Translations under genes and position numbers: made by a program
Origin: Candidatus Vogelbacteria bacterium
GTDB taxonomy: Bacteria > Patescibacteriota > Minisyncoccia > Phycocordibacterales > XYD1-FULL-46-19
Direction: 5' to 3'
DNA length: 64,000 bases
Assembly: GCA_021414225.1 (NCBI GenBank)
Contig: JAIOOX010000002.1
Coordinates: forward strand, 236,597 to 300,596
Shown: positions 1 to 64,000 of the stretch, one piece after another
Layout of the letters: every line of letters begins with the position of its first letter
Position numbering within the stretch: the stretch's first letter is position 1
Notes under the pieces: generated by a model
What the model saw: the letters and a program-made list of their open reading frames with translations, nothing else
Databases searched by the model: none
Told to the model about the DNA's origin: nothing

Positions 1-1
1 A

Positions 2-1588
2 ATATCTATTTCCTGGGTATATATTTGGTTAATTTTCTGGTTTGTTACCCAACTAAGCATTTATAGTATCGACTCACTCACCAGCCGCAAAAAAAATATC
101 TTAGCCCATAAACTATATGGGGACTATGTCACTCAAGGTTACAATCACTTACTTTTAGTGCCTTTAGAGTTCCACAAGAATAAAAAAATGGGCGCAATTA
201 TGAATGCTATAAACAGGAGTGCTAGTTATCTGCAAGATATTTCATCAAGGGTAGTTGTAGATTTAGCACCTCAATTTATATCTATTATCATCACAGTTAT
301 TTTTACTTTAAGTATCAGTTCTAAGCTGAGTCTAATTATGTTTGTTGGAGTTATTATTTACATCATAGTCCTAACTCAAACAATCGACCAAAGCGCCAAC
401 TTACAACGTAAAATCCAACGAAAATGGAATGTTGCTTGGAGACACGGTTACGATAGTGTTGAAAATATCACCACCGTTAAACAAACAACCTCTGAGGATT
501 ACGCCGAGAAAAAAAATCTCAAAAACTTTTTAATTGGGGCTATTCAGACCAATATAGCCCAAACTCTGCTACTGACTAGAATTTACTGGTATCAAAGAAT
601 GATAATTTTGGGGACACAGTTATCTATTTTTATTATCTCCATCTGGTTGATTAAATCTGGTGGAATGACCCTAGGTCAACTGATTACAATTACCAGCTAC
701 ACTGGGATGATTTTTGCACCCTTTATTGCCCTTGGTGAACAATGGAGAACCATCCAAAACGGCTTTATTTCTCTAGAAGAGTCAGAAAAAACAATGACCT
801 ACCCGGAGGAAAACTACACCCCAGCAGACCATGTGTCATTAGTAAATATTGATGGGAAAATAGAATTTAAAGATGTCAGTTTCGCTTACGAGGCCAACCG
901 GATGGTTCTAAAAAATATAAACTTGCAAATAAACCCCGGTGAAGTAGTGGCTTTAGTGGGTAAGTCCGGTGAAGGGAAAAGCACCCTGATAGATCTCCTG
1001 TCTGGTTACCATTTTGCCAAAAAAGGACAAGTACTAGTTGACGGAATCGATGTTAAAAAACTTGATTTGAAATTTTTACGCTCTCAAATTGGAGTAGTAC
1101 CTCAAGAGGTGGTTCTCTTTAGTGACACTATTGAAACCAATATAAAATACGGTAATTTTAAAGCCACCCAGAAACAAGTAGCTGAAGCCGCTCGAAAAGC
1201 TCACGCTTTAGAATTTATTGAGAAGTTTCCTAAAAAATGGAAACAAGTGGTCGGGGAACGGGGAGTGAAATTGTCCGTGGGCCAAAAGCAACGGGTTGCT
1301 ATCGCTCGGGCCATCCTTAGAAACCCTAGAATCCTAATCTTGGATGAACCTACTTCTGCCCTTGATGCAGAATCAGAAAATTTCATTACCAAATCTTTGG
1401 AGGAACTAATGAGTGGTCGCACCACCTTTATTATTGCTCACCGTCTTAGCACTGTTCGTCGAGCGGATAAAATTTTAGTTTTCAAAGAAGGACAGATAGT
1501 AGAGACTGGTACCCATGACGAATTAGCTGCCAAGGAAAACGGAGTCTATCGCAACCTCTATGAACTTCAAACTGGCCTCCATGCCTAG
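2..1588 (+). CDS. ABC transporter, fused permease/ATP-binding protein (type I exporter, MsbA-like); 5' end lies outside the window
   Basis: The frame is open from base 2 with no start codon in the window. It encodes about 230 aa of hydrophobic TM region followed by an NBD with Walker A GKSGEGKST, ABC signature LSVGQKQRVAIARA, Walker B ILILDEPTSALD and an H-loop (IAHRLS). Confidence 0.85.
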   Translation: MSISWVYIWLIFWFVTQLSIYSIDSLTSRKKNILAHKLYGDYVTQGYNHLLLVPLEFHKNKKMGAIMNAINRSASYLQDISSRVVVDLAPQFISIIITVIFTLSISSKLSLIMFVGVIIYIIVLTQTIDQSANLQRKIQRKWNVAWRHGYDSVENITTVKQTTSEDYAEKKNLKNFLIGAIQTNIAQTLLLTRIYWYQRMIILGTQLSIFIISIWLIKSGGMTLGQLITITSYTGMIFAPFIALGEQWRTIQNGFISLEESEKTMTYPEENYTPADHVSLVNIDGKIEFKDVSFAYEANRMVLKNINLQINPGEVVALVGKSGEGKSTLIDLLSGYHFAKKGQVLVDGIDVKKLDLKFLRSQIGVVPQEVVLFSDTIETNIKYGNFKATQKQVAEAARKAHALEFIEKFPKKWKQVVGERGVKLSVGQKQRVAIARAILRNPRILILDEPTSALDAESENFITKSLEELMSGRTTFIIAHRLSTVRRADKILVFKEGQIVETGTHDELAAKENGVYRNLYELQTGLHA

Positions 1589-1594
1589 CTATTG

Positions 1595-1800
1595 CTTTTC
1601 TGGCTCAACTATTTATACTTTAGTTACACCAGCGATCCGGCTGACACCGGTGAGGTGAAGAAAGAAAACCTGTTAGGTTAGTAGACTCTTCCGGTCCTGC
1701 TCCGACAAGCAGTTCAAAAGTAACAAATCAGGGTGGCACCGCGACGAAGTCGCCCCTGCGAATTTATTAGATTGTTAATAAATTTGGAGGGGCATTTTTG
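1595..1800 (+). promoter_or_regulatory. T-box riboswitch leader upstream of aspS (candidate Asp specifier GAC at ~1643-1645)
   Basis: The conserved T-box 14-mer AGGGUGGCACCGCG (AATCAGGGTGGCACCGCG at ~1726-1743) is followed by a long terminator hairpin (GCCCCT..AATTTATTA/TAATAAATT..AGGGGC) and ATTTTT at ~1752-1799. It lies in the 237-nt gap between the ABC gene stop and the aspS ATG. GAC followed by A in a small loop (ccggCTGACAccgg) fits an Asp specifier. Confidence 0.5.
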
Positions 1801-1825
1801 TTTCTCCAAAAACAAAATATTTATT

Positions 1826-3157
1826 ATGGAAAGAACTTACATAAAAAACTTACAAGGCAAAATTGGCCAGGAGGTTAGTATTTCTGGTTGGGTAGATGTT
1901 CGCCGAGACCAAGGCAAAATGATTTTTATTGACCTCCGCGACGTGACCGGCAAAGTCCAAATGGTCGCTCTCCCAAATCACGAAGAAGCTCTTGCTGTAG
2001 CCAACCAAGTTCGCCCAGAATGGGTGATCCAAGTCACTGGTAAAGTTAACGAACGTCCACCTAAAAATATTAAAGAAGGGGCTCAAAACGGCAATCTAGA
2101 AATTGAAATATTAAACATTGAAATCTTGGGTAAGGCTAAAGAATTACCGTTTGATAAAGATACCGAACTGAATCTAGATACTTACCTAGACAACCTACCC
2201 TTAACTCTACGCACCGACCGATCACGAGCTATTTTTAAAGTTCAATCAGAAATCATCAAAGCCTACAGAGCTTTTCTAAATCAGGAAGGATTTACTGAAT
2301 TTCAAGCTCCAAAACTAATCGGCGATGACGCTGAAGGAAGTGGGGAGGTTTTTGAAGTTAAATATCTCTACGATAAAACAGCTCATCTAGCCACCAGTCC
2401 TCAGTTGTACAAACAGATTATGGTGGGTATTTTCGAGCGAGTTTTCACAACTGGCAACGTCTTTAGAGCAGAAAAACACAGCACCTCTCGCCACTTAAAT
2501 GAGTACACTTCTATCGATATCGAGATGGGCTTTATTAAAGACCACACCGACATCATGTCCATGGAAAACAAATTAATGAAGCATATAACCAACCACCTTC
2601 AAACAACTTGTCAGGCTGAATTTACACTACTAGGAGCAGAGATACCAAACGTGCCTGATAAAATCCCTAGTCTAAAACTACGAGAAGCCCAGGCTTTAAT
2701 TTTAAAAGAAACTGGCAAAGACAAGACTAACGAACCAGACCTTGAACCAGAAGATGAGCGCTGGTTATGTGAGTGGTCTAAAAAAGAACATGACTCTGAC
2801 TTCTGTTTTGTTACTCACTACCCAGTTAGTAAAAGACCTTTTTACACCTTTGAAGATGATCAAGATATCGGCTTCACTAAAAGTTTCGACTTACTGTTCC
2901 GAGGAGTAGAGATAACAACTGGAGGGCAAAGACGCCACGATTACGACAACTTGATCGAGGGGGCCAAAATGAAAGGGCTGAACCCAGACAACTTTTCTTT
3001 TTATTTACAAGCCTTCAAATACGGAATTCCACCGCACGGCGGTTGGGGAATGGGCTTAGAACGTCTAACTGCCAAATTCTTAAACATAGCCAACGTTAAA
3101 GAAGCCACCCTTTTCCCTCGTGATATAAATCGAATCGACACTCTCTTGTCAAAATAA
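1826..3157 (+). CDS. aspS: aspartyl-tRNA synthetase, archaeal/eukaryal-type (class IIb, ~440 aa)
   Basis: An N-terminal OB anticodon-binding fold is followed by class II motif 2 (FRAEKHSTSRHLNEYTSIDIEM) and motif 3 (GGWGMGLERL). The length matches AspRS2/AsnRS-like rather than the ~590-aa bacterial type. The start was chosen at the ATG at 1826 (MERTYIKNLQGK) rather than the ORF-track start at 1733, which would run through the leader. Confidence 0.85.
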   Translation: MERTYIKNLQGKIGQEVSISGWVDVRRDQGKMIFIDLRDVTGKVQMVALPNHEEALAVANQVRPEWVIQVTGKVNERPPKNIKEGAQNGNLEIEILNIEILGKAKELPFDKDTELNLDTYLDNLPLTLRTDRSRAIFKVQSEIIKAYRAFLNQEGFTEFQAPKLIGDDAEGSGEVFEVKYLYDKTAHLATSPQLYKQIMVGIFERVFTTGNVFRAEKHSTSRHLNEYTSIDIEMGFIKDHTDIMSMENKLMKHITNHLQTTCQAEFTLLGAEIPNVPDKIPSLKLREAQALILKETGKDKTNEPDLEPEDERWLCEWSKKEHDSDFCFVTHYPVSKRPFYTFEDDQDIGFTKSFDLLFRGVEITTGGQRRHDYDNLIEGAKMKGLNPDNFSFYLQAFKYGIPPHGGWGMGLERLTAKFLNIANVKEATLFPRDINRIDTLLSK

Positions 3158-3420
3158 ATAAAGGGCGTATTATCAAATAAGTTGAGTTCTTATCGGGTGC
3201 GTGTTCAAAACCAAGCTGGTTTGCGAATTCTGCGTTTGCAAATGAATACGCGCCCGAGATTTACCATCTTCCCCGGTTTACTGCCTCTCTGGGTTGAACT
3301 ACTCAAATTAGCCATTCGGAGCTATGTTGAGCAGACTTCTTGTCTCCTTCCAAACAAGAAACCCTTGAGTGCGGTTTTCCGGGTTTTTCTTTTAACTAAT
3401 AAAAAGTTATTATTACTTCA

Positions 3421-4158
3421 ATGGAACCAGAACCACAATTCACAACTAAAGCTGGCGAATTTGAGGGGCCTTTAGATCTTCTTCTTCAGCTCATCGAAAA
3501 ACGAAAACTGCACATCAGTGAAGTCAGCCTGGCTCAAGTAGCTGATGACTATATTGCCCACCTGAAACAATTTGAACACTTACCTAAACACGAGGTGGCC
3601 AACTTTTTAGTGATCGCTTCTACTTTGATTTTAATTAAATCGATTGCTTTACTGCCTACTCTTGAAACCACCCCGGAAGAAACTCAGGATATTAATGATT
3701 TACAAATTCGCCTAGCCCTTTACGAGAAATTTAAATCGGCTAGCGAACTAATCAAAAACTTGTTTGGTAAAAACAACATCTTTTGGCGGGAAGAAACTAA
3801 ACATACTATTTCTGTTTTTGCACCGTCGACTGATACCAGTTTAGATTCTTTGAGTTTAGCAATGAGAAATGTGCTAGCCAATCTACCAAAACCAGAGAAA
3901 ATTCCCGAAGTGATTGTCAAAAAAGTGATCAGCCTCGAGGAAGTGATCGGTAACCTCACCAAACGTATCCAATCAGCCTTATCAATGAAATTTTCTGACT
4001 TCGCCAAAACGACAGGCGGTGATCGAGTGGGAATTATTGTTAGTTTCTTGGGTATGTTAGAACTCGTCAAACAGGGGATTATTGACGTTAAACAGGATGA
4101 ACTCTACCAGGATATTAATATAGAGAGTTCGAGTACTGGAGTACCTAGATACCAGTAA
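3421..4158 (+). CDS. scpA: segregation and condensation protein A (kleisin)
   Basis: The N-terminus EFEGPLDLLLQLIEKRKLHISEVSLAQVADDYIAHL is a typical ScpA signature. It is immediately followed by scpB. Confidence 0.85.
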   Translation: MEPEPQFTTKAGEFEGPLDLLLQLIEKRKLHISEVSLAQVADDYIAHLKQFEHLPKHEVANFLVIASTLILIKSIALLPTLETTPEETQDINDLQIRLALYEKFKSASELIKNLFGKNNIFWREETKHTISVFAPSTDTSLDSLSLAMRNVLANLPKPEKIPEVIVKKVISLEEVIGNLTKRIQSALSMKFSDFAKTTGGDRVGIIVSFLGMLELVKQGIIDVKQDELYQDINIESSSTGVPRYQ

Positions 4159-4196
4159 TTTGGTGTTAATTTTACAAATTAGCTATACTAAGCAAC

Positions 4197-4745
4197 ATGA
4201 ATTTATCAGCCACCATTGAAGCTATTCTATTTTTTAAAGCTGAGCCGTTGACCATTAAAAAGTTAGCGGAATTAACCAATCAACCAGAAGAAACGATTCA
4301 GCAAGCCCTTGGCGAACTAAAACAAACTCTCCAGGGTAGGGGAATCGCTTTGTTGGAAAAAGATAATACTGTTATTTTAGGGACTGCCCCCGAAGTTAGC
4401 GGGCTAATTGAGTCCATTATCAAAGAAGAATTAAATAAAGATCTTGGTAAAGCTGGGTTGGAAACTCTGGCCATTGTTTTATATAAAGGACCAGTTTCTA
4501 GAGCAGAAATAGACTACATCCGCGGAGTTAATTCTAGTTTTATCCTAAGAAATTTAACTGTCCGAGGCTTAGTAGAAAAAATAAATAAGGAAGGAGATAA
4601 TCGAACCTTCCTATATCGACCCACTTTTGAATTACTAGCTCACCTCGGTTTAACCAGCGTTACTGGCTTGCCAAACTATGATACTTTTCTGGCTGAGTTA
4701 GTTAAAGTCACTAAACCAAGCCAGGATGAAACACCAACCAACTAA
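4197..4745 (+). CDS. scpB: segregation and condensation protein B
   Basis: IEAILFFKAEPLTIKKLAELT is a winged-helix ScpB N-terminus. Size (182 aa) and the operon position after scpA fit. Confidence 0.8.
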   Translation: MNLSATIEAILFFKAEPLTIKKLAELTNQPEETIQQALGELKQTLQGRGIALLEKDNTVILGTAPEVSGLIESIIKEELNKDLGKAGLETLAIVLYKGPVSRAEIDYIRGVNSSFILRNLTVRGLVEKINKEGDNRTFLYRPTFELLAHLGLTSVTGLPNYDTFLAELVKVTKPSQDETPTN

Positions 4746-4751
4746 TCTAGC

Positions 4752-5663
4752 GTGACAATCTCTCCTTTCCAACTTAGACTCGTAGTTTTATTTATTGTTA
4801 TTACAACCCTGTTTGTTGTTTTTGAATATTTACCTTGGGCCAATTTAAAATCATCTATTGATATTATCAATCAGCAACAGCCCGCTTCGACTACTCCACC
4901 AGTTTTTCAAACCCCCAAACTAGAAGCCAAGGGGGTCGTCGTCTATGATTCAAAACAAGACAAAGTTTTATATGGTCAAAATGAAGACAAAGCCCTCCCT
5001 TTAGCTTCGATCACTAAGATAATGACCGCGTTGTTGGGTTATGAATACTTAGACCCTGAACAGAAGATCACTATCACCAATCAAGACCTCATTATGGGTA
5101 GTAATGCGGGACTAGAAGCCAACAAGACTTGGCTCTACCACGATTTGGCCGACTTTATGCTTACCACTTCTTCTAATGGAGCGGCGGTAGCTATAGCCAC
5201 AGCTTTGACATCTAAAACCGGAACATCCTTTGAAACTCTAGCTAACAACAAAGCACGCGAACTTAATCTCAACAGCTTGTCTTATCGCAACCCGACCGGT
5301 TTAGACCAAAACGGTGGACCAGGAGCGATTGGTTCACCCACCGATGTGGCCAAGTTGATGTCTTATGTAGCCACCTACAAAGTAGATTTATTATCGAGCA
5401 CTAAATGGTCTAGCCTCAAAAAAACAACCACCGATGGTTCCACTATTTACGGCACAAACACCAATCTGATAGTAAAAACCATTCCCGGCTTTATTGGTTC
5501 GAAAACCGGTTTTACTGATTTGGCGGGTGGAAATTTAACCACCATCTTTGACGTTAGTATTAATAGACCAGTAGTGGTTGTCGTCTTAGGTTCATCACCA
5601 AACGGGCGATTTACTGACATGCAAAAATTAATTACTGAAACCCTAAATATCTTGGCCAAATAA
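4752..5663 (+). CDS. D-alanyl-D-alanine carboxypeptidase (serine peptidase S11, PBP5/6-like)
   Basis: There is an N-terminal TM/signal segment, an SxxK motif (LASITKIMT), an SxN motif (SSNGAAV) and KTG-like (SKTGFTD). The start codon is GTG directly after the scpB stop. Confidence 0.7.
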   Translation: MTISPFQLRLVVLFIVITTLFVVFEYLPWANLKSSIDIINQQQPASTTPPVFQTPKLEAKGVVVYDSKQDKVLYGQNEDKALPLASITKIMTALLGYEYLDPEQKITITNQDLIMGSNAGLEANKTWLYHDLADFMLTTSSNGAAVAIATALTSKTGTSFETLANNKARELNLNSLSYRNPTGLDQNGGPGAIGSPTDVAKLMSYVATYKVDLLSSTKWSSLKKTTTDGSTIYGTNTNLIVKTIPGFIGSKTGFTDLAGGNLTTIFDVSINRPVVVVVLGSSPNGRFTDMQKLITETLNILAK

Positions 5664-5689
5664 GAGGAATATCGTATACTACAAGTCAT

Positions 5690-6745
5690 ATGTTACTGTC
5701 TGTAATCAAAGTTTTTGCTCCAACAGCCATCGCCTTTTTCGTTGGTATCGCCATGACTCCAGCTTTGACTCATTTTTTATACAAACACAAAATGTGGAAA
5801 AAAAAGGCTGGAAAAATATCACCTGACGGCAAAGAAACACCCATATTTAATCAACTACACAAAGACAAAGAAGTAGGCACTCCTCGCATGGGCGGTATTA
5901 TTATTTGGACTAGTGCTCTATTATCCATTTTAATTATCTCTTTAACGGCCTGGTTATTTCCAACCGATTTAACCACCAAACTAACTTTTGTTAGTCGTAA
6001 TCAAACCTGGCTACCAATTTTTACTCTAATTGTTGCCTCACTGTTAGGCTTACTTGATGATTGGTTACAAATTAGTACCAGTGGCACCCCTCAAGCTGGA
6101 GGCTTATCTTTCTCTAAGAGGTTGGGAGTAGTCTTATTCTTAGGTTTAGCCGGGGGGTGGTGGTTTTATTTTAAACTAGGAGTTGATGCTATTCATATTC
6201 CGTTTTGGGGTGATTTCTTTGTTGGTCTCCTAATCATTCCTATTTTTATGACCGTAATGTTAGCCTTATTCTCCAGTTCCGGTATTGATGGGATAGACGG
6301 TTTATCCGGGGGGATTATGGCTATTATCTTTTCAACTTATGCCGGCATTGCTTTTGTTCAAAATCAAATAGATCTAGCCGCCTTTTGTGCTGTGATTGCT
6401 GGTGGAATTCTCGCTTTTCTATGGTTTAACATTCCGCCAGCCAGATTTTATATGTCTGAGACTGGAATATTAGGTCTAACAACCACCTTGACCGTGGTAG
6501 CCTTCCTAACTGACTCAGTTTTAACGTTACCAATCATCGCTCTGCCTTTAGTTGCTACTTCGGCTTCGGTCGTTATCCAGTTAACTTCTAAAAAAATAAG
6601 GGGTAAAAAAGTGTTCCTTGTCGCCCCACTCCACCACCACTTTGAAGCCCTGGGTTGGCCTCCTTATAAAGTAGTCATGCGTTATTGGGTTATAGGTATT
6701 ATTGTGGCTATTGTAGGTATGATTATAACTATAATCGGAAAATAA
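5690..6745 (+). CDS. mraY: phospho-N-acetylmuramoyl-pentapeptide transferase
   Basis: A polytopic membrane protein with MraY hallmarks (DDxxD-like LLDDWLQ, PLHHHFE). It is followed by ftsW and murG. Confidence 0.9.
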   Translation: MLLSVIKVFAPTAIAFFVGIAMTPALTHFLYKHKMWKKKAGKISPDGKETPIFNQLHKDKEVGTPRMGGIIIWTSALLSILIISLTAWLFPTDLTTKLTFVSRNQTWLPIFTLIVASLLGLLDDWLQISTSGTPQAGGLSFSKRLGVVLFLGLAGGWWFYFKLGVDAIHIPFWGDFFVGLLIIPIFMTVMLALFSSSGIDGIDGLSGGIMAIIFSTYAGIAFVQNQIDLAAFCAVIAGGILAFLWFNIPPARFYMSETGILGLTTTLTVVAFLTDSVLTLPIIALPLVATSASVVIQLTSKKIRGKKVFLVAPLHHHFEALGWPPYKVVMRYWVIGIIVAIVGMIITIIGK

Positions 6746-6747
6746 TT

Positions 6748-7848
6748 ATGTCTGCCCAACATCACCAAAAGCAGGTGAGTCGAGTTTTTTTCTTGATTGT
6801 TCTGTCTTTATTGGTATCTGGTTTTTTTATTTTTAGCTCAGCTTCTTTAGGTAAATTAAATCAAGATGTTAGTATTTTTGCCAAACTGGCTTCAAAACAA
6901 TTAGCTGTCTTACTAACTGGTTTTGTAATCATGTTGGTTGTGAGTAAGATAAATTATAAAAATTGGCGCAAATACGCTTTGCCAATATTAATTACAACAG
7001 TCCTCGTCACTTTGTTGGTTTTTATTCCTGGTATCGGTATTCAATCGGGTGGAGCTAAGCGCTGGATTGATCTATATCTATTTTCACTTCAACCCTCAGA
7101 ATTTTTTAAATTAGGTTTGGTGATTTATTTTGCTGCTTGGATTGCCTCAGTCAAAGATAAAGTGACTACGACCAAATGGGGATTAGTCCCACTTCTAGTT
7201 TTATTAGGTCTATCAGCTGGCGTTTTAATTACTCAACCAGACATTGGAACTTTTCTTGTGGTCGCTATCGCTTTGGTAAGTATGTACTTCGTTAGTGGAG
7301 CTAGTTATCGAGATTTAGCTATTTTAGCCTTAATTGGAGCTATTGGAGCCGGTGGGTTGGCTATTTACAAGCCATACATTAGGGAGCGTATCATAACTTA
7401 TATCCATCCAACCGCCGACACTCTGGCCTCATCCTACCAATTAAACCAATCTCTAATTGCCATCGGTTCAGGCGGTCTATTTGGTCGTGGTTTTGGCCAA
7501 AGTATTCAAAAATTTAGCTTTTTACCAGAACCAATAGGGGATTCAATCTTTGCTGTAGCCTCAGAAGAATTCGGTTTTATTGGTGCTAGTTTACTGATCA
7601 GTCTGTTTTTATTATTTGCTTTGTGGGGTTTCAAAATCGCCGCCAACGCTCCAGACACCTTTGGTAGACTTCTGTCGATGAGTATTGTTATAATGATTTT
7701 AACCCAGTCTTTCATGAATATTTCAGCCATGCTGGGTCTTATACCCCTCACCGGAGATCCTTTGATTTTCGTCAGCCAGGGTGGTAGTTCTTTACTCTTT
7801 GCTCTAACCGGTTCAGGTATTATTCTCAATATTTCAAGATACGCTTAA
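6748..7848 (+). CDS. ftsW: SEDS-family peptidoglycan polymerase (FtsW/RodA)
   Basis: About 10 TM helices with SEDS conserved blocks (PSEFFKLGLVIYFA, DFIFAV-like DSIFAV). The start was moved to the ATG at 6748 (MSAQHHQ), 2 nt after the mraY stop. The ORF-track start at 6685 overlaps mraY. Confidence 0.8.
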   Translation: MSAQHHQKQVSRVFFLIVLSLLVSGFFIFSSASLGKLNQDVSIFAKLASKQLAVLLTGFVIMLVVSKINYKNWRKYALPILITTVLVTLLVFIPGIGIQSGGAKRWIDLYLFSLQPSEFFKLGLVIYFAAWIASVKDKVTTTKWGLVPLLVLLGLSAGVLITQPDIGTFLVVAIALVSMYFVSGASYRDLAILALIGAIGAGGLAIYKPYIRERIITYIHPTADTLASSYQLNQSLIAIGSGGLFGRGFGQSIQKFSFLPEPIGDSIFAVASEEFGFIGASLLISLFLLFALWGFKIAANAPDTFGRLLSMSIVIMILTQSFMNISAMLGLIPLTGDPLIFVSQGGSSLLFALTGSGIILNISRYA

Positions 7849-7853
7849 TTTTT

Positions 7854-8978
7854 ATGAAAATCCTATTTACAGGCGGAGGCACAGGTGGACACTTTTATCC
7901 TATTATTGCTGTTGCTCAAGAAGTAAGAGAGATAGTTTACGAGAAAAAACTCTTAGAACCGGAGTTTTATTTCATGTCAGCTGACATTTATAATGAACGA
8001 GCTTTACTAGAAAATAAAATTACTTTCATTCCAGTTAACGCTGGGAAGATTCGTCGCTACTTTTCAATTGCTAATATCTTTGATGTTGCTAAAACCATCA
8101 TTGGTATTTTCCAAGCGATTATTAAAATCTACAGAATCTATCCTGATGTCATTTTTGCTAAAGGTGGGTACTCGAGTGTACCAGCTTTGTGGGCGGCAAA
8201 AATTCTTAACATTCCAGTTGTTATTCACGAGTCAGACTCCCATCCAGGTCGAGCCAATCTGTGGGCAGCTAAGTTTGCCAAACGGATTGCCGTATCATAT
8301 CCGGAAGCCGTTCAATATTTTCCTAAAGATAAAACCGCTGTCACCGGCAACCCAATTCGTAAAGAAATACTATACCCAATAGCCGAAGGTGCTAAAGAGT
8401 ATTTAAAACTAACCGAGGAATTACCAATCATTTTGGTTTTAGGTGGTTCTCAAGGGGCCGTTCGTATTAATGATCTGGTTTTAGATCTACTCCCAGAATT
8501 AACAAAGCGTTACCAAATAATTCACCAAACAGGTAAAAATAATTTCACTAATGCCGAGATTCGGTCAAAAATTTTACTAGAAGGAACTGGCCGAGAAAAT
8601 CGTTACAAACCCTTTGCATATTTAAACGACCTAGCTTCTCGTATGGCGGCGGGAGCCACCAATCTAGTTGTTTCTAGGGCTGGATCAGCTATTTTTGAAA
8701 TCGCCCAATGGGGAGTACCGTCGATCATTATTCCAATCCCTGAAGCAATCAGTCACGACCAAAGAACCAATGCTTTCACTTACGCCAGATCTGGGGCTTG
8801 TGTAGTTATTGAAGAAAATAACTTATCAGCTTCTGTTTTATTGTCAGAAATCGATCGATTATTTCAAAATCCTAAGTTATTGGAAGATATGAAAAATAAC
8901 GCCAAATCTTTCTCTAGTCCCAACGCCGCCAGAACTATTGCTGATGAGTTAGTTAAAATATCTTTAAGTCATGCCTAA
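7854..8978 (+). CDS. murG: UDP-GlcNAc:undecaprenyl-PP-MurNAc-pentapeptide GlcNAc transferase
   Basis: It carries the N-terminal GGGTGGHFYP motif and GT28 architecture, in dcw context after ftsW. Confidence 0.9.
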   Translation: MKILFTGGGTGGHFYPIIAVAQEVREIVYEKKLLEPEFYFMSADIYNERALLENKITFIPVNAGKIRRYFSIANIFDVAKTIIGIFQAIIKIYRIYPDVIFAKGGYSSVPALWAAKILNIPVVIHESDSHPGRANLWAAKFAKRIAVSYPEAVQYFPKDKTAVTGNPIRKEILYPIAEGAKEYLKLTEELPIILVLGGSQGAVRINDLVLDLLPELTKRYQIIHQTGKNNFTNAEIRSKILLEGTGRENRYKPFAYLNDLASRMAAGATNLVVSRAGSAIFEIAQWGVPSIIIPIPEAISHDQRTNAFTYARSGACVVIEENNLSASVLLSEIDRLFQNPKLLEDMKNNAKSFSSPNAARTIADELVKISLSHA

Positions 8979-10296
8979 TTCTCAACCAGTTATAACTCGC
9001 ATCGCCCCTAGTCCAACCGGCTTCCTACATATTGGTACCGCTAGAGCAGCTTTATTTAATTATCTATTCGCCAAAAAGCATGGCGGGCAATTTATTCTGC
9101 GTATTGATGACACCGATAAAGAACGGTCAACCCAAGAATTTTCTGACAATATTGTCGCCAGTTTAGATTGGTTAAATCTAACTTACGACAATATATATCG
9201 ACAAAGCGAACGGTCAATATTATACCGAGAGAAGCTTGAAGAATTGATCTCCCAAGATAAAGCTTATATTTCCAAAGAAGCCGTACTTAAAGAAGGAGAT
9301 AGGGATGAAGTGATCCGTTTTAGAAATCCAGGCACAATAGTAACTTTTGAAGATTTAGTTCACGGTCCAATCACTTTCGATACTACTGAACTTGGAGACT
9401 TTGTCATTGCAAAAGATCTGGATAATCCGCTCTACCATTTTGCTTCTGTGGTAGATGATATTGATTTAAATATTTCTCACGTAATTCGTGGTGAAGATCA
9501 TATCTCTAATACACCTCGACAGATTTTGATGCTTGAAGCCTTAGGTGGAACACGTCCAACTTATGCCCACATACCGCTCATTTTGGCTCCAGATCGATCC
9601 AAGTTGTCAAAAAGACATGGCGCCGTAGCTGTGACCTCCTATCGCACAGAAGGCTACTTACCAGAAGCCTTTATCAACTTTATGGCCCTACTTGGCTGGT
9701 CACCTCAGGCTAGTACTAGCACCACCGAAGGTACTAATGAAGAAATTTTTAAATTAGATGAACTAGTAAAACGATTTGATATAGCCGCTATTCAAAAAAG
9801 TGGTGCTGTTTTTAATATTGAAAAATTACAATGGCTAAATAGGGAGTATTTAAAACTAAAACCGGCCGCTGAAATGCAAACAGCTATCAAACAATATCTA
9901 CCAATCGGTCGACTGACTGAAGCCCAAATAGGCATCATTAGTAAGATACTACTAGATCGGATCTCAACTATTCACGAAGTAGAACATATTTGGTCTAGTG
10001 GTGAATTTGATTTTCTCTTAACAACACCCCAACCAAGCAAAGAACTTCTAAAGACCACGGAACACCTAACTGGACTGATAGAACTTTTGCAGACTACCGT
10101 AGAAAATAATTTCACTGCCGAAAATATTAAAACAATCGTTTGGGATTTTGCCACCGAGAAGGGGAGGGGTAATGTTTTATGGCCAATGCGAGTCGCCTTA
10201 ACGGGTCAAGAAAAGTCACCAGACCCTTTTACTGTTGCTGAACTGTTAGGTAAAGATGAAACAATCAGCCGTCTAACTTATGCCAACCAACAATAA
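8971..10296 (+). CDS. gltX: glutamyl-tRNA synthetase
   Basis: Class I HIGH motif (PSPTGFLHIGTARAALFNY) and KMSKS (KLSKRHG). It overlaps the murG end by 8 nt. Confidence 0.9.
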   Translation: MPNSQPVITRIAPSPTGFLHIGTARAALFNYLFAKKHGGQFILRIDDTDKERSTQEFSDNIVASLDWLNLTYDNIYRQSERSILYREKLEELISQDKAYISKEAVLKEGDRDEVIRFRNPGTIVTFEDLVHGPITFDTTELGDFVIAKDLDNPLYHFASVVDDIDLNISHVIRGEDHISNTPRQILMLEALGGTRPTYAHIPLILAPDRSKLSKRHGAVAVTSYRTEGYLPEAFINFMALLGWSPQASTSTTEGTNEEIFKLDELVKRFDIAAIQKSGAVFNIEKLQWLNREYLKLKPAAEMQTAIKQYLPIGRLTEAQIGIISKILLDRISTIHEVEHIWSSGEFDFLLTTPQPSKELLKTTEHLTGLIELLQTTVENNFTAENIKTIVWDFATEKGRGNVLWPMRVALTGQEKSPDPFTVAELLGKDETISRLTYANQQ

Positions 10297-10909
10297 AGAA
10301 ATTACTAACGAATCAATAGAACAACATTATGATACTGAAGCGCCTATTTACGATTCTCTCGTTTCTTTTCTGGAAGTTTGGTTTTTAACTCCTTTGCGGA
10401 AAAAATTAATCAGCCAAGCCCAAGGCAAAACTCTGGAAGTAGCGGTTGGGACTGGTATAAATTTTAGCCACTATTCTAGTGGTGTTAATTTAGTTGGGAT
10501 TGATTTAAGTCAGAATATGTTGAAATTGTCTTACAATCGATCCAAAAAACTAGGCTTGGATATTGATTTACAAAAAATGAATAGTGAGAAGTTACTGTTC
10601 GCTGACCACACTTTTGATACAGTGGTATCCACCCTGGCTATGTGCACTTTCGCTGACCCGATTAAAGCTTTGACGGAAATGGCTCGGGTTTTAAAGCCAG
10701 CTGGTCACATCTTACTATTAGAGCATGGTTTAAGTAATTTGAAACCAATAGCTTGGTTTCAAAGACTACGAGCCCCCAAACATCTCCAAAAATACCAATG
10801 CCATCTCAATAGGGACCACCTAGCCACTATTAAACAAGCCGGTTTCACAAATTTTAAATCAACCAAATACTTTTTCGGGATTATTTACTTGATAGATATC
10901 ACCCCATAA
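10280..10909 (+). CDS. class I SAM-dependent methyltransferase
   Basis: Motif I-like LEVAVGTGINF and a Methyltransf_11-like fold. It overlaps the gltX end. Confidence 0.6.
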   Translation: MPTNNKEITNESIEQHYDTEAPIYDSLVSFLEVWFLTPLRKKLISQAQGKTLEVAVGTGINFSHYSSGVNLVGIDLSQNMLKLSYNRSKKLGLDIDLQKMNSEKLLFADHTFDTVVSTLAMCTFADPIKALTEMARVLKPAGHILLLEHGLSNLKPIAWFQRLRAPKHLQKYQCHLNRDHLATIKQAGFTNFKSTKYFFGIIYLIDITP

Positions 10910-10947
10910 ACAGACAAAATAAGTCTTCCAGTGTACAATAAGACTAA

Positions 10948-12240
10948 ATGTTTAATTATCGGCGTTCATTTTGGTCTACCATTGTAACCATTTTAACTTT
11001 GGTTATTTTTTTGAACCCCCATCTGGCCGAAGCCGATCGGGTATCAGACCTGCAAAACCAGATTTCTAATCAGACTAGTGAAATTCAAAAACTTGAGGCG
11101 GAGATAATGAAATATCAAGCCCAGGTTATTTCAACCAACAAGCAAGCCACCACTCTTCAGGGAACCGTCAAACAACTAGAAGCCACCACTAAAAAACTAG
11201 ACGCCGATAGCGCCCTAACGACAAAAAAAATCTCCTCCACTGAGTTACAAATAGAAAAATTAGAACTGGAAATCCAAGCCAGCGCCAAGGGAATTGGTAG
11301 TAATAGGGAAGTCATTGCCGAAACTCTTCGTCGCTTAAAACAAGAAGAAGGGGATACAACACCGCTGACTGCCCTACTACAATGGAAGACAACTGGGGAT
11401 TTTTGGAATAGTCTAGCGTCACTCTCCTCTCTATCCACCAAACTTAAAGATAAGGTTGAGGACCTACGGGATATAAAAACTGAACAGGAAGAAAGAAAAA
11501 AACAAGCCGAAAAAGCGAAAGCGGATTTAATTATTTTAAAAAGTAAATTGGTTGATCAAAAAAAGATTGCTGATGCTAACCGTAAGAGTACAGCGAGTCT
11601 CCTAGCCGAAACCAAAAACCAAGAGGCTAACTACCGCGCTTTGGTTGCCCAAAAACTACAACGAAAACAACAAGTTGAAGCTGAGATTCGTCAGGCCGAG
11701 GAAGCTATCAAGATAACCATCAACCCAAGCAGTGTCCCCAAAACCGGCTCAGGCATCTTACGTTGGCCATTTGATAAGGTGGTAATTACTCAATACTTTG
11801 GCAACACTCCCTTTGCCACAGCCAATGCTCAGGTCTATAAAGGCAATGGCCATAACGCGATAGACTTAGGTGCCCCAGTCGGCACACCTATCAAAGCCCC
11901 ATTGTCTGGTGTCGTAACCGGTGCGGGTGATACCGACCTAGTCTGTAAAGGTGCTTCCTATGGTCGTTGGATCATGATCAAGCACAACAACGGCCTAGCT
12001 ACTATTTACGCCCACCTATCACTAATAAAAGTAGTCGAAGGCCAATCCGTTAATACCGGAGATATTATTGGCTATAGTGGAGCGACTGGTTATGTCACCG
12101 GTCCTCATCTTCATTTTTCTGTCTTAGCTTCAGCTGGAGTTAGTGTTGGCTTTGTGAAGAGTAAAGTCCCGGGTTGTGGTACTTATCGTATCCCTTTATC
12201 ACCACCAAGTGCTTATCTTAATCCACTATCTTATCTTTAA
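10948..12240 (+). CDS. M23 family metallopeptidase with N-terminal signal/TM and long coiled-coil (EnvC-like murein hydrolase activator/peptidase)
   Basis: A coiled-coil of about 250 aa rich in Q/E/K is followed by an M23 domain (HNAIDLGAPVGTPIKAP, GYSGATGYVTGPHLHF). Confidence 0.8.
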   Translation: MFNYRRSFWSTIVTILTLVIFLNPHLAEADRVSDLQNQISNQTSEIQKLEAEIMKYQAQVISTNKQATTLQGTVKQLEATTKKLDADSALTTKKISSTELQIEKLELEIQASAKGIGSNREVIAETLRRLKQEEGDTTPLTALLQWKTTGDFWNSLASLSSLSTKLKDKVEDLRDIKTEQEERKKQAEKAKADLIILKSKLVDQKKIADANRKSTASLLAETKNQEANYRALVAQKLQRKQQVEAEIRQAEEAIKITINPSSVPKTGSGILRWPFDKVVITQYFGNTPFATANAQVYKGNGHNAIDLGAPVGTPIKAPLSGVVTGAGDTDLVCKGASYGRWIMIKHNNGLATIYAHLSLIKVVEGQSVNTGDIIGYSGATGYVTGPHLHFSVLASAGVSVGFVKSKVPGCGTYRIPLSPPSAYLNPLSYL

Positions 12241-12271
12241 AAAACCAGCCTAAGTAAGTTATAATTAAGTC

Positions 12272-12550
12272 ATGTCCACCCAAAAAAACTCTCCAGAACA
12301 AGGCCCTAACGACGGTTTTATTAAGATTATTTTAGCGGTAGTCGTTCTGGTAGTTATTTTGAGTCTATTAAAGATAGATATCCGGTCTTTACTTGAATCT
12401 GAAGCCTTTAAAACTAACTTTGCTTATGTAGGGGATTTAGCCAAGCAAGGCTGGGACTGGTTTTTAGGCTTCTGGAATGACCACCTAAAAGAACCAGCTA
12501 TCTATCTTTGGGACCTAATTCTAACTAATGCTAAAACCACACCACAATAG
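12272..12550 (+). CDS. small hypothetical membrane protein
   Basis: A 92-aa ORF with one TM helix (IKIILAVVVLVVILSLL). There is no recognisable domain. Confidence 0.3.
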   Translation: MSTQKNSPEQGPNDGFIKIILAVVVLVVILSLLKIDIRSLLESEAFKTNFAYVGDLAKQGWDWFLGFWNDHLKEPAIYLWDLILTNAKTTPQ

Positions 12551-12833
12551 TCAACAAAAAGTCCAGTCTGAAATAACCCTTATAATATATAGCTTTTAAA
12601 CCTCTGACCTTGACATTACAATTAGATATATTGCATAGTCATTGACTTTTGATGACAAAACTGCTACTATAAAAAAATTGCAGGGCAAAACGGTGTTATG
12701 GTCAGCCTGCATATTAAGATAACTATTATCAAAAAGATCATTAGCTTGCTGATGATTTTTTTGGTTAAAGCGTATTTTTAAAACTCTACAAATAGGTCTA
12801 GTTGGCCTCATAGCGTTAGGAAATTCATCTCCG

Positions 12834-13241
12834 GTGACTGTTCCTGATTTATCAAACCAAGCTGTAGAAACACCATCAGCTAAAGTGATAGAGCAGGTCA
12901 TCCCAGAACTGATTACTGAACGCGCTGGTACATTTGGAGTTTCTAAAGATCTAGCCTTAGCAATTGCATTCTGTGAGAGTACCAATCGGCAATATGATTC
13001 TACAAAAAAGGCCGAAGATGGTACTCCTGTAGTGCTCCGTGGAGTGCACAATCCTGCCGACGTTGGCGTTTTTCAAATTAATGAAAAATACCACTTAGAG
13101 AAGAGTAAAGAGTTGGGATATGATATTTACACCTCAGAAGGTAATATCGATTACGGCTTATGGCTTCTTAAAAACGAAGGTAGTAAGCACTGGAACTGGA
13201 GCAAACCTTGCTGGAGCCCTAGACTCGATAAAAACGCCTAA
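12834..13241 (+). CDS. lysozyme-like / lytic transglycosylase (GH23-like) small protein
   Basis: An E-S catalytic-type motif (AFCESTNRQYD), a GLMQ-like GVFQINEKYH, and a YD...GNIDYGLWLL block. A hairpin terminator follows at ~13274-13308. Confidence 0.5.
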   Translation: MTVPDLSNQAVETPSAKVIEQVIPELITERAGTFGVSKDLALAIAFCESTNRQYDSTKKAEDGTPVVLRGVHNPADVGVFQINEKYHLEKSKELGYDIYTSEGNIDYGLWLLKNEGSKHWNWSKPCWSPRLDKNA

Positions 13242-13657
13242 GCTCAGATAATGAGAGAGATAGGTACTACGTGAAAAAGCTGACTGGAGTAATCCGTCAG
13301 CTTTTTCCTTTGTTTAATTAAATAGAGAGGAGAATAGAGTTTAGCCAGATTGTTTATAGATATTTAACCTAGGCTTTATTTATAGATCAACGTCGCAAAA
13401 TCTATGTTGTGCGACGTTCTATTGTTCTTACAGCTGGTACTACCCCGGCCTTTAATATCTAAAAAATAGTCTAAACAAAATTGTCCCTGAATTAATTATT
13501 TGTACTCACCTCTACCAAACTCTCAACCTCTCACCCTCTTTAACTCTAATGTGAAACTAATCGATAATTATAAAAAATGACATCAAGCCCTTAACCCCTT
13601 TTTCTCTCCCCCGTTAGGGGAGACTCCCATTTTAAATTTTAGAAAAAATAAAAAAAA

Positions 13658-14137
13658 TTATAACCCAGGGCAGTTAGCGGCGGCGGTGTAGCCAGCCTTC
13701 TGAGCCTCAGCGATAGAATTAAACCAAACTTTGTTTTCCTCTTTAATTCTTTTAGCCCCCGAACACTCTGGTAAATGATACTTGGTGCCATTTTTAGAAA
13801 CTACCACCTTACCAGTATTAGCCAGGGAATTCACGGGTTGTGCCTCCCCTGTTAAATTACCCACCGAGGCAGTCAAATTAACCTTCGGCACCTGATCACT
13901 CACCACCCCCGATCTTTCAGTGGTGACTACCATAGTGGTTTTATCTAAATCCACCTGCTCGATTCGGACCGGTTCTTGAGTGTTAGTTGTGGCCGACAGA
14001 CGTCCCAAACCAAAAGCCCCAACAGCCACCACAATCACCGTCAGGGTCAAAAAGAGGTCTTTTTCGTGTTCTACTAGCTTATTCCAACCCAAAGCCAGAT
14101 AACCCTTGATTTTTTGGCTTAATTCTTTTATACTCAT
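13658..14137 (-). CDS. hypothetical membrane-anchored protein with C-terminal Cys-containing (Ada-like Zn?) motif
   Basis: An N-terminal TM helix (LTLTVIVVAVGAFGLG) is followed by a C-terminal KYHLPECSGAKRIKEENKVWFNSIAEAQKAGYTAAANCP motif. Confidence 0.4.
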   Translation of the reverse strand: MSIKELSQKIKGYLALGWNKLVEHEKDLFLTLTVIVVAVGAFGLGRLSATTNTQEPVRIEQVDLDKTTMVVTTERSGVVSDQVPKVNLTASVGNLTGEAQPVNSLANTGKVVVSKNGTKYHLPECSGAKRIKEENKVWFNSIAEAQKAGYTAAANCPGL

Positions 14138-14177
14138 ACGGTAAATTCAATACGTTAAATTTTAACACTTATAAGCC

Positions 14178-14459
14178 ATGGCAACAAAAAAATCTGGCGG
14201 TACCGCCAAAAACCTACGCGATTCTAACCCTAAGTACCTTGGTACCAAGCTTTATGCTGGCCAGGACGCTAATGCTGGTTCTATTATTGTTCGTCAACGA
14301 GGCACTAAAATCGCTGCTGGTAAAAATGTGAGAGTTGGAAAGGACCACACCCTATACTCAGCTACCGAAGGTCAAGTAAAATTCTCCACTAAACGCAAAA
14401 TGAGTTTTACTGGTAAAGTAAAACGAATCACTGTCGCAAACGTTATTCCAAAGGTTTAA
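14178..14459 (+). CDS. rpmA: 50S ribosomal protein L27
   Basis: [51 protein letters not shown] is a canonical L27 sequence. Confidence 0.9.
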
Positions 14460-14904
14460 TCGAGATATTCAAAGAAGCTTCCAAATGGCGAGTCCCTGAC
14501 TCGCCATTTGTTATTTTAACAGTCACCTCCCCTACTGTTTTTAGTGGTTTGTCTAAAATAATAAACTTGGGATCAATTTTAATACCAGTTTGTTTAGCTA
14601 AGTGTTCAGCTACATCTTTACTGTGTAGACCAGCAAACAAGTGACCTTCTTTACCCACCTTTGCTTCTATAATTAGAACCACCTGTTTAAGACTCTCGGT
14701 TAATTCTTTAAAAACTCTAATATTATGCATATCTGAAGCTTCTTTTTCTTTCTGTAAAGCCTCCACCTTTTTAAGAGCTTCTGGGCTAGCGATCACTGCT
14801 TTATTTTGTTTTAGTAAAACATTACGCGCAAAGCCATCGGCCACCTCTTTCACTTCATATTTTTTACCAACTTTTGGCACATCTTGGAGTAAAACTATTT
14901 TCAT
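14443..14904 (-). CDS. rplI: 50S ribosomal protein L9
   Basis: The N-terminus [31 protein letters not shown] is canonical L9. The size is 153 aa. Confidence 0.85.
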
Positions 14905-14917
14905 ATTTTTATTATAT

Positions 14918-15586
14918 TTATTCGGTCAATTTCTCAATTGCCTCTACTATATCAGCTACCTCATCAAAGGCAATATCACCCCTTCTGCCATATTTATTGA
15001 TTCGTAGATATTCTCCCCAAACGCGCGAAATAGCAACTTCATTTTTAAACCAAGAATCTTCAGTAATAGTAATCCCGTCTTTATATACACCAGGAAATGT
15101 CACTTGTAATAACTCAGTTTTGGGTAATAATTTCTTAAGGGTTAGATAACCTCTTCTGGAATCATGTTTTTTAAAAAGAAATATTATTTTTTTATAGCTA
15201 CTAAAATCTAAAACTTTTAATGCTTCGGTAACATTAGCTAGGGTGTTATCTGAAACAGATTCTATAAAAAACTCTACATCGGGAAACAAGTTAGGGTTAA
15301 TAGAATCCAAAACCAATTGTGATTCTGGCTTAGGGACTATAACACTGTCCTCAAACTTGGGAGTTCCCCCTGTTAGCACCACTTTGGAAACTAATTTCCT
15401 GTTTAAAACTATTTTAGTTAACTCTGCCATTCTCTCAGTCTGACTATTTCCAAACACAAACAACAACTCCGCTGGGGTTAATATATCATCCGGCCTAAAA
15501 CACAACTTCGTAAGTAAGCCTACTACCTCCTTTGTTAATATTGGTGTTTTTGATTGTCTAGAAATTTCCCTCTTTTCTAAAGACAT
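14918..15586 (-). CDS. DUF218 (YdcF/ElyC/SanA-like) family protein
   Basis: ELLFVFGNSQ...VVLTGGT blocks resemble the YdcF Rossmann-like fold. This is a weak call. Confidence 0.4.
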   Translation of the reverse strand: MSLEKREISRQSKTPILTKEVVGLLTKLCFRPDDILTPAELLFVFGNSQTERMAELTKIVLNRKLVSKVVLTGGTPKFEDSVIVPKPESQLVLDSINPNLFPDVEFFIESVSDNTLANVTEALKVLDFSSYKKIIFLFKKHDSRRGYLTLKKLLPKTELLQVTFPGVYKDGITITEDSWFKNEVAISRVWGEYLRINKYGRRGDIAFDEVADIVEAIEKLTE

Positions 15587-15591
15587 AAGAA

Positions 15592-16866
15592 TTATTTAAT
15601 TTTCGGAATACTACTAGTCGCTAACACCTTACCGGTCAATATTTCAATTGCTTTAGCCATTTGGACATCCCGATTAGCTTCTAAATCTTCTTTTGTCATA
15701 GACACTTTGTAATCTGGGTCTAGACCATTACTAGACAAGGAGTGACCACTTGGAGTCAACCAGCGAGCAATAGTCACCTTCAAAGAGGCGTCACCGCCTA
15801 CTGGAATAAGCTCTTGAACCGATCCTTTACCAAAAGACTTCTCACCCACCAAGATAGCTTTGCCCTGCTCTTTCAAGGCGCCCGCTAAAATCTCTGCCGC
15901 TGAAGCACTTCCCTGATCAATTAAAACGACCATCTTTAATCTGTCAGTAAAAATATTGTAACCATGACTACGGTAGGTTTTTTCTGCATCTGTTTTACGA
16001 GTCTCTCTCACAATCACCTTATCAGCCGGTAAAAACCAAGAGGCCATATCGATCGCCGCTTCCATGTAACCGCCAGGATTGCCACGCAAGTCAATAATTA
16101 ACTTGTCACTTTTTGATTCCACAAATTCCCGTAGAGAATTTCTAAATAGATTAGGAGATTGAGCTGAAAAGTTATACAAACTAATCACAAAAACACCATC
16201 TGGTAATTTCTTAGTCGCAATAGTTGGTATCTGGATAATATCTCGAATCAGTGTAAAGTCTTTTAATTCCTTTTCACCTGCTCGGGAAATAGTTAACTTA
16301 ACCACTGTTCCCTCTTTGCCACGAATCTTACTAATCACCTCATCAATAGCTAAACCTGAAATATCTTTATCATCGACTTTAACCACCTTGTCACCAGATT
16401 TTATACCAGCCTTTTTGGCTGGACTATTTGGTAAAGGAGCCACCACGGTAATCTTACCCTCTTTCATTCCCAGTTCCATTCCCACCCCGCCAAAATTACC
16501 AGCAATCTCCTCTTCAAATTTTTTCTTTTCCACTGGAGGCATAAAAACTGTATAAGGGTCCCCCACACTGGCGACCATACCAGAAATAGCTCCCCATACT
16601 CGGTCTTGATCAGTAGCAATTTTGGTTGTTGTCCCATTAGCCCCACCGACAAATTTCTGATCTAATTCTGTCCACACTTCCCAGAAAGGAGAGAAGTCAA
16701 CCTGATCACTAACCGTGTTTTCTTTATTGGTTACCGCCTTCACTTCCTTAATAGCTGATCCGTGATCATAACCATATTGGGCGCCGGCCACAAAACCGAC
16801 ACCAAGAGCTCCAACAATAAGCAAAGCTCCCAAACTACGAGAAAAATTGATGTTCATATGTAACAC
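15592..16866 (-). CDS. ctpA: C-terminal processing peptidase, S41 family (CtpA/Prc-like)
   Basis: An N-terminal TM, a PDZ domain, the catalytic region GNPGGYMEAAIDMASWFL and DQGSASAAEILAGAL (Ser/Lys dyad context). Confidence 0.85.
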   Translation of the reverse strand: MLHMNINFSRSLGALLIVGALGVGFVAGAQYGYDHGSAIKEVKAVTNKENTVSDQVDFSPFWEVWTELDQKFVGGANGTTTKIATDQDRVWGAISGMVASVGDPYTVFMPPVEKKKFEEEIAGNFGGVGMELGMKEGKITVVAPLPNSPAKKAGIKSGDKVVKVDDKDISGLAIDEVISKIRGKEGTVVKLTISRAGEKELKDFTLIRDIIQIPTIATKKLPDGVFVISLYNFSAQSPNLFRNSLREFVESKSDKLIIDLRGNPGGYMEAAIDMASWFLPADKVIVRETRKTDAEKTYRSHGYNIFTDRLKMVVLIDQGSASAAEILAGALKEQGKAILVGEKSFGKGSVQELIPVGGDASLKVTIARWLTPSGHSLSSNGLDPDYKVSMTKEDLEANRDVQMAKAIEILTGKVLATSSIPKIK

Positions 16867-16921
16867 AATTATCGCAAACTATCCACTTGTGGTCAAATAT
16901 TGGCTTAGTATAATAGTCTTA

Positions 16922-17851
16922 ATGATTAAACAACTAAAATACAAAAATATTACTTGGATCGATCTAGAGTCACCAACCAAAGAAGATATTGCTAGTTTAA
17001 CCGACAAATATAAACTTCATTCCTTAGTCGCCGAAGAATTAGTCACTCCTAGTGCTCGTTCTCGGGTCGACTCCTACGAAGACTATATTTATTTAATTCT
17101 CCATTTTCCACCTTGTGCTGTCTGTTATGGACCAAACGAGAAACACACTCTTGATGTAGAAGAAATAGATTTTGTTCTTGGTAAGGATTTTTTAATTACT
17201 ACCCACTACAAGGAAATCCCTCAACTAGAAGAGTTATCCAAGATTTTAGAGGCTCACTTCGGTCCAGAAAAAAATAAAAAAGATATTCACGCTGGTTATT
17301 TGTTTTTCCATATCATGCGGACTATGTACCAACACCTAGAAGAAGGGTTGGAATACATCAATCGCCAACTCCTAGATGTTGAAGGTCATGTTTTTGCTGG
17401 TCGCGAACGAGAAATGGTGTCTCGTTTATCAGACATCAACCGCAGTTTAATCGACTTCCGCTGGTCTCTCAAATCTCACCGCGAAATTCTCGCCTCTCTA
17501 GAGTTGGTAGCTAAAGAGTTTTTTGGCCAAAATTTCAGTTTTCAACTTAGAGTTATCAGTGGTGAATACGAACGTATCTGGAATATGCTCGAAAGCAACC
17601 GAGACACCTTCTACGATATTCGCCAAACCAACGAATCCCTCCTTTCCATTAAAACCAACGAAACTATGCGTGTCTTAACCGCCACCGCTTTTATCTTTTT
17701 CCCTCTAACTTTAATTTCTGGTGTTTTCGGTATGAGTACCACCTTTGTTCCTCTGATGAGTGAGCCTTCTGGCTTCTTTATTGTCTTGGTCTTTATGGCT
17801 GTGGTAGTCTTGGGTATGTACGCCCTAGCCAAGAGAAACCGATGGCTCTAA
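16922..17851 (+). CDS. corA: CorA-like Mg2+/Co2+ transporter
   Basis: A cytoplasmic domain plus two C-terminal TM helices with the GMN-variant loop FGMSTTFVP. The start was moved to the internal ATG at 16922 (MIKQLKYKNITW) to avoid overlapping ctpA on the opposite strand. Confidence 0.7.
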   Translation: MIKQLKYKNITWIDLESPTKEDIASLTDKYKLHSLVAEELVTPSARSRVDSYEDYIYLILHFPPCAVCYGPNEKHTLDVEEIDFVLGKDFLITTHYKEIPQLEELSKILEAHFGPEKNKKDIHAGYLFFHIMRTMYQHLEEGLEYINRQLLDVEGHVFAGREREMVSRLSDINRSLIDFRWSLKSHREILASLELVAKEFFGQNFSFQLRVISGEYERIWNMLESNRDTFYDIRQTNESLLSIKTNETMRVLTATAFIFFPLTLISGVFGMSTTFVPLMSEPSGFFIVLVFMAVVVLGMYALAKRNRWL

Positions 17852-19188
17852 AACTTTACAACACCCTTACTAAAACCAAAACAGACTTTACTCCTCTTCA
17901 AGCTGGAGAAGTGAGGCTATATTCTTGTGGACCAACAGTTTACAACTACGCCCACATTGGCAATTTCCGGGCTTTTATCTTCTCTGATACAGTCCGTCGC
18001 ACTTTTGAGTATTTGGGTTACAAGGTGGACCAAGTCATGAATATTACCGACGTGGATGATAAAACTATTCGCGGTGCTCAAGCGGAAAATTCTTCACTAT
18101 CTGACTTCACTAAAAAATACGAAGCTATTTGGCGGGAAGATCTAAAAAAATTAAACATTCTTGAGCCAACCCACACTCCTCACGCTACTGACTATATTGA
18201 ACAAATGATTACCATGATTGGTAATTTACTAGCCAAAGAGATAGCTTACCAAACCGAAGATGGAATTTATTTCAATATCACTAAGGCTAAAAACTATGGA
18301 CAACTGGTTGATCTAAAACTAGACGCCCACACTCAATCGCGAATTCAAAATGATGAGTATGACAAAACTAATCCTCAAGATTTTGCGTTATGGAAATTTT
18401 ATAAACCTGAAGATGGTGAGGTAGTTTGGGATGCGCCGTTTGGTAAAGGCCGACCAGGTTGGCACATCGAGTGTTCGGCTATGTCCACTTCACTACTAGG
18501 TAATACTATCGATATTCACACCGGAGGTATCGATTTAATGTTTCCCCACCACACTAACGAGATCGCTCAATCCGAAGGGGCGACTGGTGAACACTTTGTG
18601 AATTATTGGTTGCACTCTGGGCATATCAATATCGCCGATGAAAAGATGTCTAAATCCCTCGGTAATATCGTAAATTTGAAAACTCTGGAAGAAGAAAATA
18701 TTTCCCCACTCGCCTTCCGTTATTGGGTCTTAACTTCTCACTATCGCACGACTACTAATTTTACCTTTGAAGCGGTAAACGGGGCTCAAGAAGCTTACAA
18801 AAAATTAGTACGAGTTATGGAAGAATTATCCAATGAACCAACTGGAGAAATAATAGCAACCTATCATGATAAATTTACCCAAAGTTTGGAGGATGATTTA
18901 AATACCGCTCAAACTATCGCTCTCATTTGGGAATTACTATCAGATAGCACTATTTCTAATGCGGATAAAAAAGCGACCTTGCTCGACTTCGACCAAGTCC
19001 TAGGTTTAGGTTTAGTCGACATTAAATCAGAACGAATCCCCGAAAATATCCTAAACCTCATCAACGACCGTGAAGTCGCCCGCCAAGCCCAAAACTGGGC
19101 CGAATCCGACCGCCTCCGGGATGAAATAAGCTCTCTCGGTTTTGAATTAAAAGACACCCCAAATGGGCAGAAAGTTTTCCGCAAATAA
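17842..19188 (+). CDS. cysS: cysteinyl-tRNA synthetase
   Basis: HIGH motif (CGPTVYNYAHIGNFR), a Zn-binding Cys/His set and KMSKS (KMSKSLGN). Confidence 0.9.
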   Translation: MALKLYNTLTKTKTDFTPLQAGEVRLYSCGPTVYNYAHIGNFRAFIFSDTVRRTFEYLGYKVDQVMNITDVDDKTIRGAQAENSSLSDFTKKYEAIWREDLKKLNILEPTHTPHATDYIEQMITMIGNLLAKEIAYQTEDGIYFNITKAKNYGQLVDLKLDAHTQSRIQNDEYDKTNPQDFALWKFYKPEDGEVVWDAPFGKGRPGWHIECSAMSTSLLGNTIDIHTGGIDLMFPHHTNEIAQSEGATGEHFVNYWLHSGHINIADEKMSKSLGNIVNLKTLEEENISPLAFRYWVLTSHYRTTTNFTFEAVNGAQEAYKKLVRVMEELSNEPTGEIIATYHDKFTQSLEDDLNTAQTIALIWELLSDSTISNADKKATLLDFDQVLGLGLVDIKSERIPENILNLINDREVARQAQNWAESDRLRDEISSLGFELKDTPNGQKVFRK

Positions 19189-19217
19189 AAATTCTCCACC
19201 TAGCCACAACACAAAGC

Positions 19218-19469
19218 TTGTTGACTTTTCAATCAAATTATGTTAATATTATAGTTATATACAACCCAGCTGAGAAGCTGACTAATTGGGGAGATCACGA
19301 CATGATTGCCTTACTGTTTTTTATTATTACCAGTTTGTTTATGTATGTCGTCACCGGCAACGAGAGGACCACCTTGGTGGGAATGGTCATGCTTTGGGCT
19401 GGAATGGCATTCATCGAAGAACGGGTAGACCGCATCCTGAAGAAAATCGAAAGTCTTGAGCAGAAGTAA
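19218..19469 (+). CDS. small hypothetical membrane protein
   Basis: An 83-aa ORF with two predicted TM helices. A strong intrinsic terminator follows. Confidence 0.3.
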   Translation: MLTFQSNYVNIIVIYNPAEKLTNWGDHDMIALLFFIITSLFMYVVTGNERTTLVGMVMLWAGMAFIEERVDRILKKIESLEQK

Positions 19470-19484
19470 CCCGCCCACAGCACA

Positions 19485-19521
19485 GCAAACCCGCTGTCAG
19501 TTGTGAGGCGGGTTTGTTGTT
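19485..19521 (+). terminator. rho-independent terminator
   Basis: The stem CAAACCCGC has a 13-nt loop, pairs with GCGGGTTTG, and is followed by TTGTTT. Confidence 0.6.
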
Positions 19522-19604
19522 TATGAAAGTTCTCCACTCCCTATCCCCCTTTCTGTCTCTTTTTCCTAATTCTCCCCCTATATCTAATGTGCTAAAATTG
19601 CTCC

Positions 19605-21026
19605 ATGAGTGACAACAACGACAAACCTTTTGCCTCACCGGGACTAAAGGTACCACCACACGACCTGACTGCTGAACAGGCCTTTTTAGGTTCTGTTATG
19701 CTTCGCCCAGAAGTGATGCACGAGGTGGTCGACGTGGTTTACCCAGACGATATGTATTCCGGTAAACACCGGATTATTTTCAAAACTATTCGCGCTCTTT
19801 ATGACGACCACGATCCGATCGACGCTGTCTCAGTTGGCAACAAGCTAAAAGATAATAAACAACTAGACCAAGCCGGTGGCGCTAGTTATTTGGCGGAATT
19901 AATGAACTCCGTCCCCTCTGCTTCTAACGCCGAGTACTATGGTGAAATTGTCGCCAAGAAATCTGCTCTCCGTCGCCTCATCGCTTCGGCTGATAAAATA
20001 CTGGAACTCGGTTACAACGAACGCGATCACGTTGATAGTATTTTCGACAAAGCCGAACATTTGATTTTCAACCTTGCTAGTTTTACCAAAAAAACTTTTG
20101 CCCCGATTCGCGAAACCTTATCAGAAGTTTGGGAACGATTCGACAAACTCAACGGGACCGATGTCGGTATGCGCGGAGTGCCAACTGGTTACAAAGATAT
20201 CGATAACAAACTTTCTGGTCTCCAAAAATCAGACTTAGTGATTCTCGCCGCTCGACCATCGGTGGGTAAAACTTCTTTTGCTCTCGATATCGCTCGGAAT
20301 GTCTCTTGCCATCAAGGCAAGACAGTCGCTTTCTTCTCATTGGAAATGTCTAAAGATCAATTGGCGGAACGTATGCTCTCTGGTGAAAGTGGTATTGATT
20401 TGTGGCATTTGCGTAATGGCAAAGTTGGCAAAGAAGATGACCTGATTCGCCTGCGCGATGCTTTAGAAACTTTATCTAAAGCTCAACTAATCGTTGATGA
20501 CTCACCTAGTATTAATATTACTCAAATGAAAGCCTCGGCCCGACGTATTAAAGCTGAATTCGGTCTTGATTTAATCATTGTTGATTACTTACAACTAATG
20601 ATTCCAAAACGCGACACGGACTCGATGGTCCAACAGGTAACCGAAATCTCTCGCTCCCTTAAAGCCTTGGCTCGTGAATTAGAGGTCCCGGTTGTGGCTT
20701 TGTCACAACTCTCTCGAGATGTGGAAAAACGTGGCGGTAAGCCTCGTCTATCGGACTTGCGTGACTCTGGTTCGATCGAACAAGACGCCGACGTGGTCAT
20801 GTTTATTCACCGTGAAGACCGTCTCAACGAAGGTTCTGATCGGAAAAATATTGCCGAGATTATTATTGCCAAACACCGCAACGGACCAACTGGTGAAGTA
20901 GAACTCTTCTTCGACGCTGAACGCACTCGCTTCCTAAGTATTGAAAAAGGTGACTTCGGTGGCTTTGGTGGTCCACCAGCCCCAGCTTATACCAACAACA
21001 ACACCAACGGCTTTGGTGGTTTCTAA
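19605..21026 (+). CDS. dnaB: replicative DNA helicase DnaB
   Basis: A DnaB N-terminal domain precedes a RecA-like C-terminal domain with Walker A (ARPSVGKTSFAL) and Walker B (LIIVDYLQLM). There is an unusual Gly/Asn-rich C-terminal tail (GGFGGPPAPAYTNNNTNGFGGF). Confidence 0.9.
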   Translation: MSDNNDKPFASPGLKVPPHDLTAEQAFLGSVMLRPEVMHEVVDVVYPDDMYSGKHRIIFKTIRALYDDHDPIDAVSVGNKLKDNKQLDQAGGASYLAELMNSVPSASNAEYYGEIVAKKSALRRLIASADKILELGYNERDHVDSIFDKAEHLIFNLASFTKKTFAPIRETLSEVWERFDKLNGTDVGMRGVPTGYKDIDNKLSGLQKSDLVILAARPSVGKTSFALDIARNVSCHQGKTVAFFSLEMSKDQLAERMLSGESGIDLWHLRNGKVGKEDDLIRLRDALETLSKAQLIVDDSPSINITQMKASARRIKAEFGLDLIIVDYLQLMIPKRDTDSMVQQVTEISRSLKALARELEVPVVALSQLSRDVEKRGGKPRLSDLRDSGSIEQDADVVMFIHREDRLNEGSDRKNIAEIIIAKHRNGPTGEVELFFDAERTRFLSIEKGDFGGFGGPPAPAYTNNNTNGFGGF

Positions 21027-21029
21027 AAT

Positions 21030-21662
21030 ATGTCCAACCCTATCGTTAAATTATCTGAGTTGTTTGTAAAATTTCCCGGCATTGGTCCTCGCCAAGCTCG
21101 GCGGTTTGTTTACTATTTACTCCACCATGACCGTAAAACAGCCGAAGAAATAATCGAAGCGATTCAAGAATTAAAAGCTTCAACTCTTCAATGCTCTGGT
21201 TGTTTTCGTTTCTTCACCAAAAAGAACTACAACCAAGCTGGGGCTTTGTGTGAGATTTGTAGTGACGAAACCGCTGATCATTCCACTTTAATTATTGTTG
21301 AAAAGGATGCTGATTTAGAAAATGTTCGCAAAGCTGGTAGTTATAACGGCTTGTATTTCGTCCTTGGTGGCTTGGTGCCTATTCTAGACAAAAATCCTGA
21401 AGCTCGGATTCGGATAGGCGCTCTCAAAAAAAGAATCGAGACCTTATTAAAAAACAACCAACTAAAAGAGTTGATTTTAGCCCTCAGTGCTAGCGTTGAG
21501 GGTGACAACACCGCTGACTATGTTCATGCGGAATTGCGGGACCTAGCTACTAAAAATAACCTTACTATTTCCACCCTCGGGCGAGGGTTGTCTACCGGCA
21601 CCGAGCTTGAATACTCTGACCCAGACACGATTCGTGAAGCCCTGCGCGGTCGCAGAGTCTAA
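21030..21662 (+). CDS. recR: recombination protein RecR
   Basis: HhH motif (FPGIGPRQARR), a C4 zinc finger (CSGC...CEIC) and a Toprim domain. Confidence 0.9.
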   Translation: MSNPIVKLSELFVKFPGIGPRQARRFVYYLLHHDRKTAEEIIEAIQELKASTLQCSGCFRFFTKKNYNQAGALCEICSDETADHSTLIIVEKDADLENVRKAGSYNGLYFVLGGLVPILDKNPEARIRIGALKKRIETLLKNNQLKELILALSASVEGDNTADYVHAELRDLATKNNLTISTLGRGLSTGTELEYSDPDTIREALRGRRV

Positions 21663-21664
21663 AG

Positions 21665-21697
21665 AAAAAGCCCCGACTTTACTCAGGGCTTTTTCTT
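21665..21697. terminator. bidirectional intrinsic terminator between recR and rplU
   Basis: AAAAAGCCC-cgactttactca-GGGCTTTTT is a hairpin with an A-run on one side and a T-run on the other. Confidence 0.55.
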
Positions 21698-21704
21698 TAT
21701 TTAA

Positions 21705-22013
21705 TTAAACTTTCTTGATACTAACTTTAGTAAAAGGTTGACGGTGACCTTGCTTTTTACGAGCTCGAGTCTTGTTTTTATATTTAACAATCGTGATTTT
21801 CTTAGCTCGGCCTTCAGCGACAAAATCAGCTTCAATAGTTGCCCCAGCGATAGTCGGAGTACCAACAGTAGTCTTCTTACCATCATCCATCAAAAGCACC
21901 TCAGTAAAGGTAATCTTGCCGTTTTCTGGTTGTGGAAGCTTTTCAATAGTAAGAGCCTCCCCTTCTCGGACCACGTATTGTTTGCCCCCGGTTTTAATAA
22001 CTGCAAATGACAT
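21705..22013 (-). CDS. rplU: 50S ribosomal protein L21
   Basis: The N-terminus MSFAVIKTGGKQYVVREGEAL is canonical L21. Confidence 0.9.
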   Translation of the reverse strand: MSFAVIKTGGKQYVVREGEALTIEKLPQPENGKITFTEVLLMDDGKKTTVGTPTIAGATIEADFVAEGRAKKITIVKYKNKTRARKKQGHRQPFTKVSIKKV

Positions 22014-22055
22014 AATTCCAGTATCCTACCAGAAAAACCCTTTCAAGGCAAGGGA

Positions 22056-23132
22056 TTAATCCTCAATTTGGGGCTTATCAAGCACAATTGGCTCTATTTC
22101 ACCCCCTACCCCTGTCACCCGCAACACATCCTTATCCACCTTCTTAAACTCCTTATAAGCCGTATTATAGTGGCTCACAGTTGTCCCTAAAGCATTCCCT
22201 AGCTTCTTTAAATACTCATCATAGGCCCCAATATGCTTCCCCAGGTCTTCGACTCGCTTCCGGATCTCGACCGCCTGTTCTTCTATCTGGAGGGCTTTTA
22301 GGCCTTGTAGGACGGTCTGTAGATATGCCAAGAAGGAAGTTGGCGAGACAATGATCACGTGTTTTTCTTTAAAAGCATATTCCACCAAATCGCGAGTATT
22401 AACCTTGACCGCCCCCACTTGGGTGACCAGTAAATCATAATAAACCGCTTCGTGAGGAATAAACATGAAAGCAAAGTCCATTGTTTTCTCGTTGGGCTTC
22501 ACATATTTAGCCGTCTCATCAATTCGGTTTTTTAAATCAGTCTTAAATAACTTTTCCAGTCGCTCTCGCTCTAGTGGATCTCGTTCTTCAGCTAACCGGT
22601 TATAATTTTCAAGTGAAAATTTGGAATCAACTGGAATTATTTTATCTTTCACAAACACAACCGCATCCACAATCGTCCCATCAGAAAATGGATACTGCAT
22701 TTGGTAACTACCAGTCGGTAAGACATTTTTTAACAAGGTTTCCAAATAATATTCCCCAATCACTCCACGCTGTTTCGGATTTTTGAAAATATCCTGCATG
22801 TTTTGGAGTTGATCTGCAAAGCCGATCATTTGTTTACCGGTCTCCTCTACTCTGGTCACCTTCTCGGTCATTTTAGTGATCTCCCCCAAAAATTGATTAA
22901 CTAGTTTTTGCGACTCGCCAAATTGCCCCTGCATCGAAGTTTGGATCATGGTCGAAGAATCAGACAATTTTTGATCAACCGTTCTAATCAAATCCTGAAG
23001 TTGATTTTGTAATAAAAGCATGGATTGATCCGCCACCTGACTTCCCTCTTTGGTTTTATTCAACAACAACCAGACCACCACCGCGCCACCCACCACACCA
23101 ACAATAACTCCTAAAGTAATATATAAAATCAT
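22056..23132 (-). CDS. rmuC: DNA recombination protein RmuC
   Basis: An N-terminal TM helix and coiled coil are followed by a RmuC nuclease-like C-terminal domain (VSPTSFLAYLQTVLQGLKALQIEEQ). Confidence 0.8.
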   Translation of the reverse strand: MILYITLGVIVGVVGGAVVVWLLLNKTKEGSQVADQSMLLLQNQLQDLIRTVDQKLSDSSTMIQTSMQGQFGESQKLVNQFLGEITKMTEKVTRVEETGKQMIGFADQLQNMQDIFKNPKQRGVIGEYYLETLLKNVLPTGSYQMQYPFSDGTIVDAVVFVKDKIIPVDSKFSLENYNRLAEERDPLERERLEKLFKTDLKNRIDETAKYVKPNEKTMDFAFMFIPHEAVYYDLLVTQVGAVKVNTRDLVEYAFKEKHVIIVSPTSFLAYLQTVLQGLKALQIEEQAVEIRKRVEDLGKHIGAYDEYLKKLGNALGTTVSHYNTAYKEFKKVDKDVLRVTGVGGEIEPIVLDKPQIED

Positions 23133-23171
23133 GCCAATATCATAACAATAAGCTCCAGTTTAACCAAGATA

Positions 23172-23212
23172 AAAAAAACGGCCGGTCTCGCATTGGAGAC
23201 CAGCCGGTCTAG
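23172..23212 (-). terminator. intrinsic terminator of GC-rich gene 23245-23793
   Basis: On the minus strand, the hairpin CCGGCTGGTCTC-caatgc-GAGACCGGCCG is followed by TTTTTTTT (plus strand aaaaaaaa at 23171-23178). Coordinates are approximate (±2). Confidence 0.55.
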
Positions 23213-23244
23213 ACTACACACAAACAATAGTCAGAGAAAACACC

Positions 23245-23793
23245 TCATAGACACCGAGGGGCGCCTTGATTACGCCGACGACGCCGCGGTTTTGGCGCTT
23301 TTTCTTCCTTAGGTTTCTTCGCCTGACCCCACGGGTAATTCCGCTTATCAGGATTAGAAACCCAAGCAATCACATCAGACAAGAGCTGATTAGCACAGGT
23401 TTTCACCCGAGCCTCTGGCAGAAGATTGCCAATCGCCACAATCCAAGTGTTCCTCGTAGCCCAATCGGGCACCTCCTCCTTTGGTCGGCCATTCCGACGC
23501 CAGGTGAAAGATCTATCCGCCCTTTTAGACTCGTAAACCGCGATCTGGGTGTGGCCAGCAAAACCATTCGCCAGCCCAGATCGAGCATCACCCTCGGACT
23601 CAAACATGGCAACTTCGACTGTCACCTGGTCAGCCAAACCAGACTCCTGGTCATCACGCTCCACCTTACGGGCGATAATCTGATTAAGAACTAACGGCAC
23701 ATTTAAGCCACCACCCCCAACCACGGCAAAAAATAAGACCTTCTTCGACATACCATTCAACCTCCTTAACAAAGACCTAATCAACCCAGACAA
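23245..23793 (-). CDS. hypothetical protein, GC-rich (foreign-looking) gene
   Basis: A 182-aa ORF whose likely start is the internal Met (MSKKVLFFAVVGGGGL...). Local GC is about 55% against about 36% in the flanks. There is a Rossmann-like N-terminal strand-Gly-rich loop and a basic KPKEEKAPKPRRRRR tail. It has its own terminator. Confidence 0.4.
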   Translation of the reverse strand: MSGLIRSLLRRLNGMSKKVLFFAVVGGGGLNVPLVLNQIIARKVERDDQESGLADQVTVEVAMFESEGDARSGLANGFAGHTQIAVYESKRADRSFTWRRNGRPKEEVPDWATRNTWIVAIGNLLPEARVKTCANQLLSDVIAWVSNPDKRNYPWGQAKKPKEEKAPKPRRRRRNQGAPRCL

Positions 23794-24082
23794 TTCTAAA
23801 CTTTGTGTTCAGATGCTGGTATGAGTTCGCCGTCACCATTCTCATATCAGCACCCCAACCAAAAACCTCCCTTGTGGGGAGGCCTGTGCTTGTCTTGATC
23901 TTAAATTATTTTCCTTAAAAATTAGATGAAGTTTTGTACATAGGTATCCCCAATGATTGGCCAAATAGGTGGCGCAAAGTAAAATAGCAAACCTTTGTGA
24001 AGGTTTGTCGTGTGCCAGTCAAAATTTGGGAACCTGTATTACTCATAATTTTAGTGTAACTATTATAAAAAACTTGTCAAAT

Positions 24083-24120
24083 ATAAAAAGAAAGGGCCGT
24101 CCAAACGAATCGGACGGCCC
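24083..24120 (-). terminator. intrinsic terminator of RlpA-like gene
   Basis: GGGCCGTCC-attcgttt-GGACGGCCC followed (minus strand) by a T-rich run (TTTCTTTTTATATTT). Confidence 0.6.
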
Positions 24121-24145
24121 ACATGAGTAACGGTATTGTTGAAGC

Positions 24146-24532
24146 CTAATCGGGTTGAAGGACAACCCTAGACTCCAAACTGGTCACACCCTTGTCTTTA
24201 AAGCCGAGCTTTTCAGCTCCAGCTTCCGACAAGTCAAATGTTCGGCCGCGAGCAAACGGGCCCCGATCTCTAACTTCAACCGTCAAAGTCTGACCGGTTT
24301 CGGGGTTGGTCAGCTCTACGAGCGTCCCAAATGGAAGCTCTTTATGGGCAACTGTCGTTGGATCGCGCTTATCAAAGCGCTCCCCGTTGGCCATAGGGCT
24401 ACCATGTAACTCCTCACCATACCAACTCACCACCACCATCTTGGCCTTTGATTGAGAATCAATTATTGTCTGATCCGAAGAAGCCGGACCTCCGACAAAA
24501 CCAATCCACATCACTAGGAAGAAACTACTCAC
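24146..24532 (-). CDS. RlpA-like double-psi beta-barrel (DPBB) domain lipoprotein, GC-rich gene
   Basis: A signal/TM N-terminus is followed by the DPBB signature VVSWYGEELHGSPMANGERFD...TVAHKELPFGTLVELTNPETGQTLTVEVRDRGPFARGRTFDLSEAGAEKLG. GC is elevated. A near-consensus promoter (TTGACA-17-TAGAAT) lies at about 24656-24684 on the minus strand. Confidence 0.65.
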   Translation of the reverse strand: MSSFFLVMWIGFVGGPASSDQTIIDSQSKAKMVVVSWYGEELHGSPMANGERFDKRDPTTVAHKELPFGTLVELTNPETGQTLTVEVRDRGPFARGRTFDLSEAGAEKLGFKDKGVTSLESRVVLQPD

Positions 24533-24655
24533 GACAAAACACTCCTCAAGACAATCGAGTCGACTATCTTATTTGTTTTTTAACCTGATGAAAAGTTGCG
24601 CGAGACAGTCCGCGACTCTTTTTCTAAGGTCAAATAGGTACTAAGGTCCACTAGT

Positions 24656-24684
24656 ATTCTATAACTAAGTATATCTTTTGTCAA
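24656..24684 (-). promoter_or_regulatory. near-consensus sigma70 promoter for the RlpA-like gene
   Basis: On the minus strand, TTGACA is followed by a 17-nt spacer and TAGAAT, about 120 nt upstream of the start codon. Confidence 0.45.
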
Positions 24685-24743
24685 ATAACAAGAAACCGCC
24701 CTCCAACGGTTCCTTGACGGTTCGTTTGGTTTGAGCGGTTAGT

Positions 24744-25148
24744 TTAGTGCTGAGGAAGTCCGGACTGCCGGACCTCTTCCATAAGGAGATCTTTCGTATT
24801 CCTCGACACGAGCTGCTCGATAACAGCTCGGCCAAGCAGGCCCTCAGCGGCATCAACGGAATCAACCATGATGTCCAGCCGACGGCCACAGCGGCCGTAG
24901 AAATATCCGTAAGTACGGCCGCCCTCCTCCCGCTTTTCAGCCAAGCGGAAAGTATGGTGACCGACATTGGGGGGATTTTCATCCCAAACCATCTGGTCAA
25001 CCAGACGGTTACCCGGCGTGCAACTTGGCGTCGCCAGACGGGGGTCAATCCCTCCAGAGACAAGAACAATATTGTTTCCAACAACGAGAACAATCACGGT
25101 AAACACCCTCCTATCTTGATTCAATACAACAGGATAACTATAGCCCAA
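24744..25148 (-). CDS. hypothetical protein, GC-rich gene (TTG start)
   Basis: The minus-strand frame reads ...VIVLVVGNNIVLVSGGIDP...GHHTFRLAEKREEGGRTYGYF.... The start appears to be TTG, preceded by a GGAGGGGG Shine-Dalgarno and a TTGACT-16-TATAAT promoter. Two alternative overlapping frames (24665-25093 minus, 24747-25214 plus) look less protein-like. Confidence 0.35.
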   Translation of the reverse strand: MGYSYPVVLNQDRRVFTVIVLVVGNNIVLVSGGIDPRLATPSCTPGNRLVDQMVWDENPPNVGHHTFRLAEKREEGGRTYGYFYGRCGRRLDIMVDSVDAAEGLLGRAVIEQLVSRNTKDLLMEEVRQSGLPQH

Positions 25149-25172
25149 TGCTATAGACCCCCTCCACTCTGT

Positions 25173-25200
25173 ATTATAACATTTTATATATTAAAGTCAA
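25173..25200 (-). promoter_or_regulatory. consensus sigma70 promoter for gene 24744-25148
   Basis: On the minus strand, TTGACT is followed by a 16-nt spacer and TATAAT, immediately upstream of the GGAGGGGG RBS and the TTG start. Confidence 0.45.
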
Positions 25201-25236
25201 TAAGTTTGCCCTAATACCCTTTAGCCCGGGCATTTT

Positions 25237-26136
25237 TTACTTCTGAAACTCGCCTACCATATGAACACCTTGTTTGAGTCGGCCGTTGAGACGAAGACCT
25301 AGGTTATAGCTTGTTTGTAAATTTAAACCATACTCCGAGATTAATTTAGTCCAATCTTCCCAAGTCCGGTACTGGCCCGTCCACTGCATGTGTGGATTGT
25401 GGACATTAATTAGCCAGTCGTTAGCAATAATAAATTCCCACCGCTCGGCCGGAGTTAGATCATAAAATCGTCTCGTTAGATCAGCATCTGTTTGCAAACC
25501 AAAATTAGTCACAATATTAGGAATAGTGGAATAATCAAAATCCTTAGTAAATGTTTCTTCCATCAAAACTAACTTCCCACCTGGTTTTAATAAACCACGA
25601 CAAATATTTAACGTATTCCGAATAACTTCTTCATTAGGAAAATGATGAAAGGTATGTTGAATCAAGATCACATCAACGGATCCTGGAGGTATAGGAAACG
25701 AAGTGGCGTCTGGCTCAACCTGATAATATTCTCCCCTATCTGGAAACATGAAATCGCCGTTTTGCGGAATAATATCTACTCCAATAAATTTCACCGCCTC
25801 ATACCGGCGAGCATAGTAGTTAATTGCCGCTAATCGATTGGCTCCGATATCCAAAAAAGTTTCTACACCGTCTAATTTAATTAGGCTAAATTCCTCATTC
25901 TCAGTCACTTTAACTTTAATATCATCCTTTATCTGTAACAACAATTTGGCACATTCTTTCCGTAACACATCAGTATCAATAACCCCCTTTCCTTTCCAGG
26001 CTGTCATCACAAATTCTTCCGCCTGGTCTTTGGGAATCCCCGCCCAAGTGTAGTTAGTCACAAAGAAATCTGCCAGCAGTTTCGTCACAGCTGGACTTTG
26101 CCAAATTTCAAAAGGGTGTTTGTTGAGTATATTCAT
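25237..26136 (-). CDS. class I SAM-dependent methyltransferase-like protein
   Basis: Rossmann-fold MTase blocks (FLDIGANRLAAINYYARRYEAVKFIGVDI; VDVILIQHTFHHF; GLLKPGGKLVLME). It is the first gene of a three-gene minus-strand operon with the P-loop kinase and the HAD hydrolase. Confidence 0.6.
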   Translation of the reverse strand: MNILNKHPFEIWQSPAVTKLLADFFVTNYTWAGIPKDQAEEFVMTAWKGKGVIDTDVLRKECAKLLLQIKDDIKVKVTENEEFSLIKLDGVETFLDIGANRLAAINYYARRYEAVKFIGVDIIPQNGDFMFPDRGEYYQVEPDATSFPIPPGSVDVILIQHTFHHFPNEEVIRNTLNICRGLLKPGGKLVLMEETFTKDFDYSTIPNIVTNFGLQTDADLTRRFYDLTPAERWEFIIANDWLINVHNPHMQWTGQYRTWEDWTKLISEYGLNLQTSYNLGLRLNGRLKQGVHMVGEFQK

Positions 26137-26141
26137 ACCCC

Positions 26142-26747
26142 TTACAAATCCATCTTTTTTATCAGCTTAATAATATCTTCCTTATTTTCAAAATCCATCT
26201 CACTCCGATCAAGGGTAATCAGAGTTGTGGTCGACGGAACAAGATCAAAAACTCTTTCATACTTCTCTTGTAGTGGGACGATAATATCTTTATAAAAGTT
26301 GCCCGTATCAAAATCCCTACCACCCAACTCTATAAATTTTCTAGTTCCTGCTTCATTATTTTTTAAATACAAAATAATATCAGGCCATTGAAGACTTTTT
26401 AAATCTATCTGAGCCATTTCTTGAGCTACACTCTTGTCATAACCTTCCAGTAAGACATCAACATACATTTGGTAATCAATCCAAAATGTATCAAGTAAGA
26501 TTCCTGATTTAGATTCCTGTAGGTCTATTGCTTCTAGAAAATGGTCAATTTGCTTGTTACGAAACCATAAAATCCTTCGTAAGGAATTTTGATTATTTTT
26601 TATATCGTTCTCTATAAAATCTGGGAAAACATCCCCCTGGCCTTCTAAAAATGGGTAGAAATCTAAAGTCTCAGCCAGCTTGTTTACTAAAAATGACTTT
26701 CCACTACGAGGGGCCCCGATGACGGCAACAATCTTACCCTTACTCAT
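26142..26747 (-). CDS. P-loop NTPase, putative (deoxy)nucleoside/nucleotide kinase
   Basis: Walker A IVAVIGAPRSGKSFLVNKL. The size (201 aa) and layout fit the dNK/NMP-kinase fold. Confidence 0.5.
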   Translation of the reverse strand: MSKGKIVAVIGAPRSGKSFLVNKLAETLDFYPFLEGQGDVFPDFIENDIKNNQNSLRRILWFRNKQIDHFLEAIDLQESKSGILLDTFWIDYQMYVDVLLEGYDKSVAQEMAQIDLKSLQWPDIILYLKNNEAGTRKFIELGGRDFDTGNFYKDIIVPLQEKYERVFDLVPSTTTLITLDRSEMDFENKEDIIKLIKKMDL

Positions 26748-27663
26748 GTTCTTCTTCTTGACGTAATTCTTTACTATATGAACGCAAATCTAGTACACCT
26801 TCTAAGTCCTCAACAATATAATCAGGTAGATACATTCCTAATCTTTTATATTCATTGTCTCCTCGAGCTACCGCTATTGTCTTGACCCCTTCAACTCTCT
26901 TGGCATCTTTAATATCACTCGGCAAATCGCCAATCATTACTGTTTTTTCCCGGGTTTCTCCTTTATCCGCAATAATCTGTATCATTCCCGATTTATCATG
27001 ACAGTCTGCATGTATCTCATCAAAATCTTCAGCAATATTCTCTTTCGCTAAAACCTCTTTAATATACTTCTCCGACCCAGCTGAGATTATGTGGATTTTC
27101 AGATTTGGATTATTCTGTTTCGCTTCTTTAAGTTTATTCAAAACATCCTTAACTTCTGGATACAGAGCAGCTGGAGTATGGTGTTCATTATTTACTTGAG
27201 TTTGAACTTCCCGATAGGTATCCTTAAAGTCTGTTAACTCTTCTGGCGTATTTAACGATATACCAAAACGCTTATAGTAATCTTGGAAAGGAGCTTGATA
27301 AGAGTTGGCGATATCCTCAACGCTCGTTGGTGTTGGTATATTTTTATCTGCTTTCTTGTCCAATGTAAGCTCTAAAGCTCGATAAACTGAATATGTACTG
27401 TCATACAAAACGCCGTCAAAATCAAAAATTATATCATTAAAAAGTGTCGTGATTGATCCCTCACGTTCTTGGTGTTCGGAAAAAGATTCTACAGTATCTC
27501 GATATGTAATAGCGTCCTGATAGTCTAAAGGTTGGGTCACCCCTACTGCTCTTTGTTTATCCATAATTGACAGGAGATACAAAAAGTCTTCACGATCTTT
27601 TCGATCTTCTTCTGTTAATTCTGATTGAATTTCATTATCTAATCTTTCCATTTTGTATATCAA
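26740..27663 (-). CDS. HAD-superfamily hydrolase (phosphatase) with ~100-aa N-terminal extension
   Basis: HAD motif I IIFDFDGVLYDS, motif III K (HIISAGSEK) and motif IV MIGDLPSDIKDA. Confidence 0.7.
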   Translation of the reverse strand: MIYKMERLDNEIQSELTEEDRKDREDFLYLLSIMDKQRAVGVTQPLDYQDAITYRDTVESFSEHQEREGSITTLFNDIIFDFDGVLYDSTYSVYRALELTLDKKADKNIPTPTSVEDIANSYQAPFQDYYKRFGISLNTPEELTDFKDTYREVQTQVNNEHHTPAALYPEVKDVLNKLKEAKQNNPNLKIHIISAGSEKYIKEVLAKENIAEDFDEIHADCHDKSGMIQIIADKGETREKTVMIGDLPSDIKDAKRVEGVKTIAVARGDNEYKRLGMYLPDYIVEDLEGVLDLRSYSKELRQEEEHE

Positions 27664-27718
27664 AATACTACCAGGTTACAGCTAAAAATGACAGTCTGAG
27701 GGCAAGGCTCCCTATATA

Positions 27719-28171
27719 CTATATTTGTATTATATACCAAACCAACAAGGCCAGACCACTCCACCAGCCTAGATCAGAAACCACTAAACCAACCATTATT
27801 TTCATCTGCCAACTGTTGGGTAGTAACTCCGCTGATCTACCCTCTTTTTCTCGTTTTAGCAAAAACGGACTAACTATAAAAGACAAAAGCACTCCATTTA
27901 AAATCAATACCACCGCAATCAAAGCATGCAATTGCGGAATTAGTTCACCATAAGATCCGCGATAAAAAATAAACCCGCCAACCACCGCCAAGAAAATACC
28001 CAACCAAATTAATGGTTTGGTCACTTTATGAGTTCTAGTGGTCGCTTCGGTCCAATAAGTAGACTTTCGGCCCAAAAAACCATGCAAATCGATAACTGTG
28101 ACCGCCCCTAAGCCGATAATAAAACCAGCTAATAATGAAAATAGACCAATAAAATCTAAAAGATTAATCAT
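27719..28171 (-). CDS. hypothetical integral membrane protein
   Basis: A 150-aa ORF with 4 predicted TM helices. Confidence 0.4.
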   Translation of the reverse strand: MINLLDFIGLFSLLAGFIIGLGAVTVIDLHGFLGRKSTYWTEATTRTHKVTKPLIWLGIFLAVVGGFIFYRGSYGELIPQLHALIAVVLILNGVLLSFIVSPFLLKREKEGRSAELLPNSWQMKIMVGLVVSDLGWWSGLALLVWYIIQI

Positions 28172-28327
28172 TATTTAATTATAAAATACTTTAGATTATT
28201 AAAACAGTATTTCCTTGTATACCATGATTTTAGTATCCCTGTCGAGCTCTAATAAAAATCAAAAAACAGGGGCGACAGTCCTGTTTTAAAATGGTAGTAT
28301 TTTTAGATTAAAGGAAATAGTTCTCAA

Positions 28328-29356
28328 ATGATGGCGTTCACAAAAATTAATAAAAACTACTTTCGAATTATTTTTGAAGTCCTTATTTTGTGTGCAGGAA
28401 TCACTTTGGGTTTGATTATTAATAAACCAGACGAACCTCAAACAATAGAAAGTGTTCGGGAAACTTCATCAAGTTACAAGTTTATCAATCCCCTCCTGTT
28501 TGTAAAAGTCCCCGAAGATCCAGCTGACTCTGAGTACTCATCACTTAAAAAAATAATCGGCCAGTACGTAGAAAATGTAATTGATCAAAAAAAGGTTAGT
28601 GAAATGTCAGTATATTACCGCAACCTAAACACAAGCCAATGGATCTCCATCAACCCAGAAGAAACTTTCTACCCAGCCAGCATGCTTAAAGTGGCAACTC
28701 TAATTTCTGTTCTTCGAGTGGCCGAATCAGATCCCCACCTTCTTTCTCGCACCGTTAGCTTAAATGGTGATGATAGTTTCCTTAAGGAAGGTCAAACAAA
28801 GTACCAGTCAGAAAACCCAGTAAAAAGCGGTTATTCATACACCATCAAAGAACTAGTTGACCGCCTCGCAATAGACTCAGACAACGCCGCGGACAATGCT
28901 CTTCAAAACATTGTTGGAGAAAATAAAATTTTAAAGACCTATCATGATCTTAAGCTTCCGGAACCAGGACCACGCTCTCAAGGTAATACCTACACCGCCC
29001 GAGAATATTCCCATCTTTGGAGAGCTCTCTATAACGGCACATACCTGTCACGCACTCTTTCAGAACAAGTTTTAGAGCTTCTTAGCCGAACAAAATTTAC
29101 ACAAGGCCTTGTGGCGGGAGTACCAGCTGACATAGTTGTTTCTCACAAATTTGGTGTACGCACTGTCCTGACTGACAACTCTTCAACTTCTCCTTTATAT
29201 CGAGAGCTCCATGATTGCGGTATCGTCTATAATAAAAATGCACCCTATTTTATTTGCGTTATGACTCGCGGAAATGATTTCGACACACTTGAATCAGTCA
29301 TCAAGGATATTTCTAAAATAACCTGGGATCATATTTCAAATCTTAACTCGCAATAA
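28328..29356 (+). CDS. class A beta-lactamase-like serine hydrolase (membrane-anchored)
   Basis: An N-terminal TM, SxxK (PASMLKVAT), SDN (IDSDNAADN) and a KTG-equivalent (SHKFGVRT). Confidence 0.55.
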   Translation: MMAFTKINKNYFRIIFEVLILCAGITLGLIINKPDEPQTIESVRETSSSYKFINPLLFVKVPEDPADSEYSSLKKIIGQYVENVIDQKKVSEMSVYYRNLNTSQWISINPEETFYPASMLKVATLISVLRVAESDPHLLSRTVSLNGDDSFLKEGQTKYQSENPVKSGYSYTIKELVDRLAIDSDNAADNALQNIVGENKILKTYHDLKLPEPGPRSQGNTYTAREYSHLWRALYNGTYLSRTLSEQVLELLSRTKFTQGLVAGVPADIVVSHKFGVRTVLTDNSSTSPLYRELHDCGIVYNKNAPYFICVMTRGNDFDTLESVIKDISKITWDHISNLNSQ

Positions 29357-29396
29357 AAAACACCAAAAAACATAGTCAATAAAATAGGCGGTCAAT

Positions 29397-30161
29397 TTAT
29401 TTTCTAGGCAAAGGAATAAACATACTCGTCTTTTTTTTGTACTCTACAAACTCAGGATTCTCAGCCATCTTTTTCTCTAACATTGGTATGCCAGAAACTT
29501 TTAAAATCAAGGTAGTAATAGTTAGAGGTCCTATTATAGCAAAAGCACCATTTGGGACAGACAACGCGACCAGCCAAATACCCCACCATTGTACCACTTC
29601 CCCAAAATAATTTGGATGGCGTGTGTAAGCCCATAAACCACCTTGCATTAACTTACCCTTGTTTGCTGGGTTTTTAATAAATCGAACCAACTGAGCATCA
29701 CCTACAACTTCAAAATAAAAACCAAGTAACCAGACCAGCACCCCCAAAAAATCCAACACACCTAGGGTTGGTTCTGAATTTTTATTTATCACCAGCACTG
29801 GTAAAACAATCAAGAATAGTAACAGGCCCTGCAAAAGATAAACCTGTAGAAACGAACGTAGATAAAACCACTGACCCCACTCTTTGCGCCACGCCAAATA
29901 GCGATAATCCTCACTCTTTCCCTTATTGCGAGTGTGGATATGCCAAGCGAGGCGCAACCCCCAAATAGTTACTAAGATATTTATTAGAATCTCTCGCGGT
30001 CCAGAATAATCAACAAGAAAAAATGATATCCAACTTATAAGTACAAAACCTAAGCCCCAAGCCACATCAGCCACATCGTTTCTTTTTTTCACTAAAGAAA
30101 CTACGAACCAAAGGCTCATGTAGACAAACAGGATTAGACCAAGGGTTAAATAATAGTTCAT
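29397..30161 (-). CDS. DUF1295 / steroid 5-alpha-reductase-ICMT-like membrane protein
   Basis: A polytopic protein with C-terminal NPANKGKLMQGGLWAYTRHPNYFGEVVQWWG, typical of the DUF1295/ICMT/PEMT superfamily. Confidence 0.6.
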   Translation of the reverse strand: MNYYLTLGLILFVYMSLWFVVSLVKKRNDVADVAWGLGFVLISWISFFLVDYSGPREILINILVTIWGLRLAWHIHTRNKGKSEDYRYLAWRKEWGQWFYLRSFLQVYLLQGLLLFLIVLPVLVINKNSEPTLGVLDFLGVLVWLLGFYFEVVGDAQLVRFIKNPANKGKLMQGGLWAYTRHPNYFGEVVQWWGIWLVALSVPNGAFAIIGPLTITTLILKVSGIPMLEKKMAENPEFVEYKKKTSMFIPLPRK

Positions 30162-30286
30162 TGTTCAATCTTACTAGGGACCAAAGTAGGCACTAGTTGA
30201 AACCGAGTCTATAGTAATAAACACCGGTAAGGCTATTGCCAGTAGTATACAAAAGCCTAACTGATAATTATGTAATTATAGCACAA

Positions 30287-30874
30287 TCATATTTTCATAC
30301 CCCACGAGTTTGCATTTGGATTTCGTTCTTTACGAGAAAGCAGAAACTGCCACATCGAAAACAGAATGAAAGCAAGCAAGGTCACCATCTTGTAGTTAAC
30401 CCACTGCTCCGTCGTAAAATACCACAACGCCAGCTGATTAGAGAAAGCCAATAGAAAAGCAAACACCATCCATCTTATAGAGACAATCCTCCACCCATTA
30501 TCTGTAATATCGAAGATACTAATAAAAAGTTTTTTCAATATCAGAACCCCTTTAAGATAGTATCCAAGTATAATCAGAAATAATAAACCCCAGAATAATG
30601 TGTCTTTAAAGATCAGATAGGTAGGGTTTGATGAGAAAACAGTCACTCCCCCAAAAATAATAATTAAACCAGATGAAAAAAGAGAGAAAATGGCGATTCT
30701 TTTTTCGACATATGTTGATAAAAGAAAAGCAATCAAAACAACAACTACCAGGGCGATAGTTGCGTTTACAAAATCAACCAAATTAAAAATAATAAAGAAA
30801 AGTACTATTGGTCCAAATTCTATAAATAAATTTAGTGCTAATTTGAGTGAGAAGTTTTTTGTCTTGTTTTCCAT
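30287..30874 (-). CDS. intracellular septation protein A family (YciB/IspZ-like) membrane protein
   Basis: A 195-aa, 5-TM protein whose N-terminal LNLFIEFGPIVLFFIIFNLVDFVNATIALVV and IFGGVTVFSSN blocks resemble YciB. Confidence 0.45.
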   Translation of the reverse strand: MENKTKNFSLKLALNLFIEFGPIVLFFIIFNLVDFVNATIALVVVVLIAFLLSTYVEKRIAIFSLFSSGLIIIFGGVTVFSSNPTYLIFKDTLFWGLLFLIILGYYLKGVLILKKLFISIFDITDNGWRIVSIRWMVFAFLLAFSNQLALWYFTTEQWVNYKMVTLLAFILFSMWQFLLSRKERNPNANSWGMKI

Positions 30875-30898
30875 TTTTTGCTCCAGTGAGTCGTAAAT

Positions 30899-31186
30899 CT
30901 ACTTTTTCTTATCAAACCACTTTTGAGCTTTGGGTTTTCGATGAGGACAGCCGGGCCAGCAACAAGGCCGTCTTTTTCCTCTTCGTAAGTCCTCACTTAG
31001 CCTAGCTAAGTGTTCTGTCCGGGTTGCCTCTTTTTTGACTATTGTTACCCAACAAATCCATTCATTACGAGCCAGTGGTGTTAACCCATTCCACAACTCT
31101 AAAATATCTTTATTTGATTGAAGTACTGCTGTGAGATCTTTTGGAACTCGGTGGATAGTATCAGAGTTTGTCGTCTTTTTGGTCAT
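30899..31186 (-). CDS. YdeI/OmpD-associated family (DUF1801-like) small protein
   Basis: LTPLARNEWICWVTIVKKEATRTEHLARL matches the YdeI_or_OmpD-assoc pattern. It has a Cys-rich basic tail. Confidence 0.45.
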   Translation of the reverse strand: MTKKTTNSDTIHRVPKDLTAVLQSNKDILELWNGLTPLARNEWICWVTIVKKEATRTEHLARLSEDLRRGKRRPCCWPGCPHRKPKAQKWFDKKK

Positions 31187-31301
31187 ACTAGTAAGTGTAA
31201 CAAAACATTACAAACTCATCTATTCTACTTACACCACTCTAAAAAGACAGCTCCCAAGAGCATAATAAAATTAATAACACCGGAATAGTAATTATTATAT
31301 A

Positions 31302-31670
31302 TTACTGTCGTAGAATCTTCTCCATCACTTTTCCTTTAGCCAACTCATCAATCAGCTTATCCAAATATCGAATTTCTCTCATCGTTGGTTCTTTAATCTC
31401 TTCTATTCGCACACCGCAAATCACCCCTTTAACCAAAGTCCGTAAAGGATTGAGTTTTGGTGCCTTGGCAAAGAAAGTTTCAAAATCTGTCCGTTTTTTT
31501 AGCTGTTCCTCTAATCCTTTCTGGCTGTAACCTGTCAGCCAGCAGATGATCTCATCGACTTCTTTTTTAGTCCGACCTTTTTTCTCTGCTTTAGCAACAT
31601 AATGGGGGTAGACACTGACAAAACTGGTTGTATAAATACGGTGTTTTTTGGTGGGAGCTTCTGGTTTCAT
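31302..31670 (-). CDS. DUF2200 family protein
   Basis: [39 protein letters not shown] matches my recollection of DUF2200 proteins (~120 aa). Confidence 0.45.
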
Positions 31671-31758
31671 ATTTATTTTATTTTAACAAAATTACAGATA
31701 GACCCGCATCCAGAACTCTTTTCAGGAAACACAAAAAGTGACAAAAGTGACAGAAATT

Positions 31759-32175
31759 TTATAATCCGAAAAAACCAATAAGAACAGACGCCACCCAACC
31801 GCCTCCAGATAGCATCCCTGATAACAACAATAGTCTCCTCTCCTCCTTAGAAAGCTCTATATATGGAGTGATAGTGGCTTTGCGCATCAGCTGGCTAATA
31901 AAAATACCATTAATTAAGAGCGTAGAAACAAAGGCAAGTTTTGCATAAAATAAAGGCTTGGTAAGGATAACCGCCCACATTGGTACCATTACCGCAACAC
32001 CTGTGATAATTAACAAACTTATTCCTAGCATAACCAACCAATGAGACCATTCTACTTTTTTTCGATCGAGAACTAGTTTGCGTCCAGTAAAATACTGAAA
32101 ACCCATATGATCGGCATATAGAATTACCGGAACCGTGATAATAAGAGAGACTAGATGAAGAAAGCCAAAGTCCAT
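31759..32175 (-). CDS. hypothetical integral membrane protein
   Basis: A 138-aa ORF with 4 TM helices. Confidence 0.4.
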   Translation of the reverse strand: MDFGFLHLVSLIITVPVILYADHMGFQYFTGRKLVLDRKKVEWSHWLVMLGISLLIITGVAVMVPMWAVILTKPLFYAKLAFVSTLLINGIFISQLMRKATITPYIELSKEERRLLLLSGMLSGGGWVASVLIGFFGL

Positions 32176-32183
32176 ATTTTTAT

Positions 32184-32696
32184 TTATTGTAATTTTCCTA
32201 TTTTATAATTTTCTAAAATCGCTTCTGGTTTTGACTCACCCCCATGTTGACCTTCAAATAGAGATGACCCGTCTTTACCACAAATTTTTAGAATCTTACC
32301 TGAACCACCTGGATGCTTGGGAATATAAGCGGTTAGATCGTACACATTTCCAGCAATCACGGACCAGCACGAGTCAGCCGAAGCATGAGCCTCTACTTCT
32401 ACCATAGTATAACCAGAAGCAACCACCGGCGACGCAGGGGTGTCAGTACTAGTATTAACCGGAACGACTAGTGGAGCTGTAACAGAAACAGGGCTAGGCG
32501 CCTTTGAAGGCTCTTTGTCTACAGGTTTTTTCTCCAACACTTTTTCAACAACCATAGTGGTTGGAGTACTAGAAGCTTCCTGTTCTACTACCGGACCATC
32601 AAGCTCCTGCTTAGCTATTGGGGATAAAATAAAATAGGCTCCACCAAAAAAAGCAAAAACTAGCACAACAGTAAAGATGAGTATTTTTGTATTCAT
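32184..32696 (-). CDS. membrane-anchored cytochrome b5-like heme-binding domain protein
   Basis: An N-terminal TM and a P/T/V-rich linker are followed by a C-terminal cyt-b5 signature (...VYDLTAYIPKHPGGSGKILKICGKDGSSLFEG, HPGG motif). Confidence 0.6.
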   Translation of the reverse strand: MNTKILIFTVVLVFAFFGGAYFILSPIAKQELDGPVVEQEASSTPTTMVVEKVLEKKPVDKEPSKAPSPVSVTAPLVVPVNTSTDTPASPVVASGYTMVEVEAHASADSCWSVIAGNVYDLTAYIPKHPGGSGKILKICGKDGSSLFEGQHGGESKPEAILENYKIGKLQ

Positions 32697-32741
32697 ACCT
32701 ACTATTTTATACCTAAATTAATAATATAAAAAGAAGTAGTT

Positions 32742-32772
32742 CAGCCTTTTTACAGGCGCGCTTTTGTGACCC
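32742..32772 (+). repeat. direct repeat DR-A (32 bp, 2 mismatches to DR-B at 36236-36267)
   Basis: CAGCCTTTTTACAGGCGCGCTTTTGTGACCC here versus CAGCCTTTTTAAAGGCGCGCTTTTGTGAGCCC at 36236. They are in the same orientation and bracket a ~3.5-kb segment. Confidence 0.6.
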
Positions 32773-32881
32773 TAATTAGACGGAACTGGGACCAACTTAC
32801 CAGAGAACTGGTTGGGTGGTATGGGTTATTGAGGGAGTTTGGAGGTGTGAAGGATTCTAAATGTAACAGCTTAAGATACCA

Positions 32882-32910
32882 TTGACTAAATAGATATTAT
32901 TGTATATAAT
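32882..32910 (+). promoter_or_regulatory. perfect-consensus sigma70 promoter (TTGACT-17-TATAAT) for GC-rich gene 32900-33286
   Basis: TTGACT at 32882-32887, a 17-nt spacer and TATAAT at 32905-32910. If the TSS is just downstream, translation probably starts at the internal Met (MGTIYCLMNHG) rather than at the ORF-track start. Confidence 0.5.
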
Positions 32911-33286
32911 ACTGGTCAGGATTTTTGGTGATTACGTTACTAACTCCATAACAGAAAGGGACGACATGGGTACCATTTATTGCTTGATGAATCATGGTCC
33001 TGGTTTAACAGACTTGATTCGCCAGATCCTCTTCGATACTGCTCAGGAAATGGTCCGCCGTGACCTGAAACGGAAGCTGGTCAGAAATGACGACTTCGAG
33101 GGGGTGGTTACCACGAAGAAAGACTGGGCCCGAATGGGAGGAGTCAGTGGATACGTCTTCAGCGCCGTCGTTGAATCCGAGGCGGGGGTGAAAAACAACG
33201 TCTCCTACCTGGTACGACCGGCCGATCTCGAAGACCTTGAGGGTGGACGTGTCAGTAGTGTAAATTACCACTCGATGCTTAATTGA
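32900..33286 (+). CDS. hypothetical protein, GC-rich gene
   Basis: The ORF is clearly GC-richer than its flanks (...GTIYCLMNHGPGLTDLIRQILFDTAQEMVRRDLKRKLVRNDDFEGVV...). Its own promoter and terminator bracket it, and the true start is probably the internal ATG near 32966. Confidence 0.4.
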   Translation: MYIILVRIFGDYVTNSITERDDMGTIYCLMNHGPGLTDLIRQILFDTAQEMVRRDLKRKLVRNDDFEGVVTTKKDWARMGGVSGYVFSAVVESEAGVKNNVSYLVRPADLEDLEGGRVSSVNYHSMLN

Positions 33287-33321
33287 ACTTTACAATCTGT
33301 GACCCCCGCCCCTCCCGAGAA

Positions 33322-33358
33322 CCGCCCCGCGCAATTCCAGGTGGGGCGGTTTTTCTTT
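33322..33358 (+). terminator. intrinsic terminator
   Basis: CCGCCCC-gcgcaattccaggt-GGGGCGG followed by TTTTTCTTTT. Confidence 0.65.
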
Positions 33359-33511
33359 TACTTTTTTATTATCAAACCTTTTTAGCTTCAGGTTTTTAAT
33401 AGATATTTTGACGAGTGAACCTTTTCGAGATAGAACCCAGCCGATGTGTTACCAAATAAGGTCATTTCGACTATAAATCTAGAGATCCCAATGAGCCTTT
33501 TAGAGCGTTAG

Positions 33512-33811
33512 TTATTCAAGTAGCCTTTTAAAGACTTCTTCATATCCTGTATAGCCACGATTACCACGGTTCCCAGGATTTCCTGGTGAACCGGGACTTC
33601 CTGGGTTCCCTGGATTTCCAATATTCCCATAATTTCCGAGCCTCTTATCTAAAACCATATCTCCTTCGAGTTCACCAACGTATTGACCAGTTAATTTGTG
33701 CACATGGGTACCATTAATTTGACCCACAGGATTACCCTTCATGTCGTAAATGAATTTATCCCTGTAGAAACCTATAGCACTCCCCGATTGTTCATATAAA
33801 TAATTTGTCAT
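33512..33811 (-). CDS. small hypothetical protein with short collagen-like G-N/S-P-G repeat tail
   Basis: The ORF (ORF-track 33512-33856) was trimmed to the Met 7 nt downstream of the RloC-like stop. It contains GNPGNPGSPGSPGNPGNRGNRG. Confidence 0.3.
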   Translation of the reverse strand: MTNYLYEQSGSAIGFYRDKFIYDMKGNPVGQINGTHVHKLTGQYVGELEGDMVLDKRLGNYGNIGNPGNPGSPGSPGNPGNRGNRGYTGYEEVFKRLLE

Positions 33812-33818
33812 AGATAGA

Positions 33819-36029
33819 TTAAATATTATAGGTTGCATAATGGTCTTTATCAACACTTTTTATCACTTCAAAGAAATTTTTAATTCTTTGTGAACTTGCC
33901 TGCAAGACAGTTACATCATATTTATCAAACCCTAAAAATTCATGTGAACCATGATTTATAAATCGATACATCACTTTCTCTTCTTGAGCGACTTCTTGTT
34001 CTATAACATCCTTGTCTGCGGGATTTGAGTTGTCTAGTCTATATTTTTTGTATTTGGCGTACAGCTGAGCAAGTTTGCTTTTCAGGTCGCCGTGTCCATA
34101 CTTAAAGTGTAGAAATGTTTCCAAAGCTCGTCTGAGTAAGTTTGCGGCCAAAATAGCATCGTCTAAGTCTATACTGTCCTTCACTTCATTCAATTTTGTT
34201 ATTGAATATAAATAGTCAGATCTATATTTTTTAAGGTTGTCATCCAACTCTTGAATTGTTGAGCCGGTATTCTTTAGTGAGATTTGAAAAAATTTAACTA
34301 AATCGTCTCTAATTTTTCCGTCTTTTCTGTAACTTTGGAGAAGGTGGCCAAAAATATCTAAATTGTGAGAAAGAATGAAATATTGTCTGTCAGGACGACT
34401 TTCAATTTCTCCCGATAGTATTGCAAACACCTGAAAAAGTGAGTCAGAATCAAGACTTGAAACAGGATCATCAATGACTATAACGGAATTCTTATCAATC
34501 TGATTATCTTCATCATTGATACTTAAAAGAAAATATGCCAAAGCTAAGAAGTTTCTCTCTCCCTCACTCAAGGAACTGAGTTCACACTTAGCACCATCAC
34601 GTTTGAGCACATAACCAACTTCTCCATCTGAATCATCCAAAGATATTTCTTTATATGGGAAAGTCGATTTGAGTAGTCTGTTTATTCTATCTGCAGGAAT
34701 TTGAACATTTTTAGCCACCTTTTTAAGCTCTTTTAAATCTTCTTCAATTAGTTTTATATCTCCTTCGTGCTTTGACTTTTCTGCTTGACAGTCTTCATAC
34801 TCCTTCTTCTTTGAGGTGTATTTTATATATGCCCTTGCGACATAATCTTTTTCGATACTCCAAGCAATTGAACCAACGTCGAAAGTTTCTTCTTCGACAA
34901 AAAGATCATCAAAGGTTATTTTTTCGACTATTTTTTTTATGTCTTTTCTCTTTTTTTCCACTCTAGATCGTAATGTGAGAAATAGAGTCTCTAAGGTTTC
35001 CTTTTTAGTAACGTAAAAACTCTCGCATATTCCAATCTCACTTATTGCGCTCTCAGTTTTTGCACTTATTCCATCCAAGGCGTTACTGAGTTCCATTACA
35101 TCTTCAGAAAAATGTTTCAATAACTCGTCTTCGTTGGTAATTTCTGACTCACAAAAAAGACAGTGGTTTAACTTTTCGGTTTCGTTTAGTTTATGAATAC
35201 CAATTCCTTCCCTTACCCATTTTTCTTCTAGACTTCCGTCAGAATATTTTGCTAGTCTTTTTGATTCTTTGTAAACAGGAATAAAAGTGAGGTATTTATT
35301 AATTTTATCTGTTTTTTCAACCACCCAATCATTCCATTTTTTCAAAGTCTTATACTCTCTCTCCTTTACAGATAGATTAGATAAAGTAGATATTCTTTGT
35401 TTTAGTTCAGATTCCTCACTTATAAAGTCATCAACTTGTTTTCCTTCGATGATTGCTTTTGATAGCCACTCTATTCTTTTTTCAAAAGAAGATTTGATAT
35501 AAGAATTATATAAACCATTACTTTCTACCACAGGATCTTTCCTTAAATGTCCAATTCCACTTATTTTTCGTATGTTTTCAGAAACTTCTTTTGATATGTC
35601 ATCGTACTCGTTCTTGCAGGCCTTTAGTTTACTTAGCTTTTCCTTTGCACCTTCAAGTTCCTTTTCTTTTTTTGAAAAATCAACACCAGCGGAACCAATT
35701 GCTACAACATATGGGAGATGGGTTTGGTCAATTGCCTCTTTTATATAGTCTTCATTAAAAACGCGAATCTTATCAGTGAAACCTGAAAGTTCACTGTGTT
35801 TCTTAGCGCCGGTATCAAATTGAGTAGTAAATTGTGCACCGTTAATTTTATCTTCAGAATTAATTATCCCTTTTTCATATGACCTAATTATTCTAGAAAC
35901 TATTGTTTTTCCAGAACCATTCCATCCCAAAATAATATTTACCTTGTCGTGAAAATCTCCAACGGTCGCATCCCAGATGAAGTTCTTAAATGCACCACAT
36001 TTGATATTTTGGATTTTCTTTATTTTCAC
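33819..36029 (-). CDS. RloC/PrrC-like ABC-type ATPase (AAA_13-like) with coiled-coil CxxC hook and C-terminal candidate anticodon-nuclease motif
   Basis: An N-terminal P-loop (ILGWNGSGKTIVSRI) is followed by a long coiled coil containing HCLFCESE (CxxC, Rad50/RloC-like zinc hook). The ABC signature LSEGERNFLALAYFL, Walker B/D-loop VIVIDDPVSSLDSDS and an H-loop (FILSHN) follow. The C-terminal ~170 aa contains LLRRALETFLHFKYGH...FINHGSHEF, an R-x3-E...H arrangement like the PrrC/RloC ACNase triad. Confidence 0.6.
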   Translation of the reverse strand: MKIKKIQNIKCGAFKNFIWDATVGDFHDKVNIILGWNGSGKTIVSRIIRSYEKGIINSEDKINGAQFTTQFDTGAKKHSELSGFTDKIRVFNEDYIKEAIDQTHLPYVVAIGSAGVDFSKKEKELEGAKEKLSKLKACKNEYDDISKEVSENIRKISGIGHLRKDPVVESNGLYNSYIKSSFEKRIEWLSKAIIEGKQVDDFISEESELKQRISTLSNLSVKEREYKTLKKWNDWVVEKTDKINKYLTFIPVYKESKRLAKYSDGSLEEKWVREGIGIHKLNETEKLNHCLFCESEITNEDELLKHFSEDVMELSNALDGISAKTESAISEIGICESFYVTKKETLETLFLTLRSRVEKKRKDIKKIVEKITFDDLFVEEETFDVGSIAWSIEKDYVARAYIKYTSKKKEYEDCQAEKSKHEGDIKLIEEDLKELKKVAKNVQIPADRINRLLKSTFPYKEISLDDSDGEVGYVLKRDGAKCELSSLSEGERNFLALAYFLLSINDEDNQIDKNSVIVIDDPVSSLDSDSLFQVFAILSGEIESRPDRQYFILSHNLDIFGHLLQSYRKDGKIRDDLVKFFQISLKNTGSTIQELDDNLKKYRSDYLYSITKLNEVKDSIDLDDAILAANLLRRALETFLHFKYGHGDLKSKLAQLYAKYKKYRLDNSNPADKDVIEQEVAQEEKVMYRFINHGSHEFLGFDKYDVTVLQASSQRIKNFFEVIKSVDKDHYATYNI

Positions 36030-36235
36030 ATTTATATTCTAACAAAAATAACCTCAAATGAAGTATATTTTGCATACTTCTCGTGCTAGCTGTTGTTGGT
36101 GATTTTCTATTTGTTGTGGTCCACAATAATTTGTTTTTCGTCAAAAACAAATTTTCCAGACCCGGCCTCGACTTTTTTGTTGCTACAAAAACATGTCTCC
36201 GGCTTCACAAAAGCGAAAAAGCCTGAGGCAGTCCA

Positions 36236-36267
36236 GCCTTTTTAAAGGCGCGCTTTTGTGAGCCCAT
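36236..36267 (+). repeat. direct repeat DR-B (partner of DR-A); embedded in a larger inverted repeat CACAAAAGCG...CGCTTTTGTG
   Basis: See DR-A. The 10-bp arms CACAAAAGCG (36209-36218) and CGCTTTTGTG (36252-36261) flank it. Confidence 0.6.
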
Positions 36268-36443
36268 TGTACTTTGAATGGAACACCATGAAAAGCACCG
36301 TCCTTAGATGGGAGGAGGTTTTCGGAAGCTTGGGTAATTTGCGAGAATTAGTCCTTACTTAGAGGGATTTTCAAGCTTTCGGAATCATTTGAACTTACCC
36401 AAGTGGTATTAGAACAAGAAAGCACGTATCTATGCTTGATTAC

Positions 36444-36464
36444 GTATACCCCCTAGGGGTATAC
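36444..36464 (+). promoter_or_regulatory. candidate CsoR operator (GC-rich palindrome) overlapping csoR promoter
   Basis: GTATACCCCCTAGGGGTATAC is a perfect 21-bp palindrome 9 nt upstream of the csoR ATG. It resembles known CsoR operators (ATACCC-N-GGGGTAT type). Confidence 0.5.
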
Positions 36465-36472
36465 TAGTAGAT

Positions 36473-36745
36473 ATGAGACAAGATATTAAAACAAAAGCCG
36501 CCCGCCGCTTAAAAATCGTTGAGGGTCAGGTGCGGGGACTACAGAAAATGGTTGAGGAGGAAAAATATTGTATAGACATCATCACCCAAGCTTCTGCTAT
36601 TAAGGAAGCATTGACTGGTGTGGAAGATTTAATACTTGAAAATCACCTCACTACCCACGTTATACATCAAATAAAACACGGTAAGGAGCAACAGGCCGCA
36701 ACCGAAATACTTAAAGTTTATAAGCTAGCCCAACGCAAAAAATAA
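36473..36745 (+). CDS. csoR: CsoR/RcnR-family metal-sensing transcriptional repressor
   Basis: A DUF156 four-helix fold (RLKIVEGQVRGLQKMVEEEKYCIDIITQASAIKEAL) with conserved Cys/His ligand positions (C-x...H-x3-C pattern). Confidence 0.8.
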   Translation: MRQDIKTKAARRLKIVEGQVRGLQKMVEEEKYCIDIITQASAIKEALTGVEDLILENHLTTHVIHQIKHGKEQQAATEILKVYKLAQRKK

Positions 36746-36748
36746 TTT

Positions 36749-37372
36749 ATGTATACATGCCCCATGCACCCAGAAGTAGTGAGCGATAAACCGGGCAAAT
36801 GCCCGAAGTGTCATATGGACCTCGTACCGCAAAACTCAACGCCAAAAGTCCACCATATGACCGACGACAAAGGCCTTGGAAATCTCACGTGGAAAAGCTA
36901 CATGCCCCTTATTGCTATTGGAGCCGTTCTTCTCCTTGCATCTGTTACCATTTCAATTCACGATGCTAATTTAGGTGTCTTTGCAATTGAAAAGAGCATG
37001 TCCTATTTCATGATTGGGTTCTTCCTTACGTTTGCCACTTTCAAACTGATGGACCTACCCGGTTTTGCACACGGGTATCAAACCTATGACCTCTTGGCGA
37101 CAAAAGCGCCGTGGTATGGATATGTCTATCCGTTTATAGAATTATTCTTTGGGCTAGCAATGATACTTATACCGTTCTCTCGTGAACTCTTAGTCGCAGA
37201 GTTCGTTGTAATGGCATTTAGTGGTCTTGGGGTAGCAATCAAAATTGCTAAGAAAGAGGAGTTTATGTGTGCGTGTCTCGGTACGTTCCTAAAAGTTCCT
37301 CTCACGAAAGTAACTTTGATTGAAGATTTTGGAATGGCGGCACTTGCAGGGATAATGTTTTTCTTAATGTAG
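36749..37372 (+). CDS. membrane protein with N-terminal heavy-metal-binding motif (MYTCPMHPE...CPKCHMDL), putative Cu-handling protein
   Basis: The YTCPMHPEV...GKCPKCHM motif is typical of the Cu/Ag-efflux-associated heavy-metal-binding domain. Four TM helices follow (DoxX/MauE-like). It sits directly downstream of csoR. Confidence 0.5.
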   Translation: MYTCPMHPEVVSDKPGKCPKCHMDLVPQNSTPKVHHMTDDKGLGNLTWKSYMPLIAIGAVLLLASVTISIHDANLGVFAIEKSMSYFMIGFFLTFATFKLMDLPGFAHGYQTYDLLATKAPWYGYVYPFIELFFGLAMILIPFSRELLVAEFVVMAFSGLGVAIKIAKKEEFMCACLGTFLKVPLTKVTLIEDFGMAALAGIMFFLM

Positions 37373-37373
37373 T

Positions 37374-37745
37374 ATGCAATTTCTAAAACAAACAATTTTA
37401 ACTCTCGCACTCGTTGCCTTTGTAGGAATGGCGGGTTTTGGAATGTTTGCAATGACCGGACATCACCACGAGCCGGGGTGTCCATTCATGCCGGGAGAGC
37501 AAGCAATATGCGAGATGAATATCTTTGACCATATTTCCGCTTGGCAAAGTGCGTTTACAGGAGTTTTGCCGTCCATTTTTATACTTGTTCTTATAGCCGC
37601 TTTATTCTTTGTACATTGGTTTAACTACGACAAACCGCCCGACTTGCGAGGCAAGGTTGGTCCTAGGAGTAGTCCCGGTTTAAACAGACCTAATCTATAC
37701 CAAGAACTATTCTCTAGCGGCATACTTAACCCAAAAGCACCCTAG
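37374..37745 (+). CDS. small membrane protein with His/Cys/Met-rich segment
   Basis: GHHHEPGCPFMPGEQAICEM lies between two TM helices, inside the copper cluster. Confidence 0.35.
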   Translation: MQFLKQTILTLALVAFVGMAGFGMFAMTGHHHEPGCPFMPGEQAICEMNIFDHISAWQSAFTGVLPSIFILVLIAALFFVHWFNYDKPPDLRGKVGPRSSPGLNRPNLYQELFSSGILNPKAP

Positions 37746-37783
37746 CCACTTGTAATCTCTCTTATTAATTAATCTTAAAATAC

Positions 37784-38203
37784 ATGCAAAAAAATACAGG
37801 AATTATTATCGCAATTGTTACTCTCATTGTAGGTCTCGGACTTGGTTATGTCGTAGGTACAAACAAAGCTCCTACGGCCCCACAAAGCGCCGCAGGGGGT
37901 CATATGATGCCTGACGGCTCAATGATGGGTAATGGCGGTGGCTCTATGAGCATGGCCGAAATGATGGCTTCAATGAACGCTGAACTGAACGGTAAGACAG
38001 GCGACGAGTTCGATAAGGCATTTATCAGTGAAATGATAATGCACCATCAGGGGGCGGTAGAGATGGCGCAATTGGCTTTGAAGAACGCTAAGCACGCCGA
38101 GATTAAAACTCTGGCAAACGCAATTATCTCTGCACAAAATAAAGAAATTGCAGATATGAAAGCGTGGCAAGAAGCATGGTATGGGAGCGAGACCAACAAC
38201 TAA
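37784..38203 (+). CDS. DUF305 family protein with Met-rich N-terminal segment (copper-resistance associated)
   Basis: DUF305 blocks (FDKAFISEMIMHHQGAVEMAQLAL; KTLANAIISAQNKEIADMKAWQ) follow an MMPDGSMMGNGGGSMSMAEMMASM Met-rich motif of the kind seen in Cu(I)-binding periplasmic proteins. Confidence 0.7.
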   Translation: MQKNTGIIIAIVTLIVGLGLGYVVGTNKAPTAPQSAAGGHMMPDGSMMGNGGGSMSMAEMMASMNAELNGKTGDEFDKAFISEMIMHHQGAVEMAQLALKNAKHAEIKTLANAIISAQNKEIADMKAWQEAWYGSETNN

Positions 38204-38276
38204 TTAAAAGTAGATAAGGTAAAAATGGCCCTGCAAATTGCGGGGTCATTTTGTTTATTGGGCTAATCCGAGAACA

Positions 38277-39272
38277 CTAAAGCGATGGGTGTTGCCCGTC
38301 TGGCATATCTAATCCCATTTCTCGGACGTAATCGCGGAGTTTTCGATTTTTATGAACGATATCTTTTTCAAACTTATCAATTTTTTCTATCAAGCGATTA
38401 TCAGTTGCCGGATTGGCAATGGCCCTTGCTTCAACAAGAAGTTTATTTGCTCGACGAAAACGCTGGAATGAGGGCATTTTTGTCGCAAGGTTGTAAATAG
38501 TATGTGCTTGTTCCGATGGCTTATTCGCAAGTTTGAACTCTACAATTGCTTTCTCAAAATACTGAATACATTTGTCGCGAGACAGGTTAATTTTTTTGCG
38601 CTCTTCGCGACGATAAAGATAAAGGTCTAGGTTCCACCGACGAACGAAATGTGTATTTGCAATCTTGGCTTTAAATTTTCCGCCTTTCTGAAAATCGAGT
38701 TTATCAGTCAGATATTTGTGGCTGTATACATCTCCAATCGTGGAGAATGCATGACCTCGAAACTCGTGGTCCAGTCCCTGTTCTGCTCTTTCAATAACAA
38801 GTGCAAGGGTCGTGTCTGCCTCACGTTCAAGCTCTTTACGCTTTTCGCCTAACGCTTCATATTCTTTCTTATCTTTCTCGGTCGAAAAACCTATCCATCC
38901 AAAGACCTCTGAAGCAAGCATCAAGTTTTTTTGCCTGTAGATTGCATCAGATAATTTAAGTCCAAGAAAGAAACATTTTTTACCCAACAGGTAGCTTTGT
39001 ACACTTTCGTTTCCCGTCCGCTTAGCAATTTCTATCCCCTCATTTGCGACAGCGAGTAGTTTGTCTCCCTCGGTGACATGGTCTAAAACTCCTAGCATTG
39101 CAAGGAGTACATTAATCCGAACAGAGGGGTCTTGCGTTGTTATTGTCTCAAGCAAGCTTCTCGCTTCATCATATTCGCCGAGGTTATACAGCTCGACTGC
39201 TTTTTTCAGTTTATTTTGGTCTGGCATAGTATTCACGTTGTCGAAATCGCGCGATACGAGCTGGAATTTCAT
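38277..39272 (-). CDS. hypothetical protein with N-terminal TPR-like helical repeat; overlaps upstream DUF4238 gene by 62 nt
   Basis: A 331-aa ORF (...AVELYNLGEYDEARSLLETIT...) with no recognisable catalytic motif. It is co-directional with and overlaps the DUF4238 gene in a different frame. Confidence 0.4.
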   Translation of the reverse strand: MKFQLVSRDFDNVNTMPDQNKLKKAVELYNLGEYDEARSLLETITTQDPSVRINVLLAMLGVLDHVTEGDKLLAVANEGIEIAKRTGNESVQSYLLGKKCFFLGLKLSDAIYRQKNLMLASEVFGWIGFSTEKDKKEYEALGEKRKELEREADTTLALVIERAEQGLDHEFRGHAFSTIGDVYSHKYLTDKLDFQKGGKFKAKIANTHFVRRWNLDLYLYRREERKKINLSRDKCIQYFEKAIVEFKLANKPSEQAHTIYNLATKMPSFQRFRRANKLLVEARAIANPATDNRLIEKIDKFEKDIVHKNRKLRDYVREMGLDMPDGQHPSL

Positions 39273-40128
39273 GCCTTAAAAAGCGTAGTAGGAAAACGGG
39301 GTCAAGTGGCAATCTTCGGAACCAGCGCCTCTTCAACTTTGGCGAGTTTGCAATGAAGTATTGATGTGAGTATCCGTAGACCATTCGATTGTCATTGTGC
39401 ACCATATCTTCGGTAGCAAACAAATATCCACGAACATTGTTTATCCAACTGAAACAAACAGAGATTTCAGGTGAGAGTGGCATTCGCACTTCGACCCCTC
39501 TCTGTCCAAACGCAGGAGGGAAAAAACGTTGAAATTGCATCTGACTGTTGAATAGGTATGCGGGTGCATCTGACGTAATGAAAGACACGCGTTTATTTTT
39601 CGTGCAGAGAAATGCAACATTCATTTTAGATAGGATTTCCGCAATTTTAGGGGCCATTTCTATTACGCTCATTTTGTGAGCATCTTTCTTTGCTTCCTCC
39701 CATTCCTTAGAAGATTTTGCCGGTGCTCCGTGCACTGTTTCGAGTTGCTTTGCCCAACCAATCATTTGGTCCATTTGGTTCTCAACGTGTTCTTTCTGCT
39801 TCAAGGTTCGCTGGAGCATGGCGGCGACAAACGCACAAAAAATAGCGTGCTCGTAAGGTGTAAGCGGGAGCTTGTGCTTAATCTTTTTTTCAAATATGTC
39901 GGCATACTCACTTTCAAGTTGCGCCAACGACTTTTCAATAGAATAGTCACCTTGGAATGTATAAACATCTGTTTCCGTGAGCACGCTACGGATATTCTGC
40001 CTTTTGCCTCGCTTACTTTTACGCTCAAAAATCCAAACACACGGCCCGAAGTTGCTCGGTACTTTTGGGTCTACAAACTGCTTTAAATAACATTTCGGAA
40101 TGGTGTGCTGGTTCTTCGGGTTTGACAT
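39211..40128 (-). CDS. DUF4238 family protein (Rst_DUF4238-like anti-phage candidate)
   Basis: The N-terminal hallmark H-T-I-P-x-x-Y-L-x-x-F (NQHTIPKCYLKQF) and an internal FITSDAP block are characteristic of DUF4238. Confidence 0.6.
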   Translation of the reverse strand: MSNPKNQHTIPKCYLKQFVDPKVPSNFGPCVWIFERKSKRGKRQNIRSVLTETDVYTFQGDYSIEKSLAQLESEYADIFEKKIKHKLPLTPYEHAIFCAFVAAMLQRTLKQKEHVENQMDQMIGWAKQLETVHGAPAKSSKEWEEAKKDAHKMSVIEMAPKIAEILSKMNVAFLCTKNKRVSFITSDAPAYLFNSQMQFQRFFPPAFGQRGVEVRMPLSPEISVCFSWINNVRGYLFATEDMVHNDNRMVYGYSHQYFIANSPKLKRRWFRRLPLDPVFLLRFLRHEIPARIARFRQREYYARPK

Positions 40129-40183
40129 TGTCTCTATATCATAGGGTATTTGCAGAATAATAGATATTTGGCGTTAATTGGAG

Positions 40184-40320
40184 TTAGGCATTTTCAAAAA
40201 ACCTATATCTTTCAATGTATTTTCGACTTTTACGATTTTCTAAAGCCAATAAATCAAGGGTTTTGCATAAATAAAGAGATTTTAAGGTTAGGCATTTTTA
40301 CAAAACCTATATTCTGCAAG
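40184..40320. repeat. two ~30-bp imperfect direct repeats (40184-40216 and 40288-40320) in divergent intergenic region
   Basis: TTAGGCATTTTCAAAAAACCTATATCTTTCAATG versus TTAGGCATTTTTACAAAACCTATATTCTGCAAGC, 104 bp apart. They may be regulator binding sites or iterons. Confidence 0.4.
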
Positions 40321-40371
40321 CTCTTTTAGGAAAGATGCTTTTTCTAACCGTAAGAAAATGGTATAGTAATC

Positions 40372-40496
40372 ATGCGTCCCACAGTAGTCGAATAATGTAC
40401 GAGGTCTTTTGCTTCCTATGGAAGCCCAATTGCGGGCTGAAAGGGGGGCATTCGACCGCCACAATTGGTTGCCTCGTGCAATTCAGTACTGTGGGA
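40372..40496 (+). ncRNA. candidate structured non-coding RNA of unknown class (multi-helix, closed by a 12-bp long-range helix)
   Basis: P1 is CGTCCCACAGTA (40372-40383) paired with TACTGTGGGACG (40485-40496). P2 is GTACGAGG paired with CCTCGTGC, including a G-U that favours the plus strand. P3 is the hairpin GCTTCC-tat-GGAAGC. P4 is CCAATTG(CGG)...(CCG)CCACAATTGG enclosing a purine-rich CUGAAAGGGGGG loop. Only short ORFs without coding character overlap it. Confidence 0.35.
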
Positions 40497-40576
40497 CGCC
40501 GGCTCCGAGTGTCTCCCTTTTTGTATTGTCGAACAGAAAAGGGGTTGGGCTGATTACCCACCTAGTTTTATAAATT

Positions 40577-40831
40577 ATGCTCGTAGTAATTATTGTTCTG
40601 CTCTTACTACTTCTTGCAATCGCCGCCCCTGTGCAAATAATGGCGAACAAAAAGAAGTTGAAGCAAATGGACACGCTAATTGAAGCGTTCGAGGCACAAA
40701 GCTTCGAGACGCCGGAGGCAAAAGAAAATGCCAAGCGTGTGTTAAAGAAAAAGCTCGTTGGATTGAAAGCAAAGATACTTGCTGACAAGAAATCAACGGA
40801 AATCGCGGACGACAAACTCAATATTCTTTAA
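40577..40831 (+). CDS. small hypothetical membrane-anchored Lys-rich protein
   Basis: An 84-aa ORF with an N-terminal TM (LVVIIVLLLLLLAIAA) and a K/E-rich tail. Confidence 0.3.
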   Translation: MLVVIIVLLLLLLAIAAPVQIMANKKKLKQMDTLIEAFEAQSFETPEAKENAKRVLKKKLVGLKAKILADKKSTEIADDKLNIL

Positions 40832-40856
40832 GCTTAGAATAAGCTAGAATTAGAGA

Positions 40857-41525
40857 ATGATAGCGTCCCATAGTCAAAACAAGACCCTTAATCGTCTTGC
40901 AAAAATCTTAGAGTTTGTAGAGACGCAATACAGGTCACACGCGGACAAGGAAACATTCTTTTTGGGTGCCAGTGAGATTTTCCGCTTCGACCCACTTCTA
41001 AGCGATATGGATTTGCTAAAAATGGGTTTTGAGAAAATCACTGACGACACAGGGGGAAATGTAAAGATTGAGTTTCGGCAAGGATTACCCGAACGAAACA
41101 CAGCTGACCCGACCCATGTTAGTTACGAACTTTATGTTTGGTTCTATGTTGAGGACCAAAATAAGTTCAGGGACTATCAAAGCTCTGTGAGGTCAAGAAT
41201 TGAGAGAGAAACCAAGGCGGTCCAATTCATTCTCGACAGTCAGGGCTTCTTCTACCCAGAGGGTACGGGGCCAGAGAATAGGCACTCACTCAAAAGAAAT
41301 AGCAACCGTTACCAGTTGCTTTACTTGTTAGCTAAGGAAAACAGATACATTGCAACAAAGGAACTTGCGGAAAAGCTGAATGTCTCGGCTCCAATAGTGA
41401 GAAAAAGGATAGGTGAGATTAGAAACATTATCGCCAAAAAGTGGGAGTTGTCGCGTGAAGCATTGTTTGAAAGTGACAATGCTTCCGGTTACCGAGTAAC
41501 GAATGTCACTCTCCAAGAAAGCTAA
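40857..41525 (+). CDS. hypothetical protein with C-terminal winged-helix/HTH DNA-binding domain
   Basis: The C-terminus NRYIATKELAEKLNVSAPIVRKRIGEIRNII is HTH-like (DeoR/MarR-type recognition helix). The N-terminal domain is unknown. It lies upstream of the recombinase. Confidence 0.4.
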   Translation: MIASHSQNKTLNRLAKILEFVETQYRSHADKETFFLGASEIFRFDPLLSDMDLLKMGFEKITDDTGGNVKIEFRQGLPERNTADPTHVSYELYVWFYVEDQNKFRDYQSSVRSRIERETKAVQFILDSQGFFYPEGTGPENRHSLKRNSNRYQLLYLLAKENRYIATKELAEKLNVSAPIVRKRIGEIRNIIAKKWELSREALFESDNASGYRVTNVTLQES

Positions 41526-41668
41526 AGAGGTATACCTCACCGAAACTACTACGGCTATAGCTGTTAACAACTTCGCAGAGAACTAAGCAAACAAGGGATT
41601 TTAGGTTTTCTCGTTCCGTACGCACGAGGGATTGCGGAGGTACGGGGTGGCTTCAATAGAGTTAGGGC

Positions 41669-41866
41669 ATGGTATCGTTGCCCGATTTTAAAAAAGCACT
41701 TGGACCTCTTGGCGACAAACTCACAGAAAAAGAGATTGAGCGTCTCAATATTCTTTCAGCTCAACTTGCTGGTTCTCTTTTCAATATGTGGAGCCGAAAA
41801 CTAAAAGAGAGTAGGCAGAATGAGAAACCAATAATTTATGGAAACGACCAAATACGCAATAATTGA
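41669..41866 (+). CDS. small hypothetical protein overlapping recombinase start (possible directionality factor)
   Basis: A 65-aa ORF ending 29 nt inside the recombinase ORF. It has no known domain. Confidence 0.25.
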   Translation: MVSLPDFKKALGPLGDKLTEKEIERLNILSAQLAGSLFNMWSRKLKESRQNEKPIIYGNDQIRNN

Positions 41867-43547
41867 CTGTCGCGTTAGTGACCCGCAACAGTTGAAAGGT
41901 GGAAGCTTGGAAGACCAAGAGGTTATTGGTCGTGCAACAGCAATGCGCTACAACGCAACAGTTGCGCATGTTTTTAGAAAACCACATTCAGCAACAACTA
42001 CAGAAAGAGATGATTTGGATGAAGTCATAGATTTTATTAAGAAATATCCTCATCAAATTCATTACTATATTTTTAAATGCATTGACCGATTTACCCGTGC
42101 CGGCTATCCCGAATACGAAAGAAGAAAAGCAGAATTAGAAAAACTAGGAGTTCAAATTATTGACTCCTACGGCGTAATTCAGCCGATACAAAACACACTC
42201 GACCACCTTGGTCAAAAATATAAATGGAGCATGTATTCTCCAAGTGAAATTGCTGAAATGATTTCGGCATATCAAGGAAAAGCAGAAGCAAGAGAGATTT
42301 TAACTCGAATGGTAGGTGCCGAAATCCGTCTTGTGCAAGAGGGGTTTGCTGTAAGACGCGCACCTGATGGATTACATAACAAGCGTATTTTTATTAATGG
42401 AAAAGATAGGGTCATTAGAGAAGCCGGAGAAAAAGCTCATTATTTTCAAAAGATGTATGAACTCCGAGCAGATGGTATTGATGATACGCAAATCGTCAAC
42501 ATTTTAAATGCCACAGGTTTCAAAACAAATATCTATACACGGTGGGATAGGAGTGACCCAGAACATCCTCGAAAAATTGGAACCAGAGGCGGTAAGGTTC
42601 TTACTGTAAAGCAGATGCAACGATATTTACTCCAAACAGAGTATGCCGGTGTAAGTTGTGAGAAGTGGAATAAACACAAGCCGGTCAGAACGCAGTACTT
42701 TGACGGCATTGTTTCTATAGACACTTTCAATCGAGCCAATCGTGGAAAAGTTTACATAAAAGTATCAGAGGGTGACGAGATTGAAGTGCTCTACAACTAC
42801 TCTCCTTGGGGCCGTGTAAAGCGTCTAAGAGACAATCCGATGTACCCATGGAAATGTATAGCGTGTCCTTTCTGCAATAAATCAATGCTCGGTAGTCCGT
42901 CTACTGGAAAGTCGGGTGCTAAGTTCCATGGGTATCATTGTGGTGGTTCAAAATCAGGCGACAGAGCACATGAATATTTCCGTCTTGATAAGAAAACTTT
43001 TGAGAGTAATGTGAAAAATTACTTAGACAGTTTGAAATTCGAGGATGGATTTTTAGCAGGATTGGAATTGCACCTACTTAGCGAATATCGAGAAAGAGAA
43101 AAAGAAGTTGTACTCGAATCTTCTGCAATAAGCCGAACGGTATCTGATTTAAAAGCAGAGTTGGCCCAAAAGTTGGAAGCATTCGGTTTTGCTGAAAGTC
43201 CAATCACTAGGAAAATGATTGAACAGCAAATTGCTGAACTGGATGAACAGATAAAGGGAGCAGAGAGCCAACGAATGGAAATTGAAGTAAATGAGAAGAG
43301 TATCCGTGTCTTTGTACGCTATGCAAAATACGTAATGGAACACCCGGCGGAAATCCTTACAGAAGCTTGTGATTTACAGGGTCGCCGTGCTCTTTTGGGT
43401 CTGTTCTTTGAACAAACCCCGACCTATAACGAAATACTTAATGGAACACCAAAATTAACGGCTCTTTTCAAGCTTTCTGAAGAGTTTAAGGGTAATAAAA
43501 CCCAACTGGTGACCCTACGGGGAATCGAACCCCGATTTAAGCCTTGA
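41838..43547 (+). CDS. large serine recombinase (phage-integrase type resolvase/invertase family)
   Basis: An N-terminal resolvase catalytic domain (YAIIDCRVSDPQQ...) is followed by a recombinase domain, a zinc ribbon (CIACPFCNKSMLGS...HGYHCGG) and a C-terminal coiled coil. The last 41 nt are antisense to tRNA-Glu. Confidence 0.85.
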   Translation: METTKYAIIDCRVSDPQQLKGGSLEDQEVIGRATAMRYNATVAHVFRKPHSATTTERDDLDEVIDFIKKYPHQIHYYIFKCIDRFTRAGYPEYERRKAELEKLGVQIIDSYGVIQPIQNTLDHLGQKYKWSMYSPSEIAEMISAYQGKAEAREILTRMVGAEIRLVQEGFAVRRAPDGLHNKRIFINGKDRVIREAGEKAHYFQKMYELRADGIDDTQIVNILNATGFKTNIYTRWDRSDPEHPRKIGTRGGKVLTVKQMQRYLLQTEYAGVSCEKWNKHKPVRTQYFDGIVSIDTFNRANRGKVYIKVSEGDEIEVLYNYSPWGRVKRLRDNPMYPWKCIACPFCNKSMLGSPSTGKSGAKFHGYHCGGSKSGDRAHEYFRLDKKTFESNVKNYLDSLKFEDGFLAGLELHLLSEYREREKEVVLESSAISRTVSDLKAELAQKLEAFGFAESPITRKMIEQQIAELDEQIKGAESQRMEIEVNEKSIRVFVRYAKYVMEHPAEILTEACDLQGRRALLGLFFEQTPTYNEILNGTPKLTALFKLSEEFKGNKTQLVTLRGIEPRFKP

Positions 43548-43581
43548 GAAGGCTCCGTCCTAACCGTTAGACGATAGGGCC
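43507..43581 (-). tRNA. tRNA-Glu (anticodon CUC)
   Basis: Reverse complement: GGCCCTA-TC-GTCT-AACGGTTA-GGAC-G-GAGCC-TTCTCAA-GGCTT-AAAT-CGGGG-TTCGATT-CCCCG-TAGGGTC-A-CCA. It folds into a cloverleaf with a 7-bp acceptor stem, GTTCGATTC T-loop, anticodon CTC and encoded CCA. Confidence 0.8.
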
Positions 43582-43637
43582 AAATTGACTTTAACCCTTA
43601 CAAAATAACACATTATTTTATTGACTTCCAGTCAGTA

Positions 43638-43666
43638 TTGACTTTTTATATTATATATGCTATTAT
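43638..43666 (+). promoter_or_regulatory. near-consensus sigma70 promoter (TTGACT-17-TATTAT) for GC-rich gene 43719-44207
   Basis: TTGACT at 43638-43643, a 17-nt spacer and TATTAT at 43661-43666. Confidence 0.4.
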
Positions 43667-43718
43667 TAATATTAGACAACCGGACGACTAGTATAACTAG
43701 CGTCTATAGGAGCGAACA

Positions 43719-44207
43719 TTGTATTACAAAGCCAACCTCGTTACCGGCCAGGTAGAGCCCATCGGGCGCGATCACCAGAGCGTCTGGGATTACCCTGGAG
43801 TCAAGGGCAACGGCCAGCACTTCCAGTTGCCCGGGCACGCCCTGGTCGAGTGGACTGGCGATGATCGCATGAAGCTCTGGCATCCCGAAACCGACCAAAC
43901 CAGCGGCCATGTCGACATTTGGTACGAACACGAGCGCCGCGACGGCAAGAACGGTATCCGGATCGCAAATTACGGCGATCACGAACTGACCTTTTCGTCA
44001 GAAGGGCAGCTGAAGTACAGCTGGCCGTCCGGAGGCTGGAGTTTGATTCGCGTCATCGACGCAGTCGAGTCCCATCTCCAAGAAACGCTTGGTGGCAACC
44101 AACTGCATCTTCGCATGTGGATCGAGCTCAACTTCTACCCGGCCGGCGCGCCGAGCCTGAAGGAGTTGCAGGAAATCCAGCAGCGAAACGAGCAGGCCGC
44201 TGCCTAA
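43719..44207 (+). CDS. hypothetical protein, GC-rich gene
   Basis: A 162-aa ORF that is clearly GC-richer than the flanking AT-rich DNA (MYYKANLVTGQVEPIGRDHQSVWDYPGVKGNGQHFQLPGH...). Its own promoter and a GC-rich terminator bracket it. Confidence 0.4.
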   Translation: MYYKANLVTGQVEPIGRDHQSVWDYPGVKGNGQHFQLPGHALVEWTGDDRMKLWHPETDQTSGHVDIWYEHERRDGKNGIRIANYGDHELTFSSEGQLKYSWPSGGWSLIRVIDAVESHLQETLGGNQLHLRMWIELNFYPAGAPSLKELQEIQQRNEQAAA

Positions 44208-44238
44208 GTCCAACATCGACTTCACCAGCCAACCACAC

Positions 44239-44290
44239 ACCCCGCCCAGCGACACGAGTCGCCGGGCGGGGTAAATTGTTTCTATTTTTT
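44239..44290 (+). terminator. intrinsic terminator
   Basis: CCCCGCCC-agcgacacgagtcgcc-GGGCGGGG followed by a T-rich run (TAAATTGTTTCTATTTTTTT). Confidence 0.5.
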
Positions 44291-44296
44291 TAAAAC

Positions 44297-44650
44297 CTAT
44301 TTAGCTGGTAGGGCTAGAGTGGTGGAGTTTATTATTTTATTAGTTGATGGACGATAAATAATCAACTTTTGTGACTGAATGAAGACCAAAATCTTGTCAC
44401 CATTTTTGGTGCCAGCAAAGAAAGGTTCATTCATTATTTTAGTTTCATCCACAATCGTAGCCACAGCTGGTATTTCAGCTGGCAATTCCATAATCAAACT
44501 AACTCGTTCAACCAGATCGGTCGCTTCTTTGGCGATTAAAGCCTCAGCATTATTGACGTCTTGCTTGGAAGAACCAAAGTAGTATCCCCCACCAATCAAG
44601 ATCAGGATTGCAACCACCACAATAATTATTTTTTTATTTTTTGGACTCAT
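44297..44650 (-). CDS. small hypothetical membrane protein
   Basis: A 117-aa ORF with an N-terminal TM (KIIIVVVAILILIGGGYYF). Confidence 0.35.
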   Translation of the reverse strand: MSPKNKKIIIVVVAILILIGGGYYFGSSKQDVNNAEALIAKEATDLVERVSLIMELPAEIPAVATIVDETKIMNEPFFAGTKNGDKILVFIQSQKLIIYRPSTNKIINSTTLALPAK

Positions 44651-44731
44651 ATAACAATATTCTTATTAATTTTAATTAATCTAATTTTAACACCTCCCCA
44701 CCAAGACTCAAGCTTGACCAAACACCCCACC

Positions 44732-46471
44732 CTAATCTGGGTTTTCGATCACTTTTATTTTCTCGGCCAAGTATTTCTCAGCTTCATCTAGATTCTCGGT
44801 CATTTCAGCCATGATTTTACTCTCTTCTTTGGTTAATTTACGTTTGGTACTAGCTCTTTCAAGCATCTTCAAGTGACGCTTGGTATCACCCTTAAGAATT
44901 TGGAATACTTTATGGACTTCTTGTTCGGTGTGAACCAAGTCACGTCTTAATTTTCGTTTCAGTGAATTTAATTTTTTGATGCCAAGATAAATCATCAGCA
45001 ACAATAGGAAGAGTAGTACCAAGAAGGTGATCGCGATAGAAATTATTTGGATAGCTCTAGTACCTAGAGACATAACCTCAGATTGTTTGACGGTGATGTA
45101 GACCTTACCTGTTGGCAGACTCTTAGCTCCTGAACCACGAACCGTCTCAGCCCAAACATTCAAGATACCGACTGTTTCTATTGAATCACTACTATAGAAG
45201 AAGATTTTATCTTCGTCTGGTCTCACTAAATAACTTTTAGCTTCTTGATCTTCTGCTTGGAACCATAAGACTATCTCGCCATCAGCATAAGGAGACTTAC
45301 CCCTAATCTCTACCGAAGAGCCTACCTTAACAGCTTCTGGGTAATGTGTAATCTTAGGCGCTTGAACTTCTGGTGAGTCGACTAGGACATCTGTACTGTC
45401 ATAATTTCCAGCTCGGTCATAAACTCGCAATTCTAACTTATAACTACCAGCCGCTAGTGGTGGTAAGTTAAACTTGGTTGGTCCATTAGCAGTGGCTGGA
45501 ACCTCGATCAGTTTATCTTCGTTGTTATAAACTACATAACTCTTAACACCGGACAAAGTGTCCTTTGCCCAAGCTTCCAAAGAAATCAAGTCCTCTTCAG
45601 TCTTCTCAGCCTTAACGGTAATGTTTTCCGGAGCGTTAGTATCAATCTTTATTTTACGACTAGTGATCTTGCCCCAACCAGCCTCATTCTTTAATCGGGC
45701 ATTGAGATAGAAGGTTCCCTCAGTTAGGCCGGTCAGTATTTTTTTCTTAATCGGTGGATCATAAGTGACTGTTGGTAAGGTGCTAGCTGATTTTGCCAAC
45801 ACTAGTTGTACCGCGGTGACACCTGAAGATAATTCCCAACTAAAAGTGCCTTCTGTATTGTTATACCAACTATTTTGATCCGACATATCATCAGAAGTGA
45901 TGACTGGAGCACCAGGTACCGCCCCTTGAGAAACAACCGGTAGTGGAACTGGTGTTGTTGGCACAACTACTGGCGGTGGTACCACTACTGGAGTCACACC
46001 AGTAATCGTTACGGAAGAATCTCTAGTTTGCGATAGTACATTGGTACCATTGCCATCATCAGCCCTGATCGCCGAAGAACCAAAAGAGAGCTTAGCCACC
46101 CCCGCTTTTTTGGCTCTAAAATTTATTCGCAATGAATTACCAGCTTGACCAGAGTAACCAGGTGTTGGTAAACCACCATTGAAGTTAACGGTGCCACTGG
46201 TATTAGAAAAAGTTGGCTGTTCGACCCAAATGTTAAAGATAGAGCCAGTGTTGCTAACCGAATCAACACTGACTAAATCGGTTGGGAAATGAATCGTTCC
46301 TTCAGCACTATTGATAGCAACACCGCCAGTCGAGAGATAAACTGTTCCAGAAAAAGTTCCATTTTCAGCTACCTGGGTCTTATCTAAAATAAAATACATA
46401 TCAGCCGCCCAAACTAAACCAGGGGCTAATATTAATCCTAAAGTTAAAATTAAGTTAATTAATTTCCTCAT
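44732..46471 (-). CDS. large cell-surface protein: signal peptide, beta-rich/Ig-like extracellular region, C-terminal TM anchor and cytoplasmic coiled-coil tail
   Basis: The start was trimmed to the Met giving a signal peptide (MRKLINLILTLGLILAPGLVWA). A P/V-rich linker (PVVVPPPVVVPTTPVPLPVV) and a C-terminal TM (IQIISIAITFLVLLFLLLLMIYLGI) are followed by a K/E-rich tail. Confidence 0.55.
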   Translation of the reverse strand: MRKLINLILTLGLILAPGLVWAADMYFILDKTQVAENGTFSGTVYLSTGGVAINSAEGTIHFPTDLVSVDSVSNTGSIFNIWVEQPTFSNTSGTVNFNGGLPTPGYSGQAGNSLRINFRAKKAGVAKLSFGSSAIRADDGNGTNVLSQTRDSSVTITGVTPVVVPPPVVVPTTPVPLPVVSQGAVPGAPVITSDDMSDQNSWYNNTEGTFSWELSSGVTAVQLVLAKSASTLPTVTYDPPIKKKILTGLTEGTFYLNARLKNEAGWGKITSRKIKIDTNAPENITVKAEKTEEDLISLEAWAKDTLSGVKSYVVYNNEDKLIEVPATANGPTKFNLPPLAAGSYKLELRVYDRAGNYDSTDVLVDSPEVQAPKITHYPEAVKVGSSVEIRGKSPYADGEIVLWFQAEDQEAKSYLVRPDEDKIFFYSSDSIETVGILNVWAETVRGSGAKSLPTGKVYITVKQSEVMSLGTRAIQIISIAITFLVLLFLLLLMIYLGIKKLNSLKRKLRRDLVHTEQEVHKVFQILKGDTKRHLKMLERASTKRKLTKEESKIMAEMTENLDEAEKYLAEKIKVIENPD

Positions 46472-47346
46472 GATTTTCGACGTTTTATTTTGATGATCAG
46501 ATATCCGACTAAACCAGCAACTATAACCAAGACTACAAAGATAATTGTTTTTAACCAATTAGAACCACTATTCAGTTTGATTGTTTTAATTCGTTCATTA
46601 CCAGCATTATCAATCGCTTTGACTTTAACTGTGCTGGTTAATTTTTGATTTTGTAAAACGTAAACATTACCCGACTTAACCGTCTCAAATCCACTTTCGG
46701 TCACTTCATAATCTTTTATTCCCGACTCATTGTCCGAACTATAAAAACTAATAAAATATTTACCATCGTAAAGAGTTAGGTCCTTACCTAAATCAATATT
46801 AAAACTCTGAGGAGCCAAGTCATCAGACGATACCAAAGTCGATAACTCGTCATCGTTGTTTGGAGTTTTTAGAACTGATAACTTAACCGGCAAACCCGCC
46901 ACCACCACTTTAGTCCCAAGACCATCATTTAGATAAGCACTGACCCCCTCAAAATCCAACTGAATAGCTTCCGTTGTTTTTGGTTTAATCGCGATCGTAA
47001 AAACATTTAAGGCTCCCCCAAAAACCCCAGATTGAGTACCACCAGCAAAAGCAATTATATTTTTATCTAGAGACGGTTTAATTGGCCACAGATTAAAAAT
47101 TGAGCCACCGGTAATAATAGAGACAACATCATCAGAAGAACTTATTTTTATCTTTCCTTCTAGAGCATTAATTTCTCTAGTTTTATCTTTATTCTCTAAT
47201 AAAATTTTGACCAAACTAGTTTTACCAACTTGTAGTGGTTGTTGAGGTGGTTGAACAGTGATAGTTAGAGCTTGAAGATAAAAAACAGGCAACAAGAAAA
47301 CAGCCAGTAAGCTAGTGAGGTACAAAGTTTTGTTTTTAATATCCAT
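46468..47346 (-). CDS. cell-surface protein with signal peptide and C-terminal TM anchor
   Basis: A 292-aa ORF with an N-terminal signal (LYLTSLLAVFLLPVFYLQALT) and a C-terminal TM plus basic stop-transfer (IIFVVLVIVAGLVGYLIIKIKRRKS). Confidence 0.5.
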   Translation of the reverse strand: MDIKNKTLYLTSLLAVFLLPVFYLQALTITVQPPQQPLQVGKTSLVKILLENKDKTREINALEGKIKISSSDDVVSIITGGSIFNLWPIKPSLDKNIIAFAGGTQSGVFGGALNVFTIAIKPKTTEAIQLDFEGVSAYLNDGLGTKVVVAGLPVKLSVLKTPNNDDELSTLVSSDDLAPQSFNIDLGKDLTLYDGKYFISFYSSDNESGIKDYEVTESGFETVKSGNVYVLQNQKLTSTVKVKAIDNAGNERIKTIKLNSGSNWLKTIIFVVLVIVAGLVGYLIIKIKRRKS

Positions 47347-47358
47347 ATAATTTAAGTA

Positions 47359-49839
47359 TTAAATAGCTCGGCCAGCCGTCCCCCATTGCGACAACAAGAT
47401 AGAGAAGTCGATCGAGTTAACAATATTGTCACGATTAATATCGACACAAGTGTTTTTAAATGGCGCTGGTTTTTTCCAGAACGATAGCAGAATAGAAAAG
47501 TCGACCGAATTAACTTTACTATCACCGTTAAAATCGGCTCCTTTACATGTTCCAGGGGTCACAGTACCACCAGATGGGCCTCCACCACCACCTCCTCCTC
47601 CACCGCCACCAGAACCACCACCTCCCCCACTAGTTGGAGCGGTGGCTGTAAAACTACGTGAAGCTCCAGAACTTTCTGTTCCGAAGTAAACAATCATCTT
47701 GAAGTAATAATTACCAGCGGTCGGCACATCAGCTGTCAAAGTGGTATTGAAGTCTTCACCAGCATTTATGTATTTAGCTGCCACCCCGTGGAAGATGTCA
47801 TCTCCTCCGCCACAGACGTCGCTAGCACCAGAAACTACACACCATTCATATTGATATTCATATCCAGTCGAACCTTCGTTCGTAATAGTGACATTGGCTG
47901 CTACCTGAGGAGTAACAGAATCAGAGATACTATTAATGATCACCTGGGCTGGAGCGGTTACGACAGTCCAATAATCATTACCTGGCAAAGTTTTACCGGT
48001 TTCAACATTGGCTGAGAAGACACTCTCCCATGTACCAGCCGGAGCGTTACCAGCGGTGGTGTAAGAATAACTATAAGTACCAGTCGCTGTTCTGGTCATG
48101 GCTACCGCATTAGCAATCACGTTACGACTAGGATCATAGATAGTAACAGTCGGCACGACGAGTGAGTCTGTTAATGTGCCGTTATAGATAGTAGTAATAG
48201 TTGCTAAGTAATTACTGCCGGCAGTGATACTACCAAAGTCAGAAGTAGAAACTGTCCACGGTGATTGAGATGACAATGTCAGTGAAGTTAGAGTTCTGGT
48301 TGTGGCGTTCCAAACATCTGTAGCTAAAGCACCAAATGAACTTAATGTTCGACTAGAATAACCCCAAACTGAACCTGGTAGGGTCGCCAATAGTGACGAT
48401 GAGGCATTACCTACCACTGTGTTGGTATTAGAATTTACAGATGAAATAACAGAAGCAGTTTGAGTATTGGTATTACTATTTACAACCGCAGCAACACTGG
48501 TCGACGCCGTTAAGATTGAACTGTTAGTGTTGGTATTAATGTTTGATTCACTAGTAGTGATGGCGGCGGCGAGTGATGATGAAGCGGAGTTAACATCAGA
48601 CAAAGTAGCGAGTGATCCAGAAGTTAGACCAGCCCCAGTGAGAAACGGTGTCAGTATTAGCATTCACTGCTGAAGTGACAGCCGCTGTTTGAGAGTTAGT
48701 GTTAGCGTTGATGATGGCCGCTAATGATGAAGACGCAGTTAGGATACCACTGTTAGTGTTGGAGTTGATTGCTGATTGACTGGTAGTGATGGCGGCGGCG
48801 AGTGATGATGAAGCGGAATCGATAGCACTTAGTACCCCACTGTTGTCACCGGCCGCAATTAATGAACCAATTGAAGAAGATGAAGTTAGGATAACTGAGT
48901 TAAGCATCGCGTAGATTGATGACGACGCTGAAGTGACGGTTGGCAAGATAGCAGCTGGAATGGTAGCAAGCAGTGATGACGAAGCGGTTGTGATTTGAGT
49001 AGTGATCACCCCTTGAGAAGTGGTAAGAGCGCCATTTAAGATCGCCACCACACTAGATGAAGCGGAAGCGATAGCTCCATCAACTGTGGTGAAGCGAGTA
49101 CCGAGAGTTGAAGCGAGTGATGATGACGCCGTTAAGATTGAACTGTTAGTGTTGGTATTAATGTTTGATTCACTAGTAGTGATGGCGGCGGCGAGTGATG
49201 ATGAAGCGGAGTTAACATCAGACAAAGTAGCGAGTGATCCAGAAGTTAGACCAGCCCCAGTGAGAAGATAGATCCCGGTAAAGTAGCAAAGAGTGAGGAG
49301 GAAGCGTTATTAATAGTGTCATAAAGAATATTATCATTACTATTTAATTCATCTGTCGTCGCCAATGATCCACCGTTAATAGTGGCGTCAGTCAAAGTAC
49401 GGGTTGAACTCGCCCATACAGCCGAAGAAATTGTACTACTGGATACAATCACCGCCCCTACTGAAAATGTTTTATCAACTTTGACCAATTCCCCACCAGT
49501 ACCACAACTCATACTGGCTGGCCAAATACCTTCCGGACCGATCGCGGGAATAGAATAATCATACCAATGCCATCCACTTGCCGCCTCACTCATCGCCCCG
49601 TTAGTCACAACAGCACCCCCACTTGGATCATAAATATTAGCGACACAATCTTCAGTCGAAGGCGTAAAATCATCTTCATAGACAAACTCCCCTATTGTCG
49701 CAGTGGTACCAGGAGCAAATCTCTCATAAGCCGCATAAACGGTAGTAGAAAAACCAACAATTAAAAATAGAAAAAATATTCCTAGAAAAAATCTGGTTGA
49801 AAAAAGATAACGCAGTTTATTAAATTTTCGGTGAGACAT
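47359..49839 (-). pseudogene. repeat-rich secreted protein with C-terminal dockerin-like domain, interrupted by two frameshifts (three ORFs: 49839-49246, 49225-48596, 48663-47359)
   Basis: The ORF 49246-49839 carries the signal peptide (MSHRKFNKLRYLFSTRFFLGIFFLFLIVGFSTTVYA). The middle and 3' ORFs carry tandem repeats of SASSSLAAAITTS(E/Q)S.INTNTNS.ILTAS. The 3' ORF ends with a Gly linker (GGGGGSGGGGGGGGGGGPSGG) and a type-I dockerin duplicated motif (DFNGDSKVNSVDFSILLS ... DINRDNIVNSIDFSILLS). The frame breaks lie just outside two 142-bp perfect direct repeats. Confidence 0.5.
48503..49266. repeat. two 142-bp perfect direct repeats (48503-48644 and 49125-49266) inside the dockerin-protein gene
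   Basis: The 142 nt gacgccgttaagattgaactgtt...ccagccccagtgagaa are identical at both positions, about 620 bp apart. A further diverged copy lies near 48720-48800. Confidence 0.7.
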
Positions 49840-49956
49840 TTAAATTAGAAATTTAATTACTCATAATAATACTTTATATTGAGTTTGTTATCAACATATT
49901 TTATGTACGAAAATCAAAAAAGTTGGGTATAATTTAAACATTGAATTAATCCCCAG

Positions 49957-50613
49957 ATGCTTAAAAAAATTCCGGAAAAATATTCCTTCAAATTAGTCTC
50001 TCTATCGGAGCTAAAGAATCTTTCTAGTTCGAAAGATTCTTTAGCTGTAAGCAGTGGCCTTGAAATTTCTCCAGAAACAATTCCAGCGACTAGTTCTCCC
50101 GATCAAGAAATAGACAATAATAAAAGAAACTTTCTAAAAATTGCTGGTATTGCTGGTCTTGGTCTAGTTGCCTCACAAATTCTACCCAAAAAAGCTGATG
50201 CACTCATCATGGGTAGCACCCCGTCATCAAGTGTGGTTGGTATCAAAGATGACACCAATACTCGAATTAATCCGGCCACTGAAGAAACTCTGACTTCCCT
50301 ACTCACCGGACAAGGAGTGACCAAATTAACAACCAGTCTCGCCGCTTCCGGCAACGTGCGCACTCCAGCCTCGGGCAAAAAGATTCGCGTCTATGCCTCA
50401 CGCTTCTCCCTCACCGCCGACGCCACTTCAGTTTCTTTTCGCTTCACCGCTGGTGGCACAGATTATGAAAAATATTTAGCCCCAAAAACTGGCGGACTGT
50501 ACGGATCAAATAATCATCCTAATTATGTCGAGGGTGGGGTGGATGAAGTGTTATACTGCAATATTGCAGGAACAACAACCGTGCAGATTAATATTGATTA
50601 TTTAGAAGTTTAG
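49957..50613 (+). CDS. hypothetical protein with internal Tat-like motif (KRNFLKIAGIAGLGLVASQ)
   Basis: A 218-aa ORF. A K-R-x-F-L-K motif followed by a hydrophobic stretch and AxA-like ADA resembles a twin-arginine signal, but it lies about 55 aa from the annotated start. Confidence 0.35.
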   Translation: MLKKIPEKYSFKLVSLSELKNLSSSKDSLAVSSGLEISPETIPATSSPDQEIDNNKRNFLKIAGIAGLGLVASQILPKKADALIMGSTPSSSVVGIKDDTNTRINPATEETLTSLLTGQGVTKLTTSLAASGNVRTPASGKKIRVYASRFSLTADATSVSFRFTAGGTDYEKYLAPKTGGLYGSNNHPNYVEGGVDEVLYCNIAGTTTVQINIDYLEV

Positions 50614-50627
50614 TTTTGTAAATTATT

Positions 50628-53276
50628 ATGGCTATACGCGCTGTTGAACACATCTTTAACGGAGACACGACCCCAATCGCTTCTTACGATTCAACCAAAA
50701 CCAATTTGGGTACTTTGATGATTCAAAAGAGTGGCCCCAACCCAGAAGATAATTTCGTGGGGCCACTACCCGTGGCAGTAGCGAGACCAATGGAAGAATC
50801 AACTGGTGTTGCAATGGTGTTTCCTCATGCTATCACCTACAGTGATACGATAGACTGGGTTTTTCTACTCGAGAACGGTGTTGCCGCCGCGAAACGTATC
50901 TTCCTTTACGAATACAACAAATCACTGGCGACATACAATTGGAAGGGATTTATTACCATGACCACTCCCACAGCTACCAACGTCAACCGTGGCTTCCGCG
51001 CCCTTCGCTACCAACACACCACCGGCACAGTAGCTGTCGCTGCTCCAGTCTCTGTTTATGCTACTGGTACAGTCACAGTTTCTCTCGCGGGCTTGGTCAC
51101 TCACTCTGCTACTGGTTTTTTAGCTACGTACGTTGGTAAAATGATTGGTTTTGGCAGTACCAACGTGGCTCAGATTAATTGTTGGTATCCAATTATTTCT
51201 TTTGCCACCACAGCTACCATGAACATCTTGGGTGCCTCGAGTGCGTATGCCGCTGGTACTGCGTTTGTGATTGCGGATTGTATTGTGACTGGAACCGGAA
51301 CCCTGTTTCAGACAGATGGTATTGCTGCAGGAACCGCTACCACCGCCATCGCCGGTGGTCTCGGGCCACGCATTGGCTTTGGCTCAACTGATCCAACCCA
51401 AATCACACAGTGGTACCATATTGGACAGATTAACAGTGACACTTCAATTGGCCTCACCACTTCACCAGGCGTCATTCCTGCCGGTACCGCTTATGTTATC
51501 GAAGAGCTTCGTTTTGCTCTCACATTAACCAACACCACTGTCGCCAACGGCGGACTCTATCTCCTTAAAGGTGCTGGCTACCATGACTTCACCACTGCCG
51601 GTTCGACTTTTCCTTCAATTACAAGTTCGGTCAATGACCAGAGAGGTGTGTATTGGCTCTCCGACGCCGGCACCACTGGTAACGTTGTTACCAACCAAGC
51701 GGCCTGTGGTCTCGCTATTGATACTGAGCTCAATAAAGGCTTACATTATGCGTACGTTCTGGATGGTATTGGTTCTACATTTATGCGCTGTTTCCGCTAT
51801 AACTTGCGCGCGACTGGTACCATCACCTCAGGTAAAATGTTAATGAGCATTGCTTATACGACCTCGACTTCATCAGCCACAACCGTAACCGTATCAGGCA
51901 CAGGTGTAACTGCTTCAGGCGCCGTCTTTACAGCATCAATGGTAGGCATGCAAATAGGTTTTAGCACCACTAGCCCTGCCAACGTAACCACGTGGTACAC
52001 AATTGCCTCATTTACTTCTTCTACTGTTGTCACCCTTTCTTCTTCTGCCGGAAGTATTGGACCAGGAGCGGCTTTTATTATCGACTCAGCCGACGTGATT
52101 TCGACCGCCCCTCAATTAGTGACTGGTACTGTCGTCGGCGTAAATAATGGTCGTGTTGGGACCCTTACTCATGGCCCAGGCGCCAATGAAAAATCATTGT
52201 ATTTTTTGACCGTAACTCGTATTTATCGAGCGGCAATTTCTAAAATATTTTCCGGCAATTTGGGCTGGATCTCTGACAATCGACCAGAAATTCCACCGGG
52301 CTCAGTGAGCACGTTTGCTGCCACATCTTTACTTAACGTAATTGAAATTTCAGATGCTATTGATCGACTGATTGTGCTTACTACAGGAGCTGCAGGTATA
52401 AAACACTATGTCACTCGCTATCCGGCAGTAGCAGGAGACCAGTTTGACCGGTTTTTTGGACTTGATGATAAACAACAAGACCAATCACTCGCTGATCCTA
52501 ATGCTCCGATTCATTTTAATACCGCCTCTCAAGTAACTTCCATTTGGAGTGAAAATGGCATCGCCCATATCGTAAAACATGGTGCGACAGCAGCCCTCTG
52601 TCAGATGTATGCCCTACCACTTGGTGCTCACTGGTTTTATGCAGAATCAACTAACCAGCGAGTAATAACACCTGAGATATTTACTCCTGATTGTAGCTCA
52701 TTCAGAAGAATGCTAACTTCGGTTGTCGACCACTTAGGGAGCGAGGAATTCCGTATTCCAACAGCGTCAACCTTCTCCTTTTATAGAACGAGTGGAATCA
52801 CCGACAACACTGGTTCTTGGACTCGGTTACCAGAAGATGGCGATTTATCAGGCCTCTCACCTTCAAGTAGTATTCAATTTATGTTTGAATTTACCACCAT
52901 TAGCCTGCTCTGTGTTCCTGGTAGAATTATGTCTCTGGCACTGCTCTATGATGATTACTCAACCGATTCTCATTACCAGCCATCAAGCGGTAAGACGGTC
53001 GAGGCTGATAAACAATTTGCGTGGCGTTTCTCCACTGCTTTTGGTTCAGCCGTACCAACATTACGAATCCGCCTCTTCGACGCAGTTACTGGTGGACTAC
53101 TTGTCGATGACGATTCAGTCACTCAGGCCGGTGATTGGGAAAAAACAGTCGATGGTGGCACTAATTGGATATCGTATGATGCTACCGATAAAGGCAATGA
53201 GATCACCTATATCCGCTACACACCAGCAACTTTGCCAGATAACATTAAAGTCAGATCCTTGCTGACACAGAATTAG
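50628..53276 (+). CDS. large paralog 1 of a tandem triplet (882 aa), novel ~75-aa internal repeats, no signal peptide
   Basis: A conserved N-terminal head (MAIRAVEHIFNGDTTPIASYDSTKTNLGTLMIQKSGPNPEDNFVGPLPVAVARPMEE) is followed by repeated GT.xV.GTAVTG...IGFGST.P..IT.WY.I......I.L.SS.G.I..G.AYVI units. The C-terminal module (HYVTRYP...DDKQQDQS...IQFMFEF...DSHYQ...YIRYTP...VR.LLTQN) is conserved in all three. Confidence 0.6.
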   Translation: MAIRAVEHIFNGDTTPIASYDSTKTNLGTLMIQKSGPNPEDNFVGPLPVAVARPMEESTGVAMVFPHAITYSDTIDWVFLLENGVAAAKRIFLYEYNKSLATYNWKGFITMTTPTATNVNRGFRALRYQHTTGTVAVAAPVSVYATGTVTVSLAGLVTHSATGFLATYVGKMIGFGSTNVAQINCWYPIISFATTATMNILGASSAYAAGTAFVIADCIVTGTGTLFQTDGIAAGTATTAIAGGLGPRIGFGSTDPTQITQWYHIGQINSDTSIGLTTSPGVIPAGTAYVIEELRFALTLTNTTVANGGLYLLKGAGYHDFTTAGSTFPSITSSVNDQRGVYWLSDAGTTGNVVTNQAACGLAIDTELNKGLHYAYVLDGIGSTFMRCFRYNLRATGTITSGKMLMSIAYTTSTSSATTVTVSGTGVTASGAVFTASMVGMQIGFSTTSPANVTTWYTIASFTSSTVVTLSSSAGSIGPGAAFIIDSADVISTAPQLVTGTVVGVNNGRVGTLTHGPGANEKSLYFLTVTRIYRAAISKIFSGNLGWISDNRPEIPPGSVSTFAATSLLNVIEISDAIDRLIVLTTGAAGIKHYVTRYPAVAGDQFDRFFGLDDKQQDQSLADPNAPIHFNTASQVTSIWSENGIAHIVKHGATAALCQMYALPLGAHWFYAESTNQRVITPEIFTPDCSSFRRMLTSVVDHLGSEEFRIPTASTFSFYRTSGITDNTGSWTRLPEDGDLSGLSPSSSIQFMFEFTTISLLCVPGRIMSLALLYDDYSTDSHYQPSSGKTVEADKQFAWRFSTAFGSAVPTLRIRLFDAVTGGLLVDDDSVTQAGDWEKTVDGGTNWISYDATDKGNEITYIRYTPATLPDNIKVRSLLTQN

Positions 53277-53279
53277 TCC

Positions 53280-55706
53280 ATGTCGCTACGCGCTGTCGAA
53301 CACATTTTTAACGGAGATACGACCCCAATCGCTTCTTACGATTCTACCAAAACAAATTTGGGTACTTTGATGATTCAAAAGAGTGGCCCCAACCCAGAAG
53401 ATAATTTCGTGGGGCCACTACCCGTGGCAGTAGCGAGACCAATGGAAGAATCGACAGCGGTGACAATGATTTTCCCATCAGTAATTACTTTTAGCTCAAC
53501 GGTGGACTGGGTTTTTTTGATAGAAAACGTTGCATCAGCAGCAAAACGTATCTTCCTTTACGAATACAATAAATCACTCGCGACCTACAATTGGAAGGGT
53601 TTTATCACAGCTACCACGCCAGCCGCTACCAACGTTGCTCGTGGTTTCCGCGCCCTAAGATACCAACACACGACCGGCACCGTCGCTGTCGCTGCTCCTG
53701 TTTCAGTCTACGCAACTGGAACAGTAACAGTCACGATCGCTGGACTAGTAACTCACTCTGCTACCGGCTTTCTTGCGACGTATGTGGGAAAAATGATCGG
53801 CTTTGGAAGCACGAACGTCGCTCAGATCAATTGTTGGTACCCAATCATCTCTTTTGCTACTACTGCTACAATGAACATCTTGGGCGCCTCGAGCGCGTAT
53901 GCAGCTGGTACCGCGTTTGTGATTGCTGACTGTATTGTGACGGGGACAAGCACTTTATTTACGACTGACTTGGTAGCCGCCGGCACCGGCGCTACCGCAG
54001 TTGCTGGCGGTCTCGGACCGCGTATTGGGTTTGGCTCAACTAACCCCGAGTTGATTACTCAGTGGTATCACATCGGGCAAATTAACAGCGACACCTCCAT
54101 TGGTCTCACCACTTCACCGGGCGTGATACCTGCAGGCACACCCTATGTGATTGAGGAACTTCGCTTTGCTATTGCCCTCACCAACACGACTCCTGCCAAC
54201 GGTGGCCTCTTCCTACTTAAGGGTGCCGGGTATCATGATTTCACTACTGCTGGATCAACATTTCCGTCGATCGCCACCTCAGTCACCAATCAACGTGGCG
54301 TATATTGGCTTTGTGATGCCGGAGCTGGAGCCGTCACCAACACCGCCGCCAACGGACTTGCTGTCGCTACTGAAGTAGATAAGCAAACCCATTTTGCTTA
54401 TGTCTTGAATGGCACCAACACATCAAATGCAGTTATATACAAATATAATCTACGCGCCAACAACACTGTAGCCACTGGAAAAATGCAACTCGCTGGTGCC
54501 AACATTGTTATCAGTGGTACCCAAGCGATAACCGGTACTATCCCCAACCAATCAGCGCAAAACTTGGAAATTGCTACTACGTCGCATGGTCCGGGGTCTG
54601 GCTCATCGTATTTATATTTTGTTACCACCACCCGCCTATACTGCGCCGCAGTCTCTGCCATCACTGCCGGCAACACCCCTTTTGCTGTAGCAGCTGCCGC
54701 TCGACAAGAAATCCCTCCAGGAGGGGTGGCTACTTTCCCCGCCACCGCAACAATGACCAACATCGCCTATCTCAACACTATTGATCGTTTTGTGATTACC
54801 AATTATACCGCCAACACATCACTTCGCCATTACGTTACAAGATACCCCGAGACCGATACAACACCATTTGATCATATTTTTGGTATCGACGACAAACAAC
54901 AAGACCAATCACTTTCTGATCCTCGATTGGCAATTCATTTCAATACTGGCGCTCAACTCTTATCGGTAGCAAGCAGTGAAGGAGTTATGCATATCGTGAG
55001 AATGGGTGCTACCGCCTTATTAAACCAATTATACGCACTGCCATTTGGAGCTCATTGGACATACGCTTCAGCAACTAGCCAGAGAATTATCACCCCATCA
55101 ATTACTACTACGGATTGTGTTAAATTTGATCAAGTACTTACCTACGACATTCATCATCTTGGCGAGGATGTCTTCGGATTACCTCCTGAAACATATCGAA
55201 TATATTATCGCACAGCCGACATCGGGAGCGACGCCACCAGCTCATGGGCACTTGTTGGTGAGGGCGGAGATTTATCGGCCGTGACTCCAGCCAACGCCAT
55301 TCAGTTTATGTTTGAGTTTTTCACCATTGGCGCCCTTTGCTTGCCATCACGCATCATGAAAGTGGCAGTCACCTATGAAGATGGCTCAACCGATTCGCAT
55401 TACCAATTATCAGCTGGCCTATCAGATATCACCAATGAGCACTTCACGTGGAGGTTCGCTCAACCTTTTGGTGGCACGGTGCCGGAATTAAAAATTGAGC
55501 TATTCAACGCCGCTACTAACGCTTCTATTTTTACCGATCCCACCGTCGGGCCAACCAATGGTGCTTGGACAAAATCAATTGATGGTGGCAGCAACTGGAT
55601 AGGCTACAATGATACAGACAAGACCAACGAGATCACTTACATACGCTATACCCCTAACTCCACCCTTGGGAGCATAACTGTCAGGGCACTGCTAACTCAA
55701 AATTAA
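53280..55706 (+). CDS. large paralog 2 of the tandem triplet (808 aa)
   Basis: It has the same head, repeats and C-terminal module. Its first ~170 nt are nearly identical to paralog 1, including a 97-nt block with 100% identity. Confidence 0.6.
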   Translation: MSLRAVEHIFNGDTTPIASYDSTKTNLGTLMIQKSGPNPEDNFVGPLPVAVARPMEESTAVTMIFPSVITFSSTVDWVFLIENVASAAKRIFLYEYNKSLATYNWKGFITATTPAATNVARGFRALRYQHTTGTVAVAAPVSVYATGTVTVTIAGLVTHSATGFLATYVGKMIGFGSTNVAQINCWYPIISFATTATMNILGASSAYAAGTAFVIADCIVTGTSTLFTTDLVAAGTGATAVAGGLGPRIGFGSTNPELITQWYHIGQINSDTSIGLTTSPGVIPAGTPYVIEELRFAIALTNTTPANGGLFLLKGAGYHDFTTAGSTFPSIATSVTNQRGVYWLCDAGAGAVTNTAANGLAVATEVDKQTHFAYVLNGTNTSNAVIYKYNLRANNTVATGKMQLAGANIVISGTQAITGTIPNQSAQNLEIATTSHGPGSGSSYLYFVTTTRLYCAAVSAITAGNTPFAVAAAARQEIPPGGVATFPATATMTNIAYLNTIDRFVITNYTANTSLRHYVTRYPETDTTPFDHIFGIDDKQQDQSLSDPRLAIHFNTGAQLLSVASSEGVMHIVRMGATALLNQLYALPFGAHWTYASATSQRIITPSITTTDCVKFDQVLTYDIHHLGEDVFGLPPETYRIYYRTADIGSDATSSWALVGEGGDLSAVTPANAIQFMFEFFTIGALCLPSRIMKVAVTYEDGSTDSHYQLSAGLSDITNEHFTWRFAQPFGGTVPELKIELFNAATNASIFTDPTVGPTNGAWTKSIDGGSNWIGYNDTDKTNEITYIRYTPNSTLGSITVRALLTQN

Positions 55707-55709
55707 TCC

Positions 55710-58547
55710 ATGCCATACCGCGCCGTAAAACATACATTCACCGGAAGCACCACTCCTATTACTTCCTACGATTACACCAAAACCAATTTGGGAACATTAA
55801 TGGTGCAAAATACTGGATCGCTCGCAACTGACAAATACGTCGGGCCAATTCCAATGGCCGTTGCAACTCCAATGCAAGAAGTAGTCGATACTGTGGGCAC
55901 TGTTTCTGTATCTGGTACAGCAGTTACCGGCAATAGCACCAATTTTCAAACGTCCATGATCGGTATGGCGATCGGATTCGGCTCAACAGACCCTGCAAAA
56001 GTAACAGCGTGGTACAGCATCTCAGCTCGAGCATCAACTACCGGCATCACTCTGGGTTCTTCAGCGGGAACTATCGGCGCCACTACGCCGTATGTTGTCG
56101 TCTATAACACACCCATGATGTATCCCCATGTCATGACATATAGCTCGACTATTGACTGGGTGTTTATGATTGAGAACTTGGCCACCTCTGTTGCACCAAG
56201 AAAGATTTGTCTGTATGAATACAATAAAACTACTTCGGTCTACACTTGGAAAGGTTTCGTTGTCGCAACCCTACTGACCTCAGCCGCAGCGCACACTTTG
56301 CGTGGCTTTCGAGCACTGAGATATCTACACACCACCGGCACCGTTGAAGTCTCAGGCACTGCCGTTACCGGATCAGGCACCGCATGGCTCGACGAAGGTA
56401 TTGCTGTCGGTGCGCGTATTGGTTTTGGATCGACCGACCCAACAGCTATTGTTAGTTGGTATGTTATCTCAGCCATTGGCGGTGAGACAGGAATCACTCT
56501 TGCAAGTTCTGCCGGCACTCTTGCCACTGGCACCGCATACGTAATCGAGGAACTCCGTTTTGCGATCACCTCCACCAACGCCACCGTCGCCAATGGCGGA
56601 TTACACCTCGTCAAAGGAGTAAATTATGATGATTTCGTGCCTACAGGCACCACGATTGCCGTCGCAACGACGACTGACAATATCAAAGCGACGTATTGGC
56701 TCTCTGACGCCGGCACTGCCGGTAACGTCGTTACCAACCAATCAGCGTGTGGACTCACCGTCGCTCCTGAAGTGAGCAAGGGCTTGCACTATGCGTATGT
56801 CCTTGATGGTTTTGGTTCGACTTTTGCGCGCGTCTACCGCTACAACCTCCGCGCCACCGGTACTATCGCTTCAGGCAAAATGACCATGTCGATTGCCTAT
56901 TATACAACTGGCACCGTGCAAGTAGCCGGCACCGCAGTCACTGGATCGGGCACAACATTCACTTCAAGCATGGTTGGAATGAAAATTGGCTTTAATGCGA
57001 CAAGCCCGGCCACGGTCACAACCTGGTATACGATCGCCTCTTTTACTGATGCGGCAAACATTACCCTGACAACATCAGCAGGAACAATTGGTGCTGGCGC
57101 GGTATATATTATTGATACAGCTGATGTTGTCTCTACCGCCCCCCAACTGGTAACCGGTACGTTATCAGGAGTAAATAACGGCCGATACGGCACTCTCAAT
57201 CATGGCCCATGGGCAGGAGAAGCGTCCTTGTTTTTTGTCACTACCACCCGTATTTATCGCGCCAATGTCGCCAAAATATTTGCCGGCAATTTGGGCTGGA
57301 TTTCTGATAACCGCCCAGAAATTCCACCAGGATCAGCAAGCACCTTCCCGGCGACATCACTTTTGAGTAGTGTCGAGATCGCAGACAATATGGATCGACT
57401 TATTGTCGCCACTACTGGCGCTACTGGGGTCAGACACTATATCACCAAATACCCCACTGCAGCCGGAGATCCTTTTGACCACATCTGGGGTGTAGATGAT
57501 AAACAACAAGACCAAGCGTCGTCTCTGGGCAATGCCTACATCTCTTCTGGCACTGTTGCCGTGTCAGGCACGGCAGTCACCGGCACCAACACCTTCTTTG
57601 TCGCCGCCATGGTGGGCTATCGTATCGGATTCGGATCAACCAATCCAACCGCGATTTCTACTTGGTATACCATTTCCGCTTTTACCTCTCTGACATCTAT
57701 TACCCTTTCATCGGGCGCCGGCACAATCGGTGCAGGCTCGGCCTATGTCATTGATTGGAATAGCTATACGGTGCCTCATTTTAATACCGCTTCTCAAATC
57801 ATTTCTCTATGGAGTGAAAATGGTATTGCTCATATCGTCAAACATGGCACCACCACCGCCCTATCACAAATGTATTCATTACCGCTTTCTGCACATTGGA
57901 CATACGCAGCATCGACTAACCAGCGAGTAATCACTCCTGCCTTATATACCCCCGACTGTACTCAGTTTCGTAATGTGGCAGTTACTCATGATGATAGACT
58001 TGGAACAGGAGAATTTGCCATCAATACCGAACCATATCGTATTTATTTTAGAACAAAGGGCATTATCAACAACGCTGGTGAATGGACTCTCATCGATCCT
58101 GATGGTGACTTGACTGGCCTTGTCGGAGCGCCACGCATCCAATTCATGTTTGAATTTTCAACTGTTGGTACGTTCTGCATTCCGGCTCGCATCATGAGTC
58201 TCACGGTCGTCTATGATGATACCGGCACCACCACCGATTCTCATTATCAACCATCACCAGGATTATCAAATGCGAGCAGTAAACAATTTGTGTGGCGCTT
58301 TGCGACGGCTTTTGGTGGAACCGTACCAACCTTAAGAATTAGACTATACAATGCCGTGACTAATGATCTGCTTGTCGACGACTACACTACTTCTACCAAC
58401 AGTGGCACCTGGGCAAAGTCGACCAACAGTGGTGGCGCGTGGGGATCGTACAATACGACCGATAAAGGTAATGAAACCACCTATATTCGCTACACACCAG
58501 CGTCATTAGGTGATAATATAAAAGTAAGAGCAGTATTAACCCAATAA
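55710..58547 (+). CDS. large paralog 3 of the tandem triplet (945 aa) with four clear copies of the ~75-aa repeat
   Basis: The head is MPYRAVKHTFTGSTTPITSYDYTKTNLGTLMVQ. Repeat starts include GTVSVSGTAVTGNSTNF, GTVEVSGTAVTGSGTAW, GTVQVAGTAVTGSGTTF and GTVAVSGTAVTGTNTFF. The C-terminal module is conserved. Confidence 0.6.
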   Translation: MPYRAVKHTFTGSTTPITSYDYTKTNLGTLMVQNTGSLATDKYVGPIPMAVATPMQEVVDTVGTVSVSGTAVTGNSTNFQTSMIGMAIGFGSTDPAKVTAWYSISARASTTGITLGSSAGTIGATTPYVVVYNTPMMYPHVMTYSSTIDWVFMIENLATSVAPRKICLYEYNKTTSVYTWKGFVVATLLTSAAAHTLRGFRALRYLHTTGTVEVSGTAVTGSGTAWLDEGIAVGARIGFGSTDPTAIVSWYVISAIGGETGITLASSAGTLATGTAYVIEELRFAITSTNATVANGGLHLVKGVNYDDFVPTGTTIAVATTTDNIKATYWLSDAGTAGNVVTNQSACGLTVAPEVSKGLHYAYVLDGFGSTFARVYRYNLRATGTIASGKMTMSIAYYTTGTVQVAGTAVTGSGTTFTSSMVGMKIGFNATSPATVTTWYTIASFTDAANITLTTSAGTIGAGAVYIIDTADVVSTAPQLVTGTLSGVNNGRYGTLNHGPWAGEASLFFVTTTRIYRANVAKIFAGNLGWISDNRPEIPPGSASTFPATSLLSSVEIADNMDRLIVATTGATGVRHYITKYPTAAGDPFDHIWGVDDKQQDQASSLGNAYISSGTVAVSGTAVTGTNTFFVAAMVGYRIGFGSTNPTAISTWYTISAFTSLTSITLSSGAGTIGAGSAYVIDWNSYTVPHFNTASQIISLWSENGIAHIVKHGTTTALSQMYSLPLSAHWTYAASTNQRVITPALYTPDCTQFRNVAVTHDDRLGTGEFAINTEPYRIYFRTKGIINNAGEWTLIDPDGDLTGLVGAPRIQFMFEFSTVGTFCIPARIMSLTVVYDDTGTTTDSHYQPSPGLSNASSKQFVWRFATAFGGTVPTLRIRLYNAVTNDLLVDDYTTSTNSGTWAKSTNSGGAWGSYNTTDKGNETTYIRYTPASLGDNIKVRAVLTQ

Positions 58548-58562
58548 TTTTTTTAACTTTTT

Positions 58563-59150
58563 ATGATTTATTTAACTAAAGGTCAGCCATTACTAGATAA
58601 CCCAAACTTGGTAGTTTATGATCCAACTGGTTATTATAACGATGGAGATTCCGTGATCTGTGCCTCAATCGGGTTACCAGAAGAGCCAGTTTGTCGTTAT
58701 GAAGCCAAATATGTTCTTTATGGCGGAATGGTCTATTCTATCTCTAACCCGGATGATTTAATGACTGAAATAATAAAAATAGATCCGGCTAGTTTGTTTG
58801 GTAAGGACAGTCAACAAGTCGCCGTCGACAAAATGGTGGAAAAAATAGTACCCCAAGAACCCGGTGAAGTAGTTGAAGAAGCAACAACAGAGGAGGTTGA
58901 TCCAACAGATACTTTAACCGAAGAAGAAATCATCAATGACCCTTTGATTGAAACTGAAGATAGTGAGATTACCGACCCCACTTCAACTACCACACCAGAT
59001 GCTATTATCCCAGAAGTTATTACTCCTTTAGAGACCACTTCAACCACTTCTCCAACCAACGTAATAGAAGCTACCCAAACCGCAACCACTGACCCAGTCA
59101 CTATTGATTCTGTTGTAGGTACATCGACCGACACCACTAGTAATTTATAA
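58563..59150 (+). CDS. hypothetical protein with acidic T/S/P/E-rich low-complexity C-terminal half
   Basis: A 195-aa ORF. It may be a partner of the triplet locus. Confidence 0.35.
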   Translation: MIYLTKGQPLLDNPNLVVYDPTGYYNDGDSVICASIGLPEEPVCRYEAKYVLYGGMVYSISNPDDLMTEIIKIDPASLFGKDSQQVAVDKMVEKIVPQEPGEVVEEATTEEVDPTDTLTEEEIINDPLIETEDSEITDPTSTTTPDAIIPEVITPLETTSTTSPTNVIEATQTATTDPVTIDSVVGTSTDTTSNL

Positions 59151-59157
59151 ATAACCT

Positions 59158-59340
59158 ATGGCGATTATTGATATTGTTGGACAATCAGGAGACGCTCAGG
59201 ATTTTATTCTAGAAATTCCCACCGGCAATGCTAGTTATGTTCCCGCTGACACCCTCGTTGAAGACGATGGCTCTTTGCTTTGTGTCGAAATACCAGAAGT
59301 GACTGGAGGTGGTGGAAATATCTTTATCATGTCAGAATAA
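59158..59340 (+). CDS. small hypothetical acidic protein
   Basis: A 60-aa ORF immediately upstream of tatC. Confidence 0.25.
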   Translation: MAIIDIVGQSGDAQDFILEIPTGNASYVPADTLVEDDGSLLCVEIPEVTGGGGNIFIMSE

Positions 59341-59343
59341 CTA

Positions 59344-60087
59344 TTGTGTCTGACTGAAGTAATTTCGCCAATGGATGAATTTGAAGAAAAATTAAAAGAA
59401 TACAGTCCCTATCTCGAGGATTTATTCCGCCGAATCTACATCATAACTATTGCTTTTATTGGTTTTTTTGTCGTTGGTTTTTTTCTAGCTGGACCAATCA
59501 TTAAGTTGTTGACCAGTTTTTTTGACTTCAAAGACGTCACCCTAGCCACCACTTCCCCTTTTCAATTTGTCGGACTAGCTATGGATGCCGGTTTGTTTTT
59601 TGCGATGATTTTTTGTATCCCATTATGTGTTTATCATCTCTATAAATTCACTGGGACTGGCTTAAGAAAAAAGGAGCGGACTATGATTTTACTCATCCTA
59701 CCTCTCAGCCTAATACTCTTTTTACTTGGCTTTGCTTATTGTTTCTCTATGCTCTACTTTACAATGCAAACCCTCGCCACCATTAATGTTGGTTTCGGTT
59801 TTACCAATCTCTGGGATATTAGTATGTTTTTATCACAAATAATCTCCACCTCAGTCTTACTTGGCCTCCTCTTTGAATTCCCTATTTTGATGACAGTTTT
59901 GGTTAAATTTGAGATGTTTAATGTTAATTTTTTAAAAGAAAAGAGGCGTCATGTTTTTTTTGTGATGTTTATTTTAACTTCTTTACTTCCCCCAACTGAT
60001 GGTATATCATTATTATTAATGGTATTACCACTTATTGTTATGTATGAAGCAACAATCATTTATAACATGCTTAATACCGGGCGTTAA
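59344..60087 (+). CDS. tatC: twin-arginine translocase subunit TatC
   Basis: A six-TM protein with TatC family blocks (RRIYIITIAFIGFFVVGFFLA...; LSLILFLLGFAYCFSML; PPTDGISLLLM). Confidence 0.8.
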   Translation: MCLTEVISPMDEFEEKLKEYSPYLEDLFRRIYIITIAFIGFFVVGFFLAGPIIKLLTSFFDFKDVTLATTSPFQFVGLAMDAGLFFAMIFCIPLCVYHLYKFTGTGLRKKERTMILLILPLSLILFLLGFAYCFSMLYFTMQTLATINVGFGFTNLWDISMFLSQIISTSVLLGLLFEFPILMTVLVKFEMFNVNFLKEKRRHVFFVMFILTSLLPPTDGISLLLMVLPLIVMYEATIIYNMLNTGR

Positions 60088-60121
60088 AGAAAATTTATAA
60101 ATTAAAACCCATTTAAATAAT

Positions 60122-60298
60122 ATGTTTGGACTTGGAACAAAAGAATTAATTATTATAGCAGTCATTTTTATTTTATTGTTTGGTGCCAAAAGAATTCCGG
60201 AATTAGCTAAAAGTTTAGTTGATGCAATTAAACACATTAGAGGAGCCTTCAAAGATTTAGATGAACCTAAATCAGACACTGATAACAAGAAAAAATAA
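60122..60298 (+). CDS. tatA: twin-arginine translocase subunit TatA/E (58 aa; not in ORF track because <60 aa)
   Basis: MFGLGTKELIIIAVIFILLFGAKRIPELAKSLVDAIKHIRGAFKDL has the classic TatA TM plus amphipathic helix with the FG..K.PE hinge. It is found by manual translation from the ATG at 60122. Confidence 0.75.
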   Translation: MFGLGTKELIIIAVIFILLFGAKRIPELAKSLVDAIKHIRGAFKDLDEPKSDTDNKKK

Positions 60299-60310
60299 TA
60301 ACTCTCTATT

Positions 60311-60351
60311 AAAAAAACAGCCTTAAGTGATCACTTAAGGCTGTTTTTTTT
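60311..60351. terminator. bidirectional intrinsic terminator between tatA and murF
   Basis: AAAAAAA-CAGCCTTAAGTGATCACTTAAGGCTG-TTTTTTTT. The 26-bp palindrome folds as an 11-bp stem with a gatc loop, flanked by an A-run and a T-run. Confidence 0.7.
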
Positions 60352-60362
60352 AATAAAGCACA

Positions 60363-61670
60363 TTATTTATCCTGCCAGATAGTTTCTTGCCGACATAATA
60401 ATTCTTCTCTTCGATTTGGTTCTAACATTACCTCGGCCACCACCTTTTCCATTCTCATACTCTGCGAACCCTTAACAAAAACCAAGTCACCCACTTTTAA
60501 TAATTCTTGGAGTTTTCGACCAGCTTGAACCGAATCATCAAAACTAAAAATTTGATTATCTTTCATCCCTCTTTCTTTGGCACCCTCAATTACAAATTTG
60601 GATCGTAGACCAACCGTCAGCAATAAGTCACAAATGGTGCCGACATGCTCACCAACAGACCGATGGGCTTCGATGGTCCTATCTCCTAACTCCAACATAT
60701 CAGCCAAAACAGCAATTCGACGGCCTTTAGTTTTAATTTTGGACATAGCCATCAACCCAGCTTCCATCGCCGCTGGCGAGGCATTATAGGTATCATCAAT
60801 GATAGTTGTTTCTTTGATCCCTGGAATAACCCGTAATCGCCCAGCTGGGCCAACAAAATTAGCCAAGGCCTGCACTCCTTGCTCAGGACTAATACCATTT
60901 AACTCCCCCACTGCTAAAGCGGTTAAAATAGCATAAATCTGATGCCCCCCTATTAAACCAGGTAAGTGAACTTGGTAACTTTCATTATTATGTTTAATAG
61001 TAAAACCAATTCCTCTGACTGTGTTATTTTGATTATATTCAATTACTTCCGACGACGATTGCCAATCATTATTTTTACCAAAACCAACAGTCGTTATCAC
61101 ACCTTTAAGGTTTGGTAAATATTTCAAAATATTTTTATCATCACCATTGGCTACTGTCTGACCAGAAGTATTTAATTTATAAGCCAACTGAAGGTCCTCT
61201 TCAAACAAAGCCGAGTCTGATGAAAAAAATTCAACGTGGACTGGGTTATCGGGAAAGGCAGTTAGGACTGCTATATTGCAAGGCAACCATTTAGCAATGG
61301 CTTTAATTTCACCTGGCTTATCAGCTCCCACTTCTAACACTAACCATTCAGGAAAATTTCGAGAAAAAACAACTTCATAAGCCCCCCAAATAATATTATT
61401 TAACCATAAACCAAAATTAGACCATCCAGTTTTTAAATTTAAAATAGTCAGCGGAACCCCAAAATCACTATTGTAACTTTTGGCACTCTTTCGTATTTGG
61501 TACTGAGAAGCCATCACAACCGCAATCGCTTCTTTAGTACTAGTTTTACCTACACTCCCAGAGACGCCGATAACCTTCGGTCGATGACGTCTGAGCATTA
61601 ATTTGGCTTCAAAAGTAATAACCCCAATAATTAACGGCTTCAGGAAGTTTTTAAGATATAATTTTATCAT
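60363..61670 (-). CDS. murF: UDP-N-acetylmuramoyl-tripeptide--D-alanyl-D-alanine ligase
   Basis: The Mur ligase ATP-binding P-loop GVSGSVGKTSTKE and central and C-terminal Mur ligase domains. It follows ftsI in dcw order. Confidence 0.85.
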   Translation of the reverse strand: MIKLYLKNFLKPLIIGVITFEAKLMLRRHRPKVIGVSGSVGKTSTKEAIAVVMASQYQIRKSAKSYNSDFGVPLTILNLKTGWSNFGLWLNNIIWGAYEVVFSRNFPEWLVLEVGADKPGEIKAIAKWLPCNIAVLTAFPDNPVHVEFFSSDSALFEEDLQLAYKLNTSGQTVANGDDKNILKYLPNLKGVITTVGFGKNNDWQSSSEVIEYNQNNTVRGIGFTIKHNNESYQVHLPGLIGGHQIYAILTALAVGELNGISPEQGVQALANFVGPAGRLRVIPGIKETTIIDDTYNASPAAMEAGLMAMSKIKTKGRRIAVLADMLELGDRTIEAHRSVGEHVGTICDLLLTVGLRSKFVIEGAKERGMKDNQIFSFDDSVQAGRKLQELLKVGDLVFVKGSQSMRMEKVVAEVMLEPNRREELLCRQETIWQDK

Positions 61671-61672
61671 TG

Positions 61673-63421
61673 TTAAATTGTCGCTGATACTTTATCTCGA
61701 CTAACAGTTTCTCGATCGGGAGGTAATTCATAATAGTTAATCATAAATTTAGCAATATTCATAAATGGATCCGTCAAAGTATCAGAGGCAAATCTGGCCC
61801 CATTTTTAGGATAAACCATGTAAATTAAAGTAACAAATCGGGGTTGATAAGCTGGATAGTAACCAACAAAAGAATGCAAAAAACGATCATCATAATATTT
61901 GCCCCCAGGACCTGCCATTTGAGCAGTTCCGGTCTTAGCCGCTATCGCGTAACGCTCCATCCGCTTAGTCCCATTAAGCAAAGCGTGGTCAACAGCATTA
62001 ACCATTATTTGAGTCATATCATCGGTCGCCTGACGACCAAGCACCTCCCTAGTCACCTTAGGTTGGACAATATAGTTTCCACCATCATTGTATCTAATTT
62101 CCTTAACAACATGGGGTTCAATCAATTTACCCCCGTTAGCTAGTGACGCAAAAGCCTTGATGGTAGCAATAGGAGTTAGAGCGATTCCTTGACCAAAGGA
62201 AACAGTAGCGTAGTTCACTTCTTCCTTACTATTTAAATTCCGTGTCAGGCCTGGAATTTCATCTGGTAGATCAATCCCTGTTTTTTCACCTAAACCATAA
62301 GCCAACATATATTTACGGAAAGTATCTCGACCCAACCTTTGTTCAATAAAAACCGCCCCTGTGTTCATAGATTGATCAATAATAGTTTGCATCGGCACCA
62401 CCCCACGCACTTTTTTGTCGTGGTTCATGATTGTTTTACCATTTAATTTAACAAAACCTTTATCTTCAAAAGTAGTCTCTGGTTTGATCACTCCCGCATC
62501 AAAACCAGCCGCCATCGTCAACGGTTTAATGACTGAACCCATCTCAAATACCCTCTCCACAATTGGGTTTGGTAAGTTTGTGATATCTTTTTGTTTTTCG
62601 TTCGGATTAAAGTTCGGATAAGAAGCCATAGCCACAATAGCGCCAGTATTAGGATCCATCACAATCACCCCGCCAGAATCAGCTTGCCATTTATCTAAAA
62701 CCCCCTTCAATTCTCTTTCAACTGTATTTTGAACGACTGGCTCAATCGATAAGACTAAATCACCTTCCCTGGTAGTTGGCGAATCGCTCAATATACTTTT
62801 TCCTAAACCCATAAAAATCTCAGCAAAAAAACTAGCAAACGATCCTGTCTCTTTGTGATCCAAAACTGGTTGATAATATTTTTCTAGTCCGTAACGACCA
62901 ACATAATCTTCCTCTTTAAAAGCCATAAAACCGAGCACATGCGACGCTGTTGGTCCCGCTGGATAAAAACGAATCTTTTCTTTAATCAAATAAACACCAG
63001 CTAACTCTAAACCTCTAATGGCAGTCGCTTCTTCTTGATTTAAACTATCTTTAATTTCTTCATACAAACTACCTGGCCGATTCAATTTATCCATAAACAG
63101 ATCCTTATCTACAGCGGTTACTTTATTCAGTTCAGTGTAAACCTGTTCTTTGTCTTTAATCATCTTAGGATTTACTGTCAGCAAAAATTCTTGTTTTAAA
63201 GTAGCCGCCGATACTATATCTCCTTTTCTATTTTGAAAATAAATTGACCCTCGATTAAAAAAAGTGGTGGCTGATTTTAAATATTGACGGTCAGATTGTT
63301 CAGCATAATAATCACCCTTAATTACTTGCAGAAAAAACAACCTCACCATAAAAAGACCTCCCATTAAGAGGACTAGACCTAAAACTAGCCTAATTCTGAT
63401 TCTACCTTTTTGTTGTGACAT
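61673..63421 (-). CDS. ftsI: penicillin-binding protein 2x/FtsI-type transpeptidase
   Basis: An N-terminal TM and PBP dimerisation domain are followed by a transpeptidase with SxxK (GSVIKPLT), SxN (SMNTG) and KTG (AKTGTAQ). Confidence 0.85.
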   Translation of the reverse strand: MSQQKGRIRIRLVLGLVLLMGGLFMVRLFFLQVIKGDYYAEQSDRQYLKSATTFFNRGSIYFQNRKGDIVSAATLKQEFLLTVNPKMIKDKEQVYTELNKVTAVDKDLFMDKLNRPGSLYEEIKDSLNQEEATAIRGLELAGVYLIKEKIRFYPAGPTASHVLGFMAFKEEDYVGRYGLEKYYQPVLDHKETGSFASFFAEIFMGLGKSILSDSPTTREGDLVLSIEPVVQNTVERELKGVLDKWQADSGGVIVMDPNTGAIVAMASYPNFNPNEKQKDITNLPNPIVERVFEMGSVIKPLTMAAGFDAGVIKPETTFEDKGFVKLNGKTIMNHDKKVRGVVPMQTIIDQSMNTGAVFIEQRLGRDTFRKYMLAYGLGEKTGIDLPDEIPGLTRNLNSKEEVNYATVSFGQGIALTPIATIKAFASLANGGKLIEPHVVKEIRYNDGGNYIVQPKVTREVLGRQATDDMTQIMVNAVDHALLNGTKRMERYAIAAKTGTAQMAGPGGKYYDDRFLHSFVGYYPAYQPRFVTLIYMVYPKNGARFASDTLTDPFMNIAKFMINYYELPPDRETVSRDKVSATI

Positions 63422-63426
63422 GAAAA

Positions 63427-63759
63427 CTAACGTTGAAGTGAGAGAGTCAAAGTTGTATCAGTGTTACGAGTCGCAAAGTGAGCATTGTCACCAGTTTCCA
63501 TAAAACCCATTTCTTTAGCTCTCTCTAGGTTTATTGTAGCGGAAATTGCCATATAGTCACTAACTAAAGCGGTAATATCCGTCTCAACAGTAGCTATCTT
63601 TTCTTCTGATTCTTTGCGAGCAGCCACATGAAAAATAGAGTCATTTATTAAGTAAACATAACCAAAACCCATCAATACTACTAGCACCCCCAAAACTCCT
63701 ACTATTTTTTGTTCGATATTTTCAACAGCGGCCAAATGATTAAGAGTTTTAGTGTACAT
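63427..63759 (-). CDS. ftsL: FtsL-like small bitopic cell-division protein
   Basis: A 110-aa ORF with a single TM (IVGVLGVLVVLMGFGYVYLI). It sits between rsmH and ftsI. Confidence 0.4.
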   Translation of the reverse strand: MYTKTLNHLAAVENIEQKIVGVLGVLVVLMGFGYVYLINDSIFHVAARKESEEKIATVETDITALVSDYMAISATINLERAKEMGFMETGDNAHFATRNTDTTLTLSLQR

Positions 63760-63780
63760 GGTAATAAAGTTATTAATAAA

Positions 63781-64000
63781 TTATATTTTTTGGATAATCC
63801 GTAATTGAGCACTCCGGGACCGAGGATTACTGAGTTGTTCCTCGCGAGTTGACTTGATGGCTTTTTTGGTAATGATTTGACCAACTTCTTGAGTGTGTAA
63901 TTCTTTGAAAAATTCTTTAACAATTCTAGCCTCAAGACTATGGAAACTGATCACCGCCAACCGACCCCCTTGATCTAATAGTTTAAAACTACCAGCCAAA
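63781..64000 (-). CDS. rsmH: 16S rRNA (cytosine1402-N4)-methyltransferase RsmH/MraW, C-terminal part (N-terminus lies beyond the window end)
   Basis: [23 protein letters not shown] matches the conserved [18 protein letters not shown] block of RsmH. The frame stays open to base 64000. Confidence 0.7.

Follow-up and report, generated by a model that had tools for sequence, protein, structure and literature searches.

GC-rich promoter–ORF–terminator modules of apparently mixed age in a Candidatus Vogelbacteria genome

The window analyzed here is a 64-kb stretch of a Candidatus Vogelbacteria MAG contig with a mean GC content of 41.3%, in which five small GC-rich genes occur as single-gene units: an orphan next to RmuC (P1), an RlpA-like DPBB gene, and the genes P3, P4, and P5 (Table 1). 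The backbone of 59 ORFs showed a GC of 0.405 ± 0.036 and a GC3 of 0.361 ± 0.057 with a maximum of 0.484, whereas the GC3 values of the five units (0.50–0.75) lie 2.5 to 6.8 sd higher, which makes them the clearest GC3 outliers in the window. Their synonymous codon usage was also atypical, at 1.9 to 4.9 sd below the backbone. The original prediction that these self-contained genes are compositionally atypical and GC-richer than their surroundings was thus verified for all five, including the solitary cassettes P4 and P5, each of which carries its own promoter and hairpin terminator. Large genes at 50.6–58.5 kb also reach 47–49% GC, via GC2 and not GC3. A sixth candidate, the ORF at 13658–14137 (GC3 0.47), was discarded, as its promoter matches at only 9/12 positions and its composition signal is weaker.

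Table 1. Positions, strands, and composition of the five GC-rich units and associated features in the window.
Feature	Position	Strand	GC / GC3	Description
P1	23245–23751	−	0.53 / 0.52	168-aa protein, K8Q91_02055 in the NCBI annotation
P1 leader	23752–24046	−		~295-nt conserved non-coding leader
P1 promoter	24053–24080	−		TTGACA-16-TACACT, by scan; predicted transcription start near 24046; ~290 nt upstream of P1
P1 terminator	23171–23206	−		By scan; 11-bp stem, 8 GC pairs, T8
RlpA-like gene	24146–24532	−	0.51 / 0.50	Single-domain DPBB protein; NCBI name RlpA family protein
RlpA leader	24533–24648	−		Conserved 5' leader, two hairpins, the second just 5' of the ribosome-binding site
RlpA-like gene promoter	24656–24684	−		TTGACA-17-TAGAAT, 11/12
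RlpA-like gene terminator	24094–24120	−		By scan; conserved in L001, L002, L005
P3 module	24687–25236	−	0.53 / 0.54	ORF 24744–25148 (NCBI start 25124)
P3 promoter	25200–25173	−		TTGACT-16-TATAAT with TG
P3 terminator	24716–24689	−		By scan
P4 module	32882–33359	+	0.51 / 0.59	ORF 32966–33286 (106 aa)
P4 promoter	32882–32910	+		TTGACT-17-TATAAT, 11/12
P4 terminator	33320–33359	+		Read directly from sequence
Integrative island	33423–43547	.		~10 kb; separates P4 from tRNA-Glu in this strain
tRNA-Glu(CTC)	43507–43581	−		Rfam match; insertion hot spot with P5 on one side and, ancestrally, P4 on the other
P5 module	43638–44297	+	0.59 / 0.75	ORF 43719–44207 (162 aa)
P5 promoter	43638–43666	+		TTGACT-17-TATTAT with TG, 10/12
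P5 exchangeable payload	43668–44230			
P5 terminator hairpin	44239–44272	+		Read directly from sequence

Promoters and terminators were assigned as consensus matches, on the assumption that the sigma-70 consensus is valid for CPR bacteria. Only five sigma-70 matches of at least 11/12 were found in the 64 kb, and three of them precede units (RlpA, P3, and P4); the near-consensus promoters predicted for RlpA and P3 were thereby confirmed, while that of P4, described as perfect, falls one position short. The promoter of P1 had been overlooked; it is kept in the related loci L001 and L002. The start of P1 was reassigned from a TTG at 23793 to the ATG at 23751. Each gene had been credited with a GC-rich stem-loop followed by a T-run; hairpins were located for all units, but behind P3 and P5 the run of T is weak or offset. 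In relatives, the P1 terminator hairpin (23206–23179 in the scan) is kept, and its stem shows a compensatory change. Judging from promoter consensus, the units may be strongly expressed.

The leave-one-out codon model preferred the annotated frame in all five units, and GC content was periodic over codon positions in P3 (0.65/0.40/0.54) and P5 (0.63/0.39/0.75), which is a coding pattern. For P1 and RlpA, dN/dS values of 0.17–0.28 were obtained (0.17–0.27 for P1, indicating purifying selection). The coding status of P3 and P5 is read from composition only, because their occurrence is limited to the assemblies of one sample. For P3, the model trained on the other GC-rich genes scored the annotated frame at +12.5, the in-register antisense frame at +6.2, and the remaining four at −22 to −63. 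A GC-rich stretch in an AT-rich genome can also mark a structured RNA, and by this logic some units, above all P3, would be structured non-coding RNA genes with accidental ORFs. The P3 region is indeed a chain of 7–12-bp near-perfect hairpins, with a folding z of −6.4 against dinucleotide shuffles and −6.1 against synonymous-codon shuffles, and neither P3 nor P5 has a protein homologue or was called by the Logan gene caller. The coding pattern of P3 and P5 nevertheless argues against this explanation, as do a ribosome-binding site suitably spaced from the start codon and the demonstrably coding nature of P1 and RlpA. Moreover, Rfam 15 returned only the tRNA-Glu for the whole window at gathering scores, and a search of five sub-regions covering the units and leaders at E ≤ 10 gave nothing with E < 0.03, all hits being far below the gathering score. 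Accidental ORFs within RNA genes are highly improbable.

Excess mRNA structure was not confined to P3. With synonymous-codon shuffles, z was −3.9 for P1, −2.3 for P5, and −2.2 for RlpA, compared with −0.1 to −0.6 for three backbone controls. Low values were also obtained for RlpA of L005 (−4.7) and L006 (−5.7) and for a GC-rich ORF of L011 (−3.2), while P1 orthologues were inconsistent (+0.5 to −3.0).

The RlpA-like protein (122–128 aa, 99 homologues) gave a clear DPBB_1 match (PF03330; E = 2e-15; 57.1 bits against a 28.8-bit cut-off; residues 35–117), which it shares with the RlpA family of peptidoglycan-binding lytic transglycosylases, together with a hydrophobic N-terminal segment. It differs from canonical septal-ring RlpA, which has a SPOR domain and a lipobox cysteine. 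No C-terminal SPOR domain (PF05036) was matched at E ≤ 1 in this protein, which ends ~10 residues past the DPBB domain, whereas PF05036 is present in some database relatives; likewise, its hydrophobic N-terminus MSSFFLVMWIGFVGGPASSDQ contains no cysteine. The hydrophobic N-terminus suggests that the protein is probably exported, and it is probably a secreted cell-wall protein. The gene is monocistronic in three further loci, namely that of a close relative (L005) and two taken as CPR from gene content alone (L006 and L007), each time with a TTGAC(A/T)-type promoter (recognized by eye) and a long leader ahead of it and a terminator of its own behind it. It exceeds its neighbors in GC in L005 and L007; in L006, where the backbone already stands at ~47% GC, it does not. 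The RlpA-like gene is an old, monocistronic gene whose GC excess over its surroundings is also seen in relatives.

P1 is a lineage-restricted orphan. Five homologues were found at 66–87% identity, all four with fetched context adjoining RmuC, and an alignment search of metagenome and genome contigs gave no match. The AF2 model (pLDDT 57) had no significant fold match, and Foldseek against the PDB returned just generic Rossmann-like matches at E > 0.02; the protein, with its Arg-rich C-terminal tail, probably adopts a Rossmann-like alpha/beta fold. Its leader is 89% identical to that of L001, as against 69% for P1 itself, and the RlpA leader is 81% identical, as against 60% for the RlpA coding sequence. 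The P1 leader contains a terminator-like hairpin (23882–23866) followed by T5 (23865–23861) and a second hairpin (23853–23813), of which the stems are kept and the loops are variable. In the RlpA leader, three pairs with compensatory changes were observed across four sequences. A 43-codon leaderless ORF at the predicted P1 transcription start was rejected as a gene, since its substitutions in the L001 alignment are mostly non-synonymous, while at the DNA level it changes far less than synonymous sites do elsewhere.

The proteins of P3 and P5 are singletons, known from this sample's two assemblies only. An exhaustive search of 1.84 billion representative proteins detected no relative of P3, three extra matches (kinase-fragment, fn3, and F5/8 proteins) being rejected as repeat artefacts. 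Relatives were likewise absent for P3 in metagenome contigs, for P5 in species-representative genomes, and for both in viral contigs, phage records, and plasmid records. No homologue of P3 or P5 that would point to a donor was found in any collection searched. A single-sequence structure prediction of P5 was unusable (pLDDT 46). P4, for which viral contigs gave no relative, appears to be known just from this strain and from near-identical copies (~94%) in L013 and L014, where it directly adjoins tRNA-Glu. A word-index protein search with concatenated queries (P1 + P3 and P4 + P5) found the P1 family and P5 itself; it is incomplete, because it missed the own clusters of P3 and P4. A tblastn search gave no match in 50,697 phage records or in plasmid records, PADLOC gave none for any of the five units, and PHROGs returned the DPBB domain only.

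The gene order RlpA, P1, RmuC, L21, RecR, DnaB is syntenic in L001, and shorter parts of it are kept in L002–L004. Against L002, the dS of RlpA and P1 was ~0.2, the same as that of the backbone and of the flanking RmuC. Against L001, where distances are near saturation, values of 1.4 for P1 and 2.1–2.3 for RlpA were comparable to or higher than those of the backbone (0.25–1.5). In L005, the RlpA dS is saturated while that of RmuC is 0.36, which suggests that the allele was replaced within the lineage. Homology with L001, L002, and L005 begins exactly at the −35 element of the RlpA promoter, and the P3 module is missing from all three. L005 has the methyltransferase gene, RlpA, and RmuC, without P3 or the P1 module. 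The original reading is supported in that several units are true insertions or replacements when set against close relatives, namely P3, the P1 module, and the P5 payload, which is replaced in L011.

The further proposal of recent acquisition from a high-GC donor or host such as Actinobacteria, with GC as an unameliorated donor signature, was not borne out. It would account for the foreign GC3 and codon usage, extreme in P5, for the restriction of P3 and P5 to one sample and their absence or replacement in close relatives, and for the position of P4 and P5 next to a tRNA used as an integration site. RlpA and P1 are, however, syntenic and GC-rich in every relative, even at saturating dS. Among closer triplets, the polarized third-position changes of P1 were balanced (9 vs 11 and 16 vs 10), and one contrast gave a mild GC>AT excess in P1 (13 vs 24 over all positions), the counts being small and parsimony biased. 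Compositional equilibrium deduced by polarization with a distant outgroup was weakened as an argument; that result is probably inflated, because the 31:5 AT>GC excess of RmuC on every branch is implausible and typical of parsimony homoplasy. By these counts P1 and RlpA appear to show no clear GC>AT drift, that is, amelioration. In addition, best hits in a high-GC lineage were not obtained: the best named RlpA matches, from Desulfobacteria, Bipolaricaulota, and Planctomycetota, are only 40–47% identical and none is actinobacterial, and no relative of P3 or P5 emerged from the proteins, genomes, contigs, and phage and plasmid records searched. The promoters are AT-rich and of native style, and the promoter and terminator of P5 pre-exist at its locus. 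We hence regard a recent high-GC import as unlikely. Two of the five GC outliers, RlpA and P1, are demonstrably old. A GC outlier need not be a recent import, and GC-richness was not shown to be a decaying mark of one.

The opposite explanation, that these are ordinary native genes whose GC reflects amino-acid content or the translational selection acting on highly expressed genes, is in line with the raised GC1 and GC2 (0.47 for the GC2 of P1), the near-consensus promoters, and the ancestral RlpA. Amino-acid content is insufficient, because GC3 is raised too. Ribosomal protein genes have low GC3 (0.33 for L21 here; 0.26–0.33 for L20, L35, and IF3 in L007), which implies that GC-ending codons are not the pattern of highly expressed genes. 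As P1, P3, and P5 are also present in some close relatives and missing from others, this explanation is highly improbable.

Around tRNA-Glu, gene content was found to vary among close relatives, as in known tRNA-linked islands. P4 and P5 flank this tRNA, which bears an island with a large serine recombinase (41838–43547), a PDC-S06/AAA_13 candidate defence gene, a DUF4238 gene, and CsoR-type metal genes, as assigned by Pfam and PADLOC. The recombinase ORF overlaps the tRNA 3' end, a degenerate copy of that end lies at 33414–33445 at the far side of the island, and the island is missing from L013, where P4 adjoins the tRNA directly; these are the features of a tRNA-integrated island. P4 and P5 differ in lying outside the island, without an integrase or att repeat of their own, and the RlpA/P1/P3 site differs in not being beside a tRNA. 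At the P5 site, L011 keeps the promoter and terminator around an unrelated 209-aa GC-rich ORF (GC3 0.60), with the exchange running from just past the −10 element to ~10 nt ahead of the terminator. Between flanks of 97.6% identity the payloads are unrelated, in what is one genome pair with a 26-nt promoter match. Other GC-rich ORFs at variable sites are His_Phos_1 of L001 (GC3 0.59) and a 55-aa ORF of L005 (0.52).

This swap, the breakpoints at promoter or terminator edges elsewhere, and the serine recombinase beside the tRNA would be expected of a dedicated cassette-exchange system, in which, much as in integrons or shufflons, a site-specific or RNA-mediated process would move the payloads of fixed expression slots (promoter plus terminator). 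However, no direct or inverted repeat, attC-like or otherwise, is shared among the five units, nor is any upstream element, flank, or protein similarity, so that the suggestion of a family of mobile expression cassettes is not supported. The P5 promoter sequence occurs once in the window, the recombinase belongs to a separate island across the tRNA, and the swap is equally well explained by illegitimate recombination plus homologous replacement via conserved flanks. A dedicated system is thus very unlikely. Integron gene cassettes resemble the modules as single-ORF units exchanged at a fixed site, but usually lack promoters and have attC and an adjacent IntI integrase; here each module comes with both a promoter and a terminator, and a scan of about half of the window's ORFs identified a single recombinase, a resolvase-type serine enzyme. 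The broader notion of a lineage with fixed expression slots, in which a conserved promoter and terminator persist while the payload is exchanged between strains as a unit for unrelated, GC-rich, and strongly folded orphans, is also quite unlikely, if a little less so.

The closest analogy is the phage moron, which has its own promoter and terminator and a GC content unlike that of its neighbors (PMC3594210). The modules share a single small ORF with promoter and terminator predicted by consensus scans or direct reading, a deviating GC content, often an orphan gene, and, except for RlpA, addition between genes that are adjacent in relatives (P3, the P1 module, and the P5 swap). Morons sit in phages or prophages, whereas the modules lie in a chromosome, with the housekeeping genes DnaB, RecR, L21, and RmuC and with metabolic genes as neighbors. 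Two of the modules are old genes passed on vertically. No phage genes were found near the modules, and phage records and PHROGs gave nothing but the generic DPBB match. The term is an analogy only, because no phage context was found.

On balance, we favor the view that the five units are real accessory modules, protein-coding and transcribed independently, in a Vogelbacteria (CPR) population, and we lean to a similar degree toward mixed ages rather than recent import from a high-GC donor as their best overall explanation. Each module would consist of a promoter, an optional leader, a small ORF, and an intrinsic terminator, insulated from its neighbors, and would be gained, lost, or swapped whole, with breakpoints at promoter or terminator edges, at a few variable sites: the junction of the methyltransferase gene, RlpA, and RmuC, and both sides of tRNA-Glu. 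Their apparent ages range from the old RlpA through the lineage-level orphan P1 and the strain-level P4 to the sample-only P3 and P5. The GC-richness of RlpA and P1 persists across lineages at saturating synonymous distance, alongside excess mRNA structure. The composition of the modules may be kept up, either because selection favors mRNAs that are stable, structured, and strongly expressed or because recombination in these hot spots is GC-biased; alternatively, the genes may move within a mobile gene pool of the lineage that is GC-richer.

CPR bacteria (Patescibacteria) have tiny streamlined genomes, and little is known of how their flexible gene content is organized and expressed. Bacterial accessory genes are usually AT-richer than the core; here, the accessory fraction includes compact promoter–ORF–terminator modules that are GC-richer than the core, against the usual pattern. 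For annotation, this urges caution in taking a GC outlier for a recent import. The conserved RlpA and P1 leaders are candidate new regulatory RNAs in a phylum for which hardly any regulatory RNAs have been described. If the promoter-to-terminator replacement at the tRNA-Glu slot were general, it would constitute an unrecognized way of gene exchange. Fixed slots, if real, would imply that CPR bacteria have a dedicated mechanism of cassette exchange or a mobile pool of GC-rich genes, either of them undescribed so far; the leaders of P1 and RlpA would then act on the modules as new cis-regulatory RNAs.

The window comes from a Candidatus Vogelbacteria MAG (CPR/Patescibacteria), where it forms part of a contig of 409 kb, and the Logan assembly of its own sample (SRR15633504) was 100% identical to it across the regions examined. 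The minus-strand order runs from AT-rich methyltransferase/AAA_28/HAD genes through P3, the RlpA-like gene and P1 (K8Q91_02065, K8Q91_02060 and K8Q91_02055, respectively) to RmuC (NCBI MCE9628757), L21, RecR and DnaB; two further GC-rich units, P4 and P5, are located on the plus strand. The remaining 59 ORFs (backbone) exhibited a GC of 0.405 +/- 0.036 and a third-position GC (GC3) of 0.361 +/- 0.057 with a top value of 0.484, so that the GC3 computed for each of the five ORFs falls 2.5 to 6.8 sd over the backbone. Their synonymous codon usage was also atypical, and the original prediction of five compositionally foreign-looking units was borne out. Three very large ORFs elsewhere in the window are another type of compositional outlier, for which amino-acid content is probably the driver.

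Positions, GC3 and characteristics of the features discussed
Feature	Position (strand)	GC3	Remarks
P1	23245-23751 (-)	0.52	
P1 leader	23752-24046 (-)		~295 nt, non-coding
Internal hairpin of P1 leader	23882-23861		terminator-like, followed by T5
RlpA-like	24146-24532 (-)	0.50	DPBB_1 domain
RlpA leader	24533-24648 (-)		116 nt
P3 insertion	24687-25236		
P3	24744-25148 (-)	0.54	string of near-perfect hairpins, 7-12 bp
40-nt direct repeat	32733-32772 and 36225-36264		88% identical; upstream of P4 promoter and within island
P4	32966-33286 (+)	0.59	
Degenerate copy of tRNA 3' end	33414-33445		far end of island
Integrative island	33423-43547		~10 kb; at 3' end of tRNA-Glu(CTC); parts P4 from tRNA in the window; missing from relative locus L013
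PDC-S06/AAA_13 candidate defence gene	33819-36029		PADLOC E 5e-82
Large serine recombinase of island	41838-43547		overlaps tRNA 3' end
tRNA-Glu(CTC)	43507-43581 (-)		
P5 exchanged segment	43668-44230		from just past -10 element to ~10 nt short of terminator
P5	43719-44207 (+)	0.75	
Hairpin shared with relative locus L011	44239-44272		
ORF with folding signal in dinucleotide shuffles	48596-49225 (-)		GC2 0.60
Three very large ORFs	50628-58547		808-945 aa; 47-49% GC; GC2 (0.50-0.54) above GC1 and GC3

Promoters were scanned across the 64 kb as TTGACA-N16-18-TATAAT with at least 11/12 matches, assuming the sigma-70 consensus for CPR. Just five sites were obtained, three of which lie upstream of RlpA, P3 and P4, where near-consensus promoters had been claimed; the chance of at least three of five sites falling at the units, which cover ~5% of the window, was roughly estimated at ~1e-3. 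The P5 promoter matched at 10/12 with an extended -10, and a conserved 10/12 promoter missed by the original prediction was located ~290 nt upstream of P1. Every one of the five units is closed by a GC-rich hairpin, as was described for the terminators. Composition, promoters and terminators therefore confirm the observation as a whole, for which only the start sites needed small corrections.

GC periodicity of the coding type was detected in all five ORFs, and their annotated frames were favoured by a leave-one-out codon model trained on other GC-rich genes. P1 and RlpA exhibited dN/dS of 0.17-0.28 against their relatives, and no Rfam family matched the units. All five were hence treated as protein-coding, P3 and P5 on composition alone. 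The structure model of P1 adopted a low-confidence Rossmann-like alpha/beta fold, to which no significant structural match was obtained. Its C-terminal tail in two relatives, P0012 and P0013 (from locus L004 and a Logan contig), is in a different reading frame from that of the window (23245-23330) and remains arginine-rich (KRTGRRSRGRRRIRT... versus AKKPKEEKAPKPRRRRR...). The P3 and P5 regions were left uncalled by the Logan gene caller in L009 and L010, the same-sample contigs (gaps of 725 and 750 nt), indicating that GC-atypical genes can escape protein-only databases.

The block RlpA-P1-RmuC-L21-RecR-DnaB was found on contigs of other samples, entire in L001 and as shorter parts in L002 to L004. 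The dS against L002 was ~0.2, alike for RlpA, P1 and RmuC; against L001 it was near saturation, where the four backbone genes spanned 0.25 to 1.5, P1 reached 1.4 and RlpA 2.1 to 2.3. Both genes are GC-rich in all relatives compared. A monocistronic RlpA was also observed in the close relative L005 and in L006 and L007, which were taken as CPR from gene content alone. At each of these loci the gene is preceded by a promoter of the TTGAC(A/T) type (by eye) and a long leader, and is followed by a terminator of its own. It surpasses the neighbouring genes in GC in L005 and L007; in L006, where the backbone itself has ~47% GC, it does not. An earlier polarisation test using a distant outgroup was unreliable; with close triplets, third-position substitutions of P1 were balanced (9 versus 11 and 16 versus 10), and one all-position contrast tilted to GC>AT (13 versus 24). 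Synteny, dS, GC in relatives and substitution balance together argue that RlpA and P1 are not recent imports, and their GC-richness looks long-lived. Recent import from a high-GC donor, as proposed originally, is not supported for these two genes, as they are syntenic and GC-rich in relatives. The best named RlpA relatives, with 40-47% identity, belong to Desulfobacteria, Bipolaricaulota, Planctomycetota and Myxococcota, and Actinobacteria are absent among them.

Identity to L001 is higher in the P1 leader (89%) than in the coding sequences of P1 (69%) and RlpA (60%) on either side. Its internal hairpin keeps the stem with a loop differing among relatives, and a second conserved hairpin also has a variable loop. 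No Rfam family matched this leader, which could be an attenuator, a riboswitch-like element or a separate ~185-nt RNA. The RlpA leader is conserved in three relatives, L001 (with 81% identity), L002 and L005, and forms two hairpins, the second immediately 5' of the ribosome-binding site, with compensatory changes at three pairs. Folding stability against dinucleotide shuffles gave z of -6.4, -3.3 and -3.1 for P3, P1 and P5 (backbone mean -0.6), and synonymous-codon shuffles gave -6.1, -3.9 and -2.3. In relatives, synonymous z was -4.7 for RlpA of L005 (2992-3372), -5.7 for that of L006 (2449-2820) and -3.2 for an L011 ORF, and it was inconsistent among P1 orthologues. These values fit, rather than prove, stable and structured mRNAs from the units. 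Another ORF, at 48596-49225, gave -3.8 with dinucleotide and only -0.6 with synonymous shuffles, a signal that probably reflects composition or repeats and not RNA structure.

The surroundings of RlpA are mosaic. RmuC of L005 is near that of the window (dS 0.36), while its RlpA shares only 62% identity, at saturated dS, and a dS of 1.4 was obtained for its methyltransferase. L005 is without P3 and the entire P1 module, and its RlpA terminator leads straight to the RmuC promoter. In L001 and L002, homology to the window begins exactly at the -35 of the RlpA promoter, with a different gene upstream in each; in L005, a methyltransferase homologue and an unrelated spacer precede the RlpA promoter, from which homology resumes. 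These breakpoints mark P3 as inserted sequence, seen in this sample alone, and the P3/RlpA region as a hot spot of replacement in this lineage. Searched exhaustively with phmmer against 1.84 billion representatives, P3 retrieved just itself and repeat artefacts, and there was no match at the DNA level either.

P5 is likewise a singleton in the searches, and P4 was seen only as near-identical copies in a non-exhaustive search; P3, P4 and P5 matched nothing in phage records, plasmid records, PHROGs or PADLOC. Across the 117-aa gene and the hairpin next to P5, L011 and the window share 97.6% identity; L011 also retains tRNA-Glu and, over 26 nt, 92% identity with the P5 promoter. Its P5 slot instead holds an unrelated 209-aa ORF (GC3 0.60). 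The P4 module adjoins tRNA-Glu in L013 and L014, and the island lies between them in the window, indicating that P4 and P5 ancestrally flanked one tRNA hot spot. Further island cargo comprises a DUF4238 gene, a beta-flower protein and CsoR/DUF305 metal genes. The 40-nt direct repeat (GAAGTAGTTCAGCCTTTTTACAGGCGCGCTTTTGTGACCC) was also found in L013.

No repeat and no sequence is common to the five units, which speaks against the proposed family of mobile cassettes; given the P5 slot, a mechanism of cassette exchange keeps a low probability. High-GC-donor import, unsupported for RlpA and P1, can be neither shown nor dismissed in the case of P3 and P5, which have no relatives from which a donor could be named. 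Additional GC-rich ORFs (GC3 0.52-0.60) were observed in relatives at sites that are empty of them in the window (L001 3907-4725 and 2-673; L005 1145-1312; L011 1492-2121); in L001, for example, a His_Phos_1 gene has been inserted between RmuC and L21. The possession of GC-rich accessory genes thus seems to be widespread in the lineage. By comparison with the definition of a moron (PMC3594210), the five units would be autonomous accessory modules that resemble morons, differ in age and occupy variable sites of a CPR chromosome.

Follow-up and report, generated by a model that had tools for sequence, protein, structure and literature searches.

Direct repeats bracketing an RloC-like ATPase gene are probable att-region relics of a tRNA-Glu integration hotspot in a Candidatus Vogelbacteria bacterium

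Two near-identical direct repeats that bracket 3.5 kb of accessory genes in a Candidatus Vogelbacteria genome are probably relics of the att region of a tRNA-Glu integration hotspot, where modules have accreted in tandem. The window, meaning the whole stretch of DNA that was analysed, comprises 64,000 nt (assembly GCA_021414225.1, contig JAIOOX010000002.1, positions 236,597-300,596 of the forward strand; GTDB lineage Bacteria; Patescibacteriota; Minisyncoccia; Phycocordibacterales; XYD1-FULL-46-19). A sequence-only reading of this window had proposed a site-specific insertion flanked by the repeats; the connection to integration holds, in that both repeats are copies of a tRNA-Glu 3′ end and its trailer, where integrations occur in this lineage, but the two do not bound a single cassette.

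Results

The sequence CAGCCTTTTTACAGGCGCGCTTTTGTGACCC occupies 32742-32772, and a same-strand copy with 2 mismatches lies at 36234-36264 (29/31 identical). The direct repeat is real, as first noticed, but it measures 29/31 over 31 nt rather than 30/32 over 32 nt, and the right copy had been placed 2-3 nt too high, at 36236-36267. Without gaps, the similarity reaches 40 nt (35/40, 32733-32772 versus 36225-36264), and with a gap of about 5 nt it reaches about 50 nt, beyond which the flanks are dissimilar. The window contains two copies of the repeat, and likewise two of its 15-mer core, in a count that covers the 64-kb window, with about 345 kb of the 409-kb contig outside it. Chance similarity can be dismissed, as none of 100 dinucleotide shuffles gave even one repeat match and the repeat is kept in a close relative (contig L013). 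The repeats and their neighbours are as follows.

32184-32696, minus strand: cytochrome-b5 domain gene, left flank (Pfam Cyt-b5, E=3e-19); its promoter region abuts the left repeat
32733-32772, minus strand: left repeat; its minus strand reads TAGGGTCAC + AAAAGCGCGCCTGTAAAAAGGCTGAAC... and is fused to the cytochrome-b5 promoter
32882-33356, plus strand: GC-rich ORF module (promoter 32882-32910, 106-aa ORF 32966-33286, terminator at about 33322-33356)
33512-33838, minus strand: 108-aa protein of the beta-flower fold (Pfam PF21784, E=1e-13), its tail rich in Gly, Asn and Pro
33819-36029, minus strand: RloC-like AAA_13 ABC ATPase, 736 aa (PADLOC candidate defence system PDC-S06)
36078-36103, minus strand: junction J2, the start of the ATPase module, reading ATCACCA (the last 7 nt of tRNA-Glu) + ACAACA + GCTAGCACGAGAAG
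36112-36208, minus strand: conserved structured element of about 100 nt, 3′ of the trailer hairpin (nhmmer E=1e-19)
36201-36264, minus strand: complete trailer hairpin, with outer stem CACAAAAGCG/CGCTTTTGTG and inner stem AAAAAGGCTG/CAGGCTTTTT
36225-36264, minus strand: right repeat, comprising the complete trailer hairpin's 5′ arm and loop-proximal half
36262-36315, minus strand: decayed tRNA-Glu-like sequence (tentative), AGGACGGTGCTTTTCATGG..GTTCCATTC..GGGCTCAC, upstream of the right repeat

The right copy is a tRNA-Glu trailer. The hairpin that contains it has a folding energy of -31 kcal/mol (z = -3.9), and the 10-bp inverted repeat that had been noticed around it is confirmed, with arms at 36206-36215 and 36251-36260. 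In at least 18 other Patescibacteria loci, the same hairpin lies directly 3′ of an intact tRNA-Glu and is followed by the ~100-nt element. In particular, 10 metagenome loci read tRNA-Glu...GGGTCAC, followed immediately by AAAAGCGCG...CGCTTTTGTGAAG and then the conserved element, and are collinear with window positions 36265-36112; 8 genome loci also have the element, at 41-43 nt from tRNA-Glu(CTC) on its 3′ side. Compensatory changes are found at 12 of the 17 hairpin pairs, in an alignment with 12 native loci, and at 9 of the 18 pairs predicted for the element; neither sequence has a match in Rfam. Further, several genomes carry an insert of the hairpin/element kind, 150-190 nt long, between 18-20-nt tRNA-end repeats. 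Positions 36262-36315, next to the right repeat on its upstream side, give a collinear local alignment to tRNA-Glu (shuffle p of about 0.03-0.06; rank 7 of 492 TCAC sites), which is suggestive of a decayed tRNA-Glu-like sequence.

These distributions bear on whether the pair is a generic dispersed intergenic repeat of the REP, MITE or terminator kind, present twice by happenstance. Such a repeat might well form a strong hairpin, as the right copy does, and might score as a weak terminator-like site, as that hairpin does on the plus strand. However, exact matching of the 24-nt core against three public collections (genome, metagenome and viral) returned 0 matches, only two copies occur in 64 kb, all recognisable homologues of the repeat and hairpin were found directly 3′ of a tRNA-Glu gene, and the left copy has no second arm. 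This explanation is most improbable, and the check that had been proposed for it, a search for further copies, shows a sequence that is not REP-like.

The left copy consists of a truncated tRNA-Glu 3′ end and the first 35-45 nt or so of the trailer hairpin. Past the right copy the sequence runs on as native trailer; past the left copy it does not, and folding of the left copy finds no partner arm and no structure. It is present at the same position in L013 (36/40 identical), where the 4 differences in 40 positions compare with 6% in the surrounding block; judged from this comparison, it appears to bear no sign of selection. The left copy is apparently a truncated, non-functional relic. In the cytochrome-b5 relative L003, which lacks the repeat, DNA homology and synteny with the window end at 32735, and no tRNA-Glu was found with a left-type trailer and cytochrome b5 directly after it.

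The bracketed 3.5 kb has a mosaic structure. Its three genes are as they had been described, namely a GC-rich ORF with a promoter (TTGACT-17-TATAAT), a small ORF, which encodes the beta-flower fold protein (a fold described in PMC10584680), and the RloC-like ATPase gene. The ATPase matches the Pfam AAA_13 profile (E=5e-78) and PDC-S06 (E=5e-82), and it contains a Walker A motif, a CLFC hook, LSEGE, a Walker B motif, R633-x3-E637 and H693/696, in a layout that agrees with the one described for RloC (PMC2610378). The protein is a candidate RloC-type anticodon nuclease.

Both the ATPase and the recombinase modules are linked to tRNA-Glu. DNA homology of the ATPase gene to loci L006-L009 (84%) covers only 33815-36103, the gene plus 74 nt upstream, and stops exactly at J2, within the last 7-8 nt of the intact tRNA-Glu(CTC) that precedes the ATPase gene there. 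A 76% homologue in L148 adjoins tRNA-Glu(TTC) with an identical ATTCGTGCTAGCACGAGAAG junction, and another 7 genomes have the J2 motif 3′ of tRNA-Glu. In L006-L009 and L148 the ATPase gene stands alone beside tRNA-Glu, and the beta-flower gene was not found beside ATPase homologues in other genomes. The GC-rich ORF protein has homologues at 96% and 52% identity, with neither an ATPase nor a beta-flower neighbour.

The locus has another state in a close relative. Contigs L013 and L014 (1.1-1.2 kb, from two samples) share with the window a block of 94% identical DNA that holds the GC-rich ORF, and they join the terminator of this ORF directly to tRNA-Glu(CTC), from window position 33418 to 43513 (L013 404-1157 = window 32676-33422; L013 1150-1206 = window 43509-43565). 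They carry one repeat, in the left position. The segment that they lack and the features at its far end are listed here.

33419-43512, no strand assigned: segment missing from L013/L014, 10,094 bp, with breakpoints in a common GTGA (minus strand, TCAC)
36473-38203, plus strand: csoR - HMBD/MauE - 123 aa - DUF305 copper cluster, within the inserted 10.1 kb and not native right flank
41838-43547, plus strand: serine recombinase, 569 aa, with its last ~13 codons antisense within tRNA-Glu
43507-43581, minus strand: tRNA-Glu(CTC), the array anchor, ending ...GGGTCACCA; in L013 it ends ...GGGTCAC directly followed by TCG

The missing segment is a composite island that contains the beta-flower gene, the ATPase gene, the trailer hairpin and element, the csoR copper cluster, a DUF4238 gene, an HTH protein gene and the serine recombinase gene. 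Because L013 and L014 lack it and yet keep the left repeat, the right repeat lies inside inserted DNA and the left repeat is older than the insertion. In principle, L013 could be a deletion derivative and not the pre-insertion state. The empty site that had been anticipated, with cytochrome b5, a single repeat and csoR adjacent, was not found; L013 and L014 lack csoR as well as the right repeat.

With this comparison, the claim of a single 3.5-kb cargo cassette, in which the GC-rich ORF, the beta-flower gene and the ATPase gene entered together and a duplicated att core of about 31-40 bp left the repeats as attL and attR, becomes very unlikely. Its appeal lies in the direct orientation and 29/31 identity of the repeats, in the accessory genes between them, and in the origin of the repeats, which do stem from the att region of a tRNA flank. 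However, the three genes were never found together elsewhere, the segment combines at least three pieces with independent distributions and also holds a conserved hairpin and element of chromosomal type, and the left junction exists in L013 in the absence of the ATPase gene, the beta-flower gene and the right repeat. Moreover, no recombinase was found between 32773 and 36233, and the native trailer continues after the right copy and not the left, the opposite of what would follow if a cassette had simply been inserted into the trailer.

A local duplication that had nothing to do with integration is also unlikely, if less so. Replication slippage, template switching or gene conversion would have placed a second copy of a hairpin piece of about 40-50 nt next to the cytochrome-b5 promoter, the modules having arrived independently. 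This would fit a similarity sharply confined to about 40-50 nt between dissimilar flanks, and, like the favoured explanation given below, it would fit the derived bases that the two copies have in common (GCCTKT and GGCTG, where all other trailers have GAATTC and GACTG), because of which the copies are each other's closest relatives. Against it, the left copy starts exactly with TAGGGTCAC(AA), the tRNA 3′ end, at a module boundary like the other TCAC junctions, and, relative to L013, it is older than the arrival of the right copy.

The serine recombinase matches Pfam weakly, with 25.8 bits against Resolvase (cut-off 23.3) and 16.5 bits against the Recombinase domain, below its cut-off; Pfam detects no zinc ribbon, and the size fits a large serine recombinase. 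In L024, L060 and L129, homologues with 39-46% identity terminate 37 nt into tRNA-Glu(CTC), and the first two have other cargo. All five module boundaries in the window share the tRNA-end sequence TCAC, which extends to TAGGGTCAC (9 nt) in the left repeat and to ATCACCA at J2. Upstream of three of these junctions the sequence is tRNA-like (ranks 7, 13 and 17 of 492 TCAC sites), with p values of 0.03-0.2 that are individually marginal, and the longer flanks at the boundaries are 55-65% tRNA-like. None of the modules has a long, exact direct repeat of the tRNA 3′ end at its flanks; exact identity spans only 4-11 nt.

Discussion

In the favoured explanation, tandem accretion at a tRNA-Glu hotspot, each repeat would comprise, on the minus strand, the last tRNA bases (..GGGTCAC) followed by the trailer hairpin's 5′ arm and loop, and the two would stand 3.5 kb apart because independent modules piled up in tandem downstream of tRNA-Glu(CTC). 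On the minus strand, the array would run from tRNA-Glu to the serine-recombinase element with the csoR copper genes, then to the decayed tRNA-like sequence with its hairpin and element (right repeat), the tRNA-end remnant ATCACCA with the RloC-like ATPase and beta-flower genes, the GC-rich ORF module, TAGGGTCAC with the truncated hairpin (left repeat), and cytochrome b5. The serine recombinase, or relatives acting earlier, would have made the insertions. The 10.1-kb block may have come as a composite, by accretion-mobilisation, together with a second trailer copy from a related tRNA-Glu locus, and this would account for the direct orientation of two near-identical trailers.

The hairpin and element after tRNA-Glu, found in many Patescibacteria with both the CUC and UUC isoacceptors, could conceivably be an undescribed structured RNA or else a mobile insert, non-coding and non-autonomous, that is carried along with the tRNA-Glu 3′ end. 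Either way, in this tentative proposal, they would form the hotspot at which a family of serine recombinases specific to tRNA-Glu acts, the tRNA completing the recombinase ORF, and the 31-mers would be scars of that system. The conserved pair is a new and concrete target for RNA-family curation.

Mobile elements and the traffic of defence genes are poorly charted in bacteria of the candidate phyla radiation. The locus appears to be a tRNA-Glu-anchored hotspot that stacks an RloC-like defence ATPase, a copper-resistance cluster and small orphan genes by integration of the serine-recombinase type, and the same hotspot and junction motifs recur in distant Patescibacteria. It also calls for caution whenever paired direct repeats are taken to bound a single cassette, given that one of the two here sits within the inserted DNA.

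Integrative elements, prophages and ICEs that occupy tRNA genes are bounded by attL/attR direct repeats of tRNA 3′ origin. The repeats described here also come from a tRNA 3′ region, and a relative has the empty site; unlike attL and attR, they delimit no single element, and one of them is inside the DNA that the empty site lacks. As with REP/BIME palindromes, the hairpin is an imperfect, intergenic palindrome, but it is tied to one context, after tRNA-Glu, rather than dispersed, and its covariation indicates lineage-wide conservation.

The ATPase resembles the RloC/PrrC anticodon nucleases (PMC2610378; PDC-S06) in its ABC ATPase head, the single CxxC in a long insert and the C-terminal R-x3-E...H, and, like them, behaves as a module of one gene. 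Its E-to-H spacing differs, at 56-59 residues compared with 41 in Geobacillus RloC. A further difference is that the gene and its 87% (L006-L009) and 76% (L148) homologues are found at a tRNA-Glu integration site.

The closest parallel in organisation is with the ssrA-specific islands of Dehalococcoides, tandem islands at the 3′ end of an RNA gene with a large serine recombinase (PMC3146451). The target here differs, being tRNA-Glu in Patescibacteria (Candidatus Vogelbacteria), and the recombinase ORF runs into the tRNA. In place of clean 20-bp direct repeats of the RNA-gene 3′ end the flanks are decayed, tRNA-like and anchored at TCAC, the longest repeat consists of trailer and not RNA-gene sequence, and a second small recombinase/integration module was not seen. 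Overall, the locus shows much of what is expected of tandem tRNA-linked islands, namely an empty site in a relative, an RNA-gene-proximal recombinase, and modules found alone at the same kind of site. As in the Dehalococcoides islands, one small-RNA gene has a stack of modules downstream of it, its end is adjoined by a reverse-strand gene for a serine recombinase of about 540-570 aa, some modules have no recombinase (and are cis-mobilisable), neighbours may move jointly by accretion, and the array carries strain-specific accessory genes.

Organization of the locus

The locus is best read as modules stacked in tandem at an integration hotspot next to a tRNA gene. The parts are listed first along the minus strand, from the tRNA-Glu gene towards the cytochrome-b5 (cyt-b5) gene, and then as features of the window.

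Order of the array on the minus strand
1: tRNA-Glu(CTC), ...TCAC
2: serine-recombinase/copper element
3: ..GGGCTCAC, hairpin and ~100-nt element (right repeat)
4: ..ATCACCA, ATPase and beta-flower gene
5: ..GGTTCAC, GC-rich ORF module
6: ..TAGGGTCAC, truncated hairpin (left repeat)
7: cyt-b5 promoter

Features of the window
32966-33286, GC-rich ORF of 106 aa; promoter close to consensus, terminator GC-rich
Between the repeat copies, beta-flower-fold protein (PF21784) with a Gly-Asn-Pro tail
33819-36029 (-), AAA_13 ATPase of 736 aa, matching the PADLOC candidate system PDC-S06 and having the RloC motif layout
36078-36096 (-), junction motif (C)GTGCTAGCACG-AGAAG
36112-36208 (-), ~100-nt element
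36201-36264, strong hairpin (-31 kcal/mol, z = -3.9) whose plus-strand 3' half is the right repeat copy
36443-36461, perfect palindrome TATACCCCCTAGGGGTATA
41838-43547 (+), serine recombinase of 569 aa (Resolvase domain above the Pfam cut-off; Recombinase domain weak)
43507-43581 (-), tRNA-Glu(CTC)

The repeat copies and the genes between them

The 31-mer CAGCCTTTTTACAGGCGCGCTTTTGTGACCC occurs at 32742-32772 and, with two mismatches, on the same strand at 36234-36264; the ungapped alignment reaches 40 nt at 35/40 identity. The 64-kb window holds no third copy, shuffled sequence yields none, and a 24-nt core has zero matches among metagenome, genome and viral contigs. The pair described by the sequence-only reading thus exists, at 29/31 identity rather than the 30/32 given there and with right-hand coordinates that had been placed 2-3 nt too high. 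The 10-bp inverted repeat which that reading saw at the right copy is the outer stem of the 36201-36264 hairpin, and folding finds no partner arm for the left copy. A role of the repeat as CsoR operator was rejected; the separate palindrome TATACCCCCTAGGGGTATA adjoins csoR, 12 nt upstream of the gene, and is probably the operator.

The gene content proposed between the copies is also borne out (GC-rich ORF, small ORF with a beta-flower fold, RloC-like ATPase). The GC-rich ORF was considered as a non-coding RNA and rejected as such, having protein homologues at 52% identity in unrelated neighbourhoods.

The tRNA-Glu trailer

Searching species-representative genomes with the anticodon arm of tRNA-Glu(CTC) gave 120 Patescibacteria loci, eight of which carry a conserved ~100-nt element beginning 41-43 nt past the tRNA, the element found in the window at 36112-36208 (-). 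A metagenome scan with the tRNA end joined to the repeat start (CCNGTAGGGTCACAAAAGCGCG) gave ten loci, all with an intact tRNA-Glu (UUC or CUC) followed immediately by AAAAGCGCG, an inner stem-loop and CGCTTTTGTGAAG, and then by the ~100-nt element. Because this whole order is collinear with window 36265-36112, the right repeat is, by this comparison, the first half of a hairpin conserved in tRNA-Glu trailers; the hairpin's 5' arm opens with the tRNA's own last bases. Compensatory changes affect 12/17 pairs of the hairpin and 9/18 pairs of the element; neither has an Rfam match, in the window or the native loci, at gathering or at E<=10. The pair is possibly a new by-product of the analysis. 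In many Patescibacteria the element lies 41-50 nt after tRNA-Glu (CUC or UUC), at L032, L065, L092, L093, L107, L110, L127, L133 and L138-L147.

Read along the minus strand, the left repeat is TAGGGTCAC-AAAAGCGCGCCTGTAAAAAGGCTGAAC, a tRNA end joined to the initial ~35-45 nt of that trailer. It then runs into the cyt-b5 promoter, whose conservation with a more distant relative (L003) stops at 32735. The left repeat looks like a relic, since it changes no more slowly than the sequence around it (4/40 differences between the window and the close relative L013). Both window copies carry derived bases absent from other trailers.

Separately, many genomes (loci L019, L031, L137, L068, L018, L027, L125, L136 and L066) have a 150-190-nt non-coding insert in the first ~235 nt after tRNA-Glu. 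The insert terminates in GTGAC, after which 18-20 nt of the tRNA 3' end are repeated in direct orientation. Contig L148 (535-837) holds a 52-nt 5' tRNA duplicate, a 175-nt insert and a full tRNA. Such an insert with tRNA-end repeats resembles a miniature form of integrated element, or a scar left by an island.

Independent distribution of the modules

Four contigs, L006-L009, carry the nearest ATPase homologue (87% amino-acid identity), in each case immediately 3' of an intact tRNA-Glu(CTC). DNA identity of 84% to these contigs is limited to window 33815-36103, which is the ATPase gene and 74 nt upstream, and takes in the final 7-8 nt of the tRNA (ATCACCAA, window 36096-36103 (-)); apart from the tRNA, nothing further in 18 kb matches the window. 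Because the ATPase DNA is closer between the two genomes (84%) than are their tRNA-Glu genes (79%), the comparison indicates recent horizontal transfer. On L148, a 76% homologue immediately follows the 3' end of a tRNA-Glu(TTC), and the junction is identical, CCA-ATTCGTGCTAGCACGAGAAG. The remaining homologues occur in differing contexts, and neither the beta-flower gene nor the GC-rich ORF accompanies them. The 3.5 kb between the repeats is therefore not the single cassette that had been proposed: the ATPase occurs alone with tRNA-Glu in L006-L009, and the GC-rich ORF elsewhere without the ATPase.

No terminal inverted or flanking repeats surround the ATPase homologues in L008 or L010. On contig L011, an HTH, DpnII restriction-modification and ATPase-homologue block lies between its own ~200-nt inverted repeats (4850-5118 and 10543-10740; 89-99% identity), so the same ATPase family also moves in a transposon-like vehicle, one unlike that of the window locus. 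An anticodon-nuclease-like (RloC-type) gene is seen here at a tRNA integration site; its 87% and 76% homologues directly adjoin tRNA-Glu, and the window copy lies 7.4 kb from the tRNA-Glu gene.

A close relative and the 10.1-kb segment

Two contigs of different samples (L013 and L014), each only 1.1-1.2 kb long, carry a homologue of the GC-rich ORF at 96% identity. L013 404-1157 matches window 32676-33422 at 94% identity, a stretch holding the cyt-b5 promoter and first seven codons, one repeat copy, the ORF and its terminator; the next L013 bases match window 43509-43565, the tRNA-Glu(CTC) gene. L013 joins the ORF stretch to the tRNA, and therefore window 33419-43512 (10,094 bp) is extra relative to it. 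This segment contains the beta-flower gene, the ATPase, the right repeat, the csoR copper cluster, a DUF4238 protein, an HTH protein and the 569-aa serine recombinase. Its breakpoints fall within a shared GTGA (TCAC on the minus strand), and the tRNA end reads ...TCAC|CA in the window versus ...TCAC|TCG in L013.

The L013 state (tRNA, ORF module, left relic) would most simply precede the arrival of the 10.1-kb block. L013 could instead be a deletion derivative; its tRNA 3' end is intact, which speaks against a recent excision by way of the decayed copy at 33419-33440. If L013 does preserve the earlier state, the block may already have carried a tRNA-Glu trailer from a related locus on arrival, which would account for the presence of two almost identical trailers as direct repeats.

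On the left, an unrelated 124-aa gene (L013 22-424) replaces cyt-b5 after codon 7, which makes the repeat's left flank a breakpoint as well. Identical-protein look-ups for the flanking cyt-b5 and CsoR returned the source contig only, and among cyt-b5 homologues (63-48% identity, too distant for an empty site) only the pairing with a 138-aa gene is conserved. Further left of cyt-b5, window 24663-31759 (~7 kb; beta-lactamase-like, DUF1295, IspA, OmdA, DUF2200 and others) is missing from the otherwise syntenic L003 and is a second variable region.

Recombinase and junction motifs

The serine recombinase ORF ends ~40 nt inside the opposite-strand tRNA-Glu gene, its final ~13 codons being antisense within it, and homologues in three other genomes (L024, L060 and L129; 39-46% identity) stop at this very position within tRNA-Glu(CTC), making four independent genomes. 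Because the ORF ends there, integration or excision would alter the recombinase C-terminus. The comparisons show the mosaic, the empty site, the link to tRNA-Glu and what the trailer is; the recombinase as the actor, the sequence in which events occurred and the precise crossover point are inferred.

In distant genomes whose downstream genes differ, tRNA-Glu...CCA is directly followed by the palindromic motif (C)GTGCTAGCACG-AGAAG (L008 7934-7953; L148 838-857; L020, L036, L064, L074, L076, L095 and L135). The motif may mark a conserved end of islands or a site for a recombinase. In the L074 island, a clear large serine recombinase lies just past the tRNA-Glu...CCA and GCTAGCACGAG junction, and seven further genomes have GCTAGCACGAG after tRNA-Glu with varied, unannotated cargo. 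HEPN nucleases as cargo were dropped because Pfam scans downstream of GCTAGCACGAG gave no annotation except that one recombinase.

Comparison with known islands

The att-like insertion proposed for the repeats is partly right, as a link to the tRNA-Glu att region; a single 3.5-kb cargo cassette is not supported. None of the modules is flanked by a long, clean copy of the tRNA end; partial tRNA-Glu copies in the window are 9-nt matches, at chance level except for their positions, the tRNA-likeness of the junction flanks is marginal, and a stretch upstream of the right repeat is weakly tRNA-like (p about 0.03-0.06). The closest described analogue of the array is the serine-recombinase ssrA islands of Dehalococcoides, which include recombinase-less, cis-mobilisable modules and for which accretion has been proposed (PMC3146451). 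Overall, the locus is a new example of this already known type of structure, in an under-studied phylum.

What the first reader, a model, noticed from the sequence alone, without database searches (positions are those of the whole stretch)
33819..36029. RloC/PrrC-like ABC ATPase with CxxC zinc-hook and C-terminal R-x3-E...H motif: candidate anticodon-nuclease defence gene
**What the sequence shows**
- The 736-aa protein starts with a Rad50-like ABC ATPase head: a P-loop (GWNGSGKT) and, after the coil, an ABC signature (LSEGERNFLALAYFL), a D-loop (VIVIDDPVSSLD) and an H-loop.
- A long coiled coil separates the two halves. At its centre sits HCLFCESE, a CxxC hook as described for RloC.
- The C-terminal ~170 aa contain LLRRALETFLHFKYGH followed ~50 aa later by FINHGSHEF. 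This gives the R, E (four residues on) and H spacing of the PrrC/RloC anticodon-nuclease catalytic triad.

**Inference**
- This is a tRNase-type abortive-infection or suicidal DNA-damage sensor.
- It sits in a small flanked insertion of a reduced genome.
Basis: partly seen in the sequence, partly recalled or inferred. Interest (0 to 1): 0.7.

Follow-up and report, generated by a model that had tools for sequence, protein, structure and literature searches.

The report
RloC-type anticodon nuclease defence gene
This gene encodes a clear member of the known RloC family, a Rad50-like ATPase fused to an RNA-cutting domain that is thought to cut the cell's own tRNAs to stop virus infection, so it is a sound but ordinary find in a tiny-genome (CPR) bacterium.

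Summary

It is a full-length member of the RloC family:
- Pfam AAA_13, E=5e-78.
- PADLOC candidate PDC-S06, E=5e-82.
- JGI names its homologues "wobble nucleotide-excising tRNase".
- Its hook region matches the characterised Geobacillus RloC residue for residue.

Across 104 homologues and 152 divergent representatives, the CxxC (C290/C293), R633 and S695-H696 are invariant or nearly so. E637 is nearly invariant.

- The catalytic His is H696, not H693 or H641.
- The Glu-to-His spacing is x58, outside the published x36-52 range.

The most likely function is a DNA-end- and ATP-activated anticodon nuclease that shuts down translation. This is inferred from homology and was not shown here.

The gene is mobile. 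An 84%-identical DNA copy lies directly after a tRNA-Glu in another genome. Six of ten neighbourhoods contain restriction-modification genes, five of them immediately upstream. This copy stands alone.

The 40-nt flanking repeat is real, but an insertion event could not be proven.

Verdict: a new member of a known kind, of low to moderate interest.

The parts
33819..36029 (-). rloC-like gene: 736 aa, GTG start, stop codon included
   Evidence: ORF list. Pfam AAA_13 E=4.9e-78. PADLOC PDC-S06 E=5.3e-82. 100% identical to GenBank MCE9628774.1, 'AAA family ATPase', Candidatus Vogelbacteria.
36030..36103 (-). 74-nt upstream leader/promoter region that travels with the gene. It begins with ATCACCA, which matches the 3' end of tRNA-Glu in the related locus L003.
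   Evidence: blastn window vs L003: homology covers window 36103..33815 at 84% identity. The leader is 88.7% identical over 62 nt. The tRNA junction was compared. No Shine-Dalgarno sequence lies close to the GTG (sequence read).
35904..35927 (-). Walker A / P-loop GWNGSGKT (residues 35-42; K41)
   Evidence: K41 is kept in 103/104 homologues. It corresponds to GkaRloC K44.
34665..35693 (-). Helical (coiled-coil) insert that splits the ABC head, residues about 113-455
   Evidence: AlphaFold DSSP: long helices 113-134, 141-154, 179-194, 206-248, 267-278 | 300-306, 309-333, 340-362, 385-442. Foldseek top hits are SMC and Rad50 heads with coiled coils.
35112..35195 (-). Hook module H279-x10-C290-x2-C293-x12-H306 (CxxC itself at 35151-35162)
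   Evidence: C290 and C293 are kept in 104/104 and 152/152; H279 in 95/104 and 141/152; H306 in 94/104 and 147/152. Same motif as GkaRloC: WVREGLGLHKGLE..CAFC...LDRHF.
34527..34571 (-). ABC signature LSEGERNFLALAYFL (residues 487-501)
   Evidence: S488 104/104, G490 103/104, E491 104/104.
34449..34484 (-). Walker B plus D-loop VIVIDDPVSSLD (residues 516-527)
   Evidence: D520 and D521 are kept in 104/104. They correspond to GkaRloC D572.
34362..34376 (-). H-loop / switch ILSHN (residues 552-556; H555)
   Evidence: H555 is kept in 104/104 and 152/152.
33822..34244 (-). C-terminal HEPN-fold nuclease (ACNase) domain, residues about 596-736
34119..34133 (-). R633-R634-A-L-E637: the Arg-x3-Glu part of the catalytic triad
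   Evidence: R633 104/104 and 152/152; E637 102/104 and 151/152; N630 104/104. Aligns with R698/E702 of the GkaRloC proxy P0093.
33942..33947 (-). S695-H696: the catalytic His with the preceding Ser
   Evidence: S695 and H696 are kept in 104/104 and 151/152. The published family motif says Ser often precedes the His.
36225..36264 (.). Right copy of the 40-nt direct repeat. Whether it belongs to the unit is uncertain.
   Evidence: the repeat finder family D1, 88% identical. The 28-nt core is found twice in the window against 0 expected by chance. Absent from L001-L003 and from viral contigs.
32733..32772 (.). Left copy of the 40-nt direct repeat. Whether it belongs to the unit is uncertain.

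Best explanation
The gene encodes a bona fide RloC-family protein made of three parts:
- a Rad50/SMC-like ABC ATPase head;
- a helical arm of about 340 residues that splits the head and has a Cys-x-x-Cys hook at its middle;
- a C-terminal HEPN-fold RNase with the catalytic residues R633, E637 and H696.

By homology with the characterised Geobacillus and Acinetobacter enzymes, the likely mechanism is as follows. The nuclease is held silent by a zinc-dependent conformation of the hook. DNA ends bind to the ATPase head, such as ends made by phage attack, restriction or other breaks. ATP hydrolysis then switches the nuclease on. The nuclease cuts tRNA anticodon loops, excising the wobble nucleotide, which halts translation in the infected or damaged cell.

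What is shown here: the domain architecture, conservation of all catalytic and regulatory residues, the HEPN fold, family membership and gene mobility.

What is inferred: zinc binding, activation by DNA ends, the tRNA target and the defence role.

This copy is a stand-alone cassette with its own 74-nt upstream region, a GTG start and no nearby Shine-Dalgarno sequence. That fits the low expression described for the family.
For: - Family profiles: Pfam AAA_13 at 264 bits against a cut-off of 36, matched to the end of the profile. PDC-S06 E=5e-82 over the full length.
- Homologue names: JGI calls them 'wobble nucleotide-excising tRNase'.
- Published RloC definition (R-x3-E-x36-52-His with Ser before the His, a central CX2C in a coiled-coil insert, 658-897 aa, frequent GUG starts): met except for the spacing.
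- Hook region WVREGIGIHK...CLFC...LLKHF matches GkaRloC WVREGLGLHK...CAFC...LDRHF.
- BLASTP to P0093: E=4e-40. P0093 is 804 aa with K44, C290/C293 and R698/E702/H743, against GkaRloC's K44, C288/C291 and R692/E696/H737.
- Invariance of the hook and triad residues.
- HEPN fold of the C-domain, as proposed for RloC and PrrC by Anantharaman et al. 2013.
- Mechanistic precedent: triad mutants abolish ACNase activity and hook mutants hyperactivate it. ATP plus linear DNA activate it. Double-strand-break inducers activate the native enzyme, which cleaves tRNA-Glu and tRNA-Gln.
- Context typical of the family: 6 of 10 neighbourhoods carry R-M genes, 5 of them immediately upstream on the same strand.
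Against: - There is no experimental evidence for this protein or for any CPR homologue.
- The Glu-to-His spacing (x58) is outside the published range.
- The C-domain alone does not hit the PrrC profile.
- A hook-only profile does not recover solved Rad50 zinc hooks. The hook's likeness to Rad50 therefore rests on architecture, not on sequence.
- No R-M system lies in this 64-kb window.
- The literature read here gives no direct demonstration that any RloC blocks a phage.
Confidence: 0.85

Rival explanations
1. It belongs to the RloC family by descent, but it cuts a different RNA (mRNA, rRNA or other tRNAs) or is triggered by something other than DNA ends. In this reading the 'wobble-excising tRNase activated by DNA breaks' mechanism does not transfer to this CPR subclade.
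For: - This subclade differs from most of the family: E-x58-H against a mode of x38-41, and C-x12-H306 against x14.
- It is only 26% identical to the GkaRloC proxy.
- HEPN domains cut many kinds of RNA.
- The two characterised orthologues already differ in substrate preference.
Against: All catalytic, ATPase and hook residues are conserved. The insertion lies between HEPN helices, not at the catalytic motifs.
Confidence: 0.12
2. It is a generic SMC/Rad50/RecF-like DNA-repair ATPase, and its C-terminal helices have no nuclease function.
For: Foldseek and PDB profile hits are to SMC, Rad50 and RecN heads. NCBI annotates it only as 'AAA family ATPase'.
Against: - The C-terminal 140 aa have a HEPN fold with an invariant N-x2-R-x3-E...S-H motif.
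- No NCBIfam DNA-repair model reaches its cut-off.
- No Mre11/SbcD-type partner lies nearby.
- The gene is patchy and mobile, and it is linked to R-M genes rather than to core repair genes.
Confidence: 0.02
3. It is the ATPase subunit of another ABC-ATPase defence system (Lamassu LmuB, PARIS AriA, Septu PtuA or AbiL type) that needs a separate effector gene. The small beta-flower gene downstream would be a candidate partner.
For: PADLOC gives secondary hits to LmuB (1e-19), AriA (2e-13) and PtuA. A 99-aa gene starts 7 nt after the stop codon. Its Pfam domain PF21784 also occurs in the anti-phage gene Cernunnos.
Against: - Those hits are 50-60 orders of magnitude weaker than the PDC-S06 and AAA_13 hits, and they cover only the ABC part.
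- The protein carries its own effector domain.
- The beta-flower gene is absent next to all nine homologues examined, and it lies outside the DNA block shared with L003.
- The beta-flower gene has its own strong promoter-like site.
Confidence: 0.04

Closest known systems
RloC of Geobacillus kaustophilus HTA426 (GkaRloC, 804 aa) and of Acinetobacter baylyi ADP1 (AbaRloC): wobble-nucleotide-excising, zinc-responsive anticodon nucleases activated by DNA breaks
   Same: - Same order of parts: Walker A (K41 vs K44), central CxxC (C290/C293 vs C288/C291), signature, Walker B (D520 vs D572), H-loop, and the R-x3-E...S-H triad (R633/E637/H696 vs R692/E696/H737).
- Same hook-flanking motif, WVREG-G-HK...C-FC...L--HF.
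- GTG start and weak translation signals.
- Lateral mobility and occasional linkage to R-M genes.
   Different: - 68 residues shorter, mainly in the returning half of the arm.
- Glu-to-His spacing of x58 rather than x40.
- Cys-to-His306 spacing of x12 rather than x14.
- About 26% identity to the close GkaRloC proxy.
- The host is a CPR bacterium (Candidatus Vogelbacteria).
- The activity has not been tested.
PrrC anticodon nuclease of E. coli (396 aa)
   Same: ABC ATPase motifs followed by a C-terminal nuclease with an Arg-x3-Glu...His triad. It acts as a translation-disabling second line of defence behind an R-M system.
   Different: - PrrC has no coiled-coil/hook insert.
- PrrC is always embedded in a type Ic hsd locus that silences it.
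- PrrC nicks the anticodon loop rather than excising the wobble base.
- The PrrC profile matches this protein only through the ABC part.
Rad50 / SbcC / T4 gp46
   Same: An ABC head split by a long antiparallel helical arm with a central CxxC. Structure searches return Rad50 and SMC heads first.
   Different: - Rad50-type proteins have no C-terminal HEPN nuclease and work with an Mre11/SbcD nuclease partner, which is absent here.
- The arm is far shorter, about 110 residues per strand.
- A hook-only profile finds no significant sequence similarity to solved Rad50 hooks.
- The RloC hook carries two conserved flanking histidines that Rad50 is not known to have (own knowledge).
PADLOC candidate system PDC-S06
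   Same: Full-length match to six of its seven profiles, best E=5e-82. The C-domain alone also matches.
   Different: PDC-S06 is a computational 'phage defence candidate' label with no described mechanism. On this evidence it covers the RloC family.
Other ABC-HEPN families (APECO1_4465 and ERFG_01251 types, Anantharaman et al. 2013)
   Same: An ABC ATPase fused to a C-terminal HEPN domain, found on mobile islands.
   Different: They are described as separate families. ERFG_01251 has a classical Rx4-6H HEPN motif, whereas this protein has the RloC/PrrC-type split motif. No direct comparison was made here.

Membership tests
RloC (Davidov & Kaufmann 2008) | [quoted passage not shown] | tested here: met
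   All are present and conserved in 103-104 of 104 homologues.
RloC (Davidov & Kaufmann 2008) | A largely helical insert splits the ATPase domain and has a central loop carrying CX2C | tested here: met
   The insert spans about residues 113-455. The CxxC at 290-293 lies in a non-helical segment between about 111 and about 113 helical residues. The CxxC is kept in 104/104 and 152/152. Its relative position in the insert is 0.52 here, against a family mean of 0.45.
RloC (Davidov & Kaufmann 2008) | C-proximal Arg-X3-Glu-X36-52-His motif, with Ser often before the His | tested here: inconclusive
   R633-x3-E637 and S695-H696 are present and invariant, but the spacing is x58, outside the stated range. 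The range was drawn from 72 proteins in 2008. In today's data the spacing runs from 36 to 63, so the deviation reflects a clade-specific insertion rather than loss of the motif.
RloC (Davidov & Kaufmann 2008) | Size 658-897 aa | tested here: met
   736 aa. The published range is quoted.
RloC (Davidov & Kaufmann 2008) | Sequence homology to the experimentally characterised GkaRloC | tested here: met
   The OCR'd GkaRloC hook region matches residue for residue. BLASTP to the close GkaRloC proxy P0093 gives E=4e-40 over residues 3-644. The full GkaRloC sequence itself was not available.
RloC (Davidov & Kaufmann 2008) | HEPN fold of the nuclease domain (Anantharaman et al. 2013) | tested here: met
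RloC (Davidov & Kaufmann 2008) | Anticodon nuclease activity that excises the wobble nucleotide; inhibition by Zn2+; activation by ATP plus linear DNA | not testable with these tools
   These are biochemical properties known only for GkaRloC and AbaRloC.
PrrC | Compact protein of about 400 aa whose ABC domain has no coiled-coil/hook insert | tested here: not met
   The protein is 736 aa and has an insert of about 340 aa.
PrrC | Gene embedded in a type Ic hsd R-M locus | tested here: not met
   No R-M genes are found anywhere in the 64-kb window.
PrrC | Significant similarity of the C-terminal nuclease domain to that of PrrC | tested here: inconclusive
   The PADLOC PrrC profile gives E=1e-10 for the whole protein, aligned over residues 467-694, but no hit at E<=1 for the C-domain alone. 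No PrrC sequence or structure was available for a profile-profile or fold comparison. AFDB50 was unavailable.
Rad50/SbcC | Works with an adjacent Mre11/SbcD nuclease and has no domain after the C-terminal ABC lobe | tested here: not met
   The neighbours are a beta-flower protein, a hypothetical protein and a CsoR operon. A 140-aa HEPN domain follows the ABC lobe.
Rad50/SbcC | Sequence similarity of the hook to solved Rad50 zinc hooks | tested here: not met
   The whole-protein profile gave marginal hits to 6zff and 1l8d (E=1e-3). A hook-only profile did not recover them.
PADLOC PDC-S06 | Match to the PDC-S06 profile HMMs | tested here: met
   E=5.3e-82, 9.4e-70 and 3.5e-58 for the top three of seven profiles.

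The most novel reading that the evidence does not exclude
Two things are not described in the RloC papers read here, and my evidence does not exclude either.

1. The RloC 'zinc hook' may not be a plain Rad50-type CxxC. It may be a four-ligand module, H279-x10-C290-x2-C293-x12/14-H306. H306 is kept in 147/152 divergent relatives and H279 in 141/152. The Cys-to-His spacing is like that of a C2H2 zinc finger, and the model shows a small beta pair followed by a short helix. Such a module could hold zinc within one chain in the silent state and swap to a Cys4 hook between chains when active. That would give a physical basis for the proposed internal switch.

2. In this CPR-centred clade the gene is repeatedly attached to the 3' end of at least five different R-M types (DpnII, HaeIII, MmeI/Eco57I-like, type III, type I-like), often beside tRNA genes. 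This argues that it senses a generic product of restriction (DNA ends) rather than a specific R-M protein as PrrC does.
Probability: 0.2. Interest if true: 0.5.

Novelty: new member of a known kind. Interest (0 to 1): 0.25.

Why it matters
The result turns a GenBank 'AAA family ATPase' into a specific, testable prediction: a suicidal tRNA-cutting defence enzyme in a Candidatus Vogelbacteria genome. It adds to the picture that ultra-small CPR bacteria keep mobile anti-phage genes despite their reduced genomes.

The family itself has been known since 2008 and is very large (14,168 cluster representatives at E<=1e-3). The gene does not change what is known.

The small gains are comparative:
- This subclade widens the accepted spacing of the catalytic motif.
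- It shows unusually frequent and varied R-M linkage.
- It draws attention to two conserved histidines beside the hook, which could be mutated in the existing Geobacillus experimental system.

Tried and rejected
1. **Solved structures by sequence.** The single-sequence search found nothing. The profile search found only ABC heads and marginal coiled-coil hits. The C-domain profile found nothing. No RloC or PrrC structure turned up.

2. **Hook-only profile against PDB.** It did not recover the Rad50 hooks, so I do not use the earlier marginal 6zff and 1l8d hits as evidence.

3. **PrrC profile on the C-domain alone.** No hit.

4. **Looking for a short PrrC-like relative among the fetched genome loci, for a direct comparison.** The candidates were full-length RloC-like proteins or truncated by a contig end.

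5. **AFDB50 fold search of the C-domain, to find PrrC models.** The library was unavailable.

6. **Empty-site search for the 'insertion'.** I used the HMBD-MauE neighbour as the query in metagenomes. It returned 27 loci, but none had a cyt-b5/csoR junction, because the metal-resistance operon is itself variable.

7. **The 40-nt repeat as a viral attP.** No match in viral contigs. No viral relatives of the protein were found either, despite a PHROG family hit (phrog_2801, E=1.6e-33).

8. **The idea that the 40-nt repeats are decayed tRNA-Glu 3' ends.** Local alignments were marginal (p about 0.04 and 0.07), and the Rfam tRNA model found nothing at E<=10. Rejected as unsupported.

10. **Strict co-variation of H279 and H306.** It was seen in the first 104 homologues but weakened in the 152 divergent representatives, so I claim only high conservation.
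Full report
**1. The observation**

The ORF exists exactly as reported. It runs from 33819 to 36029 on the minus strand, has a GTG start and encodes 736 aa. Every quoted motif is present:
- GWNGSGKT at residues 35-42;
- HCLFCESE at 289-296, which holds the only CxxC in the protein;
- LSEGERNFLALAYFL at 487-501;
- VIVIDDPVSSLD at 516-527;
- ILSHN at 552-556;
- LLRRALETFLHFKYGH at 631-646;
- FINHGSHEF at 690-698.

The gene has lower G+C (0.33-0.35) than its surroundings (0.40-0.44).

**2. Family assignment**

- Pfam AAA_13 matches at 264 bits against a cut-off of 36. The match reaches profile position 708 of 713, so the C-terminal domain is part of it.
- PADLOC's candidate system PDC-S06 matches over the full length at E=5e-82. 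LmuB, AriA, PtuA and PrrC follow far behind.
- No NCBIfam model reaches its cut-off.
- The identical protein is GenBank MCE9628774.1, 'AAA family ATPase', from a Candidatus Vogelbacteria MAG.
- JGI names many homologues 'wobble nucleotide-excising tRNase', which is the RloC name.
- An exhaustive profile search finds 14,168 cluster representatives at E<=1e-3 and 4,459 at E<=1e-30. This is a very large family.

**3. Conservation**

I checked a 36-sequence alignment reaching down to 20% identity, then 104 full-length homologues, then 152 mutually divergent representatives. The results agree.

| Residue(s) | 104 homologues | 152 representatives |
|---|---|---|
| Walker A K41 | 103 | 151 |
| C290, C293 | 104 | 152 |
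| Signature S488 | 104 | 149 |
| Signature E491 | 104 | 152 |
| D520, D521, H555 | 104 | 152 |
| N630 | 104 | 150 |
| R633 | 104 | 152 |
| E637 | 102 | 151 |
| S695, H696 | 104 | 151 |

The triad is therefore R633-x3-E637-x58-S695-H696. The published RloC definition is Arg-X3-Glu-X36-52-His with Ser often before the His, a central CX2C in a coiled-coil insert, 658-897 aa and frequent GUG starts. Everything fits except the x58 spacing. In current data the spacing ranges from 36 to 63. The mode among divergent representatives is 38-41, and x58 is typical of this subclade.

**4. Link to the characterised enzyme**

The supplement of Davidov & Kaufmann 2008 contains an OCR'd alignment of GkaRloC residues 121-540. 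GkaRloC reads ...DLQEWVREGLGLHKGLE..CAFCGNKID...LDRHFTREVEEF. The window protein reads ...LEEKWVREGIGIHKLNETEKLNHCLFCESEITNEDELLKHFSEDVMEL.

One homologue, P0093, is the same length as GkaRloC (804 aa). Its landmarks are K44, C290/C293, D574/D575 and R698-x3-E702-x40-S742-H743. These are within 0 to 6 residues of the published GkaRloC landmarks K44, C288/C291, D572 and R692/E696/H737. P0093 aligns to the window protein at E=4e-40 over residues 3-644. In the multiple alignment its N695/R698/E702/S742/H743 fall on N630/R633/E637/S695/H696.

**5. Structure**

*Full-length model.* It is confident, with pLDDT 87.2 and pTM 0.60. It has an ABC head, an insert from about residue 113 to 455 made of long helices, and the CxxC in a non-helical stretch (279-299). 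About 111 helical residues precede the CxxC and about 113 follow it. This is what an antiparallel arm with the hook at its tip predicts, but I could not inspect the coordinates, so the apex position is inferred. Foldseek returns SMC, Rad50, RecN, Lamassu and AriA heads.

- then AbiA, Csm6, Las1, LsoA, sacsin, Csx1, Cas13b and AbiV.

This agrees with the HEPN assignment of the RloC and PrrC nuclease domains. By sequence, the domain alone matches the C-terminal end of AAA_13, at E=1e-8 here and in 23 of 24 relatives (best 1e-21). It also matches DUF4145, a family of the HEPN clan, in 5 of 24 relatives, and it matches PDC-S06 at E=1.6e-14. It does not match the PrrC profile.

**6. What it is not**

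- *Not PrrC.* It is nearly twice as long, has the hook insert and is not in an hsd locus. The PrrC profile match depends on the ABC part.
- *Not a Rad50/SbcC repair protein.* It has an extra nuclease domain, no Mre11/SbcD neighbour and a patchy, mobile distribution.
- *The hook is not demonstrably Rad50-like by sequence.* A profile of the hook alone did not recover solved Rad50 hooks.

**7. Context and mobility**

The left part of the window is ordinary chromosome, with aminoacyl-tRNA synthetases, MurG, DnaB and RmuC. No R-M system is present in the 64 kb.

The 87%-identical homologue P0002 sits in an unrelated neighbourhood. DNA similarity to it (84%) covers only window 36103..33815, that is, the gene plus 74 nt upstream. 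The gene has therefore moved as a solo cassette with its own upstream region.

In L003 the cassette lies 67 nt after a tRNA-Glu(CTC). The window retains ATCACCA, the tRNA's 3' end, at the homology boundary.

| Neighbourhood | R-M genes | Other features |
|---|---|---|
| Window | none | beta-flower gene downstream; tRNA-Glu(CTC) and serine recombinase 7.5 kb away |
| P0002 (L001-L003) | none | tRNA-Glu(CTC) 67 nt upstream |
| P0009 (L016) | DpnII type II, immediately upstream, same strand | tRNA-Ser 1.7 kb upstream |
| P0023 (L017) | type I-like helicase plus methylase, immediately upstream | |
| P0027 (L018) | type III Mod and Res, immediately upstream | serine recombinase downstream |
| P0045 (L019) | TaqI, 2 kb upstream | |
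| P0013 (L047) | HaeIII plus C5 methylase, immediately upstream | tRNA-Glu(CTC) upstream; serine recombinase downstream |
| P0005 (L048) | none seen | ParE toxin nearby |
| P0031 (L049) | MmeI/Eco57I-like, immediately upstream | tRNA-Gly 80 nt upstream |
| P0053 (L050) | none | |

Six of the ten neighbourhoods carry R-M genes. In five of them the R-M genes lie immediately upstream on the same strand, often with overlapping or abutting stop and start codons. The 2008 survey found such linkage in 8 of 72 genomes. The sample here is small and was not chosen at random.

**8. The 'flanked insertion'**

A 40-nt direct repeat (88% identical) lies at 32733-32772 and 36225-36264. Its core occurs twice against 0 expected by chance. 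The repeats bracket rloC, the beta-flower gene and a 106-aa hypothetical gene.

I could not find an empty site. The repeat is absent from the related locus and from viral contigs. A resemblance of the repeats to the tRNA-Glu 3' end is marginal and is not supported by the tRNA covariance model. The repeat is therefore real but unexplained. The evidence for mobility comes from the comparison with L003, not from the repeat.

A plausible history, which is inference: an ancestral tRNA-Glu-rloC arrangement, as in L003, was split in this genome by a serine-recombinase element of about 7.4 kb. That element would span 43506 to about 36104. It carries the recombinase, an HTH protein, DUF4238, a TPR protein and a CsoR/HMBD-MauE/DUF305 metal operon, and its recombinase ORF overlaps the tRNA by 41 nt.

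**9. Mechanism**

The steps are taken from GkaRloC and AbaRloC:
- Triad mutants abolish tRNA cleavage and toxicity.
- Hook Cys mutants hyperactivate the nuclease and uncouple it from the ATPase.
- Zn2+ inhibits it.
- ATP hydrolysis plus linear DNA activate it.
- Double-strand-break inducers activate the native enzyme, which cleaves tRNA-Glu and tRNA-Gln.

Every residue involved is conserved here, so I expect the same logic to apply. The GTG start and the lack of a Shine-Dalgarno sequence near it fit the low expression noted for the family. None of this has been tested for a CPR enzyme. The substrate in a CPR host, whose tRNA modifications may differ, is unknown.

**10. Verdict**

It is a new member of a well-known and very large family, already auto-annotated as such in some databases, so interest is low to moderate (0.25).

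The points most worth keeping are:
- the widened spacing of the catalytic motif;
- the frequent and varied R-M and tRNA linkage in this clade;
- the two conserved histidines flanking the hook, which the RloC papers read here do not mention.

Noticed in passing
window 33512-33811 (-); the mechanical ORF runs to 33856: A 99-aa gene starts 7 nt after the rloC stop codon. [quoted passage not shown] It has its own strong promoter-like site (TTGATA-17-TATAAT, 33853-33825). The same Pfam domain is reported in 'Cernunnos', a single-gene anti-phage system from the Vibrio cholerae integron. The gene is not found next to any of the nine rloC homologues examined, and it lies outside the DNA block shared with L003.
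   Followed up: partly
window 35112-35195 (-), residues 279-306: Two histidines flank the CxxC: H279-x10-C-x2-C-x12-H306. H306 is kept in 147/152 divergent relatives and H279 in 141/152. The Cys-to-His spacing (12 or 14) resembles a C2H2 zinc finger, and the model shows a small beta pair followed by a short helix. GkaRloC has both histidines. The RloC papers read here mention only the CxxC.
   Followed up: partly
window 32733-32772 and 36225-36264: A 40-nt direct repeat (88% identical; core found twice against 0 expected) brackets rloC, the beta-flower gene and a hypothetical gene. The right copy lies within an imperfect palindrome (TCACAAAAGCG...CGCTTTTGTGA) and a terminator-like hairpin. No function was found. 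It is not a tRNA remnant by the covariance model, and it is absent from viral contigs and from the related locus.
   Followed up: partly
window 32966-33286 (+): A 106-aa hypothetical gene (GenBank K8Q91_02125) converges on the rloC/beta-flower pair inside the repeat-bounded segment. It has a strong promoter-like site at 32882-32910. It has no Pfam or PHROG match, and its cluster has only 3 members.
   Followed up: partly
window 36104-43581; L003 9859-10001; L047 2862-8493: tRNA-Glu(CTC) recurs next to rloC islands. It lies directly upstream of rloC in L003 and directly upstream of an R-M/rloC/serine-recombinase block in L047. In the window it is overlapped by 41 nt by a large serine recombinase ORF (41838-43547). 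The window stretch between the tRNA and rloC looks like a 7.4-kb integrated element that carries the recombinase, an HTH protein, DUF4238, a TPR protein and a CsoR/HMBD-MauE/DUF305 metal operon.
   Followed up: partly
window 38277-40128 (-): Overlapping gene pair: DUF4238 (305 aa; Pfam E=1e-29; weak PADLOC 'DUF4238-Pers' hit) followed by a 331-aa protein with a faint TPR hit. It may be a second defence-type module on the same island.
   Followed up: no
loci L016, L017, L018, L047, L049 (homologue neighbourhoods): In this clade rloC is attached to the 3' end of five different kinds of R-M operon (DpnII, type I-like, type III, HaeIII, MmeI/Eco57I-like). Stop and start codons often overlap or abut, and serine recombinases are often nearby.
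   Followed up: partly
window 50628-58547 (+): Three consecutive very large ORFs (882, 808 and 945 aa) have no Pfam match at E<=1e-4. They lie in the most G+C-rich part of the window (0.45-0.52, against about 0.38-0.42 elsewhere). Genes for Ig-like and dockerin-domain surface proteins lie upstream at 44732-48663.
   Followed up: no
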